Shown here in pieces: positions 1 to 64,000 of a DNA stretch of 64,000 bases. The notes under the pieces are model-generated. The model had not been told where the DNA came from and did not search any database. It saw only the letters and a list, made by a program, of their open reading frames with translations. This stretch comes from Chromatiales bacterium (lineage in GTDB: Bacteria > Pseudomonadota > Gammaproteobacteria > Steroidobacterales > GCA-2729495), in assembly GCA_016789885.1 (NCBI GenBank), contig JAEUPZ010000027.1, forward strand, positions 98 to 64,097. Reading direction: 5' to 3'. Numbering within the stretch: the stretch's first letter is position 1; the number at the start of each line of letters is the position of its first letter. The position numbers and the translations under genes are program-made.

Positions 1-196
1 CTCCGGCACCGCTTGCCCTTGATCTTCCCTATAAAGGACCAAGGCGCGCTGACTTGCCCGCCGGCCCCCGACAATCGGTCCGCGCCGCAGGGGCGCAGCG
101 ATTGCATCTGGCGAGCGTCCGCGAGCCACGGTGCATATCGCGGGAGCCCCGGAGGCGCGGCTGCCAGTCCGCAACGCTACGCGCGCGCCGCCCTGC

Positions 197-2260
197 CTAC
201 TCCGACCGGTACGACACCTCGAAGAACAGCTCCCGGTCCCGCCCCGGAAAATACCGGTAGTCCCCGAAGGCAAAGTCCGCCCGGTCCGCATAGCGCTCGT
301 CCAGCGCATTGTTCAGCCGCAGCGTCACCGACCACGCGTCCGTGGCCCGCCAGCTGCCGCGCAGGTTCAGCAGGTCGTGCCCGGGGTAGTCCACGGATTC
401 CTCGGCCGTCAGGAAATACCGCCCCTGGTGCAGCCACTCCGCCTCGGCGAGCCAGCGGTCGCCGCTCCAGCCCACCCGCGCGCTGCCCAGCGTCCGGGGC
501 GCCGTGTCGATGTCATTGCCGCTGGTGATGACCTCGCCGCCCGGGATGCGCGTCGTGAAGTCGTACACCTGCCGCGCCCAGGTGCCGGCCACGGCGGCAT
601 AGAGGCCGTTGCCGGCCTGCAGGAGCAGGTCGAGCTCGATGCCTGCGTGGTCGCTGCGGCCGTCGCTCACGTTGAAGCGGTTCGAGTCCTGCAGGATGTA
701 GTTCCGCTTCTCCATCGCGAACGCGGCGATGCCGAGCCGTGCCCAGGACGACTGGTACCGCCAGCCGAGCTCGGCACTGTCGATGGTCTCGGAGTCGAGG
801 TCGGCCACGCCCTGGCGGGACTGCAGCCGGTAGAGCTCCGCCGCCTGGGGAGCGCGGAATCCCCGGGTCAGCGTCAGGTAGGCCGAGCTCCGCTCCGACA
901 GCCGGTACAGCAGCCCCACGTTCGGTGCCAGGTTCAGGAACCCGTCGCTGCGGTCGGCCGGCCGGTTGAACAGGCACGCGGGCGTGCAGGGGGTGCCGTC
1001 GGCCCGCGTGTTGCCGGCGATCATGCGGTTGTCGTAGTCGTAGAGCAGGTACTCGAGGCGCACCCCGCCGGACAGTTCCCACTGCGGCGTCAGGGTCCAG
1101 TTCGCCTGCAGGTAGGTGGCCGCCAGGTACTGGTGCGCACTGTAGTCGTAGTGCAGGCCCGGAGGGCGCGGCGGCGTGCCCGTCTCCGGCTGCGACTGGA
1201 ACTCCTCGAGAAAGCCGCGGGCTACCTCGAGGTCGAGGCCGCCGGTCAGCCGCAGCGCGCCCGCGTCGCGGTACCGGGTCAGCGTAAGGGCCGCGCTCTC
1301 CTGGCCGTTGTCCTCGGTGGGCTGGCCCGGCAGGAAGTGCTGCAGGAAATCCATCCGCGAGCGGCGCAGCGTCGCCACGGCATTCCAGCCGGCGGCCGAC
1401 GTGTTGTCCGCCGGCGTGAAGCGCGCGTAGACCCGCTGGCTGTTGGCGTCCCGGTAAGACTCCGGGTTGGGGTTCGTCGTGCGCAGCGCGTCGTCGCGGT
1501 AGGCGTCCTCGCCGATGACGAAGCCCGCCGTCTCCTGGTCGAGGCCCGTGCCGCTGAAGGCGAACTCCAGGTCGCCGGTGGCGATGCGCTTCCGGTACTT
1601 GGCAAAGCCCTTGACCTGCCGGTACCCCGAGTCGTCGCGAAAGCCGCCGTCATGGTCGTAGACGAGCCCCGCCACCACGGCGTCGTCGCCGGGGCCGCTG
1701 TCCCAGCGCAGCCGGGCCCGGTAGAAGTCGTTGGGCCCCACCTGGCCGCTGGCGAGCCAGCCCGGCTGGGCGCCCGGCGTCGGCAGCAGGACGTTGATGG
1801 TGCCGTGGACGGCGTTGGAGCCGTACAGCGCGTTGGCCGGGCCGCGGATCACCTCGATGGCGTCGGCCTGTTCCGCCGGCACCTCGAACAGCTCGTTGAC
1901 GTTGCAGAACCCGGCGGGGCGCAGCGCCACGCTGTCCTCGAGGAACAGGAAGCTGCCGCAGGAGCCGGGCCCCGTGAGCACCGGCGAGCGGATGGCGGTC
2001 AGGTGCTCCTGGCCGCTGCCGCGGCTGAGCCAGGTGCCGGGCAGCTGCGTGCCGAGTTCGTAGACGTGGGCGGCGTTGAGCAGGTCGATGCGGTCCGGGC
2101 CGATGCGGCTGGTGTTGCCGGCGACGTCGAGGGAGGGGTCGGGAAACCCGGTGGCCGTGACGATGACCTCGTCGGGCAGGGCGCCAAAGGCCGGTGCGGC
2201 GGCGAGCAGGCCAGCGAGCCAGGCGGCCGGGAGGCGGGGGGCGTCGATAGGCAGGCGCAT
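197..2260 (-). CDS. TonB-dependent outer-membrane receptor
   Basis: 687-aa ORF with a signal peptide. Plug-domain motifs are present (DEVIVTATG, IEVIRGPANALYGSNAVHGTINV), followed by a long beta-barrel region. Confidence 0.9.
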   Translation of the reverse strand: MRLPIDAPRLPAAWLAGLLAAAPAFGALPDEVIVTATGFPDPSLDVAGNTSRIGPDRIDLLNAAHVYELGTQLPGTWLSRGSGQEHLTAIRSPVLTGPGSCGSFLFLEDSVALRPAGFCNVNELFEVPAEQADAIEVIRGPANALYGSNAVHGTINVLLPTPGAQPGWLASGQVGPNDFYRARLRWDSGPGDDAVVAGLVYDHDGGFRDDSGYRQVKGFAKYRKRIATGDLEFAFSGTGLDQETAGFVIGEDAYRDDALRTTNPNPESYRDANSQRVYARFTPADNTSAAGWNAVATLRRSRMDFLQHFLPGQPTEDNGQESAALTLTRYRDAGALRLTGGLDLEVARGFLEEFQSQPETGTPPRPPGLHYDYSAHQYLAATYLQANWTLTPQWELSGGVRLEYLLYDYDNRMIAGNTRADGTPCTPACLFNRPADRSDGFLNLAPNVGLLYRLSERSSAYLTLTRGFRAPQAAELYRLQSRQGVADLDSETIDSAELGWRYQSSWARLGIAAFAMEKRNYILQDSNRFNVSDGRSDHAGIELDLLLQAGNGLYAAVAGTWARQVYDFTTRIPGGEVITSGNDIDTAPRTLGSARVGWSGDRWLAEAEWLHQGRYFLTAEESVDYPGHDLLNLRGSWRATDAWSVTLRLNNALDERYADRADFAFGDYRYFPGRDRELFFEVSYRSE

Positions 2261-2286
2261 CGGCAGGGCGGCCGGTGTCGCCGGGC

Positions 2287-2535
2287 TCAGCGCTCGATGC
2301 GCTCGAAGACCAGGTTCGGCAGGTCGCCGATGCGGCTGTAGGGGTGGCGCCGCGACATTTCGGCCAGCGCCTCGTCGCGCTCCCGGGCGGTGGCGTACCA
2401 GTGGGTCTTGGCCCAGCCCTGGTCGAGCAGGTGCTGCAGCGGGTCGCGGCGCGGGAGCCGCACGCGGATGCCGAAGCGCAGCTCGGACTCCGCTTGCGGC
2501 GGGTGCGTCAGGTTATGGACGTTCGAGAATTCCAT
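2287..2535 (-). CDS. small hypothetical protein (82 aa), co-oriented 26 nt upstream of the TonB-dependent receptor
   Basis: Only the last 82 codons (from MEFSNVHNL) of the 357-aa ORF are credible, because the rest is antisense to the OsmC gene. Composition is non-repetitive. Family not recognised. Confidence 0.45.
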   Translation of the reverse strand: MEFSNVHNLTHPPQAESELRFGIRVRLPRRDPLQHLLDQGWAKTHWYATARERDEALAEMSRRHPYSRIGDLPNLVFERIER

Positions 2536-2613
2536 GGGCGTGCATCCGGTCGGCGGGCCGTGATGATAATGACCGCCCCTGGCCCAGGCCAGCGTCCGCG
2601 AGGGGCCTGCCCG

Positions 2614-3084
2614 ATGACCGAACACCATGCCGCGATCCGCTGGGAGAACCCGGGAACCACGCTGGCGCACGACAGCTTCAGCCGCGACCACCGCTGGATC
2701 CTCAAGGATGGCCGGGTCACGGTGCCGGCGTCCGCGGCGCCTTCCTTCCGCGGCAGCGACGGTGCCGTCGATCCGGAAGAGGCCCTCGTGGCCGCGCTGG
2801 CCTCCTGCCACATGCTGACGTTCCTCGCCATCGCGGCGAAGCGCCGGCTCGTCGTCACCGGCTACGCGGACGACGCGGTCGGCGTCCTCGAGCCCGACGC
2901 CGCGGGGCGGCTGGCCATCACCCGGGTCACGCTGCGGCCGGTCGTGACCTTCGGGCCCGACAGCACGCCCGGGCCCGCCGAGCTCGCGAAGCTCCACGCC
3001 AAGGCCCACGAGCACTGCTTCATCGCGAACTCGGTGCGCGCCACCGTCGTCGTCGAGCCAGCGCCCGCAGCATCCGGCAGCTGA
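2614..3084 (+). CDS. OsmC/Ohr-family protein
   Basis: Internal ATG (MTEHHAAIRWEN) of ORF 2275..3084. It has an OsmC-like core with the conserved Cys context ALASCHMLTF and a second Cys at HEHCFIANS. Confidence 0.85.
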   Translation: MTEHHAAIRWENPGTTLAHDSFSRDHRWILKDGRVTVPASAAPSFRGSDGAVDPEEALVAALASCHMLTFLAIAAKRRLVVTGYADDAVGVLEPDAAGRLAITRVTLRPVVTFGPDSTPGPAELAKLHAKAHEHCFIANSVRATVVVEPAPAASGS

Positions 3085-3150
3085 CCGGCGGGCGGGGAGG
3101 GGCCGCCGGCCGACGACCGACCTGGGCGTTGGCGCAGGCCGGCGCGAGGC

Positions 3151-3189
3151 AAAAAAAAAGCGGCCCCTTACCTTTCGGCGCAGGGCCGC
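3151..3189 (-). terminator. intrinsic terminator (minus-strand reading: GCGGCCC stem, loop, GGGCCGC, T9)
   Basis: A9 run at 3151-3159 on the plus strand, followed by a 7-bp GC stem (3160-3166 / 3183-3189). It lies downstream of the minus-strand SYLF gene in a convergent gap. Confidence 0.5.
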
Positions 3190-3313
3190 AATGCGGAGGA
3201 ACCGTGAGCCGGTGCCGGTCGCCGCGGGTTCTATGCCCGTCGGGTCAGCCGGCGCCGTCGGCGCGATTCCCTGGCGCTGCCGCAGGCCTGGCCGGGCCAG
3301 CCCTGCGGCCGCC

Positions 3314-4129
3314 TCAGAAGAGGGTCTCCGGCGCCGGCTTGCCGCCGGGCGCCGCGTCATCGACGGCGTAGGTGCGGGTGCCGGGGGCCGGCGGCGGCGC
3401 CTCGGCGGCCTGGGTCGGGGCCGTCGCGTTCCACTGCAGCTTCGGCGCCATGGCCGTCAGCGTCTCGATGAACGGCCGCGCGCTGGCCGGGGTCGGGATG
3501 CCGTCGTCGTTGAGGATGCGCGTGGCCGTGCCGCTGGCCGAGCCGTCGTAGAAGAGGGCGTTGGCCTTGTGGTCCATCGTGATGGCGCCGCCGTCGAGGG
3601 AGATGCCGGCGAACAGGCCGCGGCTCCGGGCGTAGGTGTAGATCTCGGCCTTGAACTGGCCGTCGGTGGCCGCCACGGCGGTGCGGCCGACGGGGCCGGC
3701 CGACGCGGCGGCGGAGCCGCCCAGCGTGAACTTGCCGCTGGCGATCTCTTCGACGCCCTTGCGGCTCTTGAAGACGAGGATCAGGTCGGAGCCCTGGGCG
3801 CCCGCCTGGAAGCCCACGCCCAGGCCGCTCAGGGTCACGAAGGCGGGGTTGCTCCAGCGGCCGTCGGGGCGCCTGGTCACCAGTACGCCGCGGCCGTAGC
3901 TGCCGCCGACGATGAAGCCGGCCTTGACCACGCTGGGAATGACGGCGATCGCGTAGGCGCGGTCGAGCAGCGCCGAGGGGATGGCCTGCTCGGGGATGCG
4001 GTTCAGTTCCTGCAGGACTTCATTGGCGGCTGCGACCCGCGCGTCGAGCTTCTGGGTCGCCGCGGCCGCGGGTGCCGCCAGGGGCAGGGCGACGATCAGG
4101 GTTGCCGCGATCCTCGAGAGCTTGTGCAT
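3314..4129 (-). CDS. SYLF/Ysc84-like (DUF500) lipid-binding domain protein, secreted
   Basis: Start at MHKLSRIAATLIVALPLAAPAAAA (signal peptide) with GGAGGA 7 nt upstream. SYLF-type core: AIAVIPSVVKAGFIVGGSYGRGVL ... GLFAGISLDGG. Confidence 0.85.
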   Translation of the reverse strand: MHKLSRIAATLIVALPLAAPAAAATQKLDARVAAANEVLQELNRIPEQAIPSALLDRAYAIAVIPSVVKAGFIVGGSYGRGVLVTRRPDGRWSNPAFVTLSGLGVGFQAGAQGSDLILVFKSRKGVEEIASGKFTLGGSAAASAGPVGRTAVAATDGQFKAEIYTYARSRGLFAGISLDGGAITMDHKANALFYDGSASGTATRILNDDGIPTPASARPFIETLTAMAPKLQWNATAPTQAAEAPPPAPGTRTYAVDDAAPGGKPAPETLF

Positions 4130-4341
4130 AACGTCCTCCGTGAAAAGGTTCCGCTGCCCGCAGCCTTCTTGGAGAGACCTTCCCGAGCGTCTGGCGCAGC
4201 CGGTCATGCCGGTCTGCACATTGGAGGTAATCTATCTCCGCTCAGGCACTTGTGCAAATTTCGTGAGGTCACGTCTCGCTGCGGACCCCGTGCCGCGGGG
4301 TTCAGAGAGGGTTCAGCGGCCGCCGCCACAGTGCTGCCATA

Positions 4342-4629
4342 ATGCCCTCGATGAATCCCGGAACCCTGTTGGCCGGCCTGCTCGCGCTCGGCTCGGTGCC
4401 GCCTGCGCCCGAGGCAGACCCGCCGCCGGCAGCGGTGGCCGCCGATCCGGCGAAGCCGGTCACCCTCGACGAGGCCGCCGCGCTGGTGCGCCAGAAGGTC
4501 GATGGCCGCGTGGTGCGCGCCGAGACCCGCGACGAGGGGGGCGAAGTGTTCTACGAGTTCCGGGTCGTTTCGGCCGACGGGCGCGTCCGCACGGTGCGCG
4601 TCGACGCGGCCACGGGCACCATCCGGTGA
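4342..4629 (+). CDS. PepSY-domain secreted protein
   Basis: 95 aa with a signal peptide. PepSY-like C-terminus: LDEAAALVRQKVDGRVVRAE...EVFYEFRVVSADGRVRTVRVDAATG. It sits directly upstream of a two-component system. Confidence 0.7.
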   Translation: MPSMNPGTLLAGLLALGSVPPAPEADPPPAAVAADPAKPVTLDEAAALVRQKVDGRVVRAETRDEGGEVFYEFRVVSADGRVRTVRVDAATGTIR

Positions 4630-4657
4630 GACACCGGATGCCGGGGCAGCTGCCGCC

Positions 4658-5362
4658 ATGCGCCTCCTGATCGTCGAAGACGACACCGCCCTGCGCCAGT
4701 CCCTGGCCGGCAGCCTGCGGGCGGCCGGCTTCACCGTCGACGAGGCGGCCACCGCCGCCGAGGCCGAGTACTTCGCCAGCGAGTATGCCGTCCAGGTGGC
4801 CATCATCGACCTCGGCCTGCCCGACCGGTCCGGCGTCGACCTGGTCCGGCGGCTGCGGGCCGCCGGCCGGCGGTTCCCCATTCTCGTGCTGACGGCCCGC
4901 GAGCACTGGCAGGACAAGGTGGCGGGGCTCAACGCCGGCGCCGACGACTACGTCGTCAAGCCGTGCCACCTCGACGAGCTCAAGGCCCGCATCAATGCGC
5001 TGCTGCGCCGGGCGGCCGGCCAGGCGGAGCCGGTGCTGCGCGCCGGGCCCGTGGCGGTCCACACCGACAGCCGCGAGGTGCGCGTCAGCGGCCGGCCGGT
5101 GCAGCTGACCGCCTTCGAGTACCGCCTGCTCGAGATGCTGGCCCTGCGGGCCGGGCGCATCGTCAGCAAGGCCGAGCTCACCGACCAGCTCTACGACCAG
5201 GACTTCGAGCGGGAGAGCAACGTCATCGAGGTGCTGGTCACCCGCCTGCGCAACAAGCTCGATCCCGACCGGTCCCTGAACCTCATCGAGACGGTGCGGG
5301 GCCAGGGCTACCGCATGCCGCGCCCCGATCCGGCAGGTCCGCCTGCCGACCCGGCTGCCTGA
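4658..5362 (+). CDS. phoP: OmpR-family response regulator, PhoP-like
   Basis: Starts MRLLIVEDD. Strings shared with E. coli PhoP as I recall it: DLGLPD, PILVLTARExWQDKV, AGADDYVxKP, LTAFEY, TVRGQGY. Confidence 0.8.
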   Translation: MRLLIVEDDTALRQSLAGSLRAAGFTVDEAATAAEAEYFASEYAVQVAIIDLGLPDRSGVDLVRRLRAAGRRFPILVLTAREHWQDKVAGLNAGADDYVVKPCHLDELKARINALLRRAAGQAEPVLRAGPVAVHTDSREVRVSGRPVQLTAFEYRLLEMLALRAGRIVSKAELTDQLYDQDFERESNVIEVLVTRLRNKLDPDRSLNLIETVRGQGYRMPRPDPAGPPADPAA

Positions 5363-5372
5363 GCGCATCCCC

Positions 5373-6746
5373 GTGGCGCCGGCCCGCGGCTCCCTCGTCC
5401 GCCGCCTGCTGCTGTCGACCGCCCTGATCCTCGTCGCGGCCTTCGCCGTGACCATCGCGCTGCTCGACGTCGTCTTCCGCCAGAGCGCCGAAGCGGCCCT
5501 CGTGGCCCAGCTCGAAACCCAGATCTACACGCTGATCGGGGCCGCCGAGCCGGACTACGCCGGCAACCTGACGGTGCCCGAGCGCTTCCTCGAGCCACCC
5601 CTGCGCAATCCCGGCTCCGGGCTCTACGCCGCGATCCTCGACGCCGCCGGGCTGCCCCTCTGGCGGTCCCCGTCGGCGGTCGGCATGGACCTCGGCACCG
5701 GCATCGTCCTCAAGGCCGGCGAGCAGACCACCTACCGGCGGCGGCTCGCCGACGGCAGTGACATCCTCGTGGTCGGCGTCGGCATCAGCTGGGAGCTGGG
5801 GCCGGCGGCGCTGCCGGCCTTCCAGGTCTTCGCAGCCTCCGACCTGGCGGCGACCCGCGCCCAGGTGGCGAGCTTCCGCCGGCAGCTGCTCGGCTGGTTC
5901 ACCGGCGTCATGCTGGTGCTGCTGGCGCTGCTGTGGTTCGCGCTGCGGGCCGGGCTGGCGCCGCTGCGGCGGATGGCCGACGAGATCCGGGCCGTCGAGG
6001 CCGGCGAGCACCAGGCGCTGGGAGAGCAGTATCCGCCGGAGCTCGAAGGCGTGGCCCGCGGCCTCAACACCCTGCTGGCCTCGGAGCGGCAGCGCATGCA
6101 GCGCTACCGCACCACCATGGATGACCTGGCCCACAGCCTGAAGACCCCGCTGGCGGTCGCCCGCGCAGAGCTCGAGGGGGGCAGCCCGGATGCGGCTGTG
6201 CTCGGCGAGCAGGTCGCCCGCATGCAGGGCGTCGTCGACTACCAGCTGCGCCGGGCCGCCGCCAGCGGCCCCCGCAGCCTCGCCGCGAAGCCCGTGCCGC
6301 TGCAGCCCATCGCGGCCGAGGTGGCGGCGAGCCTGCGCAAGATCCACCGCGAGAAGCCCGTGGACTTCAGCCTCGGCATCGACGAGGACCTGCGCTACGC
6401 GGCCGAGGCCGGCGACCTCTACGAGGTGATCGGCAACCTGCTGGACAACGCGTGGAAGTGGTGCCGTGGCCGCGTTAGGGTGACGGCCGCGACGGGCGAG
6501 CCCGACGGCTCAGGCCGGCGCTGGCTGACCCTCGTGGTCGGCGACGACGGTCCGGGGGTGCCGGCGGCCGAAGCGGCGACCGTGCTCGGGCGGGGCCGCC
6601 GTGCCGACGTGCGCGGCGACGTTCCCGGCCAGGGCATCGGCCTCGCGGTCGTCAGCGAGATCGTCGGGCTCTACGGCGGCAGCATCGTCATCGGCACCGA
6701 CGAACTCGGTGGCGCCGCCGTCGAAGTGAGGCTACCGGTAGCCTGA
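5373..6746 (+). CDS. phoQ: sensor histidine kinase, PhoQ-like
   Basis: GTG start 11 nt after the regulator. Two TM segments flank a periplasmic domain. H-box LAHSLKTPLA; N and G boxes NLLDNAWKW, DDGPGV, GQGIGLAV. Confidence 0.75.
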   Translation: MAPARGSLVRRLLLSTALILVAAFAVTIALLDVVFRQSAEAALVAQLETQIYTLIGAAEPDYAGNLTVPERFLEPPLRNPGSGLYAAILDAAGLPLWRSPSAVGMDLGTGIVLKAGEQTTYRRRLADGSDILVVGVGISWELGPAALPAFQVFAASDLAATRAQVASFRRQLLGWFTGVMLVLLALLWFALRAGLAPLRRMADEIRAVEAGEHQALGEQYPPELEGVARGLNTLLASERQRMQRYRTTMDDLAHSLKTPLAVARAELEGGSPDAAVLGEQVARMQGVVDYQLRRAAASGPRSLAAKPVPLQPIAAEVAASLRKIHREKPVDFSLGIDEDLRYAAEAGDLYEVIGNLLDNAWKWCRGRVRVTAATGEPDGSGRRWLTLVVGDDGPGVPAAEAATVLGRGRRADVRGDVPGQGIGLAVVSEIVGLYGGSIVIGTDELGGAAVEVRLPVA

Positions 6747-8111
6747 CCCGTCCCGCTGCGCGTCGTCGTACATGCGCAGCAGGAAGCTGCGCACGGCGGG
6801 CTCGGCGTCTTCGCGCGTCATGAGCCGCTGCTCCACCAGCAGCCTCGCCATGTCCTTCATCGAGCGCCGGCCGTCGATCAGGCCCATCAGGAAGGCGTAG
6901 ATGCGCGTCGACAGCGCCTGCTCCTGGAACGACGGCAGCAGCGGCACCGGCTGGGTGCCCGTCACCAGCCAGTCGGGCAGGGCGCGGTGGCGGGCCGGTG
7001 CCGGCACCTCACGCGCCTTCGTCGCGGCGATGGTGACGACGGTCTCGCGGCGGGCGTGGCGGCTCGCCGGCGAGCAGAGGTACGGCAGCTCGTCCTCGCG
7101 CACCTCCGGCTCGCCGAAGCCGGCGTCCATCACGAGGGACAGCACTTCCTCCAGCGAATAACGGGCCGTCGGGTCGGCCTGGCCGAAGGCCAGCGACCCG
7201 AAGATGACCCAGCGCCCGCCGGCCGGCAGCAGCCGGTTCATGCGGCCCGCCAGTGCCTGGAAGTCCTCGCCCACGATGTCGACGAGCCACGGCGTGACCA
7301 CCGCGCCGACACTGGCGCGCCGGAACGGCGGGCGCAGCGCGTCGCCGAGCACCAGCTGCAGGCCGGGACCCGCCGGCGCCGGCGCGCTCAGGGTGCGCAG
7401 CACGGCCTGGTCGGCGAGGCTGCGGGGGGCCAGCGGGAACTCCCAGAGCCCCACCGGCTCGCCCGCGACGATGCGCGACATCGCCAGCAGCAGCAGCGGG
7501 TTGAAGTCGAGGGCGATGGTCAGGACCGGCGCGAGCCGCGCGTGCAGGTCGTAGGCGAGCCGCCCCGCGCCGGCGCCGAGCACCAGCAGCGGGTAGGGCG
7601 CCTCGCCCCCGAGGGCGCCGGCCACCAGTTCGCAGGACGCGGCGTTCTCGGGATCACCCCAGCACCAGTCCCGGTGGATGTTGGCGAAATAGGTCGTCAG
7701 GCCCTGGTCGGGGGGCAGGCGCGTGCGCAGCGCCAGGTGGGTGGCCCAGGCGGCGCCACCGCGCTGCTCGACGCCGAGCGGTGCGAGCAGCTCCTGCAGC
7801 CGGCGGGCCTGGTCGGCGTGGGCCTGCTGGAGCAGCGACAGGCGCTCGCGGGCCAGCGGGCGCAACGTCGTGCCCGAGAGCGCGGCCTGCAGCCGGACTG
7901 CCTCGCGGGCGTGGGACTCGACGGCGAATTGCTGGCGGTTGCGCCACTCGCCCAGCGTCGACGCCGGGTCGGCAAACAGTGCCGGGATGTTCCCGACCAG
8001 GGGGAAGCGCGTGCCGCAGGGGCCGCAGGCCCAGCCGCCGCCGGCGAGCGCCGACAGGCCCTGGTCGCAGCGGGGGCAGGCGAGCAGTGGGCCAGGGTCC
8101 GGCGCGGGCAT
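6732..8111 (-). CDS. Zn-ribbon (Trm112-like) + class I SAM-methyltransferase + PqqD-like C-terminal domain protein
   Basis: Start MPAPDPGPLLACPRC; the upstream 121 codons of the ORF are Arg/Pro/Gly junk. Three elements are visible: CPRC...CGPCGTRFPLVGNIPALF, SAM motif I LLVLGAGAGRLAYDL, and the C-terminal LIDGRRSMKDMARLLVEQRLMTREDAEPAVRSFLLRMYDD. Confidence 0.7.
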   Translation of the reverse strand: MPAPDPGPLLACPRCDQGLSALAGGGWACGPCGTRFPLVGNIPALFADPASTLGEWRNRQQFAVESHAREAVRLQAALSGTTLRPLARERLSLLQQAHADQARRLQELLAPLGVEQRGGAAWATHLALRTRLPPDQGLTTYFANIHRDWCWGDPENAASCELVAGALGGEAPYPLLVLGAGAGRLAYDLHARLAPVLTIALDFNPLLLLAMSRIVAGEPVGLWEFPLAPRSLADQAVLRTLSAPAPAGPGLQLVLGDALRPPFRRASVGAVVTPWLVDIVGEDFQALAGRMNRLLPAGGRWVIFGSLAFGQADPTARYSLEEVLSLVMDAGFGEPEVREDELPYLCSPASRHARRETVVTIAATKAREVPAPARHRALPDWLVTGTQPVPLLPSFQEQALSTRIYAFLMGLIDGRRSMKDMARLLVEQRLMTREDAEPAVRSFLLRMYDDAQRDGSGYR

Positions 8112-8146
8112 GCCGGCATTATGCCGGACGCCCGCGCGGCCTTGGC

Positions 8147-9763
8147 TCAGATCGTGCCGTTCACGATGGGCGCGAAGGCCGTCAGGCTGTCGCGCAGCTG
8201 CGTGTTGCCGAGGCCGTGCCCGGGGAACAGGCTCGCGAACTGGCCCTGCTGGCCGTGCAGCGCCAGGTAGTTGAGGATCACCGTCTCCACCAGCAGGTTG
8301 ACGTTGTTCGCCGCCGGCGAGCTCGAGGTTTCCACCGAGCCGTCGGGCCGGAACCAGCCGAGCTGCTGGCGCCGGGCCTGCTGCTCGGGCGTGCCGCCCA
8401 TGAGCTGGGGCCTGCCGCTGGGGCTGTAGACGAGGAAGAACGACGCGGCCGTGGCCTGGTTGTCGCTGGCCCACTCGCCCTTGCCGCGGCCGTTGATGGT
8501 GTTGTCGATGGCGCCGTCGCTCGACAGCGAGCCGTCGCTGAAGACGTAGAGCATCAGCGGCATGCCGACCCGGGCGGCGTACTCGAGGCAGGCGCCCATG
8601 CAGCGCCCGGCGCGGAAGTCGCGCATCTCGCCGACGGCACGGCGTCCGCCGTGGTAGTCGTAGCCGCCCATGGTCACGCAGCCGGCGCCGGCATAGCCGT
8701 TCAGCACCAGCTTCATCACCGAGGCGGTCTTGCGGAACTCGCCGTCACCGTCGTACTCCGCCTGGCTGAAGACGCCCGACGGACCGACGATCTGCGGGTC
8801 GAGGCTCGGGTTGAGCGACGACGGGTCGCCGAACCGGTCGGCGATGTCGGCGGACTTCAGGTAGCCGCAGCGGACGAGGTCCTTGACCACGGCGTCGCGG
8901 GTGATCATCGGCTTCTCGGGGTCGGGGAAGTTCAGCCCCGTCGAGACCGCGTCCAGCTTCATGCTGCTGAGGCGCTGGATCGACTCCATCACCGCGACGG
9001 CATCGTCCTGGCCCAGCAGTCCCACCAGCTGGCCGGTGTCGACCAGCCCCGTCACGTCGCTCGGCCGGTCGATCTTCGTCGGCCGCAGGTCGGGCCGGAT
9101 CAGCGACAGCGGCGCCATCGAGTTGCCGCCCGACTCGGAGTTCTGCGAGCCGATCAGCGTCAGCAGCGAGCCGAAGGAACCGGCCCGGGCGATGCCGTAC
9201 ATCGGGTTGTGCGGATTGTTGCCGGTGTCGTTCTCGGACCGCGCCGGTATGACGCAGCCGTTGATGCCGGCGGCGGTGCCCGCCGAGATCCGGTCCAGGA
9301 TGCCGCGCAGGAACGCGCTGTCGCTGTGGAACGCGAGCCCCAGCGTGTCGTCGACGTGGTCCTGGCCCGTGGTCGGGTCGATGACCGGCGGGATCATGTT
9401 GCCCGGCAGGCCGAGCCGGCTGTAGCCGGCGGTGCTGAGGAAGTCGCGCTGGCCGCCCTGGCCGCCCGTCAGCACGTTGGAGCCGGCCATGTTCGCGCCG
9501 CCCGCCAGGTCGAAGCAGATGAAGGGGATCTTGCCGGCGCCCTGTACGGAGATGCCGCAGGCGGTCTTCAGGGCCTCGAGGTCCGGGGCCAGGGCCGCGT
9601 GGGCCTGCCGCGGGCTCGCGAAGAGGCTCAGCACCCCGCCGCCGAAGACACTGGCGGCGCCGGTCATGAAGCCCTGAGAGATCAGCTGCCGACGCGTGAC
9701 CGGCCGCGGATGGTCCGGGTGGCGGAGGGGGCCGAAGTAGTCGGGGATGGTCTTGCGTGCCAT
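8147..9763 (-). CDS. Tat-exported protein, DUF1501/sulfatase-like (family assignment tentative)
   Basis: 538 aa. Twin-arginine signal TRRQLISQGFMTGAASVF...AHA. Motifs FICFDLAGGANMAGSN and TMGGYDYHGG resemble the metal-site motifs of DUF1501-type proteins. Confidence 0.7.
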   Translation of the reverse strand: MARKTIPDYFGPLRHPDHPRPVTRRQLISQGFMTGAASVFGGGVLSLFASPRQAHAALAPDLEALKTACGISVQGAGKIPFICFDLAGGANMAGSNVLTGGQGGQRDFLSTAGYSRLGLPGNMIPPVIDPTTGQDHVDDTLGLAFHSDSAFLRGILDRISAGTAAGINGCVIPARSENDTGNNPHNPMYGIARAGSFGSLLTLIGSQNSESGGNSMAPLSLIRPDLRPTKIDRPSDVTGLVDTGQLVGLLGQDDAVAVMESIQRLSSMKLDAVSTGLNFPDPEKPMITRDAVVKDLVRCGYLKSADIADRFGDPSSLNPSLDPQIVGPSGVFSQAEYDGDGEFRKTASVMKLVLNGYAGAGCVTMGGYDYHGGRRAVGEMRDFRAGRCMGACLEYAARVGMPLMLYVFSDGSLSSDGAIDNTINGRGKGEWASDNQATAASFFLVYSPSGRPQLMGGTPEQQARRQQLGWFRPDGSVETSSSPAANNVNLLVETVILNYLALHGQQGQFASLFPGHGLGNTQLRDSLTAFAPIVNGTI

Positions 9764-9786
9764 GGGGCTTTCCTTGCCTTGGGGCG

Positions 9787-12279
9787 CTACTGCACCAGCA
9801 TGCCGGCGCTGCCGAGGGTCGCCGAGCAGACCGCCTTCGCGACGGTCCGCGTCCGGTCCGCGCTGCAGCCGGCGCCGCAGCTGGTGAGCCCGGTGATCAG
9901 GTTCTCCATCTCCAGCCGGACGTTGTCGATCTGCGGCTGGCTGGTGAGGCCGGTGCCCGGCGCGATGCCGTACACGCGGCTGAGCATCGGCAGCACGATG
10001 AGGTCGCGCTCGGCGCCCGTGTCGTAGGCCTGGGCCGCCGGCTGGCCGAAGTCGAAGCCCGGGAACACCTGCGCCCGCAGCGTCGCGTCGTCGACCATGA
10101 CGCTGCAGTACTCGATGGCCAGCTGCGCGATGCCGATCTGGTGTGAAGTCAGGAAGGCTTCGGGGTCCTCCACGGCCGGCAGGCTCTGCCGGACCAGCGC
10201 GTAGGTGGCGCGCACGTTCGGGTGCGTGACCGGCACGCCGGTGACCGTCGACATGGTGGCGTTGATCTCGTCGAAGAGCTTCACGCCGATGTCGGAGCGG
10301 GGCGAGCCCTCGGGCGGCGGCGGCGGGGACAGCGGCGCCGGCTCGGTGCGCACGTTGATGCTGGTGCCGAGCAGCTCGAAGGTCAGGAAGAACTCGTCGC
10401 CGTCCGGGCCCTTCTGCAGGGGCACGACGGTGCCCAGCGTCGACAGCAGCTGCTGGCGGGTCGCGGGGTCATAGCCCCTGGTGGTGCCGAGCGTCGTGTC
10501 GAGGTTCTGGTACGCCTGGCTGACCGGTACCTCGGCGCCGTCGATGCCGATGCGCAGGCCCTTCAGCGGTACCGCCGCCGGCACGTAGCCCTCGTCCAGG
10601 CTGACGAAGACCGGCCGGTCGAACAGGTACGCGTAGCTGTCGAGCTGGCTCACCGTGAAGAGGATGTAGCTGCCCGGGTTGCCCACGTGGGTGCTCACGT
10701 CGAAGAGCAGGTAGAACTTCTCGCCGACGCCGGCATCGAAGTTCTGCTGGATCTGCGTCGGCGTCAGCGCCCGGTCGTGGATCGCGACGAGGCGCAGCAC
10801 GCCCTGCCACTGGCGGTCGTTCGACGCCTCGTTGCCCAGCACCAGGGCGAAGGTGTCGTCCCAGTCGGCCAGCGTGCCGCCGGCGGCCGGGTCGCCGTCG
10901 CCGGTGTCGCTGCCGTTCACGTAGATGCGCCGGCCGTTCACCGGGTCGAAGGTCATGACGACGTGCTGCAGGGTCGCCTGGGCATCCTGGTCGGCGTCGG
11001 CGGTGCTGAGTCGCGGCGCGCCGTTGGCGTCGGTGTTCGAGCTGCGGCCCCAGGCGTCGTAGCTGTACATCGTCTGGCCGAGGGTGAAGTTCCGCAGGGT
11101 CGTCCCGGCGGAGTACGTGACGATCCGGGTGTTCTCCTGGTTTACGTTGGCGGGTGCCGCCCAGGCCTCGATGGTGTACTCGTTCGACGCCTTGATCCGG
11201 TCGTGCAGCTTGCGGCTCGCCGTGGTGGCGCCCTGGGCCTTGCCGCTGCGGATGTTGATGCCCCAGCCGCCGACCCAGGACACGTCGCCCGACAGCGTCA
11301 GGTTGATGGCCGGCTGCACGCCGCTGGTGTCGAAGGCCGTCGTGCCGGCGCCTTCCTTGAACTGCCACAGGGCGATCTGGCTGCCCTCGTAGCGGTTGCC
11401 GCCCGCGGCGACGATGCCGTCGTACATCGTCAGGGCCTTGCTGACCACGAGCGACGGGTCGACCTCGGTCACGGGCACCTGGGCCGCAAAGGCCGCGATG
11501 GCGTCGGTCATCTCGGTGGCGTTGCTCGTGCAGTCGCTCCAGCAGTTGTGGAACTCCTGGCCGAGGCGCGTGACGAACCGCGAGCTCGCCGGCGCGTCGA
11601 GGTTCATGCGCGTCCGCGCCGCGTCGTAGGCCGTGGCGACGTCGCCGTCGGCGAAGAAGGGCGACTGGCGCAGGGCCGAGCTCGAGCTGTGGCAGCCGGC
11701 GCAATAGTCGCGCACGACGGGGTAGACGGTCGCGGCGAAGAGTGCGGGGCTCTCCGGGTAGTTGCGGGTCGCGCCCACGTCGCGGCTCGGCGGCGGCTGC
11801 AGCAGGATCTGGCGCGTGCCGCCCTCGGCCGAGCCCGAGGACCAGGCCTCGATCCAGTTCGTCATGGTGTCGGCGCAGGCCTGCAGGCTGCCCGGCGTGC
11901 TGCCGAGCCAGCAGTTGTGGCCGCCCGCCACCTTGGTGACGAGCCGCGAGTTGCCGGGCTGCAGGTCGTCGAGCAGCGGCAGCGCGGCGGCGTAGGCGAG
12001 GTTCACGTCGTCGTCGCGGGCGAAGAGCGGCGACTGGCTGGCACCGTGGCAGGCGCCGCAGCCGGCGACGCCGCTGGCGCGCACGTTGGTCCAGATGTTC
12101 GTGGCGAAGGCCTGGGTCTCGGCCGTTGCCGGGGGCGGGCCCGAGTAGTTGGACGGGGGCGTGGTGTTGTTGGGCGGCAGGACCTCGGTGCCGGCGCCGC
12201 CGCCGCAGGCGGCGAGCACGGCCGCCGTGGCGACCAGCAGCAGGCGGGGGGCGAGGCGGATCATCGCAGTGGCGTTCAC
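9787..12279 (-). CDS. lipoprotein with two CxxCH motifs and a LamG-like domain
   Basis: 830 aa. Lipobox LAACGGG. A module is duplicated: CGACHG...GGHNCW and CAGCHS...EFHNCW. LamG-type signature WQGVLRLVAIHDRALTPTQIQQNF. The start may be the ATG 15 nt downstream (MIRLAP). Confidence 0.75.
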   Translation of the reverse strand: MNATAMIRLAPRLLLVATAAVLAACGGGAGTEVLPPNNTTPPSNYSGPPPATAETQAFATNIWTNVRASGVAGCGACHGASQSPLFARDDDVNLAYAAALPLLDDLQPGNSRLVTKVAGGHNCWLGSTPGSLQACADTMTNWIEAWSSGSAEGGTRQILLQPPPSRDVGATRNYPESPALFAATVYPVVRDYCAGCHSSSSALRQSPFFADGDVATAYDAARTRMNLDAPASSRFVTRLGQEFHNCWSDCTSNATEMTDAIAAFAAQVPVTEVDPSLVVSKALTMYDGIVAAGGNRYEGSQIALWQFKEGAGTTAFDTSGVQPAINLTLSGDVSWVGGWGINIRSGKAQGATTASRKLHDRIKASNEYTIEAWAAPANVNQENTRIVTYSAGTTLRNFTLGQTMYSYDAWGRSSNTDANGAPRLSTADADQDAQATLQHVVMTFDPVNGRRIYVNGSDTGDGDPAAGGTLADWDDTFALVLGNEASNDRQWQGVLRLVAIHDRALTPTQIQQNFDAGVGEKFYLLFDVSTHVGNPGSYILFTVSQLDSYAYLFDRPVFVSLDEGYVPAAVPLKGLRIGIDGAEVPVSQAYQNLDTTLGTTRGYDPATRQQLLSTLGTVVPLQKGPDGDEFFLTFELLGTSINVRTEPAPLSPPPPPEGSPRSDIGVKLFDEINATMSTVTGVPVTHPNVRATYALVRQSLPAVEDPEAFLTSHQIGIAQLAIEYCSVMVDDATLRAQVFPGFDFGQPAAQAYDTGAERDLIVLPMLSRVYGIAPGTGLTSQPQIDNVRLEMENLITGLTSCGAGCSADRTRTVAKAVCSATLGSAGMLVQ

Positions 12280-12293
12280 GGGCGGCGCTCCCC

Positions 12294-13511
12294 TCAGTTA
12301 CCCATGCAGTACGTGGCGGCCCGGGCGAAGACCTGCTTCAGCCGGTAGCCGTCGCTGCGGAACGCGGCCGAGCTGCTGGCCACGTGGCTGCGGTCCGCCG
12401 TGCTCGTGGGCGGGCGCAGGCAGACGTTGCGGAACACCTTCTCGACCTGGCAGCTGGCGAAGGCCTGGCTGTTGGCCAGCTCCTGGCCCATGCTCGCGGC
12501 CCCCGAGCCGCTGCCGGGCAGGGACGGGTCCCAGCCGAGCAGCGCGTTCTGGCCGGCGCGCCAGTAGTTCGCCCAGCTGTCGTCCGGGGTGCGGTAGCCC
12601 TGGATGAACGTCTGGTCGTTGTTGTAGTACTTCGGGTGCACCGCGCCGGCGCTGTACACCAGCCGCCCGAGCACGGGGTCGAAGTTGTAGTAGGCAAAGG
12701 CCTGGGTCAGCGGATCCATGCCGCTGTGGCAGCCGATGCAGTTGTTCAGGAAGATGCGGCTGTCGCCGCCGGGGCTGCGTGACACGTCCTGGCGGATCCG
12801 GTCCGGCGCGCGGGTGATGTCGAGCACCTGCTCCAGGTCGCGGCACATGTGGTTCAGCAGCGTGAAGCGGAACATCGCGCGGTTGGTGCCGGCGATGAAG
12901 AACGCCTCGGCGGCCGCCCGCGTCGTGAAGATGCCGGCCGGGGCGCCGGCCGGGTAGCCGTAGGCCGCCGTCTGGGTCGTGCGGACCAGGGCCTGCTTCA
13001 GGTTGACGCCGTTCTGCTCCAGCGCGGCGTAGTGGTCGTTGTTCGACGCCGAGACCGCCGGCACGCCGGCGCCCGAGCCGACGTACAGGATGTCGTCCGA
13101 CAGTACGCTGTTGAACGGCACGTCGTCGCGCACCATGCCGATGACGGTGGCGGTGTAGTCGTTGAGCGGGGCGAAGGCGTTGAAGTCCCGGTTCGTCCAC
13201 GGCGTCGCGAAGTTCTTCAGCGACACCGAGTAGAAGTTCGGGTTCTCCATGGCGGTGGCGGCCGCCTGCTCGGCGTTGCCGCCGCCGATCTGCGCCTCCA
13301 TCGTGGCCAGCACCGCCTCGCTCGGCGGCACGCCGGCCAGGCGCTCGTGCATGCGCCGCGCCTGCTCGCGCGGTCCGGCAGCGGCCGTGCCCGCAGCGGC
13401 GAGCGCGGCGACCATGACGACGGCGAAGCGGTGTGCAGCCTGCCCGGCTGCGCGCGCACGCCGACCTGTCGAAGCGACGGCGCCCTGCCGTCCCTGCAGC
13501 GTCGTAACCAC
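12294..13511 (-). CDS. secreted CxxCH protein, DUF1588/DUF1592-like
   Basis: 405-aa ORF. The motif CIGCHSGMDPLTQAFAYYNFD resembles the C..CH...DP.G.a.E.fD signature of planctomycete-type DUF1588 proteins. The exact start is uncertain and may be the internal Met before VAALAAAG. Confidence 0.65.
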   Translation of the reverse strand: MVTTLQGRQGAVASTGRRARAAGQAAHRFAVVMVAALAAAGTAAAGPREQARRMHERLAGVPPSEAVLATMEAQIGGGNAEQAAATAMENPNFYSVSLKNFATPWTNRDFNAFAPLNDYTATVIGMVRDDVPFNSVLSDDILYVGSGAGVPAVSASNNDHYAALEQNGVNLKQALVRTTQTAAYGYPAGAPAGIFTTRAAAEAFFIAGTNRAMFRFTLLNHMCRDLEQVLDITRAPDRIRQDVSRSPGGDSRIFLNNCIGCHSGMDPLTQAFAYYNFDPVLGRLVYSAGAVHPKYYNNDQTFIQGYRTPDDSWANYWRAGQNALLGWDPSLPGSGSGAASMGQELANSQAFASCQVEKVFRNVCLRPPTSTADRSHVASSSAAFRSDGYRLKQVFARAATYCMGN

Positions 13512-13662
13512 GTTGTGCCCATCCCCGAAAGGTGGCGCCTTGCGCGCCGGGAGGCATTAGGCGTTGGCGTGGCCCCGGCCTTCTGTGACTGCGTTAACGG
13601 TTCGCGGAAAACCCTGTGTATTACGTTAGCTGCCGAGCCGGGGGGCGCACTGATCGGATCAG

Positions 13663-16332
13663 ATGCGGCGCACCTCGGATGGGCAAGCGGGGATCATGAT
13701 GGCTGCAGGAATGCAGGCGCGCACGTGGGCACGTGCGCTGATCGCGGGCTGCGCCGTGGCCTCAGGCATGGCCGGCTGCGGGGGCGGTGGCGTGGGCGGC
13801 GGCCAGGACCCGGATCCCGTGGTGCTGGACGTGCCCATTGCCTACGTGCGCCGGCCGCTGGCCGTGAACAACAACGGTACCCTCGTGGCATCCGACGTCC
13901 GCGTGCAGCGGGCGTTCAACCCCGGCGCCGAGCTCTTCGTGCGCGAGCGGGCAGCCGTCGGTGGCGCCGAGATCAATGTCACCGGCCGCATCACCGGCGG
14001 GTCCGGACTCTACGACATCCGCGACGTCGAGCCGTCCTTCGACGGCACGCGGCTGCTGTTTGCCATGCGCGGCCCGTTCATCCCCGGCGCCAATGCCGAC
14101 CAGCAGCCGCCCTGGGACATCTGGGAGTACGACATCGGCAGCGACACGCTGCGCCGGGTCATCGCGTCGGACATCACGGCCGCCACCGGCCACGACGTCG
14201 CGCCCCACTACCTGCCCGACGGACGCATCATCTTCTCCTCGACCCGCCAGCGCACCGCCAAGGCCGTGCTGCTCGACGAGGGCCGTCCGCAGTTCGATGC
14301 CCTGAACGAGGCCCGGGCCGAGCCCGCCTTCGTGCTGCACGTCATGAACGCCGACGGCAGCGACATCCGCCAGGTGTCGTTCAACCGCAGCCACGACCTT
14401 GATCCGACGGTGCTGTCGAACGGCCAGGTGCTGTTCACGCGCTGGGACAACGCGGGCTCGGTCAATGCCATGCACCTGTACCGCATGAACCCGGACGGCA
14501 CCGGCCTCGAGCTGTACTACGGCCGCAACAGCCACGCCACCGGGACGAACGGGGCCACCGTGCAGTTCCTGCAGCCCCGCGAGATGCAGGACGGCCGCAT
14601 CCTCGTGGTGCTGCGGCCCTTCCAGGTCACGGACCAGGGCGGCGACCTCGTCCGCATCGACGGCGGGAACTACCTCGAGAACCTTCAGCCGACGGCCCCG
14701 AACGTCGGCATCCTCGCGGGCCCCGCCCAGGAGCGCGCCGTCATCAACGACGTGCGGACGGACGCGCTGGTGTCCCCGGGCGGCAAGTTCAGCGCCGCCT
14801 TCCCGCTGCTCGACGGCACCGACCGCCTGTTCGTGAGCTGGAGCCCGTGCCGCCTGCAGGATCCGGTGGCTGGCACCATCCTGGCCTGCACCGTGGCAAA
14901 CCTCGCGAATCCCGCGCTCGTGGCGGCGCCGCCGCTCTACGGTCTCTGGGTCTACGACCGCCGCGAGAATACGCAGATCCCGGTCTTCACGCCGGTCGAG
15001 GGCGTCGTCTACACCGACGTCGTCGCCGCCCAGCCGCGCCCGGCGCCGCCGGTCATCTTCGACCAGGAGGCCACCGGCAGCGTCGACCCGCAACTCGCCG
15101 ACGAGAACGTCGGCCTCATCGACATCCGCAGCGTCTACGATGTCAACGGCGTCGCGAACCGGAACATCGCCAGTACGGCGAACCCGGCCCTGACGCTGGC
15201 GGCGGCACGCCCGGCCCGCTTCCTGCGGCTCGAGAAGGCCGTGGCGATACCGCCGCGCACGGTGCGGAACATCGCCAACACCGCCTTCGGCGTGTCTACG
15301 ACCCAGGGCATGCGCGAGATCCTCGGCTACGTGCCGATCGAGCCCGACGGCTCGGTGGTCGCGAAGGTGCCGGCCAACGTGCCCTTCGCCGTCTCGGTGC
15401 TCGACGCCAACGGGCGCCGCACGACGCCGCGCCACCAGAACTGGCTTCAGCTGCGCCCGGGACAGGTGCTCACCTGCAATGGCTGCCACGCGCCCAACGG
15501 GCAGCGGTCCCACGGCAGGCAGGCGGCCTACAACAGCGCCTGGGCCGGAGCCCAGGCCGACGGCCAGCCGTTCCCTAATACCGTCGGCACGTTCTTCGCG
15601 GACTTCGGCGAGACCATGGCCCAGGCCAAGCGGCGCATCAGCTGCGCGACGGACTGCGCCCTCGTCACCCCGTCCGTCGACGTCGTCTACGAGGACATCT
15701 GGACGGACCCGGCGGCCGCCGGCCGGGCGCCGGACGCCGCCTTCAGCTATGCCTACGCCGACCTGCAGACGCCGGCCCCCACCAGCGCTGGCTGCCTGCA
15801 GCAGTGGGACGCCAACTGCCGCATCACCATCAACTACGAGACCCACATCCACCCCCTCTGGTCGCTGCCCCGGCAGCTGCTCGACGCCGATGGCGTCACG
15901 GTGCTCCAGGACAACACCTGCACGGCCTGCCACTCGCCGACCGACGCCATGGGCATGGCGCAGGTACCCGCGGGCCAGCTCGACCTGTCGGACGGCCCGT
16001 CGGACATCAACGCGGCCCACTTCAAGTCCTACCGTGAACTGCTGTCGGCGGACAACGAACAGGTCCTCAACGAGGGCGCCCTGCAGGACCGCTTGGTGGA
16101 GGTCGGTATCGACGAGGTCACCGGTGCCCCGATCTTTGCGACGGTCGGCGTCCCGGCCTCGCTGTCGACGGCCGGCGCCAACAGCACGGCGTCGGCCCGG
16201 TTCTTCAGCCGCTTCGCGCCGGGCGGCTCCCACGCCGGACGGCTGTCGCCCGCCGAGCTCCGTCTCGTCGCCGAGTGGGTCGACCTCGGCGCGCAGTACT
16301 TCAACAACCCCTTCGACGCCCCGGCGAACTGA
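13663..16332 (+). CDS. TolB-like beta-propeller lipoprotein with two C-terminal CxxCH motifs (HzsA-related-like)
   Basis: 889 aa. Lipobox MAGCGGG. Repeated propeller strings (PHYLPDGRIIFSSTRQ, PTVLSNGQVLFTRWD). CNGCHAPNGQRSHG and CTACHSPTD near the C-terminus. Ends LVAEWVDLGAQYFNNPF. Confidence 0.75.
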   Translation: MRRTSDGQAGIMMAAGMQARTWARALIAGCAVASGMAGCGGGGVGGGQDPDPVVLDVPIAYVRRPLAVNNNGTLVASDVRVQRAFNPGAELFVRERAAVGGAEINVTGRITGGSGLYDIRDVEPSFDGTRLLFAMRGPFIPGANADQQPPWDIWEYDIGSDTLRRVIASDITAATGHDVAPHYLPDGRIIFSSTRQRTAKAVLLDEGRPQFDALNEARAEPAFVLHVMNADGSDIRQVSFNRSHDLDPTVLSNGQVLFTRWDNAGSVNAMHLYRMNPDGTGLELYYGRNSHATGTNGATVQFLQPREMQDGRILVVLRPFQVTDQGGDLVRIDGGNYLENLQPTAPNVGILAGPAQERAVINDVRTDALVSPGGKFSAAFPLLDGTDRLFVSWSPCRLQDPVAGTILACTVANLANPALVAAPPLYGLWVYDRRENTQIPVFTPVEGVVYTDVVAAQPRPAPPVIFDQEATGSVDPQLADENVGLIDIRSVYDVNGVANRNIASTANPALTLAAARPARFLRLEKAVAIPPRTVRNIANTAFGVSTTQGMREILGYVPIEPDGSVVAKVPANVPFAVSVLDANGRRTTPRHQNWLQLRPGQVLTCNGCHAPNGQRSHGRQAAYNSAWAGAQADGQPFPNTVGTFFADFGETMAQAKRRISCATDCALVTPSVDVVYEDIWTDPAAAGRAPDAAFSYAYADLQTPAPTSAGCLQQWDANCRITINYETHIHPLWSLPRQLLDADGVTVLQDNTCTACHSPTDAMGMAQVPAGQLDLSDGPSDINAAHFKSYRELLSADNEQVLNEGALQDRLVEVGIDEVTGAPIFATVGVPASLSTAGANSTASARFFSRFAPGGSHAGRLSPAELRLVAEWVDLGAQYFNNPFDAPAN

Positions 16333-16335
16333 CCC

Positions 16336-17073
16336 ATGGCCCGATTCCTCGCACTGCTGATGGTTTTCGTGGGCCTGGTCACACCGGCTTATGGCAAGGC
16401 GCGCCACTATCAGGCCGTCGTCGCCGACCCCTTCGTCGAGCTCCGGACCGGCCCGGGGCAGGGCTACCCGGTCGTCCAGGTGGTTGACCGCGGCCAGACC
16501 ATCGAGGTGGAGAAGCGGCGGACCGACTGGTTCCGGGTGCGGACCGACCGGGGCTTTGCCGGCTGGGTGCGGGTGGACCAGCTCGAGCGGACGCTGAACG
16601 GCGCCGGGGCGCTGACCGAGATCGTCGATCCCGACGAGGCCGACTTCGCCGGCCGGAGGTTCGAGCTCGGCGTGCAGCTCGGCGACTTCGGCGGGGCGAG
16701 CTCGCTGGGCGTCTACGGGGCGTGGCACCTGAACCGGCACGTGGCGACGGAGCTGCGCTTCGCCGACATCAGCGGCAGCTTCTCCGACGGCTGGCTGGCG
16801 GTGGCCGACCTCGTCATGCAGCCGTTCCCGGAGTGGCGGCTGTCGCCGTTCGTGGCGCTGGGCACCGGCGTGCTGCGCACGGAGCCGAAGGCGACGCTGG
16901 TGCAGACCGAGGACCGCACGGACCAGGTGGGGCACGTCGGCATCGGCCTGCGGGCGCACCTGACCAAGCGGCTGCTGCTGCGCGGCGAGTACAGCAGCTA
17001 CCTGGCATTTACGAGCCGCGACGACAACGAGGAAGTCGACGAATGGAAAGCCGGATTCGCATTCTTCTTCTGA
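16336..17073 (+). CDS. SH3b-domain + outer-membrane beta-barrel protein
   Basis: Signal peptide. SH3b-like segment VELRTGPGQGYPVVQVVDRGQTIEVEKRRTDWFRVRTDRGFAGWV. Alternating beta-strand C-terminal half ending GFAFFF. Starts 3 nt after the previous gene. Confidence 0.75.
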   Translation: MARFLALLMVFVGLVTPAYGKARHYQAVVADPFVELRTGPGQGYPVVQVVDRGQTIEVEKRRTDWFRVRTDRGFAGWVRVDQLERTLNGAGALTEIVDPDEADFAGRRFELGVQLGDFGGASSLGVYGAWHLNRHVATELRFADISGSFSDGWLAVADLVMQPFPEWRLSPFVALGTGVLRTEPKATLVQTEDRTDQVGHVGIGLRAHLTKRLLLRGEYSSYLAFTSRDDNEEVDEWKAGFAFFF

Positions 17074-17726
17074 GCGCCGTGCTGGCGGCGGCCGGCCTCG
17101 CGTCCGGCTGCAGCCTGCTGCCCGGCCGTGGCGCGGACGCGCCGCCGCCGGCGACGGCAGCCGACGCCGGCGAAGCCCCGGTCATCGATCCCGTCGTGGA
17201 GCGCCGCGAGGTCAAGGCCGCCGACATCGACACCGAGGACTTCCAGATCGGCGCCCACGTCGGCCAGATCAACGTCGAGGACTTCGGCAGCACGCTGGTG
17301 GTCGCGTTCCGCGGCACCTACAACATCAGCGAGCGGTTCTTCCTCGACGCGACCTATGCCCAGACCGACGACGTCGACCGTACCAGCGCCGAGACGCTGA
17401 ACAACATCGACCTGCTCGGGGGCGACCGCCAGTACAAGTACTACAACGTCGCCATCGGCTGGAACGTGCTGCCCGGCGAGATCTTCCTCGGCAAGGGACG
17501 CGCCATGAACTCGGCGCTCTACGTCGTGGCGGGCGCCGGCAACACCACCTTCGGCGGCGACGACTGGTTCACGACCACCGTCGGCGGCGGGTTCCGCGTG
17601 CTGCCGGTGGACTTCATCGCGGTGAACCTCGACGTGCGCAACCACATGTTCGACTTCGACCGCACCGGCGAGGACAAGTCGACCAACAACCTCGAGTACA
17701 CCCTGGGCTTCAGCTGGTTCTTCTGA
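17043..17726 (+). CDS. outer-membrane beta-barrel lipoprotein
   Basis: Start MESRIRILLLSAVLAAAGLASGC (lipobox), overlapping the previous gene by 31 nt. Beta-barrel-like sequence ending TLGFSWFF. Confidence 0.7.
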   Translation: MESRIRILLLSAVLAAAGLASGCSLLPGRGADAPPPATAADAGEAPVIDPVVERREVKAADIDTEDFQIGAHVGQINVEDFGSTLVVAFRGTYNISERFFLDATYAQTDDVDRTSAETLNNIDLLGGDRQYKYYNVAIGWNVLPGEIFLGKGRAMNSALYVVAGAGNTTFGGDDWFTTTVGGGFRVLPVDFIAVNLDVRNHMFDFDRTGEDKSTNNLEYTLGFSWFF

Positions 17727-17733
17727 GGGCGCC

Positions 17734-18297
17734 ATGCAGCAGGCAGCAGACCAACACCGTCCCTTCCGCCGGGCCCTGGCCGGCATCACCGGCCTCGCCG
17801 GCAGCCTGGTCGCCGCGGCGGCCCTGCTGGCCGTGCCGGGCATCTTCGCGACGAGCCACGCGAGCGGCGCCGCGGGCCCCGCGCCCCAGTTCACCCTCGA
17901 ACAGCGGGGCGGCGGGTCCGTGTCGCTGGCCGACCTCAAGGGGAAGGTCGTGCTCGTCAACTTCTGGGCGACCTGGTGCGGCCCGTGCCGCAAGGAGATG
18001 CCGCTCCTCGAGCAGATCCACCGCAAGTACGCGCCGCTGGGCCTCGTCATGGTGGGCGTCAACGTCGAGGAGGACGGGCGCCTGTTCGACACGTTCCTGA
18101 AGGACGTCCCGGTCAGCTTCCCGATCCTGCTCGACCCGAAGAACGGCGTCAGCAAGCTCTACGACGTGGCGGCCATGCCGAGCACGGTCATCATCGACCG
18201 CAAGGGCAACATCCGCTACGTGCACCAGGGCTACCAGCCCGGTGACGAGAACGCGTACCAGGACATGGTCCGGACGCTGATCCGGGAGCGCACGTGA
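17734..18297 (+). CDS. TlpA-family periplasmic thiol:disulfide oxidoreductase
   Basis: 187 aa with a membrane anchor or signal. Thioredoxin fold with active site WATWCGPCRKEMP. Confidence 0.9.
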   Translation: MQQAADQHRPFRRALAGITGLAGSLVAAAALLAVPGIFATSHASGAAGPAPQFTLEQRGGGSVSLADLKGKVVLVNFWATWCGPCRKEMPLLEQIHRKYAPLGLVMVGVNVEEDGRLFDTFLKDVPVSFPILLDPKNGVSKLYDVAAMPSTVIIDRKGNIRYVHQGYQPGDENAYQDMVRTLIRERT

Positions 18298-18521
18298 ACG
18301 CGCGCGCGGCCACTGCCATCGTCGCCGCCGCGCTGCTGCTGGCCGGCTGCTCGGGGGTCGAGCCCTGGGTCAAGCCCTACGAGCGCGACCGGCTGGCCGA
18401 TCCCATCATGAGCTTCGACCGGAACCCCGTGTCGACCTCGTACATGGACCACGTCCGCGAGGCCCGCGAGGGCGCGCGGGGCGCCGCCGGCAGTTCCGGC
18501 GGCGGCTGCGGCTGCAATTGA
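18294..18521 (+). CDS. DUF4266 lipoprotein
   Basis: 75 aa. GTG start overlaps the TlpA stop (GTGA). Lipobox LLAGCSG. Characteristic C-terminus GGGCGCN. Confidence 0.8.
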   Translation: MNARAATAIVAAALLLAGCSGVEPWVKPYERDRLADPIMSFDRNPVSTSYMDHVREAREGARGAAGSSGGGCGCN

Positions 18522-18537
18522 ACTGACGGGTACAGCC

Positions 18538-19674
18538 ATGGAACGGCGCCGTGCATCGCTGCTGTTGATCTCCGCCCTGGCCCTGACGGGGCAGGCGGCC
18601 GTCGGCGGTACGCTGCCGGAAGAGCGCATGGACGCGCTCTACCACTTCTATTCCGGCGACAACGTCGAGATCGACGGCCCGTCGCTGCTGGTGCGCAAGA
18701 ACGTCGGCCAGAGCGTGTCGGTGTCCGGCAGCTACTACGTCGACTCCATCACCAGTGCCTCCGTCGACGTGGTCACCACGGCCAGCAAGTACTCCGAGGA
18801 ACGCACCCAGTGGGGTGCCGGCATCGACTACCTGCATGGCGACACGACGATGAGCGTCGGCTTCAGCAACAGCGAGGAGAACGACTACAGCGCCGACACC
18901 ATCAACTTCGGCATCTCCCAGGAGGTGTTCGGCGGGCTGACCACCATCTCCATGGGCTACGGCAGCGGCAGCGACGAGGTCCGCCGCCGCGGCGACGACG
19001 CTTTCCAGGACACTGTCGACAAGAAGGCCTACCGGCTGGGCGTCTCCCAGGTGCTGACCCGGAACTGGGTCGTGGGCCTCGCCTTCGAGACCATCGCCGA
19101 CGAGGGCTTCCTCAACAACCCGTACCGCAGCGTGCGCTACCTCGACGGCGCGGGCGGCTTTGCCTTCCAGGCCGAGCGCTACCCGCGCACCCGGGCCAGC
19201 AACGCCGCGGCCGTGCGCTCGCGCTACCACCTGCCCTGGCGGGCGGCGGTGGCCGCCGAGTACCGCTTCTTCACCGACGACTGGGGCATCGACGCCCACA
19301 CGCTGGAGCTGGGCTACACGCAGCCGCGCGGGCGCCTGACCTTCGACCTGCGCTACCGCTACTACACGCAGGGCAGCGCCGACTTCTACAGTGACCTGTT
19401 CCCCTACCAGGACGCCCAGAACTTCCTGGCCCGGGACAAGGAGCTGGCGACCTTCCAGAGCCACGGCCCGCACGTCGGGGTCACGTACACGCTGTTCGAC
19501 CGTACCAGCGACACGCGGGCGCTGCGCGGCTCGGCGAGCCTCTTCTACGACTACATCTTCTTCAACTACGACGACTTCCGCGACCTGCGGGTGACGGGCG
19601 TACAGCCTGGCACGGAGCCGTTCTTCTCCTTCAACGCCAGCGTCGTCCAGGCGTTCTTCTCCCTCTGGTTCTGA
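18538..19674 (+). CDS. DUF3570 protein (predicted outer-membrane beta-barrel)
   Basis: 378 aa with a signal peptide. N-terminal YHFYSGDNVEIDGPSLLVRK, alternating-strand body, terminal aromatic SLWF. Confidence 0.75.
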   Translation: MERRRASLLLISALALTGQAAVGGTLPEERMDALYHFYSGDNVEIDGPSLLVRKNVGQSVSVSGSYYVDSITSASVDVVTTASKYSEERTQWGAGIDYLHGDTTMSVGFSNSEENDYSADTINFGISQEVFGGLTTISMGYGSGSDEVRRRGDDAFQDTVDKKAYRLGVSQVLTRNWVVGLAFETIADEGFLNNPYRSVRYLDGAGGFAFQAERYPRTRASNAAAVRSRYHLPWRAAVAAEYRFFTDDWGIDAHTLELGYTQPRGRLTFDLRYRYYTQGSADFYSDLFPYQDAQNFLARDKELATFQSHGPHVGVTYTLFDRTSDTRALRGSASLFYDYIFFNYDDFRDLRVTGVQPGTEPFFSFNASVVQAFFSLWF

Positions 19675-19691
19675 CCCGCGGCGCGCGCCCG

Positions 19692-20660
19692 ATGCAGCGT
19701 CTCGCCCTCGCCGCACTGCTCATGTTGACCGCCGCCCTCCCGGCCCGGGCCGGGTGGTTCGGCGACGTGCAGCAGAAGATGGGCACCCGGGTCGAGATCC
19801 AGCTGTGGCACGACGACCCCGCCGAGGCAAAGCGCCTGCTGGCCGCCGGCATGGCCGAGCTCGACCGCATCGAGCAGGCCATGAGCACCTACCGCGAATC
19901 GTCCGAGATCTCCGCGGTCAACCGGCTCGCCGCCGACGGGCCCGTGCCGGTGTCGGCCGAGCTCGGGGAGCTGGTGGCTCTGTCGCTGGAGCTGTCGGCG
20001 CGCAGTGGCGGCGCCTTCGACATCACCTTTGACAGCGTCGGCAAGCACTACGAGTTCCGCAGCCGCCTGCGACCCGACGACGCGACCATCGCGCGGGACC
20101 TCCCGGCCATCGACTACCGCCACGTCGAGGTGGCCCCGGACGGGCGCTCGATCCGCTTCACGCGCCCCGGTACCCGCATCAACCTCGGCGGCATCGCCAA
20201 GGGCTACGCCTGCGAGCGCGTGATCGCGCTGCTCGAGGCGGCGGGTGTGCGCCACGCGCTCGCCAACGCCGGCGGCGACACGCGCTTCCTCGGCGACCGC
20301 CGTGGCCAGCCCTGGCTCGTCGGCATCCGCGACCCGGACGACGCCGGCCGCGTCGTCACGCGCCTCGCGCTCGATGACGAGGCGGTCTCCACGTCGGGCG
20401 ACTACGAGCGCTACTTCGACGAGGACGGCGTGCGCTACCACCACATCCTGAATCCCGGCACGGGCCGCCCGGCCGAAGGCGTCCGCAGCGTCACGGTCAT
20501 CGGGCCGGACGCCACGCTGACCGACGGCCTGTCGACCAGCGTCTTCATCCTCGGCGCAGACGCGGGGATCCGGCTCATCGAGGCGATGCCGGGCTACGAG
20601 GCGGTGGTGGTCGACAGCGCCCGGGGCGTGCGGTTCTCGAAGGGGCTGCAGCCGCGCTGA
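19692..20660 (+). CDS. apbE: FAD:protein FMN transferase ApbE
   Basis: 322 aa with a signal peptide. ApbE motifs: MGTRVEI, FDITF, NLGGIAKGYA, STSGDYERYF. Confidence 0.9.
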   Translation: MQRLALAALLMLTAALPARAGWFGDVQQKMGTRVEIQLWHDDPAEAKRLLAAGMAELDRIEQAMSTYRESSEISAVNRLAADGPVPVSAELGELVALSLELSARSGGAFDITFDSVGKHYEFRSRLRPDDATIARDLPAIDYRHVEVAPDGRSIRFTRPGTRINLGGIAKGYACERVIALLEAAGVRHALANAGGDTRFLGDRRGQPWLVGIRDPDDAGRVVTRLALDDEAVSTSGDYERYFDEDGVRYHHILNPGTGRPAEGVRSVTVIGPDATLTDGLSTSVFILGADAGIRLIEAMPGYEAVVVDSARGVRFSKGLQPR

Positions 20661-20990
20661 TGGCGGCGTGACATAAGCGGGAAATGCCCGGCGGCGCGGG
20701 CGACGATCGTGAACGACGTCGCAGGAAACGCCGGGCCGAGTTGTCAGGATTACGTCGTCCCCGGGGTGCTGGCACGGGCAAATGCCTGCCTCCCGCGGCG
20801 ACTGACTACGGCAAACCCGTCGCGAGGCGGGGACGCAAAGCCTCCGGTCCGCTGCCCGATGGGCGCGCGGCGGACAGCGGGGTTGCCGGGCGCGCGCACG
20901 CGTCGTCCGTGAGTCCCTGTCCCCACGCGGGCCTGCCGGTATCCGGAGCCCCGGTGCGCAGCCGCGCCCGCGGCTGGTTGTGGCGCGGCG

Positions 20991-21536
20991 GTGATGGGGA
21001 TGTCGATGGCAGCACGGTCGGAACAGCGCGGGCAGCAGGGCAGGGCAGCCGCTGCGCGCGTCATGGCCGTCGCCCTCGGCGCAGTCCTGGCGGCGGGGGC
21101 CGCCACGGCGGCCGACCTGCCGTCCGCGCCCGACTTCGCCCTCAGGTCCGTCAGTGGCCAGAACCTGCGGCTGTCGGAGTACCGCGGCCAGCCGGTGCTG
21201 CTCACCTTCTGGGCCGACTGGTGCGGCACCTGCCAGGCGCAACTCGCCGAGCTCGCCGACCTGGGCCGCCGCTACGCCGGGCAGGACGTGGCCGTCCTCG
21301 CCGTGAACATCGACGGTGCCGACCGGCGCGAGGCGGCCAACACCACCGCCAGCCGCCTCGGACTGACCGTGCTCCGGGACGACGCCCAGGCCGTCGCCCG
21401 GGCCTACGACCTCGGCACGTTGCCGGTGACCCTGCTGGTGGACCCCGACGGCCGCATCCGCGGCACCTGGGAACGCTACCGCCCGGGGACGACCGGCGAG
21501 CTCGAGGCCGAGCTCGCGCGCCTGATGGCCGAGTAG
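20991..21536 (+). CDS. TlpA/redoxin-family thioredoxin-like protein (second copy)
   Basis: Active site WADWCGTCQAQ. Signal peptide MAVALGAVLAAGAATAA. The true start may be the ATG at 21063. Confidence 0.8.
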   Translation: MMGMSMAARSEQRGQQGRAAAARVMAVALGAVLAAGAATAADLPSAPDFALRSVSGQNLRLSEYRGQPVLLTFWADWCGTCQAQLAELADLGRRYAGQDVAVLAVNIDGADRREAANTTASRLGLTVLRDDAQAVARAYDLGTLPVTLLVDPDGRIRGTWERYRPGTTGELEAELARLMAE

Positions 21537-21574
21537 CCGATCCAGCCGAACAACCCTGTTACGGGAACCACGCC

Positions 21575-22177
21575 ATGCGCACCCGACCCGCGAACTTCCT
21601 GCCGCTGCTGCTGGCGGCCGCCGTGCTCGCCCTGCCGCTGACCGGCGGGGCCGACGAGGCGCCGGCCCCCGCCGTCGCGCCGTCCGCCGCCGACGCGACG
21701 CTTGCCGCCGTGACCGCCGGTGACGCGCCGGCCGGCGCCCTCGACACCGAGATGCAGGCCCTCAAGGACGAGGTGCTCGACCTCAACCAGGAGCTCTTCC
21801 TGCTCGAGGAGGAGCTGCTGTTCCCGGCCAACACCCAGGTCGCCGTGTTCGTGTCGATGGACGTCGGCGAGTTCTTCGCCCTCGACTCGGTGCAGTTGCG
21901 CATCGACGACAAGCCCGTGGGCAACTACCTGTACACCGAGCGCGAGGTGCAGGCCCTGCTGCGGGGCGGTGTCCATCGCTTCTACCTGGGCAACCTCAAG
22001 GCCGGCACCCACGAGCTGACGGCCACCTTCACCGGCAAGGGCCCCCACGAGCGCGACTACCGCCGGGGCGCGACGCTGAAGATCGAGAAGGGCATCGGCG
22101 CCAAGTTCGTCGAGCTGCGCATCTCCGACCGGGTCAGCAAGCTGCAGCCCGAGTTCGTCGTCCGCGAGTGGGAGTAG
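21575..22177 (+). CDS. secreted coiled-coil protein, function unknown
   Basis: Internal ATG (MRTRPANFLPLLLAAAVLALPLTGGA) of ORF 20684..22177. Coiled-coil EMQALKDEVLDLNQELFLLEEELLFP followed by a beta-rich domain. Confidence 0.65.
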   Translation: MRTRPANFLPLLLAAAVLALPLTGGADEAPAPAVAPSAADATLAAVTAGDAPAGALDTEMQALKDEVLDLNQELFLLEEELLFPANTQVAVFVSMDVGEFFALDSVQLRIDDKPVGNYLYTEREVQALLRGGVHRFYLGNLKAGTHELTATFTGKGPHERDYRRGATLKIEKGIGAKFVELRISDRVSKLQPEFVVREWE

Positions 22178-22180
22178 GCG

Positions 22181-24091
22181 GTGCCGCGCTCCCACTGGCC
22201 AGCCCTGGCAGCGCTGTGGCTCGCGGCGGCGACGGCTTTCGCCGCCGGGCCGCCGCCGGCCGCGTTCGAGCCGGGCAAGCCCGTGGCGGGCCCGCGGGTG
22301 CAGGACCTCTACTACGGCGAGGTGCTCTTCCGCTTCTACCAGGATGACCACTTCACCGCCCTGACGAACCTGCTGGCGGCCCGCTCCGCCGCACGGCTGC
22401 CGAACCACGGCCCCGAAGCGGAGCTGCTGCTCGGTGGCCTCTACCTGCACTACGGCCAGCACCTGCGGGCCGAGCAGATCTTCGCCTCGCTGCTCGAGTC
22501 CGGCGCGAGCCCGGCGGTGCGCGACCGCGCGTGGTTCTACCTTGGCAAGGTGCGCTACCAGCGCGGGCTGCACGAGGACGCGCTGGCGGCCTTCGGCAAG
22601 GTGCAGGGCGAGCTGCCCGAGGCGCTGGCCGTGCAGCTGCCGATGCTCACGGCCCAGTCGCAGATGGCGCTGGGCCGCTTCGACGAGGCGGCGAAGCTGC
22701 TGGACCGCTGGAAGGGCCCGGAGGCCTGGCTCGCCTACGCCCGCTTCAACCTCGGCGTCGCGCTGGTGCGGCTCGGCCGGCTGCCCGAGGCGGCGCGCCA
22801 GCTCGACCGCGTCGGCCGCATGGACGCGCCCACGCCCGAGCTGCGCGACCTGCGGGACAAGGCCAACGTCGCCCTCGGCTACGCCTACCTGCAGAAGTCC
22901 CTCGACGGCGAGGCCGCGCCGGTGCTCGCCCGCGTCCGCCTGAACGGCCCTTCGTCGACGAAGGCGCTGCTCGGCGCCGGCTGGGCCGCCGCCGAGTCCG
23001 GCCGCTTCCAGGAGGCACTGGCCCCCTGGCTCGCCCTGCGCGACCGCGACCTGCTCGACAGCGCCGTGCAGGAATCGCTGCTCGCGGTGCCCTATGCCTA
23101 TGGCCAGCTGTCGGCCCACGACGTCGCCGCCGGCGAGTACGGCGCGGCCCTCGAGGCCTTCGACACGGAGATCGGCCGGCTCGACGACGCCATCGCCAAG
23201 GCCCGCAACGGCGGGCTCGTGCCGGCGCTGCTCAAGGCCGACGACCCCGGCATCGGCCGCTGGTACTGGCAGCTCGACGAGGTGCCCGACGGCCCCGAGG
23301 CCCGCTACCTCTACGTGCTGATGGCCGACCATGCGTTCCAGGAGGGGCTGCGCAACGTGCGTGACCTGCGGGCGCTCGGCACCCACCTCGATGACTGGGC
23401 CACGCGCCTCGATGCCTACCGAGACATGGTCGACACGCGCCGCGCCGCCTACGCCCGCCGCAAGGACGCCTTCGAGGCGGGCCTCGGCGGGGCCGACATC
23501 GAGGGCCTCGCCGCACGGCGCGACGCGCTGGCTGCCCGGCTCGATGCCGCGCGCGCCGGTCGCGACGTGGCCGCGCTCGCCACGGGCCCTGAGCGCGACG
23601 CCTGGCTGCGGCTCGAAGCCCTCGAGGACGACGCCGGCTTCGCCAGTGCGCCAGCCGCCGAGCGCGACCGCCACCGCCTTCTGAAGGGCGTGCTGCTCTG
23701 GGATCTCGACCGCGACTACAAGCATCGCCTCTGGCAGCAGCAGCGCGAGCTGCGCACCGTGAACGCGGCGCTGGAGCGCGCGCAGCGCAGCCACGCCCGG
23801 GCTGCCGGTGCCCGCGACGGCGTGCCCGCGGAACTCGAGGCCTTCGCGGCCCGCATCGAGGCGGTCACGCCGCGCATCGCCGCCCTGCGCAGCGCCGTCG
23901 ACGGCGCGCGCCTGGCCCAGGAGGGCCGGCTCACCAACATGGCGGTGGCGGCCCTGCGCGACCAGCGTGAGCGGCTGTCGGCCTACCGCGTGCAGGCGCA
24001 GTTCGCGCTGGCGACGATCTACGACCGGGCGGCCGTGGCCGCCCGCAGCGCGCCGGCGCCGCCGGCCTCTCCGGCCGGGAGTGCGCCATGA
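22181..24091 (+). CDS. periplasmic TPR-repeat protein (636 aa)
   Basis: GTG start 3 nt after the previous stop. Signal peptide, then N-terminal TPR-like helices and a long helical C-terminal half. Confidence 0.7.
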   Translation: MPRSHWPALAALWLAAATAFAAGPPPAAFEPGKPVAGPRVQDLYYGEVLFRFYQDDHFTALTNLLAARSAARLPNHGPEAELLLGGLYLHYGQHLRAEQIFASLLESGASPAVRDRAWFYLGKVRYQRGLHEDALAAFGKVQGELPEALAVQLPMLTAQSQMALGRFDEAAKLLDRWKGPEAWLAYARFNLGVALVRLGRLPEAARQLDRVGRMDAPTPELRDLRDKANVALGYAYLQKSLDGEAAPVLARVRLNGPSSTKALLGAGWAAAESGRFQEALAPWLALRDRDLLDSAVQESLLAVPYAYGQLSAHDVAAGEYGAALEAFDTEIGRLDDAIAKARNGGLVPALLKADDPGIGRWYWQLDEVPDGPEARYLYVLMADHAFQEGLRNVRDLRALGTHLDDWATRLDAYRDMVDTRRAAYARRKDAFEAGLGGADIEGLAARRDALAARLDAARAGRDVAALATGPERDAWLRLEALEDDAGFASAPAAERDRHRLLKGVLLWDLDRDYKHRLWQQQRELRTVNAALERAQRSHARAAGARDGVPAELEAFAARIEAVTPRIAALRSAVDGARLAQEGRLTNMAVAALRDQRERLSAYRVQAQFALATIYDRAAVAARSAPAPPASPAGSAP

Positions 24092-26931
24092 CCACCGCCG
24101 CTGCAGGCTTTGCGCTCGGCATCACCCTGGCCGCCGGCCTCTGGCCCTTCGGCGACCGGCCCCCGGCCGCCGAGCGCGCCACCGTCGGCAGCCTCAAGGC
24201 GCGTCCCGGCGGGCAGCCGCCGGCCGCCGCCGCCGTGGACATCGGTGACGAGGCCGCGGCCCGCGAGCGCGCCATGGGGCAGTACCGCCAGTTCCTCGCC
24301 CTCGACGCGGGCCCTGCGGCCATGCGCCGCGAGGCCATGCGCCGCCTCGCCGACCTGAACCTCGAGGCAGGCGCCGAGGCCGAGGCGGCCAGCGAGCAGC
24401 CCGACGCGGGCGCCGCCTACTACCGCGAGGCCGTGCGCCTGTACACCGCGTTGCTGGCCGACCCGGAGGCGGTTGAACGCGACCAGGTGCTGTACCAGCT
24501 GTCCCGGGCCCAGGACGGCGCGGGCGACGGCACCGCCGCGCTCGCGAGCCTCGACCGCCTCGCCGGGGACCACCCGGACGGCCGCAACGCCGACGAGGCC
24601 CAGTTCCGCCGCGGCGAGACCTACTTCGTGCGCCAGGATTACGCCGCGGCCGAGGCGGCCTACGCCGCGGTGCTCGACAGCGGCGAGGCATCACCGTTCT
24701 ACGAGCAGTCCCTCTACAAGCATGGCTGGGCGCTCTTCAAGCAGGGCCGGCACGAGGAGGGCCTGGCGTCGTTCCTGCCGCTGCTGGACCGCCGCCTCGG
24801 CGGGCCCGGCGACACGACCCTCGTCCAGTCGCGCCTCGACGGCATGGGCCGCGCCGAGCGCGAACTCATCGACGACACGCTGCGCGTCACCGCCATCACC
24901 CTCGAGTACACCGGCGGCGCACCGGCCGTGCCGGCCGCCCTGGCCACCACCGGGGAGCCAGCATGGAGCTGGCTGGTGTACCAGGCGCTCGGCGACCTTT
25001 ACCTCGACAAGCAGCGCTACCGCGATGCCGCCGAGGCCTACGTCGCCTACGTGGAGACGTCGCCCGGCGCCGAGCCCGCGCCGGCGCTGCAGCAGGCGGC
25101 CATCGACGCCTACACCCGCGGCAAGTTCCCGTCCCTCGTGCTCACGGCCAAGCAGCAGTACGTCGAGCGCTACGGCCTCGACGGCGACTGGTGGCAGCAG
25201 CGGGGCGGGCTGGCCGGGGCCGGCGCCGTCGGCGCGCGGGTCGCCGGCGAGCTGAAGACCCACCTGTCGGACCTGGCCGGCCACGACCACGCCCTGGCCC
25301 AGCAGAGCAAGGCGCCGGCCGACTACGCCCGTGCCGCCGGCTGGTACGAGCGGTTCCTCGCCTACTTCCCCGACGACCCGGACGCCGCCGAGCGCAGCTT
25401 CCTGCTCGGCGAGCTGCAGTTCGAGGCGCGCCAGTTCGCGGCCGCCCGTGACGCCTACCTGCGCGCCGCCTACGGCTATCCCGGCTACGGGCGGGCGGCC
25501 GAGGCGGGCTACGCGGCGCTGCTCGCGGCCCGCGAGCAGGAGCAACGCCTCGACGGCGAGGCCCGGACCGCCTGGCACGCCGAGACGCGCGAGCAGGCGC
25601 TCGCCTTCGCCGCCGCCTTCCCGGCGCACCCGGAAGCTGGCGCCGTCCTCACCAACGTCGCGGAAGACTTCTTCGCCAGCGGCGACCTCGCCCGCGCGGA
25701 GCAGGTGGCGGGCCTCGTGCTCACGCTGCAGCCGCCCGCGGCGCCGGAGCTCGAGCGCGTCGCCTGGACGGTGACGGCCCATGCGCAGTTCGACCAGGGC
25801 CGCTACGCCGACGCCGAGGGCTCTTACCTGCGCCTGCGCAGCTACACGCTGCCCGAGGGCCAGCGCGCCGAGGTCGATGCGCGCATCGCCGCCAGCGTGT
25901 ACCGCCAGGGCGAGCAGGCTGCCGCCGCCGGCCGCATCGACGAGGCGGTGAACGATTACCTGCGGGTTGCCGCCGTCGTGCCCGACGCCGCCGTCCGGCC
26001 GAACGCCGTCTATGACGCCGCGACCCTGCTGCTCAACAACCGCCGCTGGGGCGAGGCCGGCGACCTGCTGCGGCAGTTCCGCCGCGACTTCCCGGCCCAC
26101 CAGTTCAACGATGACGTCACGGCCAAGCTCGCCGTGGTCCTGCGCGAGGACGGCCGCAGCGCCGAGGCCGCCGCCGAGTACGAGCGCATCGCCGCCGCCG
26201 GGGCCACGGCGCCGGACCTCGCCCGCGAGTCCCTGTGGCAGGCCGCCGAGCTCTACGGCCGCGCCGGCGCGCGCGCCGATGAGGCGCGCACCCTCGAACG
26301 CATCGTGCAGCGCTTCCCGGCACCCTTCGCCGAGGCCCAGGAGGCGCGGCAGAAGCTGGCTGACCTCGCGGTGGCCGATCCCCCGGCGCGCCGGCGCTGG
26401 CTCGAGGCCGTCGTCGCCGCCGATACCGCGGCCGGCGACGCGCGCACCGGGCGCAGCCGTTACCTGGCTGCCAAGGCGAGCCTGGAGCTCGCGCGCCCGG
26501 CCCGTGACGCTTTCGTGGCCGCGACCCTGACGATGCCGCTGAAGCCCTCCCTGCAGCGCAAGCGCCAGCGCATGGAAGAGGCGCTCGCCGCCTACGCCCG
26601 CGCCGCGGCCTACGGCGTCGGCGAGGTCACGACGGCCGCCACCTATGAGACCGGCGAGCTGTACTACCAGCTGAGCCGCGACCTGCTGGCGTCGCCGCGG
26701 CCCGCCGACCTCGATGCCGACGCCCTCGAGCAGTACGAGCTGCTGCTCGAGGAGCAGGCCTTCCCCTTCGAGGAGAAGGCCCAGGAGCTGTACCGCGCCA
26801 ACATCGCGCGGGCCGCCGAAGGCGTGTGGGACGAGTGGGTACAGGCGAGCTACGCGCGCCTTGCGGCCATTGCGCCGGCGCGTTACGCCCGCGAGGAAAG
26901 GAGCACCGATGTCGCGACCTGGATCGACTGA
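24088..26931 (+). CDS. large TPR-repeat protein (947 aa)
   Basis: ATGA overlap with the previous gene. N-terminal TM or signal segment. Repeated A/Y/L-rich TPR helices throughout (e.g. YYREAVRLYTALL, FYEQSLYKHGWALFKQGRHEEG). Confidence 0.8.
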   Translation: MTTAAAGFALGITLAAGLWPFGDRPPAAERATVGSLKARPGGQPPAAAAVDIGDEAAARERAMGQYRQFLALDAGPAAMRREAMRRLADLNLEAGAEAEAASEQPDAGAAYYREAVRLYTALLADPEAVERDQVLYQLSRAQDGAGDGTAALASLDRLAGDHPDGRNADEAQFRRGETYFVRQDYAAAEAAYAAVLDSGEASPFYEQSLYKHGWALFKQGRHEEGLASFLPLLDRRLGGPGDTTLVQSRLDGMGRAERELIDDTLRVTAITLEYTGGAPAVPAALATTGEPAWSWLVYQALGDLYLDKQRYRDAAEAYVAYVETSPGAEPAPALQQAAIDAYTRGKFPSLVLTAKQQYVERYGLDGDWWQQRGGLAGAGAVGARVAGELKTHLSDLAGHDHALAQQSKAPADYARAAGWYERFLAYFPDDPDAAERSFLLGELQFEARQFAAARDAYLRAAYGYPGYGRAAEAGYAALLAAREQEQRLDGEARTAWHAETREQALAFAAAFPAHPEAGAVLTNVAEDFFASGDLARAEQVAGLVLTLQPPAAPELERVAWTVTAHAQFDQGRYADAEGSYLRLRSYTLPEGQRAEVDARIAASVYRQGEQAAAAGRIDEAVNDYLRVAAVVPDAAVRPNAVYDAATLLLNNRRWGEAGDLLRQFRRDFPAHQFNDDVTAKLAVVLREDGRSAEAAAEYERIAAAGATAPDLARESLWQAAELYGRAGARADEARTLERIVQRFPAPFAEAQEARQKLADLAVADPPARRRWLEAVVAADTAAGDARTGRSRYLAAKASLELARPARDAFVAATLTMPLKPSLQRKRQRMEEALAAYARAAAYGVGEVTTAATYETGELYYQLSRDLLASPRPADLDADALEQYELLLEEQAFPFEEKAQELYRANIARAAEGVWDEWVQASYARLAAIAPARYAREERSTDVATWID

Positions 26932-27532
26932 GCGGCGGTTCGCCGTGGTGGCGCTGGCCCTGGCCCTCGGGGGCTGCGCCCTCGGTGGCGGCAAGGAGCC
27001 GGCGCCGGTGGCCGACGTCGTGCCGCCGGCCTTCACCACGCGCTACGACGCCGCCATCGCGCGGGTCGCGGCCGGCGACGACGCCGCCGCGGCGGCCGAG
27101 TTCCGGGCGCTGGTCCGCGCGTACCCCGCGTACGCGGGCCCCGCGCTCAATCTCGCGCTGATCGAGGCCCGCGCCGGGCGCGACGCCACGGCGCTCGCCT
27201 GGCTCGGTGGCGCGGCGAAGACCTGCAGCCGCTGCGGCGCCGTCTGGACCGAGGCCGGCGTCATCCACCGCAAGGCCGGCCGGCTGAAGGACGCCGAGGC
27301 CGCCTACCAGCGGTCCATCGAGCTCGAGGCGGGCTACGGCCTCGCCTACTACAACCTGGCGGTGCTCTACGACCTGTACCTGCAGCGCCCGGAGCTCGCC
27401 CTCGAAACCTACCGCCGCTACCAGGCCGCCTCTCCCGAGGCGCCGCTGAACGCGTCGGTGAGCCAGTGGGTCACCGACCTCGAACGCCGGGTCGCCAGCG
27501 CCGCGGCCGCGCGCACGAAGGAGGGCACATGA
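26909..27532 (+). CDS. TPR lipoprotein (207 aa)
   Basis: Start MSRPGSTERRFAVVALALALGGC (lipobox) with GGAAAGGAG upstream; overlaps the previous gene by 23 nt. TPR helices: AGVIHRKAGRLKDAEAAYQRSIELEAGYGLAYYNLAVLY. Confidence 0.75.
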   Translation: MSRPGSTERRFAVVALALALGGCALGGGKEPAPVADVVPPAFTTRYDAAIARVAAGDDAAAAAEFRALVRAYPAYAGPALNLALIEARAGRDATALAWLGGAAKTCSRCGAVWTEAGVIHRKAGRLKDAEAAYQRSIELEAGYGLAYYNLAVLYDLYLQRPELALETYRRYQAASPEAPLNASVSQWVTDLERRVASAAAARTKEGT

Positions 27533-27927
27533 GCCTGCGACACAGTCCCGCGAGCGCGGCGCTCCGCGCCATCGCGCTGCTGGCCGCCGCGGGCGTCGCG
27601 CCCGTGGCGCTCGCCGAAGAGCCGGCGCCAGCGGCGGCAGCGCCGCCAGCCGCAGCGGCCACGGGCCCGGCCCAGGTCAGCCTCGAGGCCAGCGAGGTGC
27701 GCGGCAACCAGGAGCTGCCGAAGGTGCTCTACATCGTGCCCTGGAAGGACCCGGCGATGGTCGCCGTGGCCGGACGGCCGGTGAACAGCCTCGTCGACGA
27801 AGCACTCGCACCCGTGGACCGTGATGTGTTTCGACGACAGGGACGCTATTTCGAACAATTGTATGGGGCCGGCCGCGGGCAGCGGCCGGAGCAGCCGGCG
27901 GGCACGGGCGAGACGCCCCGCGACTGA
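27529..27927 (+). CDS. small secreted protein (132 aa), function unknown
   Basis: ATGA overlap with the previous gene, with GAAGGAGGG upstream. Signal peptide. Conserved-looking core ELPKVLYIVPWKDP. Confidence 0.6.
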   Translation: MSLRHSPASAALRAIALLAAAGVAPVALAEEPAPAAAAPPAAAATGPAQVSLEASEVRGNQELPKVLYIVPWKDPAMVAVAGRPVNSLVDEALAPVDRDVFRRQGRYFEQLYGAGRGQRPEQPAGTGETPRD

Positions 27928-28020
27928 TGACGACCATGGCTCCCGCGGGCAGCGGGCAGCCGGACTGGCGGCCACCACGCCGTCGACCACACAGGGCTTG
28001 GCCTAAGGGGCAATCGGGCA

Positions 28021-28740
28021 ATGGAAACCTATTCGCACATCGTCAGTTTCTTCCAGGACGGCGGGCCGTTCCTGTACGTCATGGCCGCGGTCTTCGTCGC
28101 GGGTCTCGCCATCGCCGTCGAGCGATTCCTGGTGCTGACGCGCGCGAGCGCCAGCAACCGGGCGCTCTGGGAGCGCATCACGCCCTGCCTCAAGAGCGGC
28201 AACTTCAACGAGGCGATGAACATCGCCGGCAAGTCCGACGCGGCGCTCGGTACCGTGCTGGCCTACGGCCTCGCGCGCACGAAGGTCACGCACCGCCGTG
28301 ACGACATCGAGAAGGCGATGGAAGAGAGCCTGCTCGAGATCATCCCGCGGCTCGAGAAGCGCACGCACTACCTGTCGTCGATGGCGAACCTCGGCATGCT
28401 CATCGGCCTGCTCGGCACCGTCGCCGGCCTGATCGCCGCCTTCGGCGCCATCGCGACGGCGAATCCGGCCGAGAAGGCGAGCCTGCTGGCCGCCAGCATC
28501 TCGGTGGCCATGAACAACACGGCCGCGGGCCTCGGCGTCGCCATCTCGCTGCTGGCCGCCCACATGTTCCTCGAGACCAAGACCACGTCGCTGATCGACA
28601 GCCTCGAGGTGGCGGCGCTCAAGTTCCTGAACTCGATGAGCGAGCGCGGCCAGGTCACGACGTCCGGGCAGCCGGGCGCCGCGCCGGCTCCGGCGCCGGC
28701 CACGCCGCCGCGCACCACCCCCGCCCGCGGGCTGGCCTGA
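28021..28740 (+). CDS. MotA/TolQ/ExbB-family proton channel
   Basis: 239 aa with three TM segments. Family signature LGTVAGLIAAFGAI...AASISVAMNNTAAGLGVAI. Confidence 0.9.
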   Translation: METYSHIVSFFQDGGPFLYVMAAVFVAGLAIAVERFLVLTRASASNRALWERITPCLKSGNFNEAMNIAGKSDAALGTVLAYGLARTKVTHRRDDIEKAMEESLLEIIPRLEKRTHYLSSMANLGMLIGLLGTVAGLIAAFGAIATANPAEKASLLAASISVAMNNTAAGLGVAISLLAAHMFLETKTTSLIDSLEVAALKFLNSMSERGQVTTSGQPGAAPAPAPATPPRTTPARGLA

Positions 28741-28775
28741 GCCAGGCCCGGCCTGCCGCCCCGGGGCAGACTGCC

Positions 28776-29309
28776 ATGAAGACATCGAAGCACGTCCGCC
28801 GCGTGCAGCGGCGCCACACCCGCCGGCGCGGCCACCACGACCTGAACATCGTCCCGATGATCGACATGTTCGTCGTGCTGGTCATCTTCCTGATCTTCAC
28901 GGCGGTGTTCTCGAAGACCAACATCCTCGAGCTCAACCTGCCGGCGGCCGCCGCGGCCGTGCCCGACCTGCCGAAGGGGCTGCAGCTCGAGGTGATCGTG
29001 CGCGACGACGGCATCGAGGTGGCCGACCGCGGCACCGGCGTGCTGAAGGCCGTGCCGAACAGCGGCGGCGGCTACGACCTGGCCGGGCTCGGTGAGTACC
29101 TGCAGCTCGTGAAGGCGAAGTTCCCGGAGCACCAGCAGGCCACCATCCTGCTGGCGCCGGAGATTCCCTACGACGTCCTTGTGCAGGTCATGGACGCGGT
29201 CCGGGTGTACGAGCCGGTCGTTCCCAACACCCCGTCGGGCCAGCTCGTGCGCACTTTCGTGCGCGCCGAGCTGTTTCCCGAGATCTCGGTAGGAGACGCG
29301 CCCACATGA
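28776..29309 (+). CDS. ExbD/TolR-family protein (copy 1)
   Basis: 177 aa. N-terminal basic stretch, then LNIVPMIDMFVVLVIFLIF (TM segment with the conserved Asp). Confidence 0.9.
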   Translation: MKTSKHVRRVQRRHTRRRGHHDLNIVPMIDMFVVLVIFLIFTAVFSKTNILELNLPAAAAAVPDLPKGLQLEVIVRDDGIEVADRGTGVLKAVPNSGGGYDLAGLGEYLQLVKAKFPEHQQATILLAPEIPYDVLVQVMDAVRVYEPVVPNTPSGQLVRTFVRAELFPEISVGDAPT

Positions 29310-29818
29310 CGCCGACCCGTCTCAAGCGTCGCCGCACCAGCAAGGACAGCGGTGCCGGCGGGCACATGAACCTGGTGCCGTTCATCGACGTCATGGTCAT
29401 CCTCGTCGTCTTCCTGCTGCTGCACACCTCCGAGACGGAGATCCTGCCGGCGGCCGAGGGCATCGCGATCCCGCAGTCGGTGGCCGAGGTGAAGCCCCGC
29501 GAGACCGTGGTCGTCACGGTCACCCGCGACGCCGTCTACGTGAACGGCCGCGAGGTCGCCACCACGGCGGAAGTCCGTGCCGGCGACGCGATGGTCGTCG
29601 AGCCCCTCAAGCTCGCCCTGCAGCAGCAGGCCGCCCGCGTGCTGGCGGGCCCGGCCGGAGACGGGGACGCGCCCCGCGAGGTGACGATCATGGGCGACAA
29701 GGCCGTGCCCTACGCCGTGCTGCGCAAGATCATGGCCACCTGCACCGACGCCGACTACGGCAAGGTCTCGCTGGCCGTCGTCGAGAAGGAAACCGCCGCT
29801 GGCGGTACCACGGCCTAG
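29306..29818 (+). CDS. ExbD/TolR-family protein (copy 2)
   Basis: 170 aa. ATGA overlap with copy 1. MNLVPFIDVMVILVVFLLL. Confidence 0.9.
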   Translation: MTPTRLKRRRTSKDSGAGGHMNLVPFIDVMVILVVFLLLHTSETEILPAAEGIAIPQSVAEVKPRETVVVTVTRDAVYVNGREVATTAEVRAGDAMVVEPLKLALQQQAARVLAGPAGDGDAPREVTIMGDKAVPYAVLRKIMATCTDADYGKVSLAVVEKETAAGGTTA

Positions 29819-29830
29819 GGACCCTCACCG

Positions 29831-30787
29831 ATGACCGCGGCCACAGCCTATTTCCGCACCTACGAGCTGCCCTGGACGCCCGGCGCCGAGGGCGAGCAGC
29901 GCTTCCGGCGCATCCTGCGCAACGCCTTCATCGCCTACGCGGTGGCGGCGGTCGTGGTGCCGTTCCTGCCCGTGCCGGAACTGCCCCGCGCGACGCGGCC
30001 CGACATCCCGGAGCGCGTCGTGCAGCTGATCGTCGCTGCACCCAGGCCGCCGCCGCCGAAGCCGGTGGTCGAGCCGAAGCCGGAGACCCCCAAGCCTGAG
30101 CCCAAGGTCGAGCGCATCGAGCCGAAGCCCGTCGTCGTGCCCCAGGTGCGCGTCGAGCAGAAACCGGAGGACCGCCGGCAGCAGGCCCGCGAGCGCGCGG
30201 CGAAGGCCGGCATCGTGGCGCTGGCCGACGAGCTCGCCGACCTGCGCGACCAGTCCGTCGTCAACGACCTGGCCGGGGCCCGGGCCGATGCCAGCGCCGT
30301 CGGCGCCGCGACGCGCGTCGAGCGCTCGCTGCTCACGGCCAAGGTGGGGCAGGGCAGCGGTGGCATCAATACGGCCGCCCTCAGCCGCAACACCGGCGGG
30401 GGCAGCCTGCGCGGCCGCGACACGACCAGGGTCGAAAGCGCCGTGGCCGCCGCGGCGCAGGGCGCCGACGAGCCGGCCCGCACCGGCGACGGGCGGGCGG
30501 CCCGCAGCCGCGAAGAGATCGAGATGGTCTTCGACCAGAACAAGGGCGCGATCTTTGCCCTCTACAACCGCGCGCTGCGCACCAACCCGGCGCTGCAGGG
30601 CAAGCTGGTGCTGCGGCTCACCATCGAGCCGTCGGGCGACGTGTCGGCCTGCGAGGTGGTGTCGTCGGAGCTCAACGACGAGGAGCTCGAGCGCAAGCTC
30701 ATTGCCCGCGTGAAGATGTTCCGCTTCCTCGAGAAGGACGTCCCGGCGGTCACCACGACCAAGCCGATCGACTTCTTCCCCGCCTGA
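29831..30787 (+). CDS. TonB-like energy transducer with AgmX/PglI-type C-terminal domain
   Basis: 318 aa. Single N-terminal TM segment and a Pro/Lys/Glu-rich linker (PPPPKPVVEPKPETPKPEPKVERIEPKP). C-terminal domain: IEMVFDQNKGAIFALYNRALRTNPALQGKLVLRLTIEPSGDVSACEVV...MFRF. Confidence 0.85.
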   Translation: MTAATAYFRTYELPWTPGAEGEQRFRRILRNAFIAYAVAAVVVPFLPVPELPRATRPDIPERVVQLIVAAPRPPPPKPVVEPKPETPKPEPKVERIEPKPVVVPQVRVEQKPEDRRQQARERAAKAGIVALADELADLRDQSVVNDLAGARADASAVGAATRVERSLLTAKVGQGSGGINTAALSRNTGGGSLRGRDTTRVESAVAAAAQGADEPARTGDGRAARSREEIEMVFDQNKGAIFALYNRALRTNPALQGKLVLRLTIEPSGDVSACEVVSSELNDEELERKLIARVKMFRFLEKDVPAVTTTKPIDFFPA

Positions 30788-30811
30788 TCCGGCCCGGGGG
30801 CGGGCCGGATC
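30786..30811. terminator. 10-bp perfect GC hairpin in a convergent gap (no T tract)
   Basis: GATCCGGCCC gggggc GGGCCGGATC. It overlaps the stop of the TonB-like gene and lies between convergent genes. Confidence 0.4.
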
Positions 30812-30835
30812 CGTCGCCGCAGGCCGTCTTCCGGC

Positions 30836-31303
30836 TCAGCGGGCCCCCGCGCGGTTGCCCCGCCAGAGGATCACGCCGGTGAAGCCGAGGAAGCTGCCGG
30901 CCATGAACCAGAACTCGTTCACCCCGAAGCGCTCGACGCCGGCGCGCGAGACGTTCTCGAAGAGTATGAAGAGCACGGTGTAGACGAACGCCATCAGCGT
31001 CGCGCCCACCTTCCAGCCGGTGCCGCGGGGCTGGCCGCGCACGCCGAACACCCACCACATCACCACGAAGAAGAGGGTGTAGAGGTTCAGCAGCGTCATC
31101 CAGAACGGCGCGCCCTGGAAGTAGTGGTTGACCCAGAAGGCCCCGGCGCCGAAGAAGTTGAGGATCACGTAGCGCCACTCGGCGAGCGGGGCCTTCAGCA
31201 CCCGCTCCCACATCAGCACCAGCGCGATATAGACGGTCCAGGTGCCGAACAGCAGTTCGTAGAACTGCACCTTGCCGGCCCAGGCGGGGTCGATGACGAT
31301 CAT
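30836..31303 (-). CDS. integral membrane protein (155 aa), function unknown
   Basis: Four to five hydrophobic, Trp/Phe-rich helices. Composition differs from the Arg/Pro junk ORFs around it. Confidence 0.6.
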   Translation of the reverse strand: MIVIDPAWAGKVQFYELLFGTWTVYIALVLMWERVLKAPLAEWRYVILNFFGAGAFWVNHYFQGAPFWMTLLNLYTLFFVVMWWVFGVRGQPRGTGWKVGATLMAFVYTVLFILFENVSRAGVERFGVNEFWFMAGSFLGFTGVILWRGNRAGAR

Positions 31304-31976
31304 GGCGGCGGCCTGTGGGTGTCCCGAAAGCGGCGCATCCTAGCAGGCTGCGGGACAGCAGCCTGCGGGTGCAGCCGGGGACCTTCGGTGCGACGCAGGC
31401 GGCGCGCGATCGATTCCTTCGGCGAGCCAGTCCCGGCAGGTACCAGGACGTCGCCCGGGGGCATGCATCCGGCGGGCGTTTTTGCGGCGACGGCCGGGTG
31501 TTCCTGAGGCCCGGCGGGAACCCGCCGGCGGGCCGCGGGCAAGGTTCCGGGGGCCGCGCGCGGGCCGTGTTTGTCAAGCTGACAAAATGGCTGTCCCGGC
31601 CGTGGTGCTGGGGCGCAGCGGGACCGCATCCGTGGTGCTGCGGCGGGATAAAAAACACATAAAAACAGTAAGTTGTGCTGACATGCCGTGACGGCATATT
31701 GCCCGCCGAGTGGTCAGGTCACGGAGGGGGTGCACCCCGTCGACGGTTGTATATACTCCCCCCAAGCCTGAACGATCACCCACCCGCCCGGGTCCCCACG
31801 GGACCACGCGCAGCGGCGGTTCAGGCCTCCGGCCCCCGGCCACCAGTCAATGCCCGGCGGCCCGAGCGGCAGTCCAGCCAGCAAGTCCCGTGTCGGGGTA
31901 CTCGTCGGCAGGATTCTCTCGGGACGCCGGGCTCCATCTTCCCCGTCAGCGATCCCGCCCCGGCCAGTGAGGGCTG

Positions 31977-32023
31977 CCCGGTCAACGACCGCTCCCCGTC
32001 AACGACCACTCCCCGTCAACGAC
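31977..32023. repeat. tandem direct repeat, about 2.8 copies of a 17-nt unit CCCCGTCAACGACC(A/G)CT
   Basis: Units at 31977-31993, 31994-32010 and 32011-32023, plus a degenerate copy at 31941-31955 (CCCCGTCAGCGATCC). The last unit carries the stop codon of the minus-strand gene 32016..32270. Confidence 0.8.
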
Positions 32024-32270
32024 AGGTTGCGCGGCGCTCGGCCTCGAGCGCCGTGAGCTGCTGGCGCCACAGCCGTCCCTGCCGTGCCGTGTAGCCCATG
32101 CGCAGACGGGTCTGCAGCTGCGTGATGCGCGCCTCGAGGCGCCGGCAGCGGGCGTCGGCGTCCTCGGTGCTGGCCGGCCGGCCCGCCGCCGGGGCCGCCA
32201 GCGCCGCGGCGGCGACGATGGCGAGACTCAGGAAGCCGACGGACCGTCGGCGAAGGTCGCGGTTGCCCAT
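32016..32270 (-). CDS. small secreted protein (84 aa), hypothetical
   Basis: Start MGNRDLRRRSVGFLSLAIVAAAALAAPAAG (Tat-like or signal sequence) with GGAGAG upstream, then a helical Arg/Gln-rich C-terminus with two Cys. Only the last 84 codons of the 314-aa ORF are credible. Confidence 0.45.
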   Translation of the reverse strand: MGNRDLRRRSVGFLSLAIVAAAALAAPAAGRPASTEDADARCRRLEARITQLQTRLRMGYTARQGRLWRQQLTALEAERRATCR

Positions 32271-32479
32271 GGCTGTCTCTCCGGTGATGAACCGGTCGAG
32301 CTTCGTCCTGCCGCAGGCCGGCCGGCCAGCCGCCTTTCCGGCGGGTTCACCAACGAATGGGGCGCGCCTGCGGCGGACGGTCCGTCCGCGAAACGGCGGC
32401 AGTGCCGGTGCCCGGCGGCCGATCCCCCGGCCTCGCGCGAAACCCGGGCAGCCCTGCTGCCGGCCGCTGCCCGTCCGCC

Positions 32480-32845
32480 TCAGCCGGGCAGGCGCCGCTC
32501 CGCGATCACGTACTCCGCCACCGGCACGCCGCCGACCAGGTGCTCCTGGATGATCCGCTCGAGCACCGCCGGCGTGCAGTCCCGGTACCAGATGCCCTCG
32601 GGATAGACGACGGCCACGGGCCCGGCCATGCAGACCTGCAGGCAGTGGGCCTTGGTGCGGTAGATGCCGCCCTGGCCGGTGAGGCCGAGTTCCTTCAGCC
32701 GGCGCTTCAGGTACTCCCACGACTCGAGGCTCGCCTCGCGCCGCGAGCATTTCGGCTTGGCCTGGTCGGCGCACAGCAGGATGTGCCGGCGGATGGCCGG
32801 GACGCCGAGCTCCGCCAGTCGTGCCGCCAGGTCCGCGCCGCTCAC
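32480..32845 (-). CDS. thioredoxin-like [2Fe-2S] ferredoxin-domain protein
   Basis: GTG start in a GTGA overlap with the upstream hydrolase stop. Cys pattern [11 protein letters not shown] ... [10 protein letters not shown], typical of thioredoxin-like 2Fe-2S ferredoxins. Confidence 0.65.
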
Positions 32846-33648
32846 GGGCAGCCCGCCAGGAAGTCGAGCAGCAGCTGCGCGAAGGCCGCCTTCTCCTCGC
32901 GGCCCGCCACCACGTGGGCCACCTCCGGCAGCAGCACGCCACGGGCGCCTGGAATGCCATGCTCCAGCGGCAGCGTCGTGCGGGGTCCGGTCACCTGGTC
33001 CTGGCCCGCGTGCACGATGAGGGTCGGCGCCCGGATCTGGCCGAGCCGGTCGAGCACGTCGTGCCGCAGGCACGCCTCCACGAGCCGCGCGTGGGCCGGG
33101 TAGCGGCCGTTCAGCTCGCTCCATGGACCCTGCAGCCCCAGCAGCCGGTCGCGGTTGGCGTTGTAGTAGTCGGGCCGGAACGACATGACGCAGACGTGCT
33201 TCTGGAAGACGAGGAAGCCGCTGTCCCTGTGGATGTCGCGGAACACCTCCAGCTGGTCGTGCAGGAACGCATCGCACTTCGCCCAGGCGCCCATGTTCAC
33301 CATGCTCCGCACCAGGTCCGGGCGGGCGATGGCCACTTCCTGCGCGATGCACGCTCCCATGCCGACGAGGCCGACGAAATGCACCTGCCGCCAGCCCAGG
33401 TGGTCGAGCAGCGCGATGACGTCGGCCGCGTGCAGCGCCATGACCGGTTCCGCGGCCGGGTCGTCGGTCGACTCGCCGATGCCCCGGTAGTCGAAGATCA
33501 GCACCTGGTAGCGGTCCGTCAGGCCCCGGGCCAGGTGCCTCGCGCCGCCGTGGCAGTAGGTGCCCCAGCCGCCCATGCAGATGGCCGGCGCGCCCTCGCC
33601 GTGCAGCTCGTAGTACAGGTCGTGGCCGTTGAGGTGGACGAGGGGCAT
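32842..33648 (-). CDS. alpha/beta-hydrolase fold protein
   Basis: Start [19 protein letters not shown]. Nucleophile elbow [12 protein letters not shown]-terminal His region EVAHVV. Confidence 0.85.
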
Positions 33649-33824
33649 GGCAAGGACTCCGGCCTGGCAGGGGCGGCGATTATCCCAGAGCGTCCGCTCC
33701 GGAGCGGATCGTTCGCCAGATGGCGCAATGCAGCGCCGCGTAGGCAAAGGCCGGTCCCGCCTTTAAACTGCGCCGCCTGTCATCCGGGGTCCCGGGCCCC
33801 CTTACCGCGAGGAATCGAGAGCCA

Positions 33825-34649
33825 ATGACCGCCGGTACCGAGACGAAGACCATCATGGAGTTCCTCGCCGAGAGTCCCAACGTGGACGTCTCGAAGGCCT
33901 GGGAGCGCTGCTGGGGCATCCATTCCCGCATCGTCGACCGCATCCAGGCGCGCTTCGACGTCAAGCGCCACCCGCAGACGGCCGACGCCGACTACTGGAC
34001 CTCGCCCGACGGCCAGCTCGAGGGCTGCTTCAAGGGCTACACCGGCGAGCAGGTCGACTGGCTGGTGCACTCCTGGCTCGGCAACCGCAAGGCGAGCCTG
34101 CTCGACATGAACGCGACCTGCTTCCTGAGCCAGCAGAACCGCGTGCCCCACCTCGGCATCATCTTCGGCACCATCCCGAAGCTCTACTTCTATGCCGAGT
34201 ACACGCCGCGCGTCGACCTGCGCACCAACTATGACTACCTGCTCAAGTACTACGAGCCGGCCAACCAGGACTTCCTCACCTTCCGCGCCGACCCCAAGTG
34301 GACCCGGTTCGTCAGCCACGGCACCTACCTGCGGGCGCTGATGTCGCCCGTCGCCGTGAGCTCCCACGCCGAGCTGAACGACGAGAACATCGGCACCTGC
34401 GAGAAGTTCCTCGTGAAGTTCGTCGACCGCTGGTTCCGCTGGCTCGACGAGGCCGACACCCTGCCCGAGGGCGAGCGGGCCGCCCAGCAGGACTACGACT
34501 ACACGGTCCGCGAGCTGGGCTACCGCACCGACCCGATGAACGTGCTGCCGCAGAAGATCCTGGGCGCCGAGGAGTTCGGCCGCCGGCTCGAGATGCGCAT
34601 CGGCACCGGGCAGATGGCGGAGACCCGCAACCGCTGGCGGCGGGGCTGA
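33825..34649 (+). CDS. ferredoxin-dependent bilin reductase / RCC-reductase superfamily-like protein (tentative)
   Basis: The 274-aa ORF is clearly coding (normal composition, Trp/Tyr/Phe-rich). Its pattern parallels PcyA/PebA as I recall them: LLDMNATCFLSQQNRVPHLGIIFG (compare LDILHCVMFP...LP.FGCD) and QQDYDYTVRELGYRTDPMNVLPQKILGAEEFG (compare Q..Y...Q..NDp....L.k.FG.e). Confidence 0.45.
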   Translation: MTAGTETKTIMEFLAESPNVDVSKAWERCWGIHSRIVDRIQARFDVKRHPQTADADYWTSPDGQLEGCFKGYTGEQVDWLVHSWLGNRKASLLDMNATCFLSQQNRVPHLGIIFGTIPKLYFYAEYTPRVDLRTNYDYLLKYYEPANQDFLTFRADPKWTRFVSHGTYLRALMSPVAVSSHAELNDENIGTCEKFLVKFVDRWFRWLDEADTLPEGERAAQQDYDYTVRELGYRTDPMNVLPQKILGAEEFGRRLEMRIGTGQMAETRNRWRRG

Positions 34650-34725
34650 TACGTCCGCGACGTTTGCCAACCTCGTCGGCTTCCACGTCGTCTGGTTCCT
34701 GAGCCTGTACGGCGCCGGCCGGGGC

Positions 34726-35184
34726 TTGCCCTGGCTCGGCGCCGTCTCCCTGCTGCTGTTCCTGGTCTGGCACCTGCGCACGCCGGTCTCGCCCCGGGCG
34801 GAACTGGCCCTGGCCGGGGTCGCTGCGGGGGTCGGCCTGACGGCCGACACGCTGTTCGCCCAGGCCGGGATCCTGGACTACGCCGCGCCCTGGCCGGTGC
34901 CTGGCGTGGCACCTGCCTGGATCATCGTCATGTGGGTGAACTTCGCGCTGACGCTGAACGTCGCGCTGCGCTGGCTGCACGGCCGGTATGGCCTCGCAGC
35001 GGTGCTGGGGTTCGTCGGGGGGCCGCTGGCCTATCTGGCCGGGCTCAAGCTCAATGCGGCGGCGCTGGCTGCGCCGGCACCGACGGCCTATACCCTGATC
35101 GGGTGTACGTGGAGCCTGGCGGTGCCGTTCCTGGTGCGGGCGGCTGAGTGGTCAGTCCGGCGCTGGCCGGCTACCTTGCGGTGA
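34726..35184 (+). CDS. DUF2878-like integral membrane protein
   Basis: 152 aa from a TTG start, with four TM helices. The frame stays open upstream (TSATFANLVGFHVVWFLSLYGAG...) with no ATG/GTG/TTG, so the true N-terminus is uncertain. Confidence 0.55.
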   Translation: MPWLGAVSLLLFLVWHLRTPVSPRAELALAGVAAGVGLTADTLFAQAGILDYAAPWPVPGVAPAWIIVMWVNFALTLNVALRWLHGRYGLAAVLGFVGGPLAYLAGLKLNAAALAAPAPTAYTLIGCTWSLAVPFLVRAAEWSVRRWPATLR

Positions 35185-35202
35185 CGGCCGGCCTGCGCCG
35201 GG

Positions 35203-35316
35203 TTACTGGGCCAGGGCGAAGATGACGACGGTGACGACCGGGATCGCGACGGCCACGGCGGCCAGCAGGGCCTCACCGAGCAGTTCGAACTGCCTGAACG
35301 TAGTATTCCCGAACAT
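35203..35316 (-). CDS. candidate 37-aa single-TM membrane peptide
   Basis: MFGNTTFRQFELLGEALLAAVAVAIPVVTVVIFALAQ. Strong AAGGAG 7 nt upstream of the ATG. Divergent from a CpxRA-like operon. No homology evidence available. Confidence 0.35.
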   Translation of the reverse strand: MFGNTTFRQFELLGEALLAAVAVAIPVVTVVIFALAQ

Positions 35317-35400
35317 GTGCACTCTCCTTGTGTAGCTCCCGGAAACCGTTTCCGGGTGTGCGCAATGTACGGGCCCGGTGTTGCAGCGTCCTTTCACCGG

Positions 35401-35426
35401 GGTAACAGCCTGTAACGGTTTGTAAC
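35401..35426. promoter_or_regulatory. three direct (G/T)GTAAC hexamers at exact 10-bp phasing (response-regulator box candidate)
   Basis: GGTAAC at 35401, TGTAAC at 35411, TGTAAC at 35421. The arrangement resembles the CpxR consensus GTAAA-N5-GTAAA. It sits in the divergent intergenic region next to a CpxR-like regulator. Confidence 0.45.
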
Positions 35427-35533
35427 GACACCGGCCCTTGCGGGACAAAGATTTACAATAACGTCATGCCAGCGCGCCGAACTCCGTCCCAGACCGTGCA
35501 CGGGTCACATTCCGGCCCGGGAGGGCGTGTGCC

Positions 35534-36232
35534 GTGACCCGCGTCCTGCTCATCGACGACGACGAGAAGCTCGGCGAGCTGCTCAAGGCCTACTTCCAGC
35601 GCTTCGACATGCAGGTCGACGTGGCGCTGCGCCCCTCTGACGGCCTGACCAGGCTGGCCCGCGAAAAGCCCGACCTCGTCATCCTCGACGTGATGCTCCC
35701 CGAGCAGGACGGCTTCGAGGTCTGCCGCACGATCCGGCGCACCAGCTCGGTGCCCGTCGTCATGCTCACGGCCCGGGGCGAGGTGACCGACCGCATCGTC
35801 GGCCTCGAGATCGGCGCCGACGACTACGTGCCGAAGCCCTTCGAGCCCCGCGAGCTGGTGGCCCGCGTGCAGAACGTGCTCCGGCGCAGCCGGGCCCGGC
35901 AGGCCACCGACGACAAGGTGCTGCGCTTCGACGGCCTCACCGTCGACACCGAGCGGCGCATCGTCGAGCTCGACGGCCAGCCCGTCGAGCTCACGACCAT
36001 GGAGTACCAGCTGCTCAAGCTCTTCGCGTCGAACCACGGGCGCACGTTCAACCGCGACGAGATACTGAACGAGCTGCGGGGCATCGACGCGCAGCTCTTC
36101 TCGCGCTCGGTCGACATCCTGGTCAGCCGCCTGCGCCAGAAGCTGAAGGACACGAGCCGACAGCCGCGCTTCATCAAGACCGTCTGGGGCACCGGCTACG
36201 CGTTCGTGGCCGCCGAGCCGCCCGGCCCATGA
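35534..36232 (+). CDS. OmpR-family response regulator, CpxR-like
   Basis: GTG start (MTRVLLIDDD). VMLTARGEVTDRIVGLEIGADDYVPKPFEPRELVARVQNVLRRS closely parallels E. coli CpxR as I recall it. Winged-helix C-terminus TVWGTGYAF. Confidence 0.85.
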   Translation: MTRVLLIDDDEKLGELLKAYFQRFDMQVDVALRPSDGLTRLAREKPDLVILDVMLPEQDGFEVCRTIRRTSSVPVVMLTARGEVTDRIVGLEIGADDYVPKPFEPRELVARVQNVLRRSRARQATDDKVLRFDGLTVDTERRIVELDGQPVELTTMEYQLLKLFASNHGRTFNRDEILNELRGIDAQLFSRSVDILVSRLRQKLKDTSRQPRFIKTVWGTGYAFVAAEPPGP

Positions 36233-37680
36233 CGGCAGCCACCGCGAACCCGGTCATGCGGCGCGTGAGCCGGCGCCTGCGCCGCTTCGAGAAGCGCATG
36301 GCCCGGCGCGGCATCCGCCTGACGCGCCGCCTGTCGGTGCGCCTGCTGGCAGTGTTCTTCGTCACGTCCATCGTCTACGGCCTCGGCTCGTTCTACGCCG
36401 TGCGCTTCGTGCGCCAGACCGACTACACCCGCGAGCTCGTGGGGTCGCACATCGCCCTGCACGCCGACCTCGTGCTGCGGGCCATCGGCTCGCCGCCCGA
36501 CCCGCGCCGGGCCCAGGCCATCGTCGACCGCGTGCCCGTCGACATCCGCATCAGCGGGCCGGGGCTCGACTGGATGTCGGACCCGCGCTTCCCCGACCTG
36601 AACTCGATCCCGTTCGGCCCCATCGACTTCCTCGACCTCGACGAGCGCAGCCTCAAGGAGATCGAGGCCTGGGCCCGCAGCCTCGACCGGGTGCGCTTCG
36701 CCAACTACCGGGGGCACCTGTTCGCCGAGCTGCGCAACGACGACTACAGCGTCGTGTTCGCCTCGCCGCGCCTCGCCGAGACCCCGCCGCCCGACCTCAC
36801 CGGCATCGCCCTCATCGTGACCTCGATCCTCGTGCTCACGGGCTGCTATTTCACCGTGCGCTGGCTCATCAAGCCCATCGGCTGGATCCAGGAGGGCGCG
36901 GCCCGCATCGGCGAGGGCGACCTCGACTACCGCATCCCGACGACGCGCAAGGACGACCTCGGCGAGCTGGCGCTCGACATCAACCACATGGCCGACGACG
37001 TGCGCGACATGCTCGAGGCCAAGCAGCAGCTGCTGCTCGCCATCAGCCACGAGCTGCGCTCGCCGCTGACCCGGGCCAAGGTGGCGCTCGAGTTCCTCGA
37101 CGAGAGCCAGGTCCGGCAGGACCTGCTCGGCGACATCCGCGAGATGGAGAAGCTCATCGCCGACCTGCTCGAGACCGAGCGCATGAACACCGGCCACACC
37201 ACGCTGCAGCGCTCGGCCGTGGACCTGAAGGCGATGCTCGAGTCCGTCATCGCCACCGAGTTCAGCAACCGGCCGGGCCGCGTGGCGCTGACGCTGCCGA
37301 CCCAGCCCGTGACGCGGCAGGTCGACGCCATCCGCCTGCGCCTCGTGGCCAAGAACCTCATCGAGAACGCGCTGCGCTACAACCCCGAGGGCGGCGAGCC
37401 TGTGGCCGTCGAGCTGCGCATCGTGCCCGGCGCCGTCGCCCTGTCGGTGCGCGATCACGGCCCCGGCATCGCCCGGGAAGCCCTGGCCCGGGTCACCGAG
37501 CCGTTCTTCCGGGCCGATCCTGCCCGCAGCCGCACCACCGGCGGCTTTGGCCTGGGCCTGTACCTCTGCCGGCGCATCGCCGAGGCCCACCGGGGGACGC
37601 TGGCCATCGACAGCGAGCCCGGCCGCGGCACCGTGGCGACGGTGACCATCCCGGATTTCGACGTACCCGCGGACACCTGA
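36229..37680 (+). CDS. HAMP-domain sensor histidine kinase (CpxA-like position)
   Basis: ATGA overlap with the regulator. Two TM segments and a HAMP domain. H-box ISHELRSPLT; N and G boxes ENALRYN, DHGPGI, GGFGLGLYL. Confidence 0.9.
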   Translation: MTAATANPVMRRVSRRLRRFEKRMARRGIRLTRRLSVRLLAVFFVTSIVYGLGSFYAVRFVRQTDYTRELVGSHIALHADLVLRAIGSPPDPRRAQAIVDRVPVDIRISGPGLDWMSDPRFPDLNSIPFGPIDFLDLDERSLKEIEAWARSLDRVRFANYRGHLFAELRNDDYSVVFASPRLAETPPPDLTGIALIVTSILVLTGCYFTVRWLIKPIGWIQEGAARIGEGDLDYRIPTTRKDDLGELALDINHMADDVRDMLEAKQQLLLAISHELRSPLTRAKVALEFLDESQVRQDLLGDIREMEKLIADLLETERMNTGHTTLQRSAVDLKAMLESVIATEFSNRPGRVALTLPTQPVTRQVDAIRLRLVAKNLIENALRYNPEGGEPVAVELRIVPGAVALSVRDHGPGIAREALARVTEPFFRADPARSRTTGGFGLGLYLCRRIAEAHRGTLAIDSEPGRGTVATVTIPDFDVPADT

Positions 37681-37760
37681 CCCGGCCCGCAGCCGGCGGG
37701 CGACCCGGTATCATTCCCGGGCGCCCCGAGCGGGTGCCGCCTGCCCTGAAGGAGACGACC

Positions 37761-38063
37761 ATGCGCGAAGCCGACCGCAACCCCTACGACGAAGCCGCCG
37801 ACGAGGTCGTCGCCGCCGGCAACCGCATCCTCGACGCCGACGAACAGGCCGACTCCTGGGACGTGGCCTCGGGCCTGCTGGCCGGCGCCGTGCAGTTCTG
37901 GCTGTACTCCCGCCAGCCCTGCGACAACCCCATGTGCGAGGACTGCGCCGACATCAGCACCCCCGAGCGCCGGCTGAAGAAGCTGCTCGAAGAGGTGCGC
38001 GAGCACGCCGAGGGCAGCGACTACTTCGACGCACCCAACGACATGAACTTCGGCACGGCCTGA
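37761..38063 (+). CDS. DUF3144-like small protein
   Basis: Start MREADRNPYDE with GAAGGAGA upstream. 100 aa, acidic and helical. Family call is tentative. Confidence 0.55.
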   Translation: MREADRNPYDEAADEVVAAGNRILDADEQADSWDVASGLLAGAVQFWLYSRQPCDNPMCEDCADISTPERRLKKLLEEVREHAEGSDYFDAPNDMNFGTA

Positions 38064-38204
38064 CCGCGCCCCGGCCGGCCCCGCCGGGCGGCCGTGCTAT
38101 ATTGCGCCGCCCTCCGGCCGGCCCCCCGGGATTGCACCCCCGGTGGCCGCAGCCCGGCAGGCCCACCCCCGTCATCCGCCAGGACTCGAGCCGCAGGTGC
38201 CCGC

Positions 38205-38522
38205 ATGCCAACGATCTTCGTGACCGACCGCGCCGGTAGTCAGCACACCCTCAAGGTCGACAACGGCCTCACCCTCATGGAGCCGCTGCGCGAAATCGAC
38301 AACGGCATCGAGGCCCTCTGTGGCGGCATGTGCTCGTGCGCCACGTGCCACGTCTTCGTCACGCCCGAGTGGTACGCGAAGCTGCCGGCCCGCCACAGCG
38401 ACGAGCTCGAGCTGCTCGAGAGCACCGAGTGCTTCCGCGACGGCGAGTCGCGCCTGGCCTGCCAGGTCAAGGTCACCGACGCCATCGACGGCATCAAGCT
38501 CACGGTGGCCCCCGAGGAATAA
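38205..38522 (+). CDS. [2Fe-2S] ferredoxin, adrenodoxin/putidaredoxin type
   Basis: 105 aa. Cys motif CGGMCSCATCHV ... RLACQV. Confidence 0.85.
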   Translation: MPTIFVTDRAGSQHTLKVDNGLTLMEPLREIDNGIEALCGGMCSCATCHVFVTPEWYAKLPARHSDELELLESTECFRDGESRLACQVKVTDAIDGIKLTVAPEE

Positions 38523-38596
38523 GCCCGGGGCCGGGCACGCGCCACCCGCTGACCGTGCCCGCCGACTTCCCGCTCCGCGTTCCACCGCCGCCGCGC

Positions 38597-39751
38597 ATGA
38601 CCGTGGCGGCGGTGCAGCTGCGTCGGCGCTTCCGCCGTTTCCTCGCCGCCGAGATCGAAGGCCTCGCCGCCTTCGACCGGGCCGCCAGCTGGGACGGCTT
38701 CGACCCCGCCTTCAGCCGCCGCATGGGCGAGGCCGGCTTCATCGGCCTCGCGCTGCCGCGGGAGTGGGGCGGCCACGGCCGCTCGGCGCTCGAGCGCTAC
38801 GTCGTCTTCGAAGAGGCGCTGGTGGCCGGCGCGCCGGTGGGCTTCCACTGGTTCGCCGACCGGCAGAGCGGCCCGCTCATCGCCCGCTACGGCACCGACG
38901 CGCAGAAGCGCGCGATCCTGCCGGCGCTCTGCCGGGGCGAGCTCTGCTTCTGCATCGGCATGTCCGAGCCCGGCGCCGGCTCCGACCTCGCGGCGCTGCG
39001 CACCGAGGCCCGGCCCGTCGCCGGCGGCTTCGTCGTGAACGGCACCAAGCTCTGGACGACCAACGCCCACCGTGCGCACTACATGATTGCGCTCATGCGC
39101 ACGACGCCCCGGGGCGAGGCGGATGGGCGCCACGCGGGATTCTCGCAGTTCCTCGTCGACCTGAAGTCGCCGGGCATCCGCATCCGCCCGGTGCGCGACC
39201 TCTACGGCCGCGAGCACTTCAACGAGGTCACCTTCACCGACTGCTTCCTGCCGGCGGACAGCGTCATCGGCCGCGTCGGCGCCGGCTGGGCCCAGGTCAC
39301 GGCAGAGCTCGCCCTCGAGCGCAGCGGCCCCGAGCGCTACCTGTCGTGCCACGTGCTGCTCACGGAACTGCTGCGCCGGCTGCGCGGCTCCCGCGACGCG
39401 CGGGTGAGGGTCGCGCTGGGCCGGGCCGTGGCCGAACTCATCACGCTGCGCGCACTGTCCCTCGGCGTCGCCGCGCAACTCGCCGCCGGCGAGGATCCGC
39501 AGCTGGCGGCGGCGGTGGTCAAGGACCTCGGCGCGCGCTTCGAGCAGTCGCTGCCGGCGCTGGCCCAGGACCTCGTCGCCGTCACGCCCACGCTCGATGC
39601 GCAGGCCGGCGACTTCCGTCGCGTGCTGGCGTCGCTGATGCTGGTGGTGCCGTCGTTCTCGCTGCGCGGGGGCAGCGTCGAAGTCCTGCGCGGCATCATC
39701 GCCCGGGGCCTGGGGCTGCGGGCCGGAGGAGGGGAGCGCGATGGCCAGTGA
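38597..39751 (+). CDS. acyl-CoA dehydrogenase (catalytic-type subunit)
   Basis: 384 aa. CIGMSEPGAGSDLAAL, GTKLWTTNA, C-terminal GGSVEVLRGIIARGLGL (catalytic Glu context). Confidence 0.85.
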   Translation: MTVAAVQLRRRFRRFLAAEIEGLAAFDRAASWDGFDPAFSRRMGEAGFIGLALPREWGGHGRSALERYVVFEEALVAGAPVGFHWFADRQSGPLIARYGTDAQKRAILPALCRGELCFCIGMSEPGAGSDLAALRTEARPVAGGFVVNGTKLWTTNAHRAHYMIALMRTTPRGEADGRHAGFSQFLVDLKSPGIRIRPVRDLYGREHFNEVTFTDCFLPADSVIGRVGAGWAQVTAELALERSGPERYLSCHVLLTELLRRLRGSRDARVRVALGRAVAELITLRALSLGVAAQLAAGEDPQLAAAVVKDLGARFEQSLPALAQDLVAVTPTLDAQAGDFRRVLASLMLVVPSFSLRGGSVEVLRGIIARGLGLRAGGGERDGQ

Positions 39752-40787
39752 CGGACTGCTGCGCGAGGCCGTCGACCGCGCCCTGCGGCCGGCCATCACG
39801 CCGGCCGTGCTGGCGGCCGCCGACGGCGGGGCCTTCCCTCGCGCGGTCTGGGACGTGTGTGCCGACGTGGGCGTCGACCGGCTCACGCTGCCGGCCGACG
39901 CCGGCGGCGCCGAGGCCAGCCCCGGCGAGGCCGGCGCCGTCATCCGAACCCTCGGCGCGCTGCAGGCGCCCGTGCCGGCCGTCGAGGCCCTGGTGGCCCG
40001 GCTGCTGCTGGCTGCCGCCGGGCTGCCGCAGTTCGACGGCGTCATGACGCTCGTGCCGGCGCCGCTGGTGGCCGGTGCCGACCGCCGCGCGGAACTGGCC
40101 GACGTGCCCTGGGGCCACGTCGCCGACTGGCTCGTCGCCGAACTCCCCGGCGGCAGCCTCGGCCTCGCCCCGGCCCGCGGCCTCGAGTGGCGCCCCGGCC
40201 GCAACGTCGCCGGCGAGCCGCGGGACACCGCCGTCATCGAGGTCGCCGCCTTCGAGCGGGCCCCGCTGCCGGCGGGCACGCTCGGCTGGCTCGGCGCGCT
40301 CGCCCGGGCCACGCAGATCGGCGGTGCAGGCGCGGCCATCCTCGACCTCGCCGTGGCCCACGCCGCCAGCCGCGAGCAGTTCGGCCGGCCGCTGCTGCGC
40401 TTCCAGGTCATCCAGCACCAGCTGGCGCTGCTGGCCGAGGCCGTGGCCGCCATCGATGCCGTCAACGCCGCGGCCTGGCAGGCCCTCGAGGTCCACGGCC
40501 TGCCGCGGGCCGGGCGCCGGCGCGGCGCGGATGCATCGCTCTACGCCATCGCTGCCCGCATCAGTGCCGCCGACCGGGTCGAGGCCATCACGGCCATCGG
40601 CCACCAGGTCCACGGCGCCATGGGCTTTGCCGCGGAGTACCCTCTGCACCACGCCACCCGCCGGCTCTGGGCCTGGCGCGCCGAGTTCGGCACCGCCGCC
40701 GAGTGGGCCGCGCAGCTCGGCGCCCGGGCGCTGGCCCGGGGCGGCGACCGCCTCTGGCACGACATTACCGCGGTGACCGACGCATGA
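39741..40787 (+). CDS. acyl-CoA dehydrogenase-family protein (partner subunit, shorter)
   Basis: 348 aa, overlapping the upstream ACAD by 11 nt. ACAD C-terminal domain strings (QFGRPLLRFQVIQHQLA, HQVHGAMGFAAEYPLH), but the N-terminal and middle-domain motifs are weak. Confidence 0.7.
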   Translation: MASDGLLREAVDRALRPAITPAVLAAADGGAFPRAVWDVCADVGVDRLTLPADAGGAEASPGEAGAVIRTLGALQAPVPAVEALVARLLLAAAGLPQFDGVMTLVPAPLVAGADRRAELADVPWGHVADWLVAELPGGSLGLAPARGLEWRPGRNVAGEPRDTAVIEVAAFERAPLPAGTLGWLGALARATQIGGAGAAILDLAVAHAASREQFGRPLLRFQVIQHQLALLAEAVAAIDAVNAAAWQALEVHGLPRAGRRRGADASLYAIAARISAADRVEAITAIGHQVHGAMGFAAEYPLHHATRRLWAWRAEFGTAAEWAAQLGARALARGGDRLWHDITAVTDA

Positions 40788-41605
40788 CCCAGCCCGAACT
40801 GCCCGCCATCGACGGCCTGCACTACGCCGCCGACGGCCCTGTTGCCACCCTCACCCTCGACCGGCCCGCCAGCCGCAACGCGCTGGGCAACCCCGGCGAC
40901 GGCGACTGGTTCGCCACCGCCGCCGCCCGCATCAATGCCGACGCGGCGCTCCGCTGCGTCGTGCTGCGGGCCACGGGCCCCGCGTTCTCGGCGGGCGGCG
41001 ACCTCAAGGCCATGCGCGACCGTACCGGCACCTTCGCAGGCCAGCCTGCGGACCTCGTCGAGCAGTACCGGCAAGGCATCCACCGGCTCATGCGCGCGGT
41101 GTGGTCCATCGAGGTGCCGGTCATTGCCGCCGTCAACGGCCCGGCCATCGGCCTCGGCAACGACGTCGCCTGCCTTGCCGACCTGCGCCTCGCCGCCGAG
41201 AGCGCCCGCTTCGGCGCCACCTTCCTGAAGGTCGGGCTCGTGCCCGGCGACGGCGGGGCCTGGCTGCTGCCCCGGGTCCTCGGCCAGGCCCGGGCCGCCG
41301 AGCTGCTCTACACCGGCCGGGTCATCGACGCGGATACGGCACTGGCCTGGGGCCTCGTCTCGGCCGTCGTGCCCGACGCCGAGCTGGCTGATCGCACGCG
41401 CGCCCTCGCCGACGAGGTCGCCGCCCAGCCCCCCGGCGTGCTCCGCATGACGAAGCGCCTGCTGCGGGCCGGCCTCACCAGCGACTTCAACACGGTCATG
41501 GAACTGTCGGCCGCCCTGCAGGCCGTCGCGCATACCACTGAAGACCACGCCGAGGCGCTGGCCGCGATCTTCGAGAAGCGCAGACCTTCGTTCACCGGGC
41601 GCTGA
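40784..41605 (+). CDS. enoyl-CoA hydratase/isomerase (crotonase) family protein
   Basis: ATGA overlap with the previous gene. LTLDRPASRNAL, FSAGGDLKAM, VIAAVNGPAIGLG. Confidence 0.85.
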   Translation: MTQPELPAIDGLHYAADGPVATLTLDRPASRNALGNPGDGDWFATAAARINADAALRCVVLRATGPAFSAGGDLKAMRDRTGTFAGQPADLVEQYRQGIHRLMRAVWSIEVPVIAAVNGPAIGLGNDVACLADLRLAAESARFGATFLKVGLVPGDGGAWLLPRVLGQARAAELLYTGRVIDADTALAWGLVSAVVPDAELADRTRALADEVAAQPPGVLRMTKRLLRAGLTSDFNTVMELSAALQAVAHTTEDHAEALAAIFEKRRPSFTGR

Positions 41606-41760
41606 CGACCGCGCGGGCAACTGCCACGCCTGTGGCCCGCGCCGCCGCCGGGAGCATGAGATCCGCCACCGTTTTGCCGGGCCGCCGCCGCGCCGCTGAA
41701 AAGCGACGCGCGCCCATTTCCCGCGGCAGGTTCAGCCAGTACACTACGCGCCCTCGAAAG

Positions 41761-41836
<76 letters not shown>

Positions 41837-41847
41837 CCGATTCCTTC

Positions 41848-41877
41848 AAGCCAGGCCCTGTGCCTGGCTTTTTCTTT
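41848..41877 (+). terminator. intrinsic terminator after tRNA-Ala
   Basis: AAGCCAGGC cctgt GCCTGGCTT followed by TTTTCTTT. Confidence 0.6.
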
Positions 41878-41948
41878 GGCCCCCCCTCCCGCGGTCGCTC
41901 GTAGATGGCTGTCGCAGGCGATTCCTCGTCGCGCAGACGTCGGGGCCA

Positions 41949-41977
41949 GGCCGCTTGCCAAAATTTGGCAAGCGGCC
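41949..41977. promoter_or_regulatory. perfect 14-bp-arm palindrome (ParD operator candidate) overlapping a -35-like TTGCCA
   Basis: GGCCGCTTGCCAAA a TTTGGCAAGCGGCC, ending 12 nt upstream of the parD ATG. Confidence 0.55.
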
Positions 41978-41989
41978 TAGCCTGACACC

Positions 41990-42241
41990 ATGAGCACGAT
42001 GAATATCTCCCTGCCCGACAGCCTCAAGGCGTTCGTCGACGAGCAGGTCAGCCAGCGCGGCTACGGCACCAGCAGCGAGTACGTGCGCGAACTGATCCGC
42101 CGCGACCAGGACCGGCTGCAGCTCCGCAACCTGCTGCTGGCAGGGGCGACGTCTGCCCCCTCGGTGCCGGTGGATGATGCCTACTTCGACGCCCTGCGCG
42201 ACCGGGTGCGCAGCGGGGGCAAGGCCGGTTCCACCGCCTGA
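41990..42241 (+). CDS. parD: type II antitoxin, ParD/RHH family
   Basis: 83 aa. MNISLPDSLKAFVDEQVSQRGYGTSSEYVRELIRRD is the ParD-type ribbon-helix-helix N-terminus. Confidence 0.8.
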   Translation: MSTMNISLPDSLKAFVDEQVSQRGYGTSSEYVRELIRRDQDRLQLRNLLLAGATSAPSVPVDDAYFDALRDRVRSGGKAGSTA

Positions 42242-42248
42242 GGTCGGG

Positions 42249-42578
42249 ATGCAACGGCGTCCCGTCATCCCGAGACTGCAAGCCCTTCGGGATGTGGACG
42301 ACGCGGTGGCGCATTACCTCGTCGAAGATGCCGGGCTGGCCGCGCTGGGGTTCATCGAGGCCCTGGCGGCGGCGTATGCCCACATCGGGCTGCAGCCCGC
42401 CGCCGGCTCACCCCGCTATGCCCATGAATTGAACCTGCCAGGGCTGCGGTGCTGGCCGATGGGCCGGTACCCCCATCTGGTCTTCTACGTCGAGCGGGCG
42501 GATCACGTCGACGTCTGGCGCGTGCTGCACGGACGACGCGACATTCCCGCGTCCTGGCAACTTCCCGACGCGACTTGA
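42249..42578 (+). CDS. parE: type II toxin, ParE/RelE family
   Basis: 109 aa, starting 7 nt after parD. ParE-like strings AVAHYL, YPHLVFYVERADHVDVWRVLHGRRD. Confidence 0.8.
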   Translation: MQRRPVIPRLQALRDVDDAVAHYLVEDAGLAALGFIEALAAAYAHIGLQPAAGSPRYAHELNLPGLRCWPMGRYPHLVFYVERADHVDVWRVLHGRRDIPASWQLPDAT

Positions 42579-42607
42579 CGCGCTGGCGGCTCCCCCCAGC
42601 GATGTCA

Positions 42608-42647
42608 AGGAATCCTTTGATTCCTCCGGGGCAAATCAAAGGATCCT
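42608..42647. terminator. AT-rich imperfect hairpin in a convergent gap
   Basis: AGGAATCCTTTGATT / AATCAAAGGATCCT arms (one bulge) with an 11-nt loop, between the parE and SDR gene ends. Confidence 0.4.
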
Positions 42648-42666
42648 TTCACAGCGGGTCAGATGC

Positions 42667-43428
42667 CTACAGCCGCAGCCCGCCGTCGATCTCGAAGCAG
42701 CGGCCCGACACGTAGTCGTTCTGGAAGATGAACTCCACGGTCTGGGCGATTTCGTCGGGCTCGCCGAGGCGCTTGGCCGGAATGCCGGCGGCGATCTTCT
42801 CGCGGGCCTCGGGCTTCATGGCCTGCACCATCTCGGTGTTGATGAAGCCGGGGGCGATGGAGGCGGCGCGGATGCCGTAACGCGCGAGCTCCTTGGCCCA
42901 CACCACGGCCATGGCCTCGACGCCGGCCTTGGCGGCCGAGTAGTTGGTCTGGCCGGCGTTGCCCGAGCGCGAGATGCTCGAGATGTTGATGATGACGCCG
43001 GGGTTGCCGCCCACGATCATCTTCTCGGCGGCCTCGCGGGCGCAGAGGAAGACGCCCGTCAGGTTCACGTCCATCACGGCCTGCCACTGGTCGAGGCTCA
43101 TCTTCGCCTCGACCTTGCCTTCCTTGAACTTGATGAAGAGCCCGTCGCGGGTGATGCCGGCGTTGTTCACGAGGCCGTGCACGGCGCCCGTGTCGGCGAC
43201 GATCTGGCTGAAGAGGGCGGTGACGTCGGCTTCCTTCGCCACGTTGGCGGCGTAGCCGTACACCGTGGCGCCCAGCGCCGTGCACTCGGCCGTGATGGCG
43301 GCCAGGTCGTCCTTCTTCATGTCGACCAGCGCGAGCTTCGGCTTGTGCCGGGCCAGGCGCCGGGCCATGGCGGCGCCGAGGCCGCGGGCTGCGCCGGTGA
43401 TGACGATGGTCTTGCCGTTCAGGTCCAT
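42667..43428 (-). CDS. short-chain dehydrogenase/reductase (FabG-like)
   Basis: Start [18 protein letters not shown] (TGxxxGxG). NNAG and the catalytic YSAAK motif. Only the last 253 codons of the 621-aa ORF are credible. Confidence 0.9.
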
Positions 43429-43581
43429 GGGCCGCTCCGGGGGGCTGACTGGAAAGCGGCGCATGGTACTCCGATGTGTATGCGCCGCAAGATGCCGCCG
43501 GTCCCACGGCTGCGAGGCGGGCACGCGCGCCGCAATGCGCTGCGTTATGCCAGACTTCGGCCCCTGTACCAGGAGCACGCC

Positions 43582-44376
43582 ATGAAGCCGACCAAGGGTT
43601 ACGCCACGGGCCGCTGGGGCCAGATCCACTACACCGACACGGGCGCCGGCCGCCCGCTGGTGCTGGTGCACCAGTCGCCCACCGACAGCGTGCAGTTCGC
43701 CCGGGCGCTGCGCCCGCTGCACGACCACGGCATCCGCGCCATCGCGGTGGACATCCCCGGCTTCGGCGGCTCCGACGTGCCCGACGCGCCGCCTTCCATC
43801 GGCGACTACGCGCACATCGTGCCGGCGGTGCTCGACGCCCTGGGCCTCGCCCAGGCCGCCGTGCTCGGCCACCACACCGGGGCGGTCATCGTCACCGAGT
43901 CGGCGCTGCAGTACCCCACGCGCATCGACCGCGTCGTGCTGCACGGCGCGCTCCCCATGAGCGACGAAGAGCGGGCCCAGTGGCGGCAGATGCTCTCGCG
44001 CGAGAAGGAGTGGAACCTGCGCTGGGACGGCAGCCATATCGCCGGTCTCTGGCAGGTGCGCTTCGGCGCCCAGGCCGAGTGGACCGACATCGAGGCCTTC
44101 CACGCCAACTTCATCCACGGCCTGCTGGGTGGGCGCACCACGTGGTACGCCCACGACGCCGTCATGACCTACCGTCACGAAGAGGGCATCGACCGGCTCA
44201 CGCAGAAGGTGCTGTTCCTGTCGAACACGGGGGACGCGATCCACTACGTTGCCCAGCGCGCGCAGTCGCGCTGGCCGCAGCACGCGTATCGCGAGCTGCC
44301 GGGCGGCACCATCGACTACATCGACGAGCAGCCGGAGGCCTGGGCCGCGGCGGTGGCGGAGTTCGTGAAGGGCTGA
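43582..44376 (+). CDS. alpha/beta-hydrolase fold protein
   Basis: Start [17 protein letters not shown] with AGGAG upstream. HQSP and a GHHTGA nucleophile-elbow variant. 264 aa. Confidence 0.8.
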
Positions 44377-44515
44377 CCACGGCGCCCGGCGGGTTGCGGG
44401 CGACTGGTGGCGACGCTGCCGGCCGGCCAAGCGAAGGGCGCGAAACCCCGTGTCAGCCAGGCCCGGGCGCAGCAGTGGCCGGGCTGCCCGACGCGTGCCG
44501 CGCCCCACAAACAGA

Positions 44516-44548
44516 AAGGCCCCGGCCGCCACTGGCAGCCGGGGCCTT
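44516..44548. terminator. bidirectional intrinsic terminator hairpin
   Basis: AAGGCCCCGGC (11-nt loop) GCCGGGGCCTT, with T-rich flanks on both strands. It lies between convergent genes. Confidence 0.5.
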
Positions 44549-44571
44549 CTGCCTTCAGTCAGTCGTGCGCG

Positions 44572-45102
44572 TCAGCCGCGGCGGCGGCGCACCAGCGGCA
44601 GCACGCCCAGCGCACCACCGAGCAGCCAGGCGGCGGCGGGCACCGGCACCGGCGAGCTGATCAGCGCGCCGTCGACGAAGGAGCGGCCGAAGGCTGCCGA
44701 CAGGCAGGCGCCGTCTTCGCAGGTGGCCTCGAAGCTCGAGCCCGCCGGGAAGAACGGGTTCGCCAGCAGCACGACGGTGCCGTCGTTGGTCAGCGGCGTG
44801 TCGAAGATCAGCTGCAGCACCGGTGAGCTCGTCAGGGCGCCGTCGGGCACGAAAGCCGCGGCGTTGCCGTCGCCGGCCAGCAGCACCTGGAACGTGCCCC
44901 CCGACAGTACCGAGCCGCCGGTGGTCACGAGGTTGATGGCCGAGAACGTGTTCGTATCGGCGTCGTAGATGAACGAGCCACTGGCGGCGCCGCCGTCGTC
45001 GAGCAGGCCGTCGACCAGCGTCCACACCAGCGGTGCGGCGTGGGCGGCGGGAGCCGCGGCGAGGACGAGCGAGGCGAGCAGGGCAGGGACGGTTCTTTTC
45101 AT
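44572..45102 (-). CDS. secreted protein with VPLPA/PEP-CTERM-type C-terminal sorting signal
   Basis: Start MKRTVPALLASLVLAAAPAAHA. C-terminus SPVPVPAAAWLLGGALGVLPLVRRRRG, i.e. motif + TM segment + Arg cluster. Confidence 0.8.
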   Translation of the reverse strand: MKRTVPALLASLVLAAAPAAHAAPLVWTLVDGLLDDGGAASGSFIYDADTNTFSAINLVTTGGSVLSGGTFQVLLAGDGNAAAFVPDGALTSSPVLQLIFDTPLTNDGTVVLLANPFFPAGSSFEATCEDGACLSAAFGRSFVDGALISSPVPVPAAAWLLGGALGVLPLVRRRRG

Positions 45103-45218
45103 TGTTCGGTGACCCCCGGAAGAGCAGTGAGCGCTGAGACTAGCGCGCAGTGTGCCGCGCCGTAAACCGTGACGCGCGTCGCACGCGACATAAGCGGGAA
45201 TGCTGCAGCAGCGCCGTT

Positions 45219-45248
45219 CAGGGCCGTTTGACACCCCCCGCGGGCCAC
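45219..45248 (+). promoter_or_regulatory. sigma70-like promoter candidate
   Basis: TTGACA (45219-45224), 18-nt spacer, TAGCAT (45243-45248). About 85 nt upstream of the 45332 ATG. Confidence 0.35.
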
Positions 45249-45331
45249 CCCTAGCATCGGGTCATAACAACCGTGCCGGCATCACGCTGGCCGATAACTC
45301 CACCAGCACCTCTTGAAGGGGGAAACCGACG

Positions 45332-46150
45332 ATGACGTTGCGTAGATCCAATTCACGCGCCGTGGCCACGCTGGCCGGCGGTGCCCTGCTGACGCTGGCC
45401 GCCGCGGGCACCCAGGCCCAGACGGCGGCGCAGTCCGCGCTCTACTCCAGCCAGGCCGTGCGCGACTACTGCATCGAGGCGCAGAAGGTCACCGCGAACA
45501 CGCCGCTCACGGCCATCGCCGTGAACCACAGCAGCCTCGCCGGCTTCACGCCGTCGTCGTCGGCGCCCTATGAGGGCCCGAACCTGTCGGCCTACAACGC
45601 CAAGGGCGCCACCGGCAACGCGCTGCCGCTCACCGTGCAGTCGTGGATCAACTACCAGACCATCGCCCGCACCGGCTGGCAGTTCCCGCAGATCGTCTCG
45701 TGCAAGATGAAGGACGCCGAGGCCATCCGGTTCCACCTCGGCCAGAACAACGCCGGCGCCCAGCAGGACTGCCGCAGCGTCAACCAGTCGACCGTCGCCA
45801 AGGTCTACCAGGCCCTGACCAGCGCCGAGCAGCGCCTCGTCCGCTACCCGCAGAACAGCATCGTGTTCGACGCCGACTTCGTGACCCTGGCCGGGCCCTC
45901 CTGGCTGGGCGGCCTGCCGACCATCCGTCCGACCCTGGTCTACCTCGGCAACGATGGTCTGCTGCACATCCGGTCGTCGGCCAACGCCGTCGAGCGCACC
46001 AACCCCAGCGACGCCGCGGGCCCGGACAAGAAGGGCAGCTTCTACTGCCACTTCCCGGCGCCGGAGTACATCCGCAACGTGGTGCTGGGGCAGTTCCCGG
46101 CCTGCACGTCGAACTCCTTCCCCGAGATCTGCTTCCTGCCGGCCACCTGA
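45332..46150 (+). CDS. secreted Cys-containing hypothetical protein (272 aa)
   Basis: Signal peptide ending TQAQT. Normal, Asn/Gln/Ser-rich composition that is atypical for this GC content. No sorting signal and no recognised family. Confidence 0.7.
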   Translation: MTLRRSNSRAVATLAGGALLTLAAAGTQAQTAAQSALYSSQAVRDYCIEAQKVTANTPLTAIAVNHSSLAGFTPSSSAPYEGPNLSAYNAKGATGNALPLTVQSWINYQTIARTGWQFPQIVSCKMKDAEAIRFHLGQNNAGAQQDCRSVNQSTVAKVYQALTSAEQRLVRYPQNSIVFDADFVTLAGPSWLGGLPTIRPTLVYLGNDGLLHIRSSANAVERTNPSDAAGPDKKGSFYCHFPAPEYIRNVVLGQFPACTSNSFPEICFLPAT

Positions 46151-46286
46151 TGGTCGACCTGGGGCGCAGAGCTAACAGGCTGTTGTTGAAGGAATTTGCG
46201 TGGTCCGGCACGGCGGCGGCACAGGTGAGGGTCAGGAATGCCATGAGTCGCGTCACAGAAAGGCGCGCTTTATGTCAAACCTGTCC

Positions 46287-46314
46287 TTGCCTGTACCTTA
46301 CGCCTGTGTAATAT
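46287..46314 (+). promoter_or_regulatory. sigma70-like promoter candidate
   Basis: TTGCCT, 16-nt spacer, TAATAT. It would give a 5-prime leader of about 170 nt for the 46492 gene. Confidence 0.3.
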
Positions 46315-46491
46315 CAACGCGCCGATAAGGAAAAAAGCCAAACCCGGTGCAAGCCGGGGGCGGAACGCCACGGATCTTGCCTTCAGCCTGACTTGAGATC
46401 AGACGAGGGTGACTAGGGGAAGACAGCCGGGCTGCCCTCGAACGGTACAAAACAAGAACGCCTTCTCGCACAAACGACGTTTGGAGGATTT

Positions 46492-47532
46492 ATGAAGAAG
46501 CTACAACTTGCGGCTGCGGTCGCTGCCCTGGGTCTGTCGGCCCAGGCATTCGGCGCCGTTACCGCAGACGTCCAGTTCCACTGGGCGACGGATGGCCTGG
46601 CCCGCGGCTGGACTTCCTCGGCGGCCAACAGCCTGCCGTCGATGACCAACGGCACCTACTTCAGCGACCTGGCTGGCAACAACTCGACCACGTACTACAA
46701 CCCTGACTTCGCCAAGGCCGGCGACGCCACGGGCTGGTGCGGTCCGGGCACCGAGGCCTTCCAGGCCCAGTACGCGTGCAAGATCAGCACGAACACGCCC
46801 ATCAACGATGTCGGTCCGGGCGCCAAGGCCACCGGCCAGCTGACCGTCACGGCGACGACGCTGACCGGCACGCTCACCGTCATCAACACCAATGACGAGG
46901 GCGCGGGTCCGCAGCCGGGCACCAGCATCGCGACGGGCTACAACGTCCGCAGCGCCGACGGCTCGCCCTTCAAGAACGTGTGGTACGGCGTCAGCAACCA
47001 GATGACGCTGACCGTCAACCTGACGGGCATCTTCACTGCCACGAACTGGGACATCAACGGCGGCACGGTCGGCTTCTTCGACCCGGCCTTCCAGTGCGGT
47101 GTCGCTGACTTCAGCGGCGTGCTCTGCAACCCGAGCACCGTCGGTGGCGGCTTCCAGGCCAACGGCCAGATGCTCTCCTGGGGCATGGCCCAGGGCACCG
47201 GTGCCGGCACGGGCGTGAGCACCATCAACGTGTTCGACCCGACCGGTGCAACGAAGGTCGCCGAGCTGTCCGGCATCCTCGCCTCGCTGACGATCGATGG
47301 CGCTGGCAACCTCACGACCGTCAAGGGCGAGACCCGCGTGGGTTCCGGCTCGGGCGGCGGCGGCTGCGCCACCTCGATTCGCTGGAGCGCCGCTGCCGGC
47401 ATCACCTGCGGCACGCTGGCCATCCGCAAGCTGGAGATCACCGGTACGGTCGTTCCCGTCCCGGCCGCTGCCTGGCTGTTCGGCTCGGCGCTGGGCCTGC
47501 TGGGTGTTGCCCGCCGCAAGCTGGCTGCCTGA
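46492..47532 (+). CDS. secreted protein with VPLPA/PEP-CTERM-type sorting signal (346 aa)
   Basis: GGAGGA RBS. Signal peptide MKKLQLAAAVAALGLSAQAFG. Thr/Gly/Asn-rich body. C-terminus VVPVPAAAWLFGSALGLLGVARRKLAA. Confidence 0.85.
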   Translation: MKKLQLAAAVAALGLSAQAFGAVTADVQFHWATDGLARGWTSSAANSLPSMTNGTYFSDLAGNNSTTYYNPDFAKAGDATGWCGPGTEAFQAQYACKISTNTPINDVGPGAKATGQLTVTATTLTGTLTVINTNDEGAGPQPGTSIATGYNVRSADGSPFKNVWYGVSNQMTLTVNLTGIFTATNWDINGGTVGFFDPAFQCGVADFSGVLCNPSTVGGGFQANGQMLSWGMAQGTGAGTGVSTINVFDPTGATKVAELSGILASLTIDGAGNLTTVKGETRVGSGSGGGGCATSIRWSAAAGITCGTLAIRKLEITGTVVPVPAAAWLFGSALGLLGVARRKLAA

Positions 47533-47549
47533 GCCTGACGACAACGGCA

Positions 47550-47579
47550 TCGTTGCTGGCGGGTGACCGCCAGCGACGA
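47550..47579 (+). other. 3-prime-UTR stem-loop 1 (position conserved in three paralogous loci)
   Basis: TCGTTGCTGGCGG gtga CCGCCAGCGACGA. It sits between the stop codon and the terminator. Confidence 0.55.
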
Positions 47580-47595
47580 CCGCCGCGAGACCCGA

Positions 47596-47627
47596 AAAGC
47601 CCCGCCTTGGCGGGGCTTTTCTTTTTC
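47596..47627 (+). terminator. intrinsic terminator
   Basis: AAAGCCCCGCC ttgg CGGGGCTTTTCTTTTTCT. Confidence 0.8.
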
Positions 47628-48047
47628 TGCGGCCGGCACCTCGCTGGGTTCCGCCGCGGCCACGACGACCGTGCCGGCTCCAGTTCCCGACAGCCACCGC
47701 CGCTGCAACGGCCGGGTTGCCCGCCCGATTGTGCGAACCACCGCACGGAAACGGCGCCCAAATCGCCCGCATTTGACGTTAACCCCGAACGAGCTGGGCG
47801 TTACGTCGCGTTGCGCTTTCTTTGCTACATGACAGCGCTGTAACGTCGGTCCCCAATGAGAGACCGCGGACGCGCCAGCTCTTCGGAGACGGTTCGTACC
47901 AGGCGATAAGGTCCCGCTGCCGAACGAAGGCCCCGAGAGGCCAGGGTTGCCGGCAGAAGTGTTGGGAACGTGGGGGACCCCAGGGCCGGACTCTCATCGC
48001 GACGACAACAACAGCCTTCCGTCAAGAAAACCAAAAGGAAAAGACTC

Positions 48048-48794
48048 ATGAAACCTGCCAACAAGCTGGCCATTGCCGCCGCGCTGACCGCGGTCTCAGG
48101 CCTGGCCAACGCCGCCATCGTCAACTACACGATCACCGGGGGTAACTGGGATTCGATCTCGCAGTGGACCGCCCAGGCCAGTGGCGCGCCCAGTGCCTTC
48201 GTGTACGACAACGGCGAGGTTCCCCCCTGCATCAACTGCGGCCCCCAGCCCGCGCTGATCTGGGCCGGCACGCCTCCTCCGGCCATGACCGGTACGTATG
48301 GCGGCACGATCGCGGTTGACACCTCCAGCAACGCCGTCGTCGGTGGGTCCCTGGTCGTCACGGGTACCATCGCCGACATGGTCGTGGTCGGCACGACCTG
48401 GTGGGTGCGTGAGTACAACAACCTCACCATCAACTTCGCGACGAACACGGCCACCACCAGCGGCGCTGTCGGCTGCTACGGCACCATCTTCGCGCCGGTC
48501 GGCTGCGGCCCGGCGGTCGTCAATGCCGGCACCACGACCAGCATCTTCGGCCCGCGGGCGGGCAACGCCAGCCAGGCGACTGATGGATCGGGCACGCCGT
48601 TTGCGGCTGCCACCTTCGACGTGAACACGGGTCTGCTGCAGGTCTTCCGCGACGGCCGGCGTTCCGACGCCATCAATGGCACGGACGTGCTGAACCGCTT
48701 CACGCTGCAGGTCGTCCCCGTGCCGGCCGCTGCCTGGCTCTTCGGCTCGGCCCTCGGTCTGCTGGGCGTGGCCCGCCGCAAGCTGGCTGCCTGA
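48048..48794 (+). CDS. secreted protein with VPLPA/PEP-CTERM-type sorting signal (248 aa, paralog A)
   Basis: Start MKPANKLAIAAALTAVSGLANA. Same C-terminus VVPVPAAAWLFGSALGLLGVARRKLAA. Collinear with the 49103 paralog. Confidence 0.85.
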   Translation: MKPANKLAIAAALTAVSGLANAAIVNYTITGGNWDSISQWTAQASGAPSAFVYDNGEVPPCINCGPQPALIWAGTPPPAMTGTYGGTIAVDTSSNAVVGGSLVVTGTIADMVVVGTTWWVREYNNLTINFATNTATTSGAVGCYGTIFAPVGCGPAVVNAGTTTSIFGPRAGNASQATDGSGTPFAAATFDVNTGLLQVFRDGRRSDAINGTDVLNRFTLQVVPVPAAAWLFGSALGLLGVARRKLAA

Positions 48795-48806
48795 GCCTGA
48801 CGATAA

Positions 48807-48846
48807 CGGCGGCCGTGGTGGTGCGTCCCCCGCCCACCTCGGCCGC
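48807..48846 (+). other. 3-prime-UTR stem-loop 1 (paralog A locus)
   Basis: GGCGGCCGTGGTGG (12-nt loop) CCACCTCGGCCGCC, with one mismatch. Confidence 0.55.
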
Positions 48847-48858
48847 CGCGAGACCCGG

Positions 48859-48888
48859 AAAGCCCCGCCTCGGCGGGGCTTTTCTCTT
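48859..48888 (+). terminator. intrinsic terminator
   Basis: AAAGCCCCGCC tcgg CGGGGCTTTTCTCTTTC. Confidence 0.8.
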
Positions 48889-49102
48889 TCAGCGGCTGCC
48901 GGAGGGGAGGGGTCTCTCGACACCCCTGCAGCCGGTTTGACTTAACGGGGAAAAATCCCGTCCGTTACGTTGCATCGGCCTTCCCGGAACATGACCAGCC
49001 CGTAAGGTCTCCTTCAAGAGAGACCGGGCGTGGGGCCCGTGAATCTCTCAGGCACAGAACAACAACAGCCTGCGACCCAATAAAACTATAAGGACGTAAC
49101 CC

Positions 49103-49852
49103 ATGAAGACTGCCAACAAGCTCGTGGTTGCTGCGGCGCTGACGGCCATCAGCGGCCTCGCCAACGCAGCCATCGTCGAGTACACCATTTTCGGTGGCAA
49201 CTGGGATTCCATCACCCAGTGGAGCACCCAGGCCAACGGCGCGCCCAGCACCTTCGTCTACGACAACGGCGAGCTCCCGGGCTGCGTGGGCTTTCCGCCT
49301 GCCCTCAACTGCTGGAGCGGCGCGGCGCCCGGCCCGATGAACGGCACCTACGGCGGCAGCCTGCTGGTCGACTCGGCCACGAATGCCGTGGTCGGCGGCA
49401 AGCTCGAAGTCACCGGCGCCATCGCCGACGCGGTGGTCGTGGGAACGACCTGGTGGGTGCGTCAGTTCAACAACCTGACCATCGACTTCGACACTGGCGT
49501 GGCGACCACCACGAGCAACCAGTGCTATGCCACCATCTCGGCGCCGATCGGCTGCTTTGCCGTGATCAACGCGAACTCCCACACGGGCATCTTCGCGCCG
49601 CTGACGGGTATCGCGAGCCAGAACCCGAACGGCGCGGGCGGCACGCCGTACCTGGGTGCGTCGTTCGCCACCTTCGACGCGACCTCGGGCGTGCTGCAGC
49701 TGTTCCGCAACGGCCGTAACCCGGTCGCAACCAACGGGACGGACGTGCTGAACCGCTTCACGCTGCAGATCGTCCCGGTGCCGGCCGCCGCCTGGCTGTT
49801 CGGTTCCGCGCTGGGCCTGCTGGGCCTTGCCCGCCGCAAGCTCGCCGCCTGA
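49103..49852 (+). CDS. secreted protein with VPLPA/PEP-CTERM-type sorting signal (249 aa, paralog B)
   Basis: MKTANKLVVAAALTAISGLANA. Long identical blocks shared with paralog A (GGNWDSI.QW, TTWWVR..NNLTI.F, GTDVLNRFTLQ). C-terminus IVPVPAAAWLFGSALGLLGLARRKLAA. Confidence 0.85.
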   Translation: MKTANKLVVAAALTAISGLANAAIVEYTIFGGNWDSITQWSTQANGAPSTFVYDNGELPGCVGFPPALNCWSGAAPGPMNGTYGGSLLVDSATNAVVGGKLEVTGAIADAVVVGTTWWVRQFNNLTIDFDTGVATTTSNQCYATISAPIGCFAVINANSHTGIFAPLTGIASQNPNGAGGTPYLGASFATFDATSGVLQLFRNGRNPVATNGTDVLNRFTLQIVPVPAAAWLFGSALGLLGLARRKLAA

Positions 49853-49865
49853 CGCTGACGACAAC

Positions 49866-49905
49866 GGCCGCCGTGGTGGTGCGTCCCCCGCCCACCACGG
49901 CCGCC
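49866..49905 (+). other. 3-prime-UTR stem-loop 1 (paralog B locus)
   Basis: GGCCGCCGTGGTGG (12-nt loop) CCACCACGGCCGCC. Confidence 0.55.
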
Positions 49906-49916
49906 GCGAGACCCGG

Positions 49917-49947
49917 AAAGCCCCGCCTTGGCGGGGCTTTTCGTTTC
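49917..49947 (+). terminator. intrinsic terminator
   Basis: AAAGCCCCGCC ttgg CGGGGCTTTTCGTTTCT. Confidence 0.8.
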
Positions 49948-50116
49948 TGTGCCTTACCGATCGGTAATCCATTTCTGTACCCAATCGATGTCTGCCGCCG
50001 GAGCCCGGGTGGCAGAATCCGGCCTCACCGTTGCCGGCCCCCGGGGCCGCGCAGGGTGCAGAACAGCGAACTCGAACACCCGTCCGGCGGCCGTGCCGGG
50101 CGGCCAAGGGAAGCCG

Positions 50117-52534
50117 ATGGTCCAGCGTGTGCGTGGTGCGTGGTGGGTGGTGCCCCTGGCGGCGGCCGCCCTCGTGGTGGGCTGTGCAGCGCCTGAGGAG
50201 CGGGCCGCCGGCTACGCCAGCAAGGCGGTGGAGTACCTGGCCCAGGGTGACCGCGAGAAGGCGAAGCTCGAGGCCCGCAACGCCCTGCAGCTGGCGCCGA
50301 AGAACGTGCCGGCCCGCTACGTGCTGGCCCAGATCGCCGAGGCCGACGGCGAGCTCGGGCAGATGCTGGGCCACCTCGAGGTGGTCATCGCCGAAGACCC
50401 CACCCACGTGCCGTCGCGGCTGACGCTGGCGAAGCTGCTGATCTTTTCCCAGGACTACGCCGGTGCGCAGACCCTGCTCGACCAGCTCGACAAGCTGGCG
50501 CCGAATGACCCCGCCTACCGCCTGCTGCTGGCCCGGCAGAAGTTCCAGCAGAACGATCTGCCCGGCGGCCTTGCCATCCTCGACCAGGTCGTTGCCGACC
50601 AGCCGCAGAACGCCGAAGCGGCGCTGCTGCGGGGCATGGCCATCTCGACCCAGGACCTGCCCCGGGCCCTGGCCGAGCTCGACGCGTCGGCGGCCCGGCT
50701 CGACAAGGACGCCGCCCAGCCCCTGCGCCAGGCCCGCATCGACATCCTCGCCCGGCTCGACGACCAGGCCGGCGTCGAGCGCGAGCTGCGGGCCCTGGTG
50801 GCGGATTTCCCCGGCGGCGCCTACGCCCGCGACCTGGCCAGCTACCTTGCCGCCCAGGGCCGCCTCGACGAGGCCGAGCAGGCGCTGCGCCAGGCCATCG
50901 CGGCCGACCCGGCCAACTTCGACCTGAAGTTCGCGCTGGCCCAGTTCATATCGCGCTCGCGCAACCAGCCGGCGGCGGCCGAGGCAACCCTCAAGGAGTT
51001 CATCGCCGCCGCGCCCGACGAGCCGCGCCTGTCGGTGCTGCTCGGCACCTTTTACGAGGCCAGCGACCGCCCCGCCGAGGCCCTGGCCCAGTACCAGGTG
51101 GTGGCCGGCAAGGACCCGCGCAGCGACACGGGCTACGAGGCCCGCGCCCGCATCGCGGCCCTGGAACTCGCCGCCGGCAAGCCGGCCGAGGCCCGGACGG
51201 CCTACGACCGGATCCTGGAAGACGCCCCGGACAACGTCGGGGCCCTGCAGGGCCGGGGCGAGCTGAACCTCGCCGAGCGCCGCTACGACGACGCCATTGC
51301 CGACCTGCGTGGCGTGCTGCGCAAGGAGCCGGAACGCCCGGCCGCGCTGCTGGCGCTCGCCCGGGCCCACGTCGGGCGGGGCGACAGCACGCTCGCCCAG
51401 GACGCCTACCGCCGCCTGCTCGATGCGAATCCGGCCGAGGTCGAGGGCCGCACCGAGCTCGGCGTGCTGCTGCAGTCCGCGGGACGGCTCGACGAGGCCG
51501 AAGCCCTGTTCCGCGACGCACTCAAGGCCCAGCCCAACTACGTGCCGGCCGCGAGCGGCGTCATCGAGGTGCTCATTGCCCGCGGCGACCTGAAGGCCGC
51601 CGAGGCCGAGGCCCGCAAGCTCGTGGCGCTGAACGATGCCCGGGGCATCGGCCAGATCCAGCTCGGCAAGGTGCTGCAGGGGCAGGGCGAGCACCCGGGC
51701 GCCATCGCGGCCTACCGCGCCGCGCTGCTGAAGGACCCGTCGTCGATCATCGCCCTGCGCGGGGTCGTCGGTTCGCTCACCCTCACCAACCAGCTCGAGG
51801 CGGCCAGCCGCGAGATCGAGAAGTTCCTGCAGAAGAGCGAGGCTGGCGCCGGCAAGGTCGACGCCGAGGTGCTGCTGGCGGGCAACCTGGTCCGGCGGCA
51901 GCAGCTCGAGGCGGCCCGCGAGGCGGCCGAGCGCGCCCTCGCACTCAGTCCCACCGACTCGCGGGCGTACATCCTGCTGGCCAGCACCTACCCGCAGGAT
52001 CCCGCCGCCCGCGAGCGCGTGCTGCTCCGGGGCATCGAGGCCGAGCCCCGGGCCGGCGACCTGTGGCATCTGCTGGCCGGCGACTACCTCCAGGCCGGCC
52101 GCACCGATGACGCCATCGCGTTGTACGAGCGGGGCGTCAAGGCGGCGCCGCGGAACCTGGCCCTCGCCAACAACCTGGCCGCGCTGCTGCTGGACGCCCG
52201 CACCGACGAGGCCAGCCTGAAGCGGGCCCTGGAGCTGGCCCGGCCCTTTGGCGACAGCCGCAGCGCCGACGGCCTCGACACCCTGGGCTGGGCCCACTAC
52301 CGGCTCAAGGACTACCCCCAGGCCGTGCAGTACCTCGAGCGGGCCCTGGCGCTGGAAAGTGCCAACCCCATCATCCGCTACCACCTGGGGATGGCGTACA
52401 AATTTGCCAATAACCCGGTGGGGGCCACCCAGCAGCTCGAGCAGGCGCTCGCCACGGGTGGCGACGGCTTCCCCGGGGCGCGCGAGGCCCGCGCCGCCCT
52501 CGACGAGCTGCGCCGTACCGCAACCCCCGGCTGA
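50117..52534 (+). CDS. PrsT-like TPR-repeat lipoprotein (exosortase-system associated), copy 1
   Basis: Start MVQRVRGAWWVVPLAAAALVVGC (lipobox). 805 aa of TPR repeats. N-terminus collinear with copy 2 (EERAA.Y...A......G...KAKLEA.NA.Q..PK...ARY.LAQIAE). Confidence 0.8.
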   Translation: MVQRVRGAWWVVPLAAAALVVGCAAPEERAAGYASKAVEYLAQGDREKAKLEARNALQLAPKNVPARYVLAQIAEADGELGQMLGHLEVVIAEDPTHVPSRLTLAKLLIFSQDYAGAQTLLDQLDKLAPNDPAYRLLLARQKFQQNDLPGGLAILDQVVADQPQNAEAALLRGMAISTQDLPRALAELDASAARLDKDAAQPLRQARIDILARLDDQAGVERELRALVADFPGGAYARDLASYLAAQGRLDEAEQALRQAIAADPANFDLKFALAQFISRSRNQPAAAEATLKEFIAAAPDEPRLSVLLGTFYEASDRPAEALAQYQVVAGKDPRSDTGYEARARIAALELAAGKPAEARTAYDRILEDAPDNVGALQGRGELNLAERRYDDAIADLRGVLRKEPERPAALLALARAHVGRGDSTLAQDAYRRLLDANPAEVEGRTELGVLLQSAGRLDEAEALFRDALKAQPNYVPAASGVIEVLIARGDLKAAEAEARKLVALNDARGIGQIQLGKVLQGQGEHPGAIAAYRAALLKDPSSIIALRGVVGSLTLTNQLEAASREIEKFLQKSEAGAGKVDAEVLLAGNLVRRQQLEAAREAAERALALSPTDSRAYILLASTYPQDPAARERVLLRGIEAEPRAGDLWHLLAGDYLQAGRTDDAIALYERGVKAAPRNLALANNLAALLLDARTDEASLKRALELARPFGDSRSADGLDTLGWAHYRLKDYPQAVQYLERALALESANPIIRYHLGMAYKFANNPVGATQQLEQALATGGDGFPGAREARAALDELRRTATPG

Positions 52535-52568
52535 CCCCTACACCCCCGCAGGCACCAACGGCCCCACC

Positions 52569-54209
52569 ATGAGTGAGCTGACCGAAACCTCGGCACCCCC
52601 CAGCACCAGCACCCCCGGCTCGAGCCCGTGGCTCATGCCGGCCCTCGCGGTGACGGCCATCGCCGTCGTCGCCCTGGTGCTGCTCTTCCGCGACGGCATC
52701 GACCACATGATGGGTCGCTGGAACACCGACGAATACAACCACGGGCCGCTGATTCCCATCATCGCCCTCTACCTGCTGTGGCTGCGGGCCAAGGAGATGT
52801 CGGCCGCCGACCTCAAGGCCTCGTGGCTGGGCGTGGCCGGCGTGGGGCTTGCCATCGGCGTGCTGCTGCTCGGCACGCTGAGCTCCGTCTACACCATCAC
52901 CCAGTACGGACTGCTGGTGGGCATCGGCGCCCTGGCCGTGGCGGCCACGGGGCTGCGGGGCCTGAAGTGGCTGTGGGTGCCACTGGTCTACCTGATCTTC
53001 ATGGTGCCGCTGCCGAACTTCATCGAGAACCGGCTGACGGCGGGGCTGCAGCTCATCTCGTCGGACCTCGGCGTCGCCGTGATCCGCGCCGCGGGCTACA
53101 GCGTGTACCTCGAAGGCAACGTCATCGACCTCGGCAACTACAAGCTGCAGGTGGCCGAGGCCTGCAGCGGCATGCGCTACCTCTTCCCGCTGATGAGCTT
53201 CGGCTTCCTCTGCGCGGTGCTCTTCCGCGGGCGCTGGTGGCAGCGGGCCATCATCCTCGTCTCGACCGTGCCCATCACGATCCTGATGAACAGCTTCCGC
53301 ATCGGGGTCATCGGCATCCTGGTCAACAACTTCGGCATCGAGCAGGCCGAGGGCTTCATCCACGACTTCGAGGGCTGGGTCGTGTTCATGGCCTGCGTGG
53401 CCATCCTGTTCCTCGAGATCTGGGTGTTCTCGCGCATGGAGAAGCGGCGGTTCAGCGAGGCCTTCGGCCTCGACATCCCGCCGCTGTCGGACCTGACGGG
53501 CCTGCTGGGCAAGGCGAAGCCGGCGCTGCCGGTCATCGTCTCGGTGGGTGTGCTGGCGGTGGCGGCGGCCCTCTCTTTCGTCGTCAGCCGGCCCGAGCAG
53601 ATCTACCCCGAGCGTGAGCGCCTGAGTCTCTTCCCGCTGGCCATCGGCGACTGGCGCGGCCGCGAGGGTTTCGTCGAGCAGATCTACCTCGACCAGCTCA
53701 AGCTGAGCGACTACCTGATCGCGTACTACGGCAGGCCCGCTGACCGTTCGCCGGTGGAGCTCTGGATCGCCTACTACGACGAGCAGGTGTCGGGTGCCTC
53801 GGTGCACTCGCCCAAGTCGTGCCTGCCGGGCGGCGGCTGGGAGATCGAGAAGATGGCGGAGGTCACCATCGACAACGTCGGCCCGGCCGGCGAGCCGCTC
53901 ACGGTGAACCGGGCCGTCATCAGCCTCGGCGACGTCTCGCAGGTGGTCTACTACTGGTTCGACCAGCGCGGCCGCGACATCACCAACGAGTTCGCGGTCA
54001 AGTGGTACATCTTCCAGGATGGCCTGCAGATGCGCCGCACCGACGGCGCCCTGGTGCGGCTGTCGACCATGGTCGAGGACCGCAGCCAACTCGACCAGGC
54101 CGACGCCCGCCTGCAGGACTTCATCCGCACCATCGACCCGCGCCTGGCCTACCACCTGCCCGGCAAGGACGCAGCCCCGCGGCAGGCTGCCGCCTTCGGA
54201 GCCAACTGA
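52569..54209 (+). CDS. exosortase fused to an EpsI-family domain (XrtD/XrtA-type)
   Basis: 546 aa. Polytopic N-terminal half carries the exosortase catalytic strings AEACSGMRYL (Cys), NSFRIG (Arg) and HDFEGW (His). The C-terminal periplasmic half has the EpsI-type HSPKSCLPGGGW. Confidence 0.85.
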   Translation: MSELTETSAPPSTSTPGSSPWLMPALAVTAIAVVALVLLFRDGIDHMMGRWNTDEYNHGPLIPIIALYLLWLRAKEMSAADLKASWLGVAGVGLAIGVLLLGTLSSVYTITQYGLLVGIGALAVAATGLRGLKWLWVPLVYLIFMVPLPNFIENRLTAGLQLISSDLGVAVIRAAGYSVYLEGNVIDLGNYKLQVAEACSGMRYLFPLMSFGFLCAVLFRGRWWQRAIILVSTVPITILMNSFRIGVIGILVNNFGIEQAEGFIHDFEGWVVFMACVAILFLEIWVFSRMEKRRFSEAFGLDIPPLSDLTGLLGKAKPALPVIVSVGVLAVAAALSFVVSRPEQIYPERERLSLFPLAIGDWRGREGFVEQIYLDQLKLSDYLIAYYGRPADRSPVELWIAYYDEQVSGASVHSPKSCLPGGGWEIEKMAEVTIDNVGPAGEPLTVNRAVISLGDVSQVVYYWFDQRGRDITNEFAVKWYIFQDGLQMRRTDGALVRLSTMVEDRSQLDQADARLQDFIRTIDPRLAYHLPGKDAAPRQAAAFGAN

Positions 54210-54211
54210 CC

Positions 54212-55363
54212 ATGCCCGCCATCGTCCATCTCATCGCCGCCGCCCGCCCCAACTTCATGAAGGTGGCGCCCCTCTGGCACGCGCTGTCGGCCGACCCGGC
54301 CTTCGACGTGCGGCTCGTGCACACGGGCCAGCACTACGACCCGAACATGTCCGACGCGTTCTTCCGCGACCTCGGGCTGCCGGAGCCGGACCACCACCTC
54401 GGCGTCGGCAGCGGCAGCCACGCCGAGCAGACGGCGAAGGTGATGCTGGCCTACGAGCCGGTGGCCATTGCCGAGCGGCCGGCCTTCACCATCGTCGTCG
54501 GCGACGTCAACTCGACGGCTGCCTGCGCCATGGTCTGCGCCAAGCTGCTGGTCCCGGTGGTGCACCTCGAGGCCGGGCTGCGCAGCTTCGACCGCACCAT
54601 GCCCGAGGAGACCAACCGCCTCGTCACCGACGTGCTGGCGGACCTGCTGTGGACACCGTCGCCGGACGCCGACGAGAACCTGCGCCGCGAGGGCATTCCC
54701 GAGACCCGCGTCGAGCGCGTCGGCAACATCATGATCGACTCCTACGAACTGCAGCGCCCGGCCATCGAGGCCGACGGCACCTACCAGCGCCTGGGGCTGG
54801 CGGCCCGCCAGTACGGCGTCGTCACGCTGCACCGGCCGTCGAACGTCGACGACCGCGACACCCTGGCCGGCCTCGTTGCGCAGCTCGTTGCCATCTCGGC
54901 GCGGCTGCCGCTGGTCTTCCCGGTGCACCCGCGCACCCGCAAGCAGCTGAACACCTTCGGCCTGTGGGACACCCTGGCCGCGGCGCCGGGGCTGCGGCTC
55001 TCGGAGCCCGCCGGCTACGTGCAGTTCATGAACCTGGTGAGCCACGCCGGCCTCGTCATCACCGACTCGGGCGGCGTGCAGGAGGAAACCACCTACCTCG
55101 ACATCCCGTGCCTGACGGTGCGGCCCAATACCGAGCGGCCCATCACCGTGACCGAGGGTACGAACCGCCTGATCCGGCCGGCCGACCTGCAGGCCGCCGT
55201 AGACCGTGCCCTCAAGGGCGAGTGGCCCCGGGGCCGGCGCCCGGCGCTCTGGGATGGCCGTACCGCCGCCCGCTGCGTCGAAAGCCTGCGGGCGCGCCTG
55301 CCCGGTGGCGGGCTGCCGGCAGCGCGCTCCGTGGCGCGGGCCGGTGCCGTCGTCACCCCGTAA
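54212..55363 (+). CDS. wecB: UDP-N-acetylglucosamine 2-epimerase (non-hydrolysing)
   Basis: Starts 2 nt after the exosortase stop. RPNFMKVAPL, HTGQHYD, VGDVNST, HLEAGLRSFDRTMPEETNR, DSGGVQEE. Confidence 0.9.
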   Translation: MPAIVHLIAAARPNFMKVAPLWHALSADPAFDVRLVHTGQHYDPNMSDAFFRDLGLPEPDHHLGVGSGSHAEQTAKVMLAYEPVAIAERPAFTIVVGDVNSTAACAMVCAKLLVPVVHLEAGLRSFDRTMPEETNRLVTDVLADLLWTPSPDADENLRREGIPETRVERVGNIMIDSYELQRPAIEADGTYQRLGLAARQYGVVTLHRPSNVDDRDTLAGLVAQLVAISARLPLVFPVHPRTRKQLNTFGLWDTLAAAPGLRLSEPAGYVQFMNLVSHAGLVITDSGGVQEETTYLDIPCLTVRPNTERPITVTEGTNRLIRPADLQAAVDRALKGEWPRGRRPALWDGRTAARCVESLRARLPGGGLPAARSVARAGAVVTP

Positions 55364-55443
55364 CCCGCGCCTGATCAGATACGGACATCGATCGACCAGG
55401 TCCCGGATGAGCCCGGGACCGCCGAGAACCGAAGGAGCCTGCC

Positions 55444-57822
55444 GTGAAGTCACTGCCCCGTAGCCTCGCCATCGCCGTGCTGGCCGCCACCCTCGTGGCC
55501 TGCGGCACGCCCGAAGAGCGCGCCGCCAAGTACGTCACCACCGCGCAGTCGCTGTTCGACGCGGGCGAGTTCACCAAGGCCAAGCTCGAGGCGCAGAACG
55601 CCGCGCAGATCAATCCGAAGGACGCCAAGGCCCGCTACCTGCTGGCGCAGATCGCCGAGAAGCAGGAGGAGTACCAGGCCATGTTCGGCCACCTCATGGT
55701 GGCCGTCGACGAGGACCCGACGCTGCTCGAGGCGCGCCTGAAGCTCGGCACGTTGTACTTCCTGGGCCAGGCGTGGGATGAGGCTGCCAAGCAGGCGGCC
55801 GTGCTCATGGAGCAGGCGCCGAACGACGCCCGCGTGCGGCTGCTCAACGCCCGCGTGCTCATCCAGAAGGGCGAGCAGCAGGCGGGCATCGCCGAAATCG
55901 ACGAGGCCATCAAGCTCGACCCGGACAACGTCGAGGGCATCCTGCTGCAGTCCTCGGCCATGGCCATCGAGAACCTCGACAAGGCGCTCTCCAACATCGA
56001 CACCGCCATCGCGCGGCTGCCGGCCGACAAGGTGCGCCCGCTGCGCGAGCTGCGCGTGGTCATGCTCTCCCAGGGCAAGCGCACGGCCGAGGTCGAAACC
56101 GACCTCGCGGCGCTGGCCCGGGATTTCCCGCAGGAAGACTCGTACCAGTTCCAGCTGGCGCGCTTCTACACCAGCCAGGGCCGCGTCGACGAGGCCGAGA
56201 AGCTGCTGAAGCAGGTGGCCGAACTCGACACGGCCGACAGTACCCGGCGTCTTGGCTACGTGCAGTTCCTGGCCACGACCAAGGACGCCGAACAGGCCGC
56301 GGCGGCGCTCAAGACCTTCATCGAGCGGTCGCCCGACGACCTCAAGCTGAAGCTGGCCCTGGCCGAGCTTTACGAGGTGACGAAGAAGCCCGACCTCGCC
56401 ATGGCGGCCTACCAGCAGGCCGCCGACCAGGCGCCGAAGTCGCCCGAGGGCTACATCGCCCGCAACCGCATCGCCACGCTCAACATCCAGCAGGGCAAGA
56501 CGGAGGAGGGCAAGGCCCTGATCGACGCCGTCCTGAAGGATGCCCCGGACGATCCTACGGCGCTGCTGCTGCGCGCCGCCGTGCGCTTCACCGAGAAGCA
56601 GTACGGCGACGCCATCGCCGACCTGCGCCTCGTGCTGCGCAAGGACGACAAGAACGCCAAGGCCCTGCTGCTGATGGCCCAGGCCTACATGCAGACCGGC
56701 GACACGGTGCTGGCGAAGGACGCCTACCGCCGCCTGCTCGACATCGAGCCCAACAATGGCGATGCCCTGCAGCAGCTCGCCATCGTGCTGGCCATCGAGA
56801 AGGATTTCGCCGGCGCCGAGGACCTGCTGCGCAAGCACCTGGCGCAGCAGCCCGACGACGTGCTGGCCTCGGGCCGGCTCGTCGAGGTGCTGCTGGCCCA
56901 GCAGAAGGTCAGCGACGCCGAGGCCGAGGCCCGCCGCATGGCGGAGTTGCAGAACGACGCCGGTGTCGGCGACTTCCAGCTGGCCCGGGTGCTCGCGACC
57001 AAGAAGGACTTCGCGGGGGCCGCCGAGGCCTTCCGCAAGTCTGCCGCCAGCCGGGCCGATGACCCGCTGCCGCTGCAGGGACTGGTGCAGTCGCTGGTGG
57101 CCCAGGGCAAGACCAGCGAGGCCCTCAGCGTGCTCAACAGCCGCGTGGCCGAGAAGCAGGACGACCTGTTCGCGAAGTTCCTGCTGGCCGGCGTCTATGG
57201 CCGCTCGGGCGACGTGAAGAACGCCGAGCGCTACCTCGAGGAGGTCATCAAGGCCAAGCCCGACGCCGTCGTCGCCTACGTCTCGCTGGCGGGCCTCTAC
57301 CCGAAGGACCGCGACGCCCGCATAAAGGTGCTGCAGCGGGGTCTTGCCGCGATCCCGGGCAGCCCCGAGCTCAGCATGCTGCTCGGTACGGAGTTCGAGC
57401 AGACCGACCGCCACGAAGAGGCCATCAGCGTGTACGAGGCGCTGGTCAAGGCGAACCCCGCCTACGAGCCGGGCGTGAACAACCTCGCGGCGTCGCTGCT
57501 CGACAACCGCACCGACCAGGCCAGCTGGGCCCGCGCGCTGGAGCTGGCCAGGCCCCTCGAGAAGACCGGCAACCCGGCCATGCTCGACACCCTCGGCTGG
57601 GCCTTCTACCGCAACAACAACGCCACCCGGGCCGTGGCCGTGCTCGAGCAGGCGGTGGCCAAGGCTCCGCAGGTGCCGGTCTTCCGCTACCACCTCGGCA
57701 TGGCCTACATCCAGGCCGGCAACCCGGTGGGCGCTAAGCAGGAGCTGCAGGCGGCCGTGAAGCCCGAGAACAAGGACTGGCCGGGCCGGTCCGACGCCGT
57801 CACCGCGCTGGCCAAGCTCTAG
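55444..57822 (+). CDS. PrsT-like TPR-repeat lipoprotein, copy 2
   Basis: GTG start. Lipobox LVACG. 792 aa of TPR repeats. C-terminal block TLGWAFYRNNN..RAV..LEQAV...P..P.FRYHLGMAY parallels copy 1. Confidence 0.8.
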   Translation: MKSLPRSLAIAVLAATLVACGTPEERAAKYVTTAQSLFDAGEFTKAKLEAQNAAQINPKDAKARYLLAQIAEKQEEYQAMFGHLMVAVDEDPTLLEARLKLGTLYFLGQAWDEAAKQAAVLMEQAPNDARVRLLNARVLIQKGEQQAGIAEIDEAIKLDPDNVEGILLQSSAMAIENLDKALSNIDTAIARLPADKVRPLRELRVVMLSQGKRTAEVETDLAALARDFPQEDSYQFQLARFYTSQGRVDEAEKLLKQVAELDTADSTRRLGYVQFLATTKDAEQAAAALKTFIERSPDDLKLKLALAELYEVTKKPDLAMAAYQQAADQAPKSPEGYIARNRIATLNIQQGKTEEGKALIDAVLKDAPDDPTALLLRAAVRFTEKQYGDAIADLRLVLRKDDKNAKALLLMAQAYMQTGDTVLAKDAYRRLLDIEPNNGDALQQLAIVLAIEKDFAGAEDLLRKHLAQQPDDVLASGRLVEVLLAQQKVSDAEAEARRMAELQNDAGVGDFQLARVLATKKDFAGAAEAFRKSAASRADDPLPLQGLVQSLVAQGKTSEALSVLNSRVAEKQDDLFAKFLLAGVYGRSGDVKNAERYLEEVIKAKPDAVVAYVSLAGLYPKDRDARIKVLQRGLAAIPGSPELSMLLGTEFEQTDRHEEAISVYEALVKANPAYEPGVNNLAASLLDNRTDQASWARALELARPLEKTGNPAMLDTLGWAFYRNNNATRAVAVLEQAVAKAPQVPVFRYHLGMAYIQAGNPVGAKQELQAAVKPENKDWPGRSDAVTALAKL

Positions 57823-57826
57823 GCAA

Positions 57827-57928
57827 AATCCGGGGACAGTTTCCTGATTTCGCCGCCGCAGCCCGGGAGTCGGCGCATGGTCCGCGGATGAGGCCGCCGG
57901 CCGGAAATCAGTAAACTGTCCCCGGATT
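57827..57928. repeat. long inverted repeat: 25-nt arms (24/25 complementary), 52-nt GC-rich spacer
   Basis: AATCCGGGGACAGTTTCCTGATTTC (57827-57851) and GAAATCAGTAAACTGTCCCCGGATT (57904-57928). The left arm begins 5 nt after the PrsT-like copy 2 stop. Confidence 0.8.
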
Positions 57929-58107
57929 CCGGACGTGCGCCGCGCAGCAGCGGGCTACAAAACCGCTGCCGCGTGGCGCAAAATGCCGGTCTTCTGACCA
58001 CTGCGCGCAGTCGCCCCGTGCCGGCCACCGGCCGGGGCTTCCGTTTCGTGGGGTCCCCCGAAGTTGCGGCCGCCGGGCGTGGCCGCGCAGCCACGGAGTT
58101 GTGCCCC

Positions 58108-59301
58108 ATGCCAGGACCGCTTGCGGGTGTCCGCATCCTTGAACTGACCGCCGTCGTGCTGGGCCCCTGGGCCTGCCAGATGCTGGCCGACATGGGCGCC
58201 GAGGTGATCAAGGTCGAGCCGCCCCGGGGCGACAGCAACCGCACGCTCGGCGCCTACCGCAACCCCAACATGTCGGCGCTGTACCTGACCTGCAACCGCA
58301 ACAAGCGGAGCATCGTCCTCGACCTCAAGCAGCCGGCGGCCCGCGACGTCATCCTGCAGCTCGTCAAGGACGTCGACGTCGTCATCCACAACAACCGTCC
58401 CCAGGTCATGACCAAGCTCGGCATCGACTACGCGGTGCTGAAGCAGGTCAACCCGAAGCTCATCTACTGCGGCACCTACGGCTACAGCAAGGATGGCCCC
58501 TACGGCGACCGCGGCGCCCTCGACGACTCCATCCAGGCCGTCAGTGGCATCGCCATGCTCAACGAGATGGTGCTCGGCGAGCCGCGCTACCTGCCGACGG
58601 TGGTCTGCGACAAGACCACGGCCATGCAGGTGGTCAACGCCGTGACCGCCGCGCTCTTCCACCGCGAGCGCAGCGGGCAGGGGCAGGAGATCGAGGTCCC
58701 CATGTTCGAGACGATGGTGTACTACACCATGGCCGAGCACCTGTGGGGCATGACCTTCGAGCCGCCCATCGGCGGCCCCGGCTACACGCGGCTCATGAGC
58801 TACCACCGCAAGCCCTACAAGACGCAGGACGGCTACATCGCCATCCTGCCGTACCTCGACGCCCACTGGGAGCAGTTCTGCAAGCTCTCGGGCCGCACCG
58901 AACTGCTGGAAGACCCGCGCTTCAAGACGCTATCCGACCGCGTCACCAACATCGACGACACGTACCAGGAAACGGCGAAGACCATGGCCACCCGCACCAC
59001 CGGCGAGTGGCTCGACATCTTCGGCAAGTCGAGCGTGCCCACCATCGTGGTGAACACGCTGGCCGGGCTCAAGGACGACCCGCACCTGAAGGCCGTCGGC
59101 TTCTGGCAGGAGGTGGACCATCCGACCGAGGGGCGCCTGCGCATGACGAAGTTCCCGGTGAACTTCTCGGCGACGCCGGCCGACGTGCGCCGCCTGCAGC
59201 CCCGGCTCGGCGAGCACACCACCGAGGTGCTGCAAGAGGCCGGCTTCGGCCAGTCGACCATCGACGGGCTGCTGAAGACCGGCGCGGCCCGGCAGGGGTG
59301 A
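58108..59301 (+). CDS. family III CoA-transferase (CaiB/BaiF type)
   Basis: Start MPGPLAGVRILELTAVVLGPWACQMLADMGAEVIKVE. NRNKRS, and the conserved Asp context GALDD. Confidence 0.9.
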   Translation: MPGPLAGVRILELTAVVLGPWACQMLADMGAEVIKVEPPRGDSNRTLGAYRNPNMSALYLTCNRNKRSIVLDLKQPAARDVILQLVKDVDVVIHNNRPQVMTKLGIDYAVLKQVNPKLIYCGTYGYSKDGPYGDRGALDDSIQAVSGIAMLNEMVLGEPRYLPTVVCDKTTAMQVVNAVTAALFHRERSGQGQEIEVPMFETMVYYTMAEHLWGMTFEPPIGGPGYTRLMSYHRKPYKTQDGYIAILPYLDAHWEQFCKLSGRTELLEDPRFKTLSDRVTNIDDTYQETAKTMATRTTGEWLDIFGKSSVPTIVVNTLAGLKDDPHLKAVGFWQEVDHPTEGRLRMTKFPVNFSATPADVRRLQPRLGEHTTEVLQEAGFGQSTIDGLLKTGAARQG

Positions 59302-59303
59302 CG

Positions 59304-59825
59304 ATGGCGGTGGCGCGCCTGCTGCTGCCGGCCCTCCTGGCGGCGCTTTGCCTGGGCCTGGACCCGCTGCCGGCGAGTGCCGCCCAGCGCGATCCGCAGG
59401 TCATCCTCGGCCGCCTCGAGTGGATCACCGTCCGTCCCGGTGACCGGCCCCAGAAGGCCCGCATCGACACCGGCGCCGGCCTCACGTCCATCGACGCCCG
59501 TGGCCTGAAGGTCGAGCCCGCCGCCGACGGCCAGCCCGAGCGCGCCACCTTCCGCCTGCGGGGCCAGCGCAAGGGCACGCCGTCCATCACCGCCGACGTG
59601 GTCGGCTGGGTCGAGATCAAGGGCAAGGGCACGAAGCGGATGATCCGCCGGCCCGTCATCGCCATGCAGCTCTGCATCGGCAACCGCTGGCTCGACGCCC
59701 GCGTCAACCTCGCCGACCGCTCGGGTTTTCTCTACCCGCTGCTGATCGGGCGCGATACGCTCATCGCCGGGAACTTCCTCGTCGATCCTGCAGCGCTCTA
59801 CCTCGAGCCTGCCCGCTGCGAGTAG
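59304..59825 (+). CDS. retropepsin-like / ATP-dependent zinc protease family (DUF785) secreted protein
   Basis: Signal peptide. KARIDTGAGLTSIDA and LADRSGFLYPLLIGRDTL..NFLVDP signatures. Confidence 0.75.
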   Translation: MAVARLLLPALLAALCLGLDPLPASAAQRDPQVILGRLEWITVRPGDRPQKARIDTGAGLTSIDARGLKVEPAADGQPERATFRLRGQRKGTPSITADVVGWVEIKGKGTKRMIRRPVIAMQLCIGNRWLDARVNLADRSGFLYPLLIGRDTLIAGNFLVDPAALYLEPARCE

Positions 59826-59882
59826 GTCCGGGCGCCTTTGCCCGGACCGCTGTTTCTCCCACTGATGCGGAGTCAATGATCC

Positions 59883-61181
59883 ATGGACGTGCTGTTCATC
59901 GCAGTCCTGATCCTCGCCAACGGCGCCTTCGCCATGTCGGAGCTGGCCCTCGTGTCGGCCCGCAAGGGGCGGCTGCGCAAGCTGGCCGACGCCGGCGACC
60001 GCGGTGCGCGGCTCGCCATCCGGCTGGGCGACGACCCGACGCGGTTCATGTCGGCGATCCAGATCGGCATCACCTCCATCGGCGTGCTGTCGGGGATCAT
60101 CGGCGAGGCCGTGCTGGCCGAGCCCTTCTCCGTCTGGCTCGAGGCCCGCGGCGTGTCGCCCCGCGTCGCGGAGCTTGCGAGCACGGCGGCCGTGGTCATC
60201 GGGCTCACCTATCTCACCATCGTCTTCGGCGAGCTGGTGCCGAAGCGCTTCGGCCAGCTGAGGCCCGAGCCCGTGGCCCGGGTCGTCGCGCTGCCCATCG
60301 AGGCCATCGCGATCATCACCAAGCCGTTCGTGCGCCTGCTGTCGGTCTCGACGGACCTGGTGCTGCGGCTGCTGCCCGGCAAGTCGGCGAGCCAGCCGGA
60401 ACTCATCGCCGAGGAGATCCAGGCACTGCTCGAGGAGGGCCACCACGCCGGCGTCATCGACTCGCAGGAGCGCGCCATGGTGCGCAACGTCTTCCGCCTC
60501 GATGAGCGCCTGGCGGGGTCGCTGATGACGCCCCGCTCGGACATCGTCGTGCTCGACGCCGACGAGCCCGATGCCGAGAACCTGCGGCGGGTGGTGGAGT
60601 CGGGCCACGCGTGGTTCCCGGTGGTGCGGGGCGGCCCCGACGACGTGATCGGCCTCGTCAGCACGACGGCGCTGCTCGGCCGGGTCGCGCGCCAGCAGCC
60701 GCTCGAACTCGCCGGCGCCGGCCTGCACGCGCCGGTGTTCGTGCCCGAGGCGCTGACCGGTGCCGAGCTGCTGGATACATTCCGCGAGGCCCACGCGCCG
60801 CTCGTGCTCGTCGTCGACGAGTACGGCCAGGTCGAGGGACTGGTGACGCTGCAGAGCGTGCTCGAGGCCCTGACCGGCGAGCTGCCGTCGGGCCGTCCCG
60901 ACGAGGCCTGGGCCGTGCAGCGCGCCGACGGCTCGTGGCTGCTGGACGGGCTGATCCCGGTGCCCGAGCTGAAGGACCGCCTCGCCCTGCCGGCGCTGCC
61001 GGAGGAGGACTCCGGCGACTACCACACCCTCGGCGGCCTGCTGATGCTGCTGTTCGGGCGGCTGCCGCGGACGGCGGACCGGACGGAGTGGGGGGGGTGG
61101 AGTTTCGAGATCGTGGACATGGATGGGAACCGGATCGACAAGGTGCTGGCGTCGAGGCTGCCGGCGCCTGGGGACGGCTGA
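59883..61181 (+). CDS. CNNM/DUF21-CBS-CorC_HlyC (hemolysin-family) membrane protein
   Basis: 432 aa. N-terminal DUF21 TM region (NGAFAMSELALVSARK), a CBS pair, and the C-terminal transporter-associated domain. Confidence 0.9.
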   Translation: MDVLFIAVLILANGAFAMSELALVSARKGRLRKLADAGDRGARLAIRLGDDPTRFMSAIQIGITSIGVLSGIIGEAVLAEPFSVWLEARGVSPRVAELASTAAVVIGLTYLTIVFGELVPKRFGQLRPEPVARVVALPIEAIAIITKPFVRLLSVSTDLVLRLLPGKSASQPELIAEEIQALLEEGHHAGVIDSQERAMVRNVFRLDERLAGSLMTPRSDIVVLDADEPDAENLRRVVESGHAWFPVVRGGPDDVIGLVSTTALLGRVARQQPLELAGAGLHAPVFVPEALTGAELLDTFREAHAPLVLVVDEYGQVEGLVTLQSVLEALTGELPSGRPDEAWAVQRADGSWLLDGLIPVPELKDRLALPALPEEDSGDYHTLGGLLMLLFGRLPRTADRTEWGGWSFEIVDMDGNRIDKVLASRLPAPGDG

Positions 61182-61393
61182 GAGGTCAGTCGGCTGCTAC
61201 TTGCCGGTAGTACGCGCCCGGGTGGTGACCTGCAGCCGCGCCTGCGCGGCTCCCGCGATATTCCCCGCTCGTCGCGAACGCTCCTCGGGGGAAATCGCTG
61301 CGCCGCTGCGGCGCGGGCCTGACGTTGTGGCCGGGCGCTGGGTTGGTCGACGCGCTGTCCGTCCGGTTCGAGGATATGGGCAAGGGCGAGGGA

Positions 61394-61657
61394 CTACTTG
61401 TAGATGTCCTTGCGGTCACCGACTTTGAAGATCGTGATCTCGCGGCGGTCGTCGTCGATCAGGTAGACGACGCGGAAGTTGCCTTGCCGGAGACGATAGC
61501 GGTCGCTGTAGCCCGTCAGCTTGCCGGCGCCGGGTGGGCGCGGGTTCAGGGCGAGTCCGGCGATCTTCTCGACCAGGCGTTGGCGGTCTTGCTTGCTGCC
61601 GAGCGTCGACAGTTCCTTGCCGGCCGCCGGTTTGATGAGAACCTTATAGACGCCCAC
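61394..61657 (-). CDS. type II toxin, RelE/ParE family
   Basis: GTG start overlapping the antitoxin gene by 14 nt. 87 aa. YRLRQGNFRVVYLIDDDRREITIFKVGDRKDIYK. Confidence 0.75.
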   Translation of the reverse strand: MGVYKVLIKPAAGKELSTLGSKQDRQRLVEKIAGLALNPRPPGAGKLTGYSDRYRLRQGNFRVVYLIDDDRREITIFKVGDRKDIYK

Positions 61658-61874
61658 GACGCTTGAGGTCCCGCACGAAGGTCTCGAAAGACACGCTTCG
61701 CTCGGAGCGCCGTTCGTCGAAAGCGGCGAGGTCCTCAGCGTCTTCGGCCAGCGCAAGGCGCACGGCCTCGTTCACGAAGTCGGATACGGTCTGGTCACCC
61801 GCAGCCGCGCGCAGCCGCAGGGCCCGGTGGACATCGGGCTCGAAATAAACAGTGGAACGCTTGGTTTCTGACAT
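61644..61874 (-). CDS. type II antitoxin, ribbon-helix-helix (CopG-like)
   Basis: 76 aa. KRSTVYFEPDVHRALRLRAAAGDQTVSDFVNEAVRLAL is an RHH fold signature. Confidence 0.7.
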   Translation of the reverse strand: MSETKRSTVYFEPDVHRALRLRAAAGDQTVSDFVNEAVRLALAEDAEDLAAFDERRSERSVSFETFVRDLKRRGRL

Positions 61875-61887
61875 GAAGCCAGTCTGA

Positions 61888-61928
61888 CGTCAAGGCGTCA
61901 AGGCGTCAATGAGGCATCTGTGTCAAGC
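61888..61928. promoter_or_regulatory. tandem 8-nt repeats (C/T)GTCAA(G/T)(G/C), operator candidate for the RHH antitoxin
   Basis: CGTCAAGG at 61888, CGTCAAGG at 61896, CGTCAATG at 61904, TGTCAAGC at 61921. They lie immediately upstream (minus-strand sense) of the antitoxin ATG. Each unit reads TTGAC on the coding strand. Confidence 0.5.
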
Positions 61929-62007
61929 GCCCGGCTTCAGCGTGCCGGACGACGGGATGAACTCGCCGCGTCGGCGCGGGCTGGACGCCGTGGCGGGGCG
62001 CTGCGTT

Positions 62008-63216
62008 CTACCGGACCAGAAGACCTGCCGCGATGGCGAGGGACACTAACCCCACCGGCAGGCCGACGCGGGCGTGGGTGCGCCAGTCGATGGTCACGCC
62101 GGCGCGGCGGGCGTTCTCGACGACGATGATGTTGGCGATGCTGCCGACGATGAGCAGGTTGCCGGCGAGGGTGCTGGCGACGGCGAGTACCGGGCCGGCG
62201 GTGTCGAACGTCGCGACGGGCAGCAGCAGCATGACGGCGGGCACGTTCGAGACGAGGTTCGACAGCACGACGGTGACGGCGAAGAACCAGCCGGGGGCTG
62301 CCACGTCGACGCCGAGGCCCTGCAGCCAGGCGACGGCGGCCGCCGGTGCAGGCGTGGCCTGCAGGCTTGCGTTGACGACGAAGAGGCCGGCGAAGAGCAC
62401 CAGCAGCTGCCAGTCCACCTGGCCCAGCATGTCGCGGCTCGCCACGCGGCGGCTGGCCAGCAGTACGCCGGCGCCGGCCAGGGCCGCCACTTCGCGGGGC
62501 CAGTCCGTGAGCAGGAAGACCGCGAGCAGCGCCAGCGCCACGGCGAGCCCCTTCGCCGACTGCCACGCATCGAAGGGCTCGTGGACCGCTGCGCCCGGTA
62601 CCGGCTCCGCGGCCACCGCCAGCGGAAACGCCGCCCGCACCACGCCCCAGGTGATCACGAGCCCGGCCAGCGTCGGCAGCGCCGCCGTCGCGAGGTAAGT
62701 CCCGAAGTCGAGCCGCAGCGCTTCACCGACGAGGATGTTCTGCGGATTGCCGATCAGCGTCGCCGCCGAGCCGATGTTCGCCGCGCAGGCCAGCGCCAGC
62801 AGGTAGGGTACCGGCGAAAGCCCCCGCCGCCGGCACGCGTCGAGCAGCACCGGCCCCACGGCCAGGCACACGACGTCGTTGCTGAAGACCGCCGCCAGTG
62901 CCGCCACCACCGCGATGACCCCGGCCAGCACCGCCGACGGCCCCACTGCCCAGCCCGCCAGCCGCCCGGCCGTCCAGCCGAAGAAGCCCCCCAGCCGCAG
63001 CTGCGCCGAGATGACCATGAACGCAAACAGGATCGCCATGGTCGGCACGTCGATGGCCGCCGCGGCCTCGTCGAGGGTCACCGTCCCCGTGCCCAGCAGC
63101 ACCACCGCCCCCAGCAGCGCCACCCCCGTACGGTCGAGCTTCAGCCCCGGCAGCTCCCCCAGGAACATGCCGAGGTAGACCAGAAGGAAGACCGCGACGA
63201 CGCCGGTGTCGGGCAT
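62008..63216 (-). CDS. ArsB/NhaD-superfamily (SLC13/CitMHS-like) anion permease
   Basis: 402 aa with about 10-12 TM helices. Family-typical strings MFLGELPGLKLDRTGVALLGA, ACAANIGSAATLIGNPQN, VGSIANIIV. Confidence 0.8.
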   Translation of the reverse strand: MPDTGVVAVFLLVYLGMFLGELPGLKLDRTGVALLGAVVLLGTGTVTLDEAAAAIDVPTMAILFAFMVISAQLRLGGFFGWTAGRLAGWAVGPSAVLAGVIAVVAALAAVFSNDVVCLAVGPVLLDACRRRGLSPVPYLLALACAANIGSAATLIGNPQNILVGEALRLDFGTYLATAALPTLAGLVITWGVVRAAFPLAVAAEPVPGAAVHEPFDAWQSAKGLAVALALLAVFLLTDWPREVAALAGAGVLLASRRVASRDMLGQVDWQLLVLFAGLFVVNASLQATPAPAAAVAWLQGLGVDVAAPGWFFAVTVVLSNLVSNVPAVMLLLPVATFDTAGPVLAVASTLAGNLLIVGSIANIIVVENARRAGVTIDWRTHARVGLPVGLVSLAIAAGLLVR

Positions 63217-63242
63217 ATCGGGCGCAAGTGCTGACCACGGCG

Positions 63243-63575
63243 CTAACGTAGCGCCAGGAACCCCTCGTCAGGGTGGGCGACGAAGTCCGCGATCAGCGCG
63301 ACATGCCGGCGCAGCAGCTGAAGAACGTCCGCAGTTCGGCAGTTGCCCAGCCGCAACCACACGACCTTTGGCGGAGGTCCCAGCAGAACGCTCAGCCGAT
63401 GGAAGTCATCATCCTTGGTAACGAGAATCAGGTCATTGGACGCCGCAAAGTCCCAGATGGCCCGGTCCGCGGCTCCAGCCAGTCCGACATGGCTGACGTG
63501 CAGAGAGTCCGGGTAAAGGTCGCCCAGGTTACTGGCCAGCCGCGCTGCGAGGTGTTCATCAAGCAGCAGCCGCAT
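63243..63575 (-). CDS. DUF5615-family PIN-like toxin candidate
   Basis: 110 aa. MRLLLDEHL...IWDFAASNDLILVTKDDDF pattern, typical of the Mut7-C/PIN-like partners of DUF433. Confidence 0.7.
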   Translation of the reverse strand: MRLLLDEHLAARLASNLGDLYPDSLHVSHVGLAGAADRAIWDFAASNDLILVTKDDDFHRLSVLLGPPPKVVWLRLGNCRTADVLQLLRRHVALIADFVAHPDEGFLALR

Positions 63576-63617
63576 GGGGGCCGAGTCTCAATGGGCAGTG
63601 ACGAGCCGGGGGTAGCG

Positions 63618-63875
63618 TCAGAACCCGGTGGCCAGGCGCCGTTCGCGTTCAGCCGCAAACGCCAGGCACGCGCGGATGTCTTCACTCGACAGCTGCGGAA
63701 AGTCAGACAGGATCTCGCCTTCGGTCATGCCCCCGGCCAGATAGGACAGGACGTCCTCCACCGTGATCCGGGTGCCGCGGACGACCGGCTTCCCAAACCG
63801 GATCGACGGATCAATGACGATGCGCTGGTCGGCGTCCATACGGCGACAGTACGCCCGAGCTTCGGAAGCGGTCAA
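63618..63875 (-). CDS. DUF433-family antitoxin candidate
   Basis: IVIDPSIRFGKPVVRGTRITVEDVLSYLAGGMTEGEILSDFPQLSSEDIRACLAFA is the DUF433 signature. The true start may be the Met at 63839. Confidence 0.75.
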   Translation of the reverse strand: MTASEARAYCRRMDADQRIVIDPSIRFGKPVVRGTRITVEDVLSYLAGGMTEGEILSDFPQLSSEDIRACLAFAAERERRLATGF

Positions 63876-64000
63876 GGCGGCCCCGGGCCGGGATACGGGG
63901 ACAGTTCACCAAATCATCTCGCCCGGCCGGAAGGAGACTCTCGCAGTCGGGGAAGTCGGTGAGCTGTTCCCGGTTTTGCGCAGCGCCCGGCCACCGACAT

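Follow-up and report, generated by a model that had tools for sequence, protein, structure and literature searches.

A preliminary description of this DNA, a window of 64,000 nt that comprises the whole stretch analyzed, placed seven co-directional genes on the + strand at 13663-20660. All seven open reading frames were confirmed, as were the junctions between them (+3, -31, +7, -4, +16, and +17 nt). The first, g1 (13663-16332), encodes an HzsA-like di-heme lipoprotein. It is followed by g2 (16336-17073; signal peptide, SH3b domain, and a small outer membrane [OM] beta-barrel with the C-terminus FFF), g3 (17043-17726; a small OM beta-barrel of the OMP_myx_plus type, which is here a lipoprotein), g4 (17734-18297; a membrane-anchored TlpA/ResA-like thioredoxin), g5 (18294-18521; a DUF4266 lipoprotein), g6 (18538-19674; DUF3570, a predicted 18-strand OM beta-barrel), and g7 (19692-20660; ApbE, a periplasmic FAD:protein FMN transferase). 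GC3 is 0.93 to 0.96 in each of these genes, and all seven are therefore coding. The products had been described as exported, and each indeed has a signal peptide, a lipobox, or a membrane anchor at its N-terminus; the domains and motifs named for them were likewise confirmed. The count of two OM barrels needs revision to three, as g6 is predicted to be an OM barrel too, and phenylalanine is the last residue of all three (g2, g3, and g6). No promoter or terminator was detectable for the seven-gene cluster. We regard g1 to g7 as a candidate operon, and a riboswitch 3' of g7 supports a 3' boundary at 20660.

[quoted passage not shown] Its middle domain matches HZS_alpha (PF18582, 4e-14), and a PD40 match is weak. 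The top PDB fold match of the AF2 model (pLDDT 89.9, pTM 0.87) is HzsA (5c2v_A; E 2.8e-26, TM 0.53/0.61, 944 columns), while the TolB fold match is confined to the N-terminal part. Three segments align colinearly with the HzsA sequence, at 14% identity. Among relatives 36 to 70% identical, the lipobox cysteine and both CxxCH motifs are invariant (C39, C605, C608, C753, C756, and H757 in the alignments). Taken together, these data strongly support a complete HzsA fold and a conserved pair of c-heme sites in the g1 lipoprotein.

The two genes that follow were present in all 102 loci of the linkage sample described below. The g2 product matches SH3_3 (7e-11), OMP_b-brl (4e-5), and, weakly, TIGR04565, and 140 of 148 orthologs have F as the final residue. 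The g3 product matches TIGR04565 (OMP_myx_plus, 6e-41); its lipobox, LASGC here, is found in only 61/136 orthologs. The last 31 nt of g2 are shared with the start of g3, an arrangement kept in 110/110 loci. That g2 and g3 are small OM barrels translated as a coupled pair is strongly supported.

The thiol components differ in how well they are retained. The g4 thioredoxin (Redoxin/TlpA-like, 2e-29) carries WCGPC, a motif kept in 93/106 orthologs, and its best NCBIfam matches (ResA, TlpA, StoA, and DsbE) all fall far below the family cut-offs. It is present in 79/102 loci and missing from 23; Woeseiaceae-type loci retain the cytochromes and lack the thioredoxin. The g5 protein (DUF4266, PF14086, 6e-23; lipobox LLAGC) is present in 102/102 loci. 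Its mature form is 57 residues long, with a Gly/Ser-rich tail and the C-terminal sequence GGGCGCN, which is terminal in 127 of 128 complete DUF4266 orthologs and also ends the DUF4266 proteins of Hymenobacter and Vibrio. A small lipoprotein with a flexible tail and an almost invariant GGGCGCN end is strongly supported. No DsbD or CcdA gene was found in the window; in the canonical cassette of Vibrio, DsbD directly adjoins (E 6e-173).

The g6 protein matches DUF3570 (PF12094, 1e-40). All top PDB fold matches of its AF2 model (pLDDT 84, pTM 0.80) are OM barrels, with the 18-strand AlgE and OccD/OprD at a TM of ~0.5. Two flavinylation-type motifs, DSITSAS (69-75) and DVVTTAS (77-83), lie in tandem in the long loop that joins strands 3 and 4, and read TSAS and TTAS versus the canonical SGA[ST]. 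Residues A74, S75, A82, and S83 are invariant, and the motifs are conserved in all orthologs, including those from loci without ApbE. The loop (pLDDT <50) is predicted to be on the extracellular side. A predicted OM barrel of about 18 strands that keeps both tandem motifs is strongly supported. Identity to the Hymenobacter and Vibrio DUF3570 proteins is only ~30%, over ~40% of the length. The ApbE of C. luteolum attaches flavin to the DUF3570 protein of that species at two [S/T]GA[S/T] motifs (PMC8238504), and because this family is an experimentally shown ApbE substrate, we include flavin in the module. The g7 protein itself matches ApbE (PF02424, 5e-83). An ApbE gene is near the cluster in 40 of the 80 loci that extend 9 kb or more downstream; in one locus (L165), four inserted genes separate it from DUF3570.

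Upstream of g1, an operon on the - strand is oriented divergently. Its first gene, u1 (12294-13511), encodes a secreted mono-heme c protein (CIGCH) with weak PSD2/PSCyt2/PSCyt3 similarity below the Pfam cut-offs (PSD2, 4e-4) and a single CxxCH in 124/124 orthologs. An ATG open reading frame at 12298-13557 was rejected as a wrong-frame shadow, GC3 being 0.96 in the frame of 12294-13511. The next gene, u2 (9787-12279), encodes a lipoprotein with CGACH at 74, CAGCH at 193, and a LamG (concanavalin-like) domain (Laminin_G_3, 3e-20); two CxxCH motifs occur in 104/104 orthologs. Five CxxCH sites are thus encoded locally by g1, u1, and u2. The u3 product (8147-9763; 538 residues) is an orphan with the Tat signal TRRQLI, a motif found in 87/95 orthologs, and exceeds every other protein of the region in conservation (median identity, 67%); sequence searches of Pfam, NCBIfam, and PDB, a profile search included, returned no match. 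A further gene on this strand, u4 (6732-8120; start approximate), encodes a methyltransferase-like protein with a Cys-rich N-terminal segment and weak Methyltransf_11/25 matches, and is present in 34/93 loci. The u1-u3 genes are divergent from the g1 cluster in 91/93 loci. In Planctomycetota-type gene pairs, PSCyt/PSD cytochrome-like proteins accompany Tat-exported DUF1501/DUF1552 proteins. The weak PSD2/PSCyt matches of u1, and a heme lipoprotein (u2) followed by a Tat protein of ~540 residues, resemble this arrangement, and GGYDYH in u3 is reminiscent of the GGWDTH motif of DUF1501. Assignment of u3 to either DUF1501 or DUF1552 was rejected, as it matched neither family even at E values up to 10. 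A possible kinship of u1-u3 with these pairs is a lead rather than a membership.

Downstream of ApbE, the 330-nt gap contains a c-di-GMP-I-GGC riboswitch aptamer at 20801-20891 on the + strand (RF03167; full-length match, 61.8 bits against a gathering score of 59, E 3.6e-12). The same riboswitch occupies this position in four other loci (L002, L005, L006, and L014), and it shows where a separate downstream unit begins in this lineage. This unit, all on the + strand, begins with a second TlpA-like thioredoxin, g8 (20991-21536), and g9 (21575-22177), a secreted 200-residue protein of unassigned family; over its C-terminal 150 residues, identity among relatives reaches 85%. The g9 gene is present in 46/80 loci, and in L079 and L082 it has moved to the opposite flank of the cluster, with linkage kept. 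There follow a TPR protein (22181-24091), a TPR protein with a YbgF-like part (24088-26931), a TPR lipoprotein (26909-27532), a secreted 132-residue protein (27529-27927), an ExbB/TolQ-like protein (28021-28740; MotA_ExbB, 1e-24), two ExbD-like proteins (28776-29309 and 29306-29818; ExbD, 3e-15 and 1e-17), and a TonB-like protein with an AgmX/PglI-type C-terminal domain (29831-30787; NF033768, 1.6e-18, above the cut-off). Only about half of the loci have the ExbBD block.

Linkage was assessed in 102 related loci with enough flank, in which g1 identity and GC content each range from 38 to 71%. The sample spans several gammaproteobacterial orders, with carriers among Woeseiaceae, Steroidobacteraceae, Lentisalinibacter, Sedimenticolaceae, Colwellia, Paraglaciecola, Reinekea, and Pseudomonadales. 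In all 102, g1 is followed colinearly by g2, g3, DUF4266, and DUF3570, and the order g1-g2-g3-g5-g6 is colinear on a single strand in 122/122 loci. The identities of the neighbors correlate with that of g1 (r, 0.54 to 0.86), with the exception of the near-invariant u3 (r, 0.34), and two reciprocal look-ups from DUF3570 returned the same synteny. Inheritance of g1 together with the cassette genes is therefore strongly supported, and the linkage of propeller and barrels to the cassette proposed earlier is not fortuitous. Nor do the conserved CxxCH, lipobox, and GGGCGCN motifs of g1 and g5 reflect chance. The conserved core, however, is not the seven genes that had been proposed: TlpA (79/102) and ApbE (40/80) are dispensable neighbors, whereas the divergent heme/Tat operon, kept in 91/93 loci, equals the barrels in conservation. 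The thioredoxin-DUF4266-DUF3570 trio is also present in Hymenobacter and Vibrio, and in neither was a g1 homolog or a gene for a cytochrome noted close to the cassette.

What do these genes do together? This synteny points to a putative electron-transfer machine in the outer envelope of many Gammaproteobacteria. The combination of heme, flavin, and thiol chemistry inferred previously is upheld by the invariant CxxCH motifs, by the membership of g6 in a family shown to be an ApbE substrate, and by WCGPC and the CGC tail. Our preferred reading, held tentatively and at slightly less than an even chance, is that g1-g7 form one arm of an envelope redox system, conserved in Gammaproteobacteria, that centers on a flavin-bearing OM barrel and works as a reductive relay. 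ApbE would attach FMN to two serines of the unfolded g6 precursor in the periplasm, with OM insertion thereafter; where there is no local ApbE, a housekeeping copy would perform the transfer. A DsbD/CcdA-type protein encoded elsewhere would hand cytoplasmic reducing power on to the WCGPC of g4, which would reduce the CGC tail of the OM lipoprotein g5. This tail could act as a swinging arm reaching the FMNs on the barrel, and the flavins would split two-electron thiol chemistry into one-electron steps to the c-hemes of g1, with mono-heme u1 and di-heme u2 possibly receiving electrons as well. The heme proteins g1, u1, and u2 and the Tat-exported u3 might carry out a terminal reaction at or beyond the OM, while g2 and g3 may serve as an anchor or scaffold for the complex in the OM and, through the SH3b domain of g2, on peptidoglycan. 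We favor the reductive direction because of the WCGPC of g4, the adjacency of DsbD in Vibrio, and the proposal by Méheust et al. that DsbD feeds the thioredoxin/flavin system (PMC8238504); the window, with no DsbD or CcdA gene, speaks against it. Further points against the relay are the noncanonical TSAS and TTAS motifs of g6 and the lack of TlpA from 23/102 loci and of ApbE from 40/80, so that neither is an obligate encoded part. A contact between g6 and g1 is suggested by synteny. The FMN loop is predicted to be extracellular, whereas g1 and g5, which have no known surface-export signal, face the periplasm by default; this predicted geometry of the thiol, flavin, and heme sites also weighs against the relay.

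One alternative, which we consider unlikely, is reductive nutrient acquisition, with the DUF3570 barrel mainly an uptake channel, the flavin and heme proteins reducing a metal such as Fe(III) at the OM to permit its import, and the ExbB/ExbD/TonB-like proteins supplying energy. The barrel fold resembles the substrate channels AlgE and OccD, and the g9-TPR-ExbBD-TonB-like block is linked even after rearrangement. However, that block is confined to about half of the loci, the riboswitch here is of a c-di-GMP type rather than an iron signal, and the conserved core showed neither an iron transporter nor a siderophore gene nor a Fur-type signal; a TonB-dependent receptor at 197-2260 lies outside the conserved neighborhood.

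Somewhat more doubtful is a relay running in the opposite direction, in which an oxidizing disulfide pathway of the Mia40-Erv1-cytochrome c type would take electrons from small thiols, or from the thiols of client proteins in the envelope or secreted from the cell, through the g5 CGC, FMN, and c-hemes to the respiratory chain or oxygen. CXC disulfides are comparatively oxidizing, and the order of CXC, flavin, and c-heme matches the mitochondrial relay. The 23/102 loci without TlpA imply that the system does not require a dedicated reductant gene nearby, and the lack of DsbD in the window fits as well. Against this stand the strongly reducing WCGPC of most g4 orthologs and the DsbD adjoining the canonical cassette in Vibrio and in 227 published clusters (PMC8238504).

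It is improbable that the thioredoxin, and possibly DUF4266, are merely maturation helpers that keep the CxxCH motifs of the five nearby c-heme sites reduced, in a role like that of CcmG or ResA, and take no part in an electron chain to the barrel. ResA, TlpA, StoA, and DsbE, the best matches of g4, are reductants for cytochrome or copper-center maturation, but those matches are far below cut-off and Woeseiaceae-type loci have cytochromes without the thioredoxin. We assign g4 to DUF4266/DUF3570 instead, because the trio, a published recurring unit, occurs in Hymenobacter and Vibrio with no cytochrome gene noted nearby.

Full-length fold similarity to HzsA could also suggest that g1 is a nitrogen-cycle enzyme resembling hydrazine synthase alpha (hydroxylamine/ammonia chemistry), with the other proteins accessory. 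This is very improbable given the 14% identity, a score of 46.9 bits against an 800-bit equivalog cut-off, no Tyr at +4 after the first CxxCH (CNGCHAPNG), no HZS beta or gamma homolog adjoining g1, carriers that are ordinary aerobic or facultative Gammaproteobacteria, and a published survey in which non-anammox HzsA homologs are without key catalytic residues (PMC12758564). Fortuitous adjacency of propeller and barrels to the flavinylation cassette in this genome, to which the stand-alone cassettes of other phyla and genera might lend some credence, is refuted by the comparative data (102/102 linkage, 122/122 colinearity, and 110/110 for the 31-nt overlap, across 38 to 71% identity and 38 to 71% GC).

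The locus has partial counterparts in several known systems. HzsA (PDB 5c2v chain A) and g1 have a three-domain architecture in common (propeller, middle CxxCH, and C-terminal second CxxCH); g1 differs in its lipoprotein anchor, its low identity, and its lack of an equivalent of Tyr591. Its partners are OM barrels and a flavin cassette rather than a beta/gamma partner or the FG-GAP neighbors reported beside Planctomycetota and Desulfobacterota HzsA homologs (PMC12758564). The cluster of ApbE, DUF3570, DUF4266, and a thioredoxin-like protein had been reported before, among the "DsbD systems" of Méheust et al. (2021, eLife, PMC8238504), who showed flavinylation of DUF3570, called its function "uncertain," and pointed out a CXC motif in DUF4266. 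The quartet is thus not undescribed; for its link to the propeller, no description of an HzsA-like protein linked to the flavin cassette was found in the literature searched. All four families, the tandem DUF3570 motifs, and the C-terminal CXC of DUF4266 are common to both, and DsbD is not nearby here, a trait shared with 316 of the 543 published clusters (PMC8238504). Unlike those clusters, this locus has ApbE and the thioredoxin as the least conserved neighbors of the cassette, a thioredoxin that matches Redoxin/AhpC-TSA rather than the reported PF13899, and noncanonical g6 motifs; the HzsA-fold lipoprotein, the two small barrels, and the divergent heme/Tat operon are not mentioned there (PMC8238504). 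New here are the linkage, the DUF3570 barrel fold, and the larger unit with the divergent operon and downstream block.

In MtrCAB-type porin-cytochrome conduits, a deca-heme cytochrome is threaded through an OM barrel of ~26 strands. Like these conduits, our locus combines the gene for an OM barrel with those for c-type cytochromes, both lipoprotein and periplasmic, and is suggested to move electrons at or across the OM; with ~18 predicted strands, no deca-heme protein, and a putative covalent FMN on the barrel plus a thiol arm, the analogy is functional only. Working thiol-flavin-heme chains exist in the Mia40 (CPC)-Erv1 (FAD)-cytochrome c relay and in flavocytochrome c sulfide dehydrogenase, and yeast Erv2p has a CGC arm at its C-terminus that carries electrons to its flavin site. 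The common elements are a CXC on a flexible segment paired with a flavin, the flavin as a two- to one-electron converter, and c-type heme as the next carrier. There is no sequence or fold relation to any of these relays; FAD in a helical Erv fold contrasts with the putative FMN phosphoester on a membrane barrel, and the direction here is likely reductive.

In this locus, the DUF3570 flavinylation system already described in the literature is hard-wired to a di-heme lipoprotein with the HzsA (hydrazine synthase alpha) fold, two coupled small barrels, and a heme/Tat operon. The seven plus-strand genes originally listed (g1 to g7) were borne out in position and spacing, and every family named for them was matched in Pfam and NCBIfam searches. 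The first gene, g1 (13663-16332), carries an HZS_alpha middle domain (4e-14), a weak PD40 match, and the motifs CNGCH at 605 and CTACH at 753. It is followed by g2 (16336-17073), with SH3_3 and OMP_b-brl matches; g3 (17043-17726), an OMP_myx_plus protein (TIGR04565, 6e-41) with the lipobox LASGC; and g4 (17734-18297), a Redoxin/TlpA-like protein with the motif WCGPC. The remaining genes encode a DUF4266 protein with the lipobox LLAGC and the C terminus GGGCGCN (g5, 18294-18521; PF14086, 6e-23), a DUF3570 protein (g6, 18538-19674; PF12094, 1e-40), and ApbE (g7, 19692-20660; PF02424, 5e-83). Junctions measure +3, -31, +7, -4, +16, and +17 nt. GC3 lies between 0.93 and 0.96 in each gene of this ~70% GC genome, which indicates that these are the true frames. 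The N termini comprise a signal peptide, a lipobox, or, for g4, a membrane anchor, and all three barrel proteins end in Phe. A scan of 13300-22300 for promoters and terminators gave none, inverted repeats in two intergenic gaps were uninformative, and a search for a regulatory RNA upstream of g1 found none.

The g2 stop and g3 start overlap by exactly 31 nt (gene pair 16336-17726), so that the last ten codons of g2 are the first ten of g3 read in another frame. This overlap is kept in 110 of 110 related loci and implies that the two genes would be tightly coupled in translation. Pairwise comparison of g2 with g3 gave no significant similarity; their kinship is visible only through TIGR04565, which matches one weakly and the other strongly.

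Clusters of ApbE, DUF3570, a thioredoxin-like protein, and DUF4266 have been reported before (Méheust et al. 2021, PMC8238504): 227 of them include DsbD and 316 do not. In that work the DUF3570 protein of Chlorobium luteolum was shown to be flavinylated by its own ApbE at two [S/T]GA[S/T] motifs, although the substrate was insoluble in the end, and the C-terminal CXC of DUF4266 was pointed out. The authors' proposal was a hybrid thioredoxin/flavin system supplied by DsbD, and they described its function as uncertain; barrels, propellers, and porins are not mentioned (PMC8238504). In a few species, DUF4266, DUF3570, and TlpA lie beside a surface protein of the JDVT-CTERM type (Haft 2023, bioRxiv), and a 2024 follow-up in mSystems did not treat DUF3570. 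Among the searchable papers, none connects flavinylation or ApbE to a beta-barrel of the outer membrane. Within these papers, then, the quartet is already known, whereas its link to an HzsA-fold protein and the reading of DUF3570 as a barrel are not. The preliminary description had taken the genes for an outer-envelope redox module that included a quartet of no assigned function; this was right in substance, but the quartet had been published and the unit is larger than seven genes.

To follow the linkage across genomes, we collected relatives of g1, a family of 4336 50%-identity cluster representatives at E ≤1e-3 (616 at 1e-30 or better). Two sets of 80 loci were compared. For the first, drawn from contigs of one genome per species, g1 led the alignment (at least 588 species matched); for the second, drawn from metagenome contigs, the most distant representative did. 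Together the sets span 38 to 71% g1 identity and 38 to 71% GC. Wherever at least 4.5 kb was available downstream of g1, the genes for g2, g3, DUF4266, and DUF3570 were each present (102 of 102 loci), and TlpA (g4) was found in 79 of these. ApbE lies near the cluster in half of the loci with at least 9 kb downstream (40/80). All 122 loci in which the five core genes were found have them on the same strand and in the same order, and two look-ups begun at DUF3570 rather than g1 returned the same synteny. Loci without a nearby ApbE or TlpA still retain the double motif of DUF3570 and the C-terminal ending of DUF4266. The family assignments, the invariant cofactor motifs, and the strict co-inheritance of the unit are established, and the genes very probably form one functional system. 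In locus L165 (9225-12374, Chromatiales MAG CP070671.1), four genes (two small ORFs, Peptidase_M48, and LemA) are inserted between DUF3570 and ApbE, which shows how loose the tie between ApbE and the core is.

All named carriers are Gammaproteobacteria: Woeseiaceae, Steroidobacteraceae, Nevskiaceae, Lentisalinibacter, Sedimenticolaceae, a tubeworm symbiont, and Alkalilimnicola, together with Pseudomonadales, Colwellia, Paraglaciecola, and Reinekea. A few labels assign carriers to other groups, which looks like binning noise. The cassette is found without g1 as well, on a Hymenobacter plasmid (thioredoxin, ApbE, DUF4266, and DUF3570) and in Vibrio aquimaris (TlpA, DUF4266, DUF3570, ApbE, and DsbD); a search of a plasmid collection for DUF3570 gave six weak matches only, of use solely as stand-alone comparators. 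The picture is of a mobile flavin cassette with different partners in each lineage, fixed to the HzsA-fold protein in one large gammaproteobacterial lineage. The annotation of the Hymenobacter plasmid splits DUF3570 into two neighboring coding sequences, and a frameshift is possible.

Upstream of g1, a divergent minus-strand operon (8147-13511) is kept with the cluster in 91 of 93 loci. Its first gene, u1 (12294-13511), encodes a secreted protein with weak PSD2/PSCyt similarity and one CxxCH in 124 of 124 orthologs; the second, u2 (9787-12279), encodes a lipoprotein with a LamG domain and two CxxCH motifs in 104 of 104. The third, u3 (8147-9763), encodes a 538-residue protein with a Tat signal and is the most conserved of the region (median 67% identity). 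Searches of Pfam, NCBIfam, and the PDB with the single sequence and with a profile built from 9 sequences, at E values as high as 10, gave no match for u3; one motif, which we take to recall the GGWDTH of DUF1501, is a lead only. This Tat-exported protein is probably cofactor bearing. A methyltransferase-like gene (u4) follows in a third of loci. The longest ATG-initiated ORF of this stretch, at 12298-13557 (-), was rejected as the frame of u1. It is a wrong-frame shadow with a product rich in Arg, Gly, and Pro, and the neighboring frame, that of u1, has a GC3 of 0.96; though spurious, it had 33 to 54% tblastn identity in relatives, a caution for ORF-based reading of high-GC DNA. In total, the conserved region encodes five c-heme sites, two predicted FMN sites, CGC and CGPC thiol pairs, three outer-membrane barrels, and one Tat-exported protein.

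The AlphaFold model of g1 (pLDDT 89.9, pTM 0.87) has HzsA (5c2v_A) as by far its best solved-structure match in Foldseek (E 2.8e-26, TM 0.53/0.61), with 14% identity over 944 aligned columns. As modeled, g1 thus has the HzsA fold, and it has the HzsA architecture of a propeller, a heme alpha-I middle domain, and a heme alpha-II C-terminal domain. A PDB sequence search also led to HzsA, as three colinear pieces, while a TolB structure match covers the N-terminal propeller only. Relatives 36 to 70% identical to g1 all keep the lipobox Cys and the two CxxCH motifs, as well as several other Cys and His residues. Membership in hydrazine synthase itself was rejected: g1 scores 46.9 bits, over one 66-residue stretch only, against the 800-bit cutoff of the HzsA equivalog (NF052339), and genes for the beta (propeller) and gamma (di-heme peroxidase-like) subunits are not adjacent. 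Its neighbors are instead the barrels, the thioredoxin, DUF4266/DUF3570, and the LamG and Tat proteins. In HzsA, Tyr591 is the proximal heme alpha-I ligand and the His of CxxCH is Zn bound; the HMMER alignment to g1 stops three residues past the motif His, and the +4 position is Gly (CNGCHAPNG) by ungapped extension only, beyond that alignment. A gap at the Tyr591 position is reported in nonanammox HzsA homologs (PMC12758564). That 2025 survey covers homologs from Planctomycetota and Desulfobacterota adjoining beta-gamma-like and FG-GAP genes, none with a confirmed function and with key catalytic residues absent, and does not mention DUF3570 (PMC12758564).

The model of g6 is a closed barrel (pLDDT 84, pTM 0.80) whose PDB fold matches are all outer-membrane barrels, the best, at a TM of ~0.5, being the 18-strand AlgE and OccD/OprD. 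Counting from the C-terminal Phe gives about 18 strands in the model. Turns on one side are all of at most 5 residues, and the long loops 73-85, 279-305, and 349-361 are all on the opposite side. In outer-membrane proteins the long-loop side of a barrel is usually extracellular, and by this rule that side of g6 would be extracellular as well. Loop 73-85 holds the motifs DSITSAS and DVVTTAS, in which A74, S75, A82, and S83 are invariant; the Gly position of the published motif is Ser/Thr here, and SGAS is found in relatives. Given its low model confidence, this loop may fold into the lumen.

The mature g5 has 57 residues; its N-terminal half is conserved, and its tail, rich in Gly and Ser, ends in CGCN. 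The GGGCGCN tail is present in 127 of 128 orthologs. The DUF4266 proteins of the Hymenobacter plasmid (L003, 8136-8330) and V. aquimaris (L004, 7875-8348), one of which has 157 residues, also end in GGGCGCN; its occurrence in another phylum and another order points to a family-wide signature rather than a lineage feature. The WCGPC protein g4 has a Redoxin/Thioredoxin fold and an N-terminal anchor. Its scores are below the family cutoffs for ResA (116.7 versus 170 bits), TlpA (75.4 versus 230), and DsbE (65.9 versus 123), which places it, by sequence, in a subfamily related to but separate from TlpA/ResA/CcmG.

Downstream of ApbE, a gap of 330 nt precedes a second TlpA and a secreted 200-residue protein. 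Within it lies a full-length c-di-GMP-I-GGC riboswitch aptamer (RF03167, 20801-20891, +; 61.8 bits versus a gathering score of 59) that heads a block of TlpA2, the 200-residue protein, and TPR, ExbBD, and TonB-like genes. The same aptamer is similarly placed in four close relatives (L002, 16995-17092; L005, 16947-17039; L006, 16904-17002; L014, 17501-17591), and seven more distant loci had none at the gathering score. Its position supports 20660, the 3' limit drawn in the preliminary description, as the end of the seven-gene unit, and separate control of the downstream block. Another member of this riboswitch clan (c-di-GMP-I, RF01051, 46327-46439, +; 47.8 bits) is upstream of an ORF at 46492-47532.

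The 200-residue protein (21575-22177, +) belongs to no known family; its C-terminal 150 residues are up to 85% identical in relatives whose neighboring genes are at 48 to 72%, and it adjoins the TPR genes even after relocation of the block (L079 and L082). The rest of the block (22181-30787, +) encodes three TPR proteins, of which one contains a YbgF-like part, together with ExbB/TolQ, two ExbD proteins, a TonB-like protein, and a small secreted protein. It accompanies the cluster in about half of loci and stays linked even when on the other side (L079 and L082), and it looks like a Tol/Ton-like energizer linked to the redox cluster. The TonB-like protein has an AgmX/PglI C-terminal domain of the myxobacterial gliding GltG type (NF033768, 66.6 versus 40 bits), with the GltG match limited to that end. 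The Glt models matched none of the TPR proteins, and an Agl/Glt gliding core, which combines a TolQR-like motor with GltC/D/E TPR proteins and a TonB-like protein of the GltG type, is unsupported beyond this domain.

Further out, the flanks (197-2260 and 3314-4219, minus strand; 4502-6746, 35534-37680, and 41761-41833, plus strand) encode a TonB-dependent receptor, a protein of the Ysc84 family, two pairs of response regulator and histidine kinase, and a tRNA. In L005 and L006 the first of these pairs likewise lies next to the cluster, as does a similar pair accompanied by a PepSY gene in L002. An ORF at 33825-34649 (+) matches the family of red chlorophyll catabolite reductase (PF06405, 5.6e-10), which would not be expected in a genome resembling those of Gammaproteobacteria.

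We tentatively propose, at a little under an even chance, that these components form a thiol-flavin-heme reductive relay. ApbE would modify two Ser of the unfolded barrel precursor in the periplasm; flavinylation of the insoluble C. luteolum protein fits recognition of a linear motif. Where apbE is not local, a housekeeping copy could serve, as Na+-NQR and RNF need an ApbE. Reductant would reach g4 through DsbD/CcdA encoded elsewhere; in the Vibrio version DsbD is adjacent. With its WCGPC, g4 would then reduce the CGC of the outer-membrane lipoprotein g5, whose flexible tail could reach the FMNs. The flavins would pass single electrons to the c-hemes of g1, perhaps also to those of u1 and u2, and these hemes together with u3 would perform the terminal reaction. 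In the reductive direction this order would be thermodynamically downhill, and working thiol-flavin-heme precedents are Erv2p, Mia40-Erv1-cytochrome c, and flavocytochrome c sulfide dehydrogenase. Several points count against the relay: ApbE and TlpA are dispensable neighbors, no DsbD was found among the annotated ORFs of 197-40787 (flanks included), the g6 motifs TSAS and TTAS are noncanonical, and the predicted location of the FMN loop is the outer side, whereas by default g5 and g1 would face the periplasm.

Reductive uptake of a metal through the barrel is compatible with the published VIT1 link and the Ton-like block, but a transporter is absent from the conserved core, and we consider it unlikely. 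That the same chain runs in the oxidizing direction is distinctly unlikely, with the thioredoxin-type motif and the DsbD association both speaking against it. The thioredoxin could serve solely as a helper of cytochrome maturation, yet the trio of thioredoxin, DUF4266, and DUF3570 occurs where no cytochrome gene was noted nearby, making this very improbable. Nitrogen chemistry like that of hydrazine synthase can hardly be expected of a g1 so far below the equivalog cutoff and lacking adjacent subunit genes. Finally, chance adjacency of the propeller and barrel genes to the cassette, raised in the preliminary description, is contradicted by linkage in 102/102 loci and colinearity in 122/122, and its probability is next to nil.

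The flavinylated DUF3570 system is a recognized, widespread extracytosolic electron-transfer module, and in this locus and more than 160 relatives its fixed partners are a di-heme lipoprotein with the HzsA fold, a pair of small barrels, two more cytochromes, and a putative enzyme exported by Tat. Reading DUF3570 as a flavin-bearing outer-membrane barrel with this partner set turns an uncertain function into testable hypotheses, and the locus gives many nonanammox HzsA homologs a defined context. Cultured strains are among the carriers (Lentisalinibacter), and Colwellia, Paraglaciecola, and Reinekea are carrier genera with cultured representatives, which makes genetics feasible. Woeseiaceae are abundant in marine sediments, and their presence among the carriers suggests that the pathway may matter ecologically. 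For specialists in extracytosolic electron transfer, the strict linkage and the barrel reading should be useful and somewhat surprising. A bolder possibility, which we regard as improbable, is that DUF3570 and the CGC-tailed DUF4266 constitute a new class of trans-outer-membrane conduit, with FMNs covalently bound to a loop of an 18-strand barrel instead of porin-threaded hemes, hard-wired to an HzsA-fold di-heme enzyme and a Tat-exported orphan enzyme in many marine, sediment, and soil Gammaproteobacteria as an extracytoplasmic redox pathway powered by cytoplasmic thiol reductant.

Set beside the clusters of Méheust et al., the locus has ApbE (g7), a DUF3570 protein with two [S/T]GA[S/T]-type motifs in which the Gly position is Ser/Thr (g6), a DUF4266 protein with a C-terminal CXC (g5), and an extracytosolic thioredoxin-like protein (g4) whose Pfam family differs from the paper's PF13899. 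Without DsbD, it corresponds to the published DsbD-less subtype (316 clusters), in contrast to the Vibrio comparator, which has DsbD. It differs from porin-cytochrome conduits of the MtrAB type, which pair a ~26-strand barrel with a multi-heme periplasmic cytochrome: the g6 model has ~18 strands, and the proteins of the region carry at most two CxxCH motifs each. Should flavins on an outer-membrane barrel move electrons across or at the outer membrane, this would be a mechanism distinct from such conduits.

Follow-up and report, generated by a model that had tools for sequence, protein, structure and literature searches.

A putative c-di-GMP riboswitch heads an operon that probably encodes the gamma/betaproteobacterial core complex related to the Myxococcus Agl-Glt and Agl-Nfs machines

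Introduction

The closest described counterpart of the locus analyzed here is the core complex reported from Gamma- and Betaproteobacteria, Geobacter and Fibrobacter, which comprises seven genes plus one extra gene lacking myxobacterial homologues, in the order gltC-gltD-gltE-extra gene-aglR-aglQ-aglS-gltG (Luciano et al., 2011, PLoS Genet 7:e1002268). Examples of these Group B genes are Methylibium petroleiphilum Mpe_A1224-A1231, Marinobacter aquaeolei Maqu_1595-1602 and Thioalkalivibrio Tgr7_0536-0543 (Luciano et al., 2011). The Mpe_A1224-A1231 proteins (634/941/243/-/217/170/163/371 aa) were assigned to MXAN_2541, 4870, 4869, 6862, 6861, 6860 and 4867, with Mpe_A1224 corresponding to MXAN_2541 GltC, Mpe_A1225 to MXAN_4870 GltD and Mpe_A1226 to MXAN_4869 GltE; the published phylogeny grouped such clusters with AglRQS/Glt, and the core genes were not sufficient for motility (Luciano et al., 2011). 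Our literature search found no experiment on any non-myxobacterial member.

Here we describe a cluster of this kind in the window, i.e., the whole 64,000-nucleotide stretch of a Chromatiales bacterium contig (JAEUPZ010000027.1) that was analyzed. The machine had already been published from non-myxobacterial genomes in 2011, therefore the novelty that an earlier note on this DNA implied for such an occurrence does not hold; what is new is the riboswitch in front of this type of machine. Our analyses suggested that the locus is probably an operon of ten genes with a c-di-GMP riboswitch at its head, encoding the gamma/betaproteobacterial core complex ancestral to the Agl-Glt and Agl-Nfs machines of Myxococcus.

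Results

Organization and conservation of the operon

The nine co-directional genes G1-G9 (Table 1) agreed exactly with the open reading frames, overlaps and gap given in the earlier note, and profile searches returned the product families that it had named, namely the channel, two ExbD/TolR proteins, the TPR set and the TonB-like protein. Third-position GC was 0.83-0.98 in each gene, and the long overlap of G3 with G4 was seen again in the gene calls of three relatives (L001, L002, and L066). All nine genes were retained in identical order in each of the ∼48 related loci with enough flank, so the cluster lies far beyond chance. These syntenic loci belong to Gamma- and Betaproteobacteria, with G9 identities of 32-85%, and the relatives of the window copy are Woeseiaceae-like and other uncultured Gammaproteobacteria. 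The unit, which had been placed from position 21575 onward, was begun too late: transcription most likely covers ten genes and starts upstream of G1, at the riboswitch and the redoxin gene.

Table 1. Features of the operon in the window.
Feature	Coordinates	Strand	Description
Riboswitch	20796-20896	+	Putative c-di-GMP-I class aptamer, GGC variant; operon leader; Rfam RF03167
Redoxin gene	20991-21536	+	TlpA/ResA-like periplasmic thiol-disulfide oxidoreductase, WCGTC motif; first gene of unit
G1	21575-22177	+	200 aa; secreted protein
G2	22181-24091	+	636 aa; periplasmic TPR protein; GTG start; 3-nt gap after G1
G3	24088-26931	+	947 aa; large TPR scaffold; ATGA overlap with G2
G4	26909-27532	+	207 aa; TPR lipoprotein; 23-nt overlap with G3
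G5	27529-27927	+	132 aa; small secreted protein; ATGA overlap with G4
G6	28021-28740	+	239 aa; MotA/TolQ/ExbB channel
G7	28776-29309	+	177 aa; ExbD/TolR paralogue
G8	29306-29818	+	170 aa; ExbD/TolR paralogue; ATGA overlap with G7
G9	29831-30787	+	318 aa; TonB-like transducer

The leader matched RF03167 at 20801-20891 (61.8 bits, gathering score 59, E 3.6e-12), which assigns it to the c-di-GMP-I class by Rfam match and makes c-di-GMP its putative ligand. L002, L004 and L018 each have a riboswitch in the corresponding place, and the copy of L009 matched the canonical RF01051 (77.3 bits). In each of 25 loci, our own model (R1) detected exactly one copy 5' of the redoxin and G1 genes, and every copy that it found precedes the redoxin gene; 96.6% of cells were paired, and compensatory changes were seen in each of the six distal-helix pairs. 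In addition, the riboswitch moves with the redoxin-G1 genes despite a different upstream neighbor (L066 and L072). It was not found at E ≤ 0.01 in about half of the loci, comprising Lentisalinibacter, Steroidobacteraceae-type loci and Betaproteobacteria, and therefore c-di-GMP control is lineage-specific. The redoxin gene product matched the NCBIfam ResA (83 bits) and TlpA (66 bits) models, and at least 34 of the ∼45 loci with flank carry a homologue immediately 5' of G1 and in the same orientation.

TPR proteins and motor subunits

The order and sizes of the cluster match the core complex (Luciano et al., 2011). The syntenic open reading frames of Methylibium sp. Root1272 (L059) measure 638/947/236/(124)/217/170/163/371 aa, and the window proteins share 36-66% identity with them. 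G2, with TPR_19 and TPR_2 matches, has the position and size of Mpe_A1224 (634 aa) and is 41% identical to its L059 counterpart; G3 and G4 are the counterparts of Mpe_A1225 (941 aa) and Mpe_A1226, respectively. By synteny and the published table, G2 would be GltC-like, G3 GltD-like and G4 GltE-like. The best named match of G3 was YbgF (TIGR02795, 87.2 bits, cut-off 90.1) across three to four stretches, followed by a BamD-like stretch at 37.8 bits. The lipobox Cys23 of G4 was kept in at least 90% of homologues, and both cysteines of its CxxC occurred together in 30 of 54; the match of G4 to the GltE model (E 8e-5) was non-specific.

G6 belongs to PF01618 MotA_ExbB (87 bits), and G7 and G8 to PF02472 (56.7 and 64.6 bits), the resemblance between the latter two being confined to the transmembrane segment. 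Only one of these two TolR-like proteins, G8, keeps an invariant membrane Asp: Asp28 of G8 occurred in 60/60 homologues, and Asp30 of G7 is variable (D in 27/57, N in 30/57). The periplasmic Cys146 of G8 was kept in 58/60. G6 appears AglR-like, and G7 and G8 occupy what would be the AglQ and AglS positions. TolQ/TolR were the best equivalog matches of G6, G7 and G8, and the nearest PDB sequence relatives of G6 were TolQ (E 5e-5). Taken with the YbgF/CpoB-like and BamD-like stretches of G3, a cluster without enzyme or exporter and the very wide distribution of the family, these matches would suit a second Tol-Pal-like system, which pulls outer-membrane-associated TPR proteins and stabilizes or constricts the outer membrane, e.g., in division, and carries no cargo. 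We consider such a system unlikely, since the TolQ and TolR scores fall far under the cut-offs (50.8 vs 221; 36-43 vs 127), TolB/Pal genes are neither in the cluster nor recurrent in its flanks, the two TolR-like subunits differ, and the published phylogeny groups such clusters with AglRQS/Glt (Luciano et al., 2011). Furthermore, c-di-GMP control fits a housekeeping division role poorly, and the G9 C-terminal domain described below points away from TolA.

The TonB-like transducer

G9 consists of a short cytoplasmic N-terminus of only 18 residues, a transmembrane helix (19-45 in the AF2 model), a Pro/Lys-rich spacer, a conserved linker motif and a C-terminal domain (223-318, pLDDT ∼88). The earlier note had placed this domain in the AgmX/PglI type rather than the canonical TonB_C type, which was borne out: NF033768 AgmX/PglI scored 66.6 bits over a cut-off of 40, and the generic models stayed under their own cut-offs (Pfam TonB_C 18.6 vs 24.6; TIGR01352 25.7 vs 27.1). 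The GltG equivalog matched G9 in part (E 3e-10). In the model, the C-terminal domain adopts a TonB fold; the top Foldseek matches were all TonB C-terminal domains (2m2k, 4e-4; 6sly, TM 0.61), with TolA next, and 6sly is the entry given for the GltJ C-terminal domain (PMC11761067). The invariant S176-G190 fall in a segment predicted to be disordered, a parallel to the stretch of GltG that has been modelled as wrapping around GltD (PMC11761067). When the TPR proteins and this domain were weighed together against the Glt/Nfs families, the specific likeness held for the C-terminal domain and not for the TPR proteins, for which the GltE model, the sole Glt model matched, scored no better than Tgl, PilW and PrsT.

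An ordinary TonB2-type system that energizes TonB-dependent receptors encoded elsewhere would share the TonB fold and the weak TonB_C and TIGR01352 matches of G9. Vibrio TonB2 clusters also hold additional proteins, one of them a TPR protein, and in one relative (L001) a receptor gene lies 5 kb downstream of the cluster. This explanation is nevertheless very improbable, given that AgmX/PglI is the model whose cut-off was passed, that G6 is far below the ExbB cut-offs (21-27 vs 135-206) and the ExbD equivalog is likewise far under its own, that the G9 transmembrane helix has no His and hence no SHLS-type motor-binding motif, and that ∼1,800 TPR residues are without counterpart in Ton systems. 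As the earlier note had observed, no receptor is adjacent: the nearest in the window (197-2512, - strand) is 19 kb off on the opposite strand. Consistent pairing with a dedicated receptor elsewhere was not seen either, as no receptor family recurred in the flanks of ∼70 loci.

Accessory proteins and neighborhood

G1 heads each of the clusters, those of the distant L068 and L070 among them, and ties with the channel G6 as best conserved (34 and 35% of positions, respectively, conserved at ≥90%). It is a constant ninth member missing from the published list of core genes. No Pfam or NCBIfam family matched it. The earlier note described G1 as a secreted coiled-coil protein; a signal peptide is present, but the AF2 model (pLDDT 67; core 75-89) is not dominated by coiled coil and predicts a single helix (53-82) and an Ig-like beta-sandwich (89-197), with no specific PDB fold match. 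G5 was found in all clusters, without family match in Pfam and NCBIfam profile searches, and carries the near-invariant motifs GNxELPKVLYIVPWK and PVDRxVFxR. It most likely corresponds to the extra gene in the core complex (Luciano et al., 2011) and sits where Myxococcus has gltF.

Two adjacent genes for OmpA-like barrels (245 and 227 aa) lie 4 kb upstream, the second matching TIGR04565 'OMP_myx_plus' with 140 bits. Genes for sporulation or polysaccharides were not consistently linked to the cluster, and an exosortase lay within 10 kb in only one of ∼70 loci. The homologous motor, TonB-like protein and TPR set, and a barrel pair recalling GltA/GltB, might suggest a complete Agl-Glt- or Agl-Nfs-like gliding or spore-coat machine and a gliding gammaproteobacterium. 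We regard this as the least probable of the explanations considered, because GltI/J/K/H and an adhesin were not detected (the GltJ model matched only G9, E 9e-4), G9 carries no cytoplasmic domain, of FHA or another type, that could reach a cytoplasmic platform, and the core genes are insufficient for motility (Luciano et al., 2011). The barrel pair is a separate module of a small family (373 matches), found without the cluster in L073. No outer-membrane component or cargo was identified in the cluster itself.

Discussion

The AgmX/PglI domain, the partial GltG match and the order and sizes of the core complex support the earlier proposal of a homologous, proton-motive-force-driven trans-envelope apparatus. 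By homology with the structures of TolQR and ExbBD and with the Agl-Glt model in the literature, we infer its mechanism, including stoichiometry, contacts, switch direction and cargo. First, a G6 pentamer would form the proton channel around a G7/G8 heterodimer, with the proton-accepting Asp supplied by G8 (Asp28), and proton flow would power this 5:2 motor. Second, the single-pass G9 would couple the motor across the periplasm, its disordered linker and AgmX/PglI domain docking onto the G3 scaffold, which the lipoprotein G4 and G2 would join on the outer-membrane side. The Ig-like G1 and the short G5, a strand-plus-helix protein in the place of gltF, may be constant accessory periplasmic parts, and the TlpA-like reductase would be co-expressed with the machine. 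Third, force would be passed to an envelope or surface component rather than energizing receptor-mediated uptake. c-di-GMP is the signal for a surface-attached versus free lifestyle, and synthesis of the machine in the lineage of the window may be tied to it.

Compared with the core complex (Luciano et al., 2011), the gene order of the window cluster is equal and the protein sizes are near-identical; the cluster adds the constant G1, the co-oriented TlpA-like gene and, in its own clade only, the riboswitch, and its lineage differs from the published carriers. It resembles Agl-Glt (M. xanthus AglRQS, GltA-K, and CglB) in several respects: one TolQ-like subunit is combined with two differing TolR-like ones, the TonB-like transducer has an AgmX/PglI domain, three TPR proteins would serve as GltC/GltD/GltE, and a small secreted protein occupies the place of gltF. 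In contrast, the window cluster is one operon rather than three loci and lacks the Group A parts, i.e., the barrels GltA/B/H, GltK, CglB and the cytoplasmic GltI/GltJ; the 650-aa GltG has an extended cytoplasmic part that includes an FHA domain, a part that G9 lacks. Tol-Pal (TolQ-TolR-TolA-TolB-Pal-CpoB) has in common with the window cluster a 5:2-type proton-motive-force motor from the TolQ/TolR family, a transducer that spans the membrane once and carries a proline-rich spacer, and TPR repeats like those of YbgF/CpoB. However, its TolR is homodimeric, whereas the window cluster would have a heterodimer and is without TolB or Pal; the G9 C-terminal domain is nearer to TonB than to TolA, and all Tol equivalog scores are under cut-off. 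The Ton system (ExbB-ExbD-TonB) has the same C-terminal domain fold and motor-transducer logic, but the window cluster differs in its C-domain family, its extra TPR proteins and its two ExbD paralogues, and has neither receptor partner nor transmembrane His motif. Agl-Nfs, the spore-coat machine, shares the core origin and the motor type; the NfsA-H set has outer-membrane barrels and further Group A paralogues among its members, none of which occur in the window cluster, and Agl-Nfs provides the precedent that such machines can move surface polysaccharide instead of the cell.

Gene content and conservation of the cluster

An earlier note had read nine consecutive genes of the window (G1 to G9) as an Agl-Glt-like envelope machine. 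The finding is real and was correctly read: the gene order is that of the core complex, a cluster described by Luciano et al. (2011), and a chain of orthology leads from the window to the MXAN genes of Myxococcus xanthus. The nine open reading frames were found at exactly the coordinates claimed for them, in one array that runs in a single direction and in which stop and start codons overlap. The junctions also agreed: ATGA overlaps occur at 24088, 27529 and 29306, two further neighbours overlap by 23 nt at 26909, and 3 nt separate G1 from G2; the other intergenic gaps measure 93, 35 and 12 nt. Third-position G+C is 0.83-0.98 across all nine genes, as expected of real genes in 70-76% G+C DNA, and a scan for promoters and terminators gave nothing usable in this 72% G+C DNA. 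Profile searches recovered the classes that had been assigned, namely one MotA/TolQ/ExbB protein (G6), two ExbD/TolR proteins (G7 and G8) and three TPR proteins (G2, G3 and G4, the last with a lipobox), together with two secreted proteins (G1 and G5) that matched no family. An anti-phage (Zorya-like) reading was rejected, none of the nine proteins having a PADLOC match.

A genome scan with G9, the TonB-like transducer, returned 63 loci, and all nine genes were present in the same order in every locus with enough flank (about 48). The carriers include uncultured Gammaproteobacteria labelled Chromatiaceae, Chromatiales or Steroidobacteraceae, Lentisalinibacter (Woeseiaceae), and the betaproteobacteria Methylibium and Ideonella. 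Two distant clusters found through representative proteins (L068 and L070) also comprise nine genes in this order, and 518 representative clusters (50% identity) match G9 at E ≤ 1e-30. No myxobacterial locus was among those returned by the scan, and the Bdellovibrio locus L065 has the C-domain protein alone, with the cluster absent.

Coordinates of the features discussed, in positions of the window
Feature	Position	Strand	Remark
TonB-dependent receptor gene	197-2512	-	only one seen in the window
Separate conserved module	9787-20660	both	recurs beyond the cluster
Putative c-di-GMP-I riboswitch leader	20796-20896	+
c-di-GMP-I-GGC aptamer	20801-20891	+	RF03167, 61.8 bits (gathering score 59)
TlpA/ResA-like redoxin gene	20991-21536
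G1	21575-22177	+
G2	22181-24091	+
G3	24088-26931	+
G4	26909-27532	+
G4 CxxC (Cys106/Cys109)	27224-27235
G5	27529-27927	+
G6	28021-28740	+
G7	28776-29309	+
G7 membrane Asp30	28863-28865
G8	29306-29818	+
G8 membrane Asp28	29387-29389
G8 periplasmic Cys146	29741-29743
G9	29831-30787	+
G9 motif, residues 176-190	30356-30400
tRNA-Ala (CGC)	41761-41836	+	single
Second c-di-GMP-I riboswitch	46327-46439	+	RF01051, 47.8 bits
Genes behind second riboswitch	~46490-47532, 48045-48794, 49103-49852, 49859-52534, 52221-54209, 53744-55363, 55411-57822

Motor subunits and transducer

The channel protein G6 matches PF01618 with 87 bits, and G7 and G8 match PF02472 with 57 and 65 bits, the likeness between the latter two being confined to the transmembrane (TM) segment. 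At E ≤ 10, no Agl model of NCBIfam was matched by any of the three. The membrane Asp28 of G8 is Asp in 60 of 60 homologues, and at the position of Asp30 in G7, 27 of 57 homologues have Asp and 30 have Asn; the window itself has Asp in both. The variability in G7 combined with the invariance in G8 indicates that the G7/G8 heterodimer is functionally asymmetric across the family, and many members are predicted to possess a single protonatable Asp per heterodimer.

A Ton uptake system was rejected, because the scores lay under the cut-offs (ExbB models 21-27 bits vs 135-206; ExbD models 24-33 vs 123-216), no TM histidine was found and no receptor recurred in the flanks. Specifically, no His occurs among the common residues of the G9 TM helix (columns 28-47 of 65 homologues), where the motor-binding SHLS motif of TonB/TolA was sought, and TonB-dependent receptors are absent from the 25 most recurrent flank families of about 70 loci. 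The claim that no receptor is adjacent holds, the nearest in the window being 19 kb upstream of the cluster. Tol-Pal was rejected as well (TolQ 50.8 vs 221 bits, TolR 36-43 vs 127), with neither TolB nor Pal in the cluster. A Tol-like, cargo-free role in the envelope is the main rival to the Agl-Glt-like reading, and it is kept alive by the TolQ/TolR-like motor and by the YbgF-like repeats of G3.

As the earlier note had proposed, G9 ends in an AgmX/PglI-type tail: its C-terminal 90 residues match NF033768 ('AgmX/PglI C-terminal domain') with 66.6 bits (cut-off 40), and G9 stays below the cut-offs of Pfam TonB_C (18.6 vs 24.6) and TIGR01352 (25.7 vs 27.1). In addition, G9 matches part of the GltG equivalog (E 3e-10, model positions 556-628), and the GltJ model matches G9 alone within the cluster, weakly (E 9e-4). 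The AF2 model shows an 18-residue cytoplasmic N-terminus bearing an invariant RxYxLPW, a TM helix at 19-45, a proline/lysine-rich spacer, helices at 115-156, and a C-terminal domain of pLDDT ~88. The best structural matches of this domain are TonB C-terminal domains (HasB, 2m2k; H. pylori TonB, 6sly, TM 0.61; FoxA-bound and BtuB-bound TonB), and TolA domains rank after them; 6sly is also the match of the GltJ C-terminal domain in a 2025 model of the Agl-Glt machine (PMC11761067). Sequence searches of the PDB with G9, single and profile, gave only a low-complexity match to TrwE.

Residues 157-222 of G9 are predicted to be disordered, yet S176, G178, I179, T181, A182, S185, R186, G189 and G190 are invariant, and the invariant motif SGGINTAAxSRNTGG (176-190) lies within a segment of pLDDT < 50. 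The motif probably binds a partner and becomes folded on it. A disordered segment of GltG gains order inside a crevice of GltD in the 2025 model (PMC11761067), and by analogy the G9 motif may have a similar role. N-terminal extensions of about 150 or 350 residues occur in some G9 homologues (450-668 aa in total; L068 10001-12007, P0139, P0146, P0199 and others) and may be fusions or mis-called starts; P0199 has a weak Big_2 match.

Accessory proteins G1 and G5

G1 always heads the cluster and is missing from the published gene list of the core complex. Positions conserved at ≥90% make up 34% of G1, 35% of G6 and 10-23% of the other proteins, which places G1 level with the channel as the best conserved of the set; about 8,000 clusters (90% identity) match it. 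In its AF2 model, a signal peptide and a disordered stretch are followed by one long helix and a beta-sandwich (core pLDDT 75-89); a fold search of the PDB with it returned generic Ig-like or transthyretin-like sandwiches alone (E > 0.005) and no specific match.

G5, which belongs to no family, is most likely the 'additional gene' of the published core complex. It is located between the gltE-like and aglR-like genes, at the place of the locus-tag gaps in the published table (Mpe_A1227, Maqu_1599 and Tgr7_0540), and has two near-invariant motifs, GNxELPKVLYIVPWK and PVDRxVFxR. In Myxococcus, the same place is held by gltF in the gene cluster called 'G1' (the name of a cluster, not the protein G1), and G5 may be a functional analogue of GltF. 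Published interfaces of the Myxococcus machine pair GltF with GltG and with GltC, and GltG with GltD.

Redoxin gene and putative c-di-GMP riboswitch

In at least 34 of about 45 loci, the gene immediately before G1 and on its strand is TlpA-like, and most of the other loci have DUF3570 or ApbE in that place. In the window, the redoxin gene ends 38 nt before G1. Both Cys of a CxxC in G4 are present in 30 of 54 homologues and the pair is absent from 24, a single Cys never occurring; Cys146 of G8 is kept in 58 of 60. The TlpA-like reductase encoded with them may act on these cysteines. That the G4 CxxC explains the presence of TlpA was rejected, since many loci have TlpA without CxxC.

An Rfam scan of the window placed a c-di-GMP-I-GGC aptamer in the 330-nt gap between the ApbE gene and the redoxin gene, its end 95 nt 5' of the redoxin start. 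Four of seven related loci gave a match in the same place, one of them canonical c-di-GMP-I (RF01051, 77 bits). A covariance model built from five copies was searched against 73 sources (1.27 Mb) and yielded exactly one match per locus in 25 loci, all on the plus strand; the sole match outside these syntenic copies was the second riboswitch of the window. Where gene starts are known (the window, L025, L066 and L072), the redoxin gene, itself followed by G1, begins about 90-170 nt downstream of the riboswitch, and because L066 and L072 have a different gene on its upstream side, the riboswitch belongs to the redoxin-G1 unit. In the alignment of 25 sequences, 96.6% of cells pair (slid controls 35-52%), and the distal helix shows compensatory changes at six of six pairs. 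By score, structure, covariation and position, the leader qualifies as a c-di-GMP-I riboswitch (Rfam clan CL00126), with c-di-GMP as the predicted ligand. The covariance search of the 73 sources found no copy in Lentisalinibacter, Steroidobacteraceae-type or Betaproteobacteria loci, so the putative riboswitch control is lineage-specific.

Of the 25 leaders, 18 have, about 25 nt past the aptamer, a GCGUCCCC-like element with complementarity to the invariant GGGGACGC of the aptamer; in 11 of those 18 the element also complements the redoxin start region CGGGAUGCGC (examples with the element are L025, L018 and L011, at positions about 25 nt and about 82 nt past the aptamer). This layout is that of a translational switch, and the element is a candidate expression platform, or anti-start element, in the relatives. 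The simplest reading of these leaders is that they would be OFF at high c-di-GMP. The leader of the window (20897-20990) has no clean copy of the element.

Neighbouring genes

The separate module upstream encodes, on the minus strand, a Laminin_G_3 protein with a weak CxxCH match and a 420-aa protein, and on the plus strand an HZS_alpha-like propeller, an SH3+barrel protein and a barrel with a lipoprotein signal (TIGR04565 OMP_myx_plus, 140 bits), followed by TlpA, DUF4266, DUF3570 and ApbE. It stands beside the cluster in L072 and occurs without it in L073. The upstream barrel pair at 16336-17726 was rejected as the counterpart of GltA/B, because the module also occurs without the cluster and the family is small. 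The SH3 protein beside G1 in L070 was discarded too, sharing only the SH3 domain with that of the window.

A gene for a DUF3570 outer-membrane barrel directly precedes G1 in Methylibium, Ideonella and two gammaproteobacterial MAGs (L049, L051, L059, L060, L063 and L064). In L059, from Methylibium sp. Root1272, it spans 696-1967 and shares about 20 nt with the start of G1 (1948-2544), an overlap that points to co-translation with the machine; a functional link between DUF3570 and the cluster is possible.

A link to exosortase or EPS was rejected. Only one of about 70 loci has an exosortase within 10 kb, so an exosortase 19 kb away in the window does not count as evidence. A Bac_transf sugar transferase lies near two distant clusters (L068 15751-22007 and L071 11932-13413), with, in L068, a sigma-54 two-component pair and a downstream exosortase as well. 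Behind the second riboswitch of the window are three paralogous secreted proteins, each ending in VPVPAAAWLFGSALGLLG(V/L)ARRKLAA, a PEP-CTERM/VPLPA-CTERM-like sorting tail, and then PrsT-like TPR proteins, an exosortase EpsH-EpsI fusion and a UDP-GlcNAc 2-epimerase.

Joint reading and implications

The most inclusive reading, which we consider unlikely as a whole, takes the core complex for a complete trans-envelope machine under c-di-GMP control, with at least ten parts, of which the missing ones had been overlooked. First, the Ig-like G1 and the small G5 would be adaptors, with G5 as the GltF analogue, its invariant strand docking the TonB-like domain and its helix the GltC-like protein. Second, the TlpA-like reductase would service G1 and G5. 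Third, the barrels that are frequently adjacent (DUF3570, which in Betaproteobacteria adjoins G1 or overlaps it, or the OMP_myx_plus pair) would form the outer-membrane platform, as GltA/B do in Myxococcus. Fourth, with its anti-start element the leader would act as an OFF switch, so that assembly of the machine would take place at low c-di-GMP, as with motility organelles.

Two well-studied Myxococcus machines are proposed to descend from the core complex, which abounds in environmental Gamma- and Betaproteobacteria. Our analysis adds four points: the leader with a putative c-di-GMP riboswitch, an extent of ten genes, the constant presence of G1 and G5, and the difference in the membrane Asp between G7 and G8. 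The putative riboswitch is the first regulatory clue found for the core complex, the literature searched containing no link between such a riboswitch and such motors, and it would place the machine within the decision between attached and free lifestyles. For genetics and complex modelling, the enlarged set of parts offers targets in G1 and G5, in the redoxin and in the Asp that differs between the two TolR-like subunits; culturable carriers include Methylibium, Marinobacter, Cellvibrio and Lentisalinibacter.

Comparison with the core complex and the Myxococcus machines

Fourteen gliding genes of M. xanthus were split by Luciano et al. (2011; PMC3169522) into Group A, confined to Myxococcales and Bdellovibrio, and Group B (gltC, gltD, gltE, gltG, aglR, aglQ and aglS), the cluster of which was named the 'core complex' and contains one additional gene without a myxobacterial homologue. 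For Methylibium petroleiphilum, their Table S3 lists Mpe_A1224 (634 aa, GltC), A1225 (941, GltD), A1226 (243, GltE), a gap at A1227, A1228 (217, AglR), A1229 (170, AglQ), A1230 (163, AglS) and A1231 (371, GltG). The corresponding frames measure 638, 947, 236, (124), 217, 170, 163 and 371 aa in L059, and 636, 947, 207, (132), 239, 177, 170 and 318 aa for G2 to G9 of the window. All nine window proteins have an L059 counterpart (36-66% identity), and this identity, together with the match in size and order between L059 and the published genes, links the window by orthology, via Methylibium, to the MXAN genes.

The TPR proteins G2, G3 and G4 have the sizes and order of the core complex and 36-44% identity to the L059 cluster, and the published table assigns their PM1 orthologues to MXAN_2541, MXAN_4870 and MXAN_4869 (PMC3169522). 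Through this chain they are putatively GltC, GltD and GltE. Direct comparison of Glt with generic profiles gave a divided result, the TonB-like C-domain being specific and the TPR proteins not: G4 matches the GltE model (E 8e-5) no better than Tgl or PilW, the best match of G3 is YbgF (87.2 bits; cut-off 90.1), and no GltC or GltD model of NCBIfam was matched by G2 or G3 at E ≤ 10. Glt models other than GltE (G4), GltG and GltJ (both G9) had no match in the cluster. In L067 (12738-16747), a GltD-like protein of 1136 aa is followed by a 200-aa protein without family, and HMMs recognised neither G4 nor G5 as a separate gene; the lipoprotein may have been fused or replaced there.

A full gliding (Agl-Glt) or spore-coat (Agl-Nfs) machine was rejected, because G9 lacks a cytoplasmic domain and the Group A genes (the barrel genes gltA, gltB and gltH, then gltK, gltF, gltI and gltJ, or the nfs paralogues) were not found in the 64-kb window. 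M. xanthus GltG has about 650 aa, a TM helix at 330-348 and a large cytoplasmic FHA region, whereas the TM helix of G9 starts at residue 19. The claim of a non-myxobacterial Agl-Glt-like machine stands as regards the machine; its novelty falls, since such clusters were published in 2011. Like the core complex, the window has a MotA/TolQ/ExbB gene followed by two different TolR/ExbD genes, a single-pass TonB-like protein that adjoins the motor genes and ends in a GltG/PglI-type domain, and one extra gene, G5, all within a single cluster.
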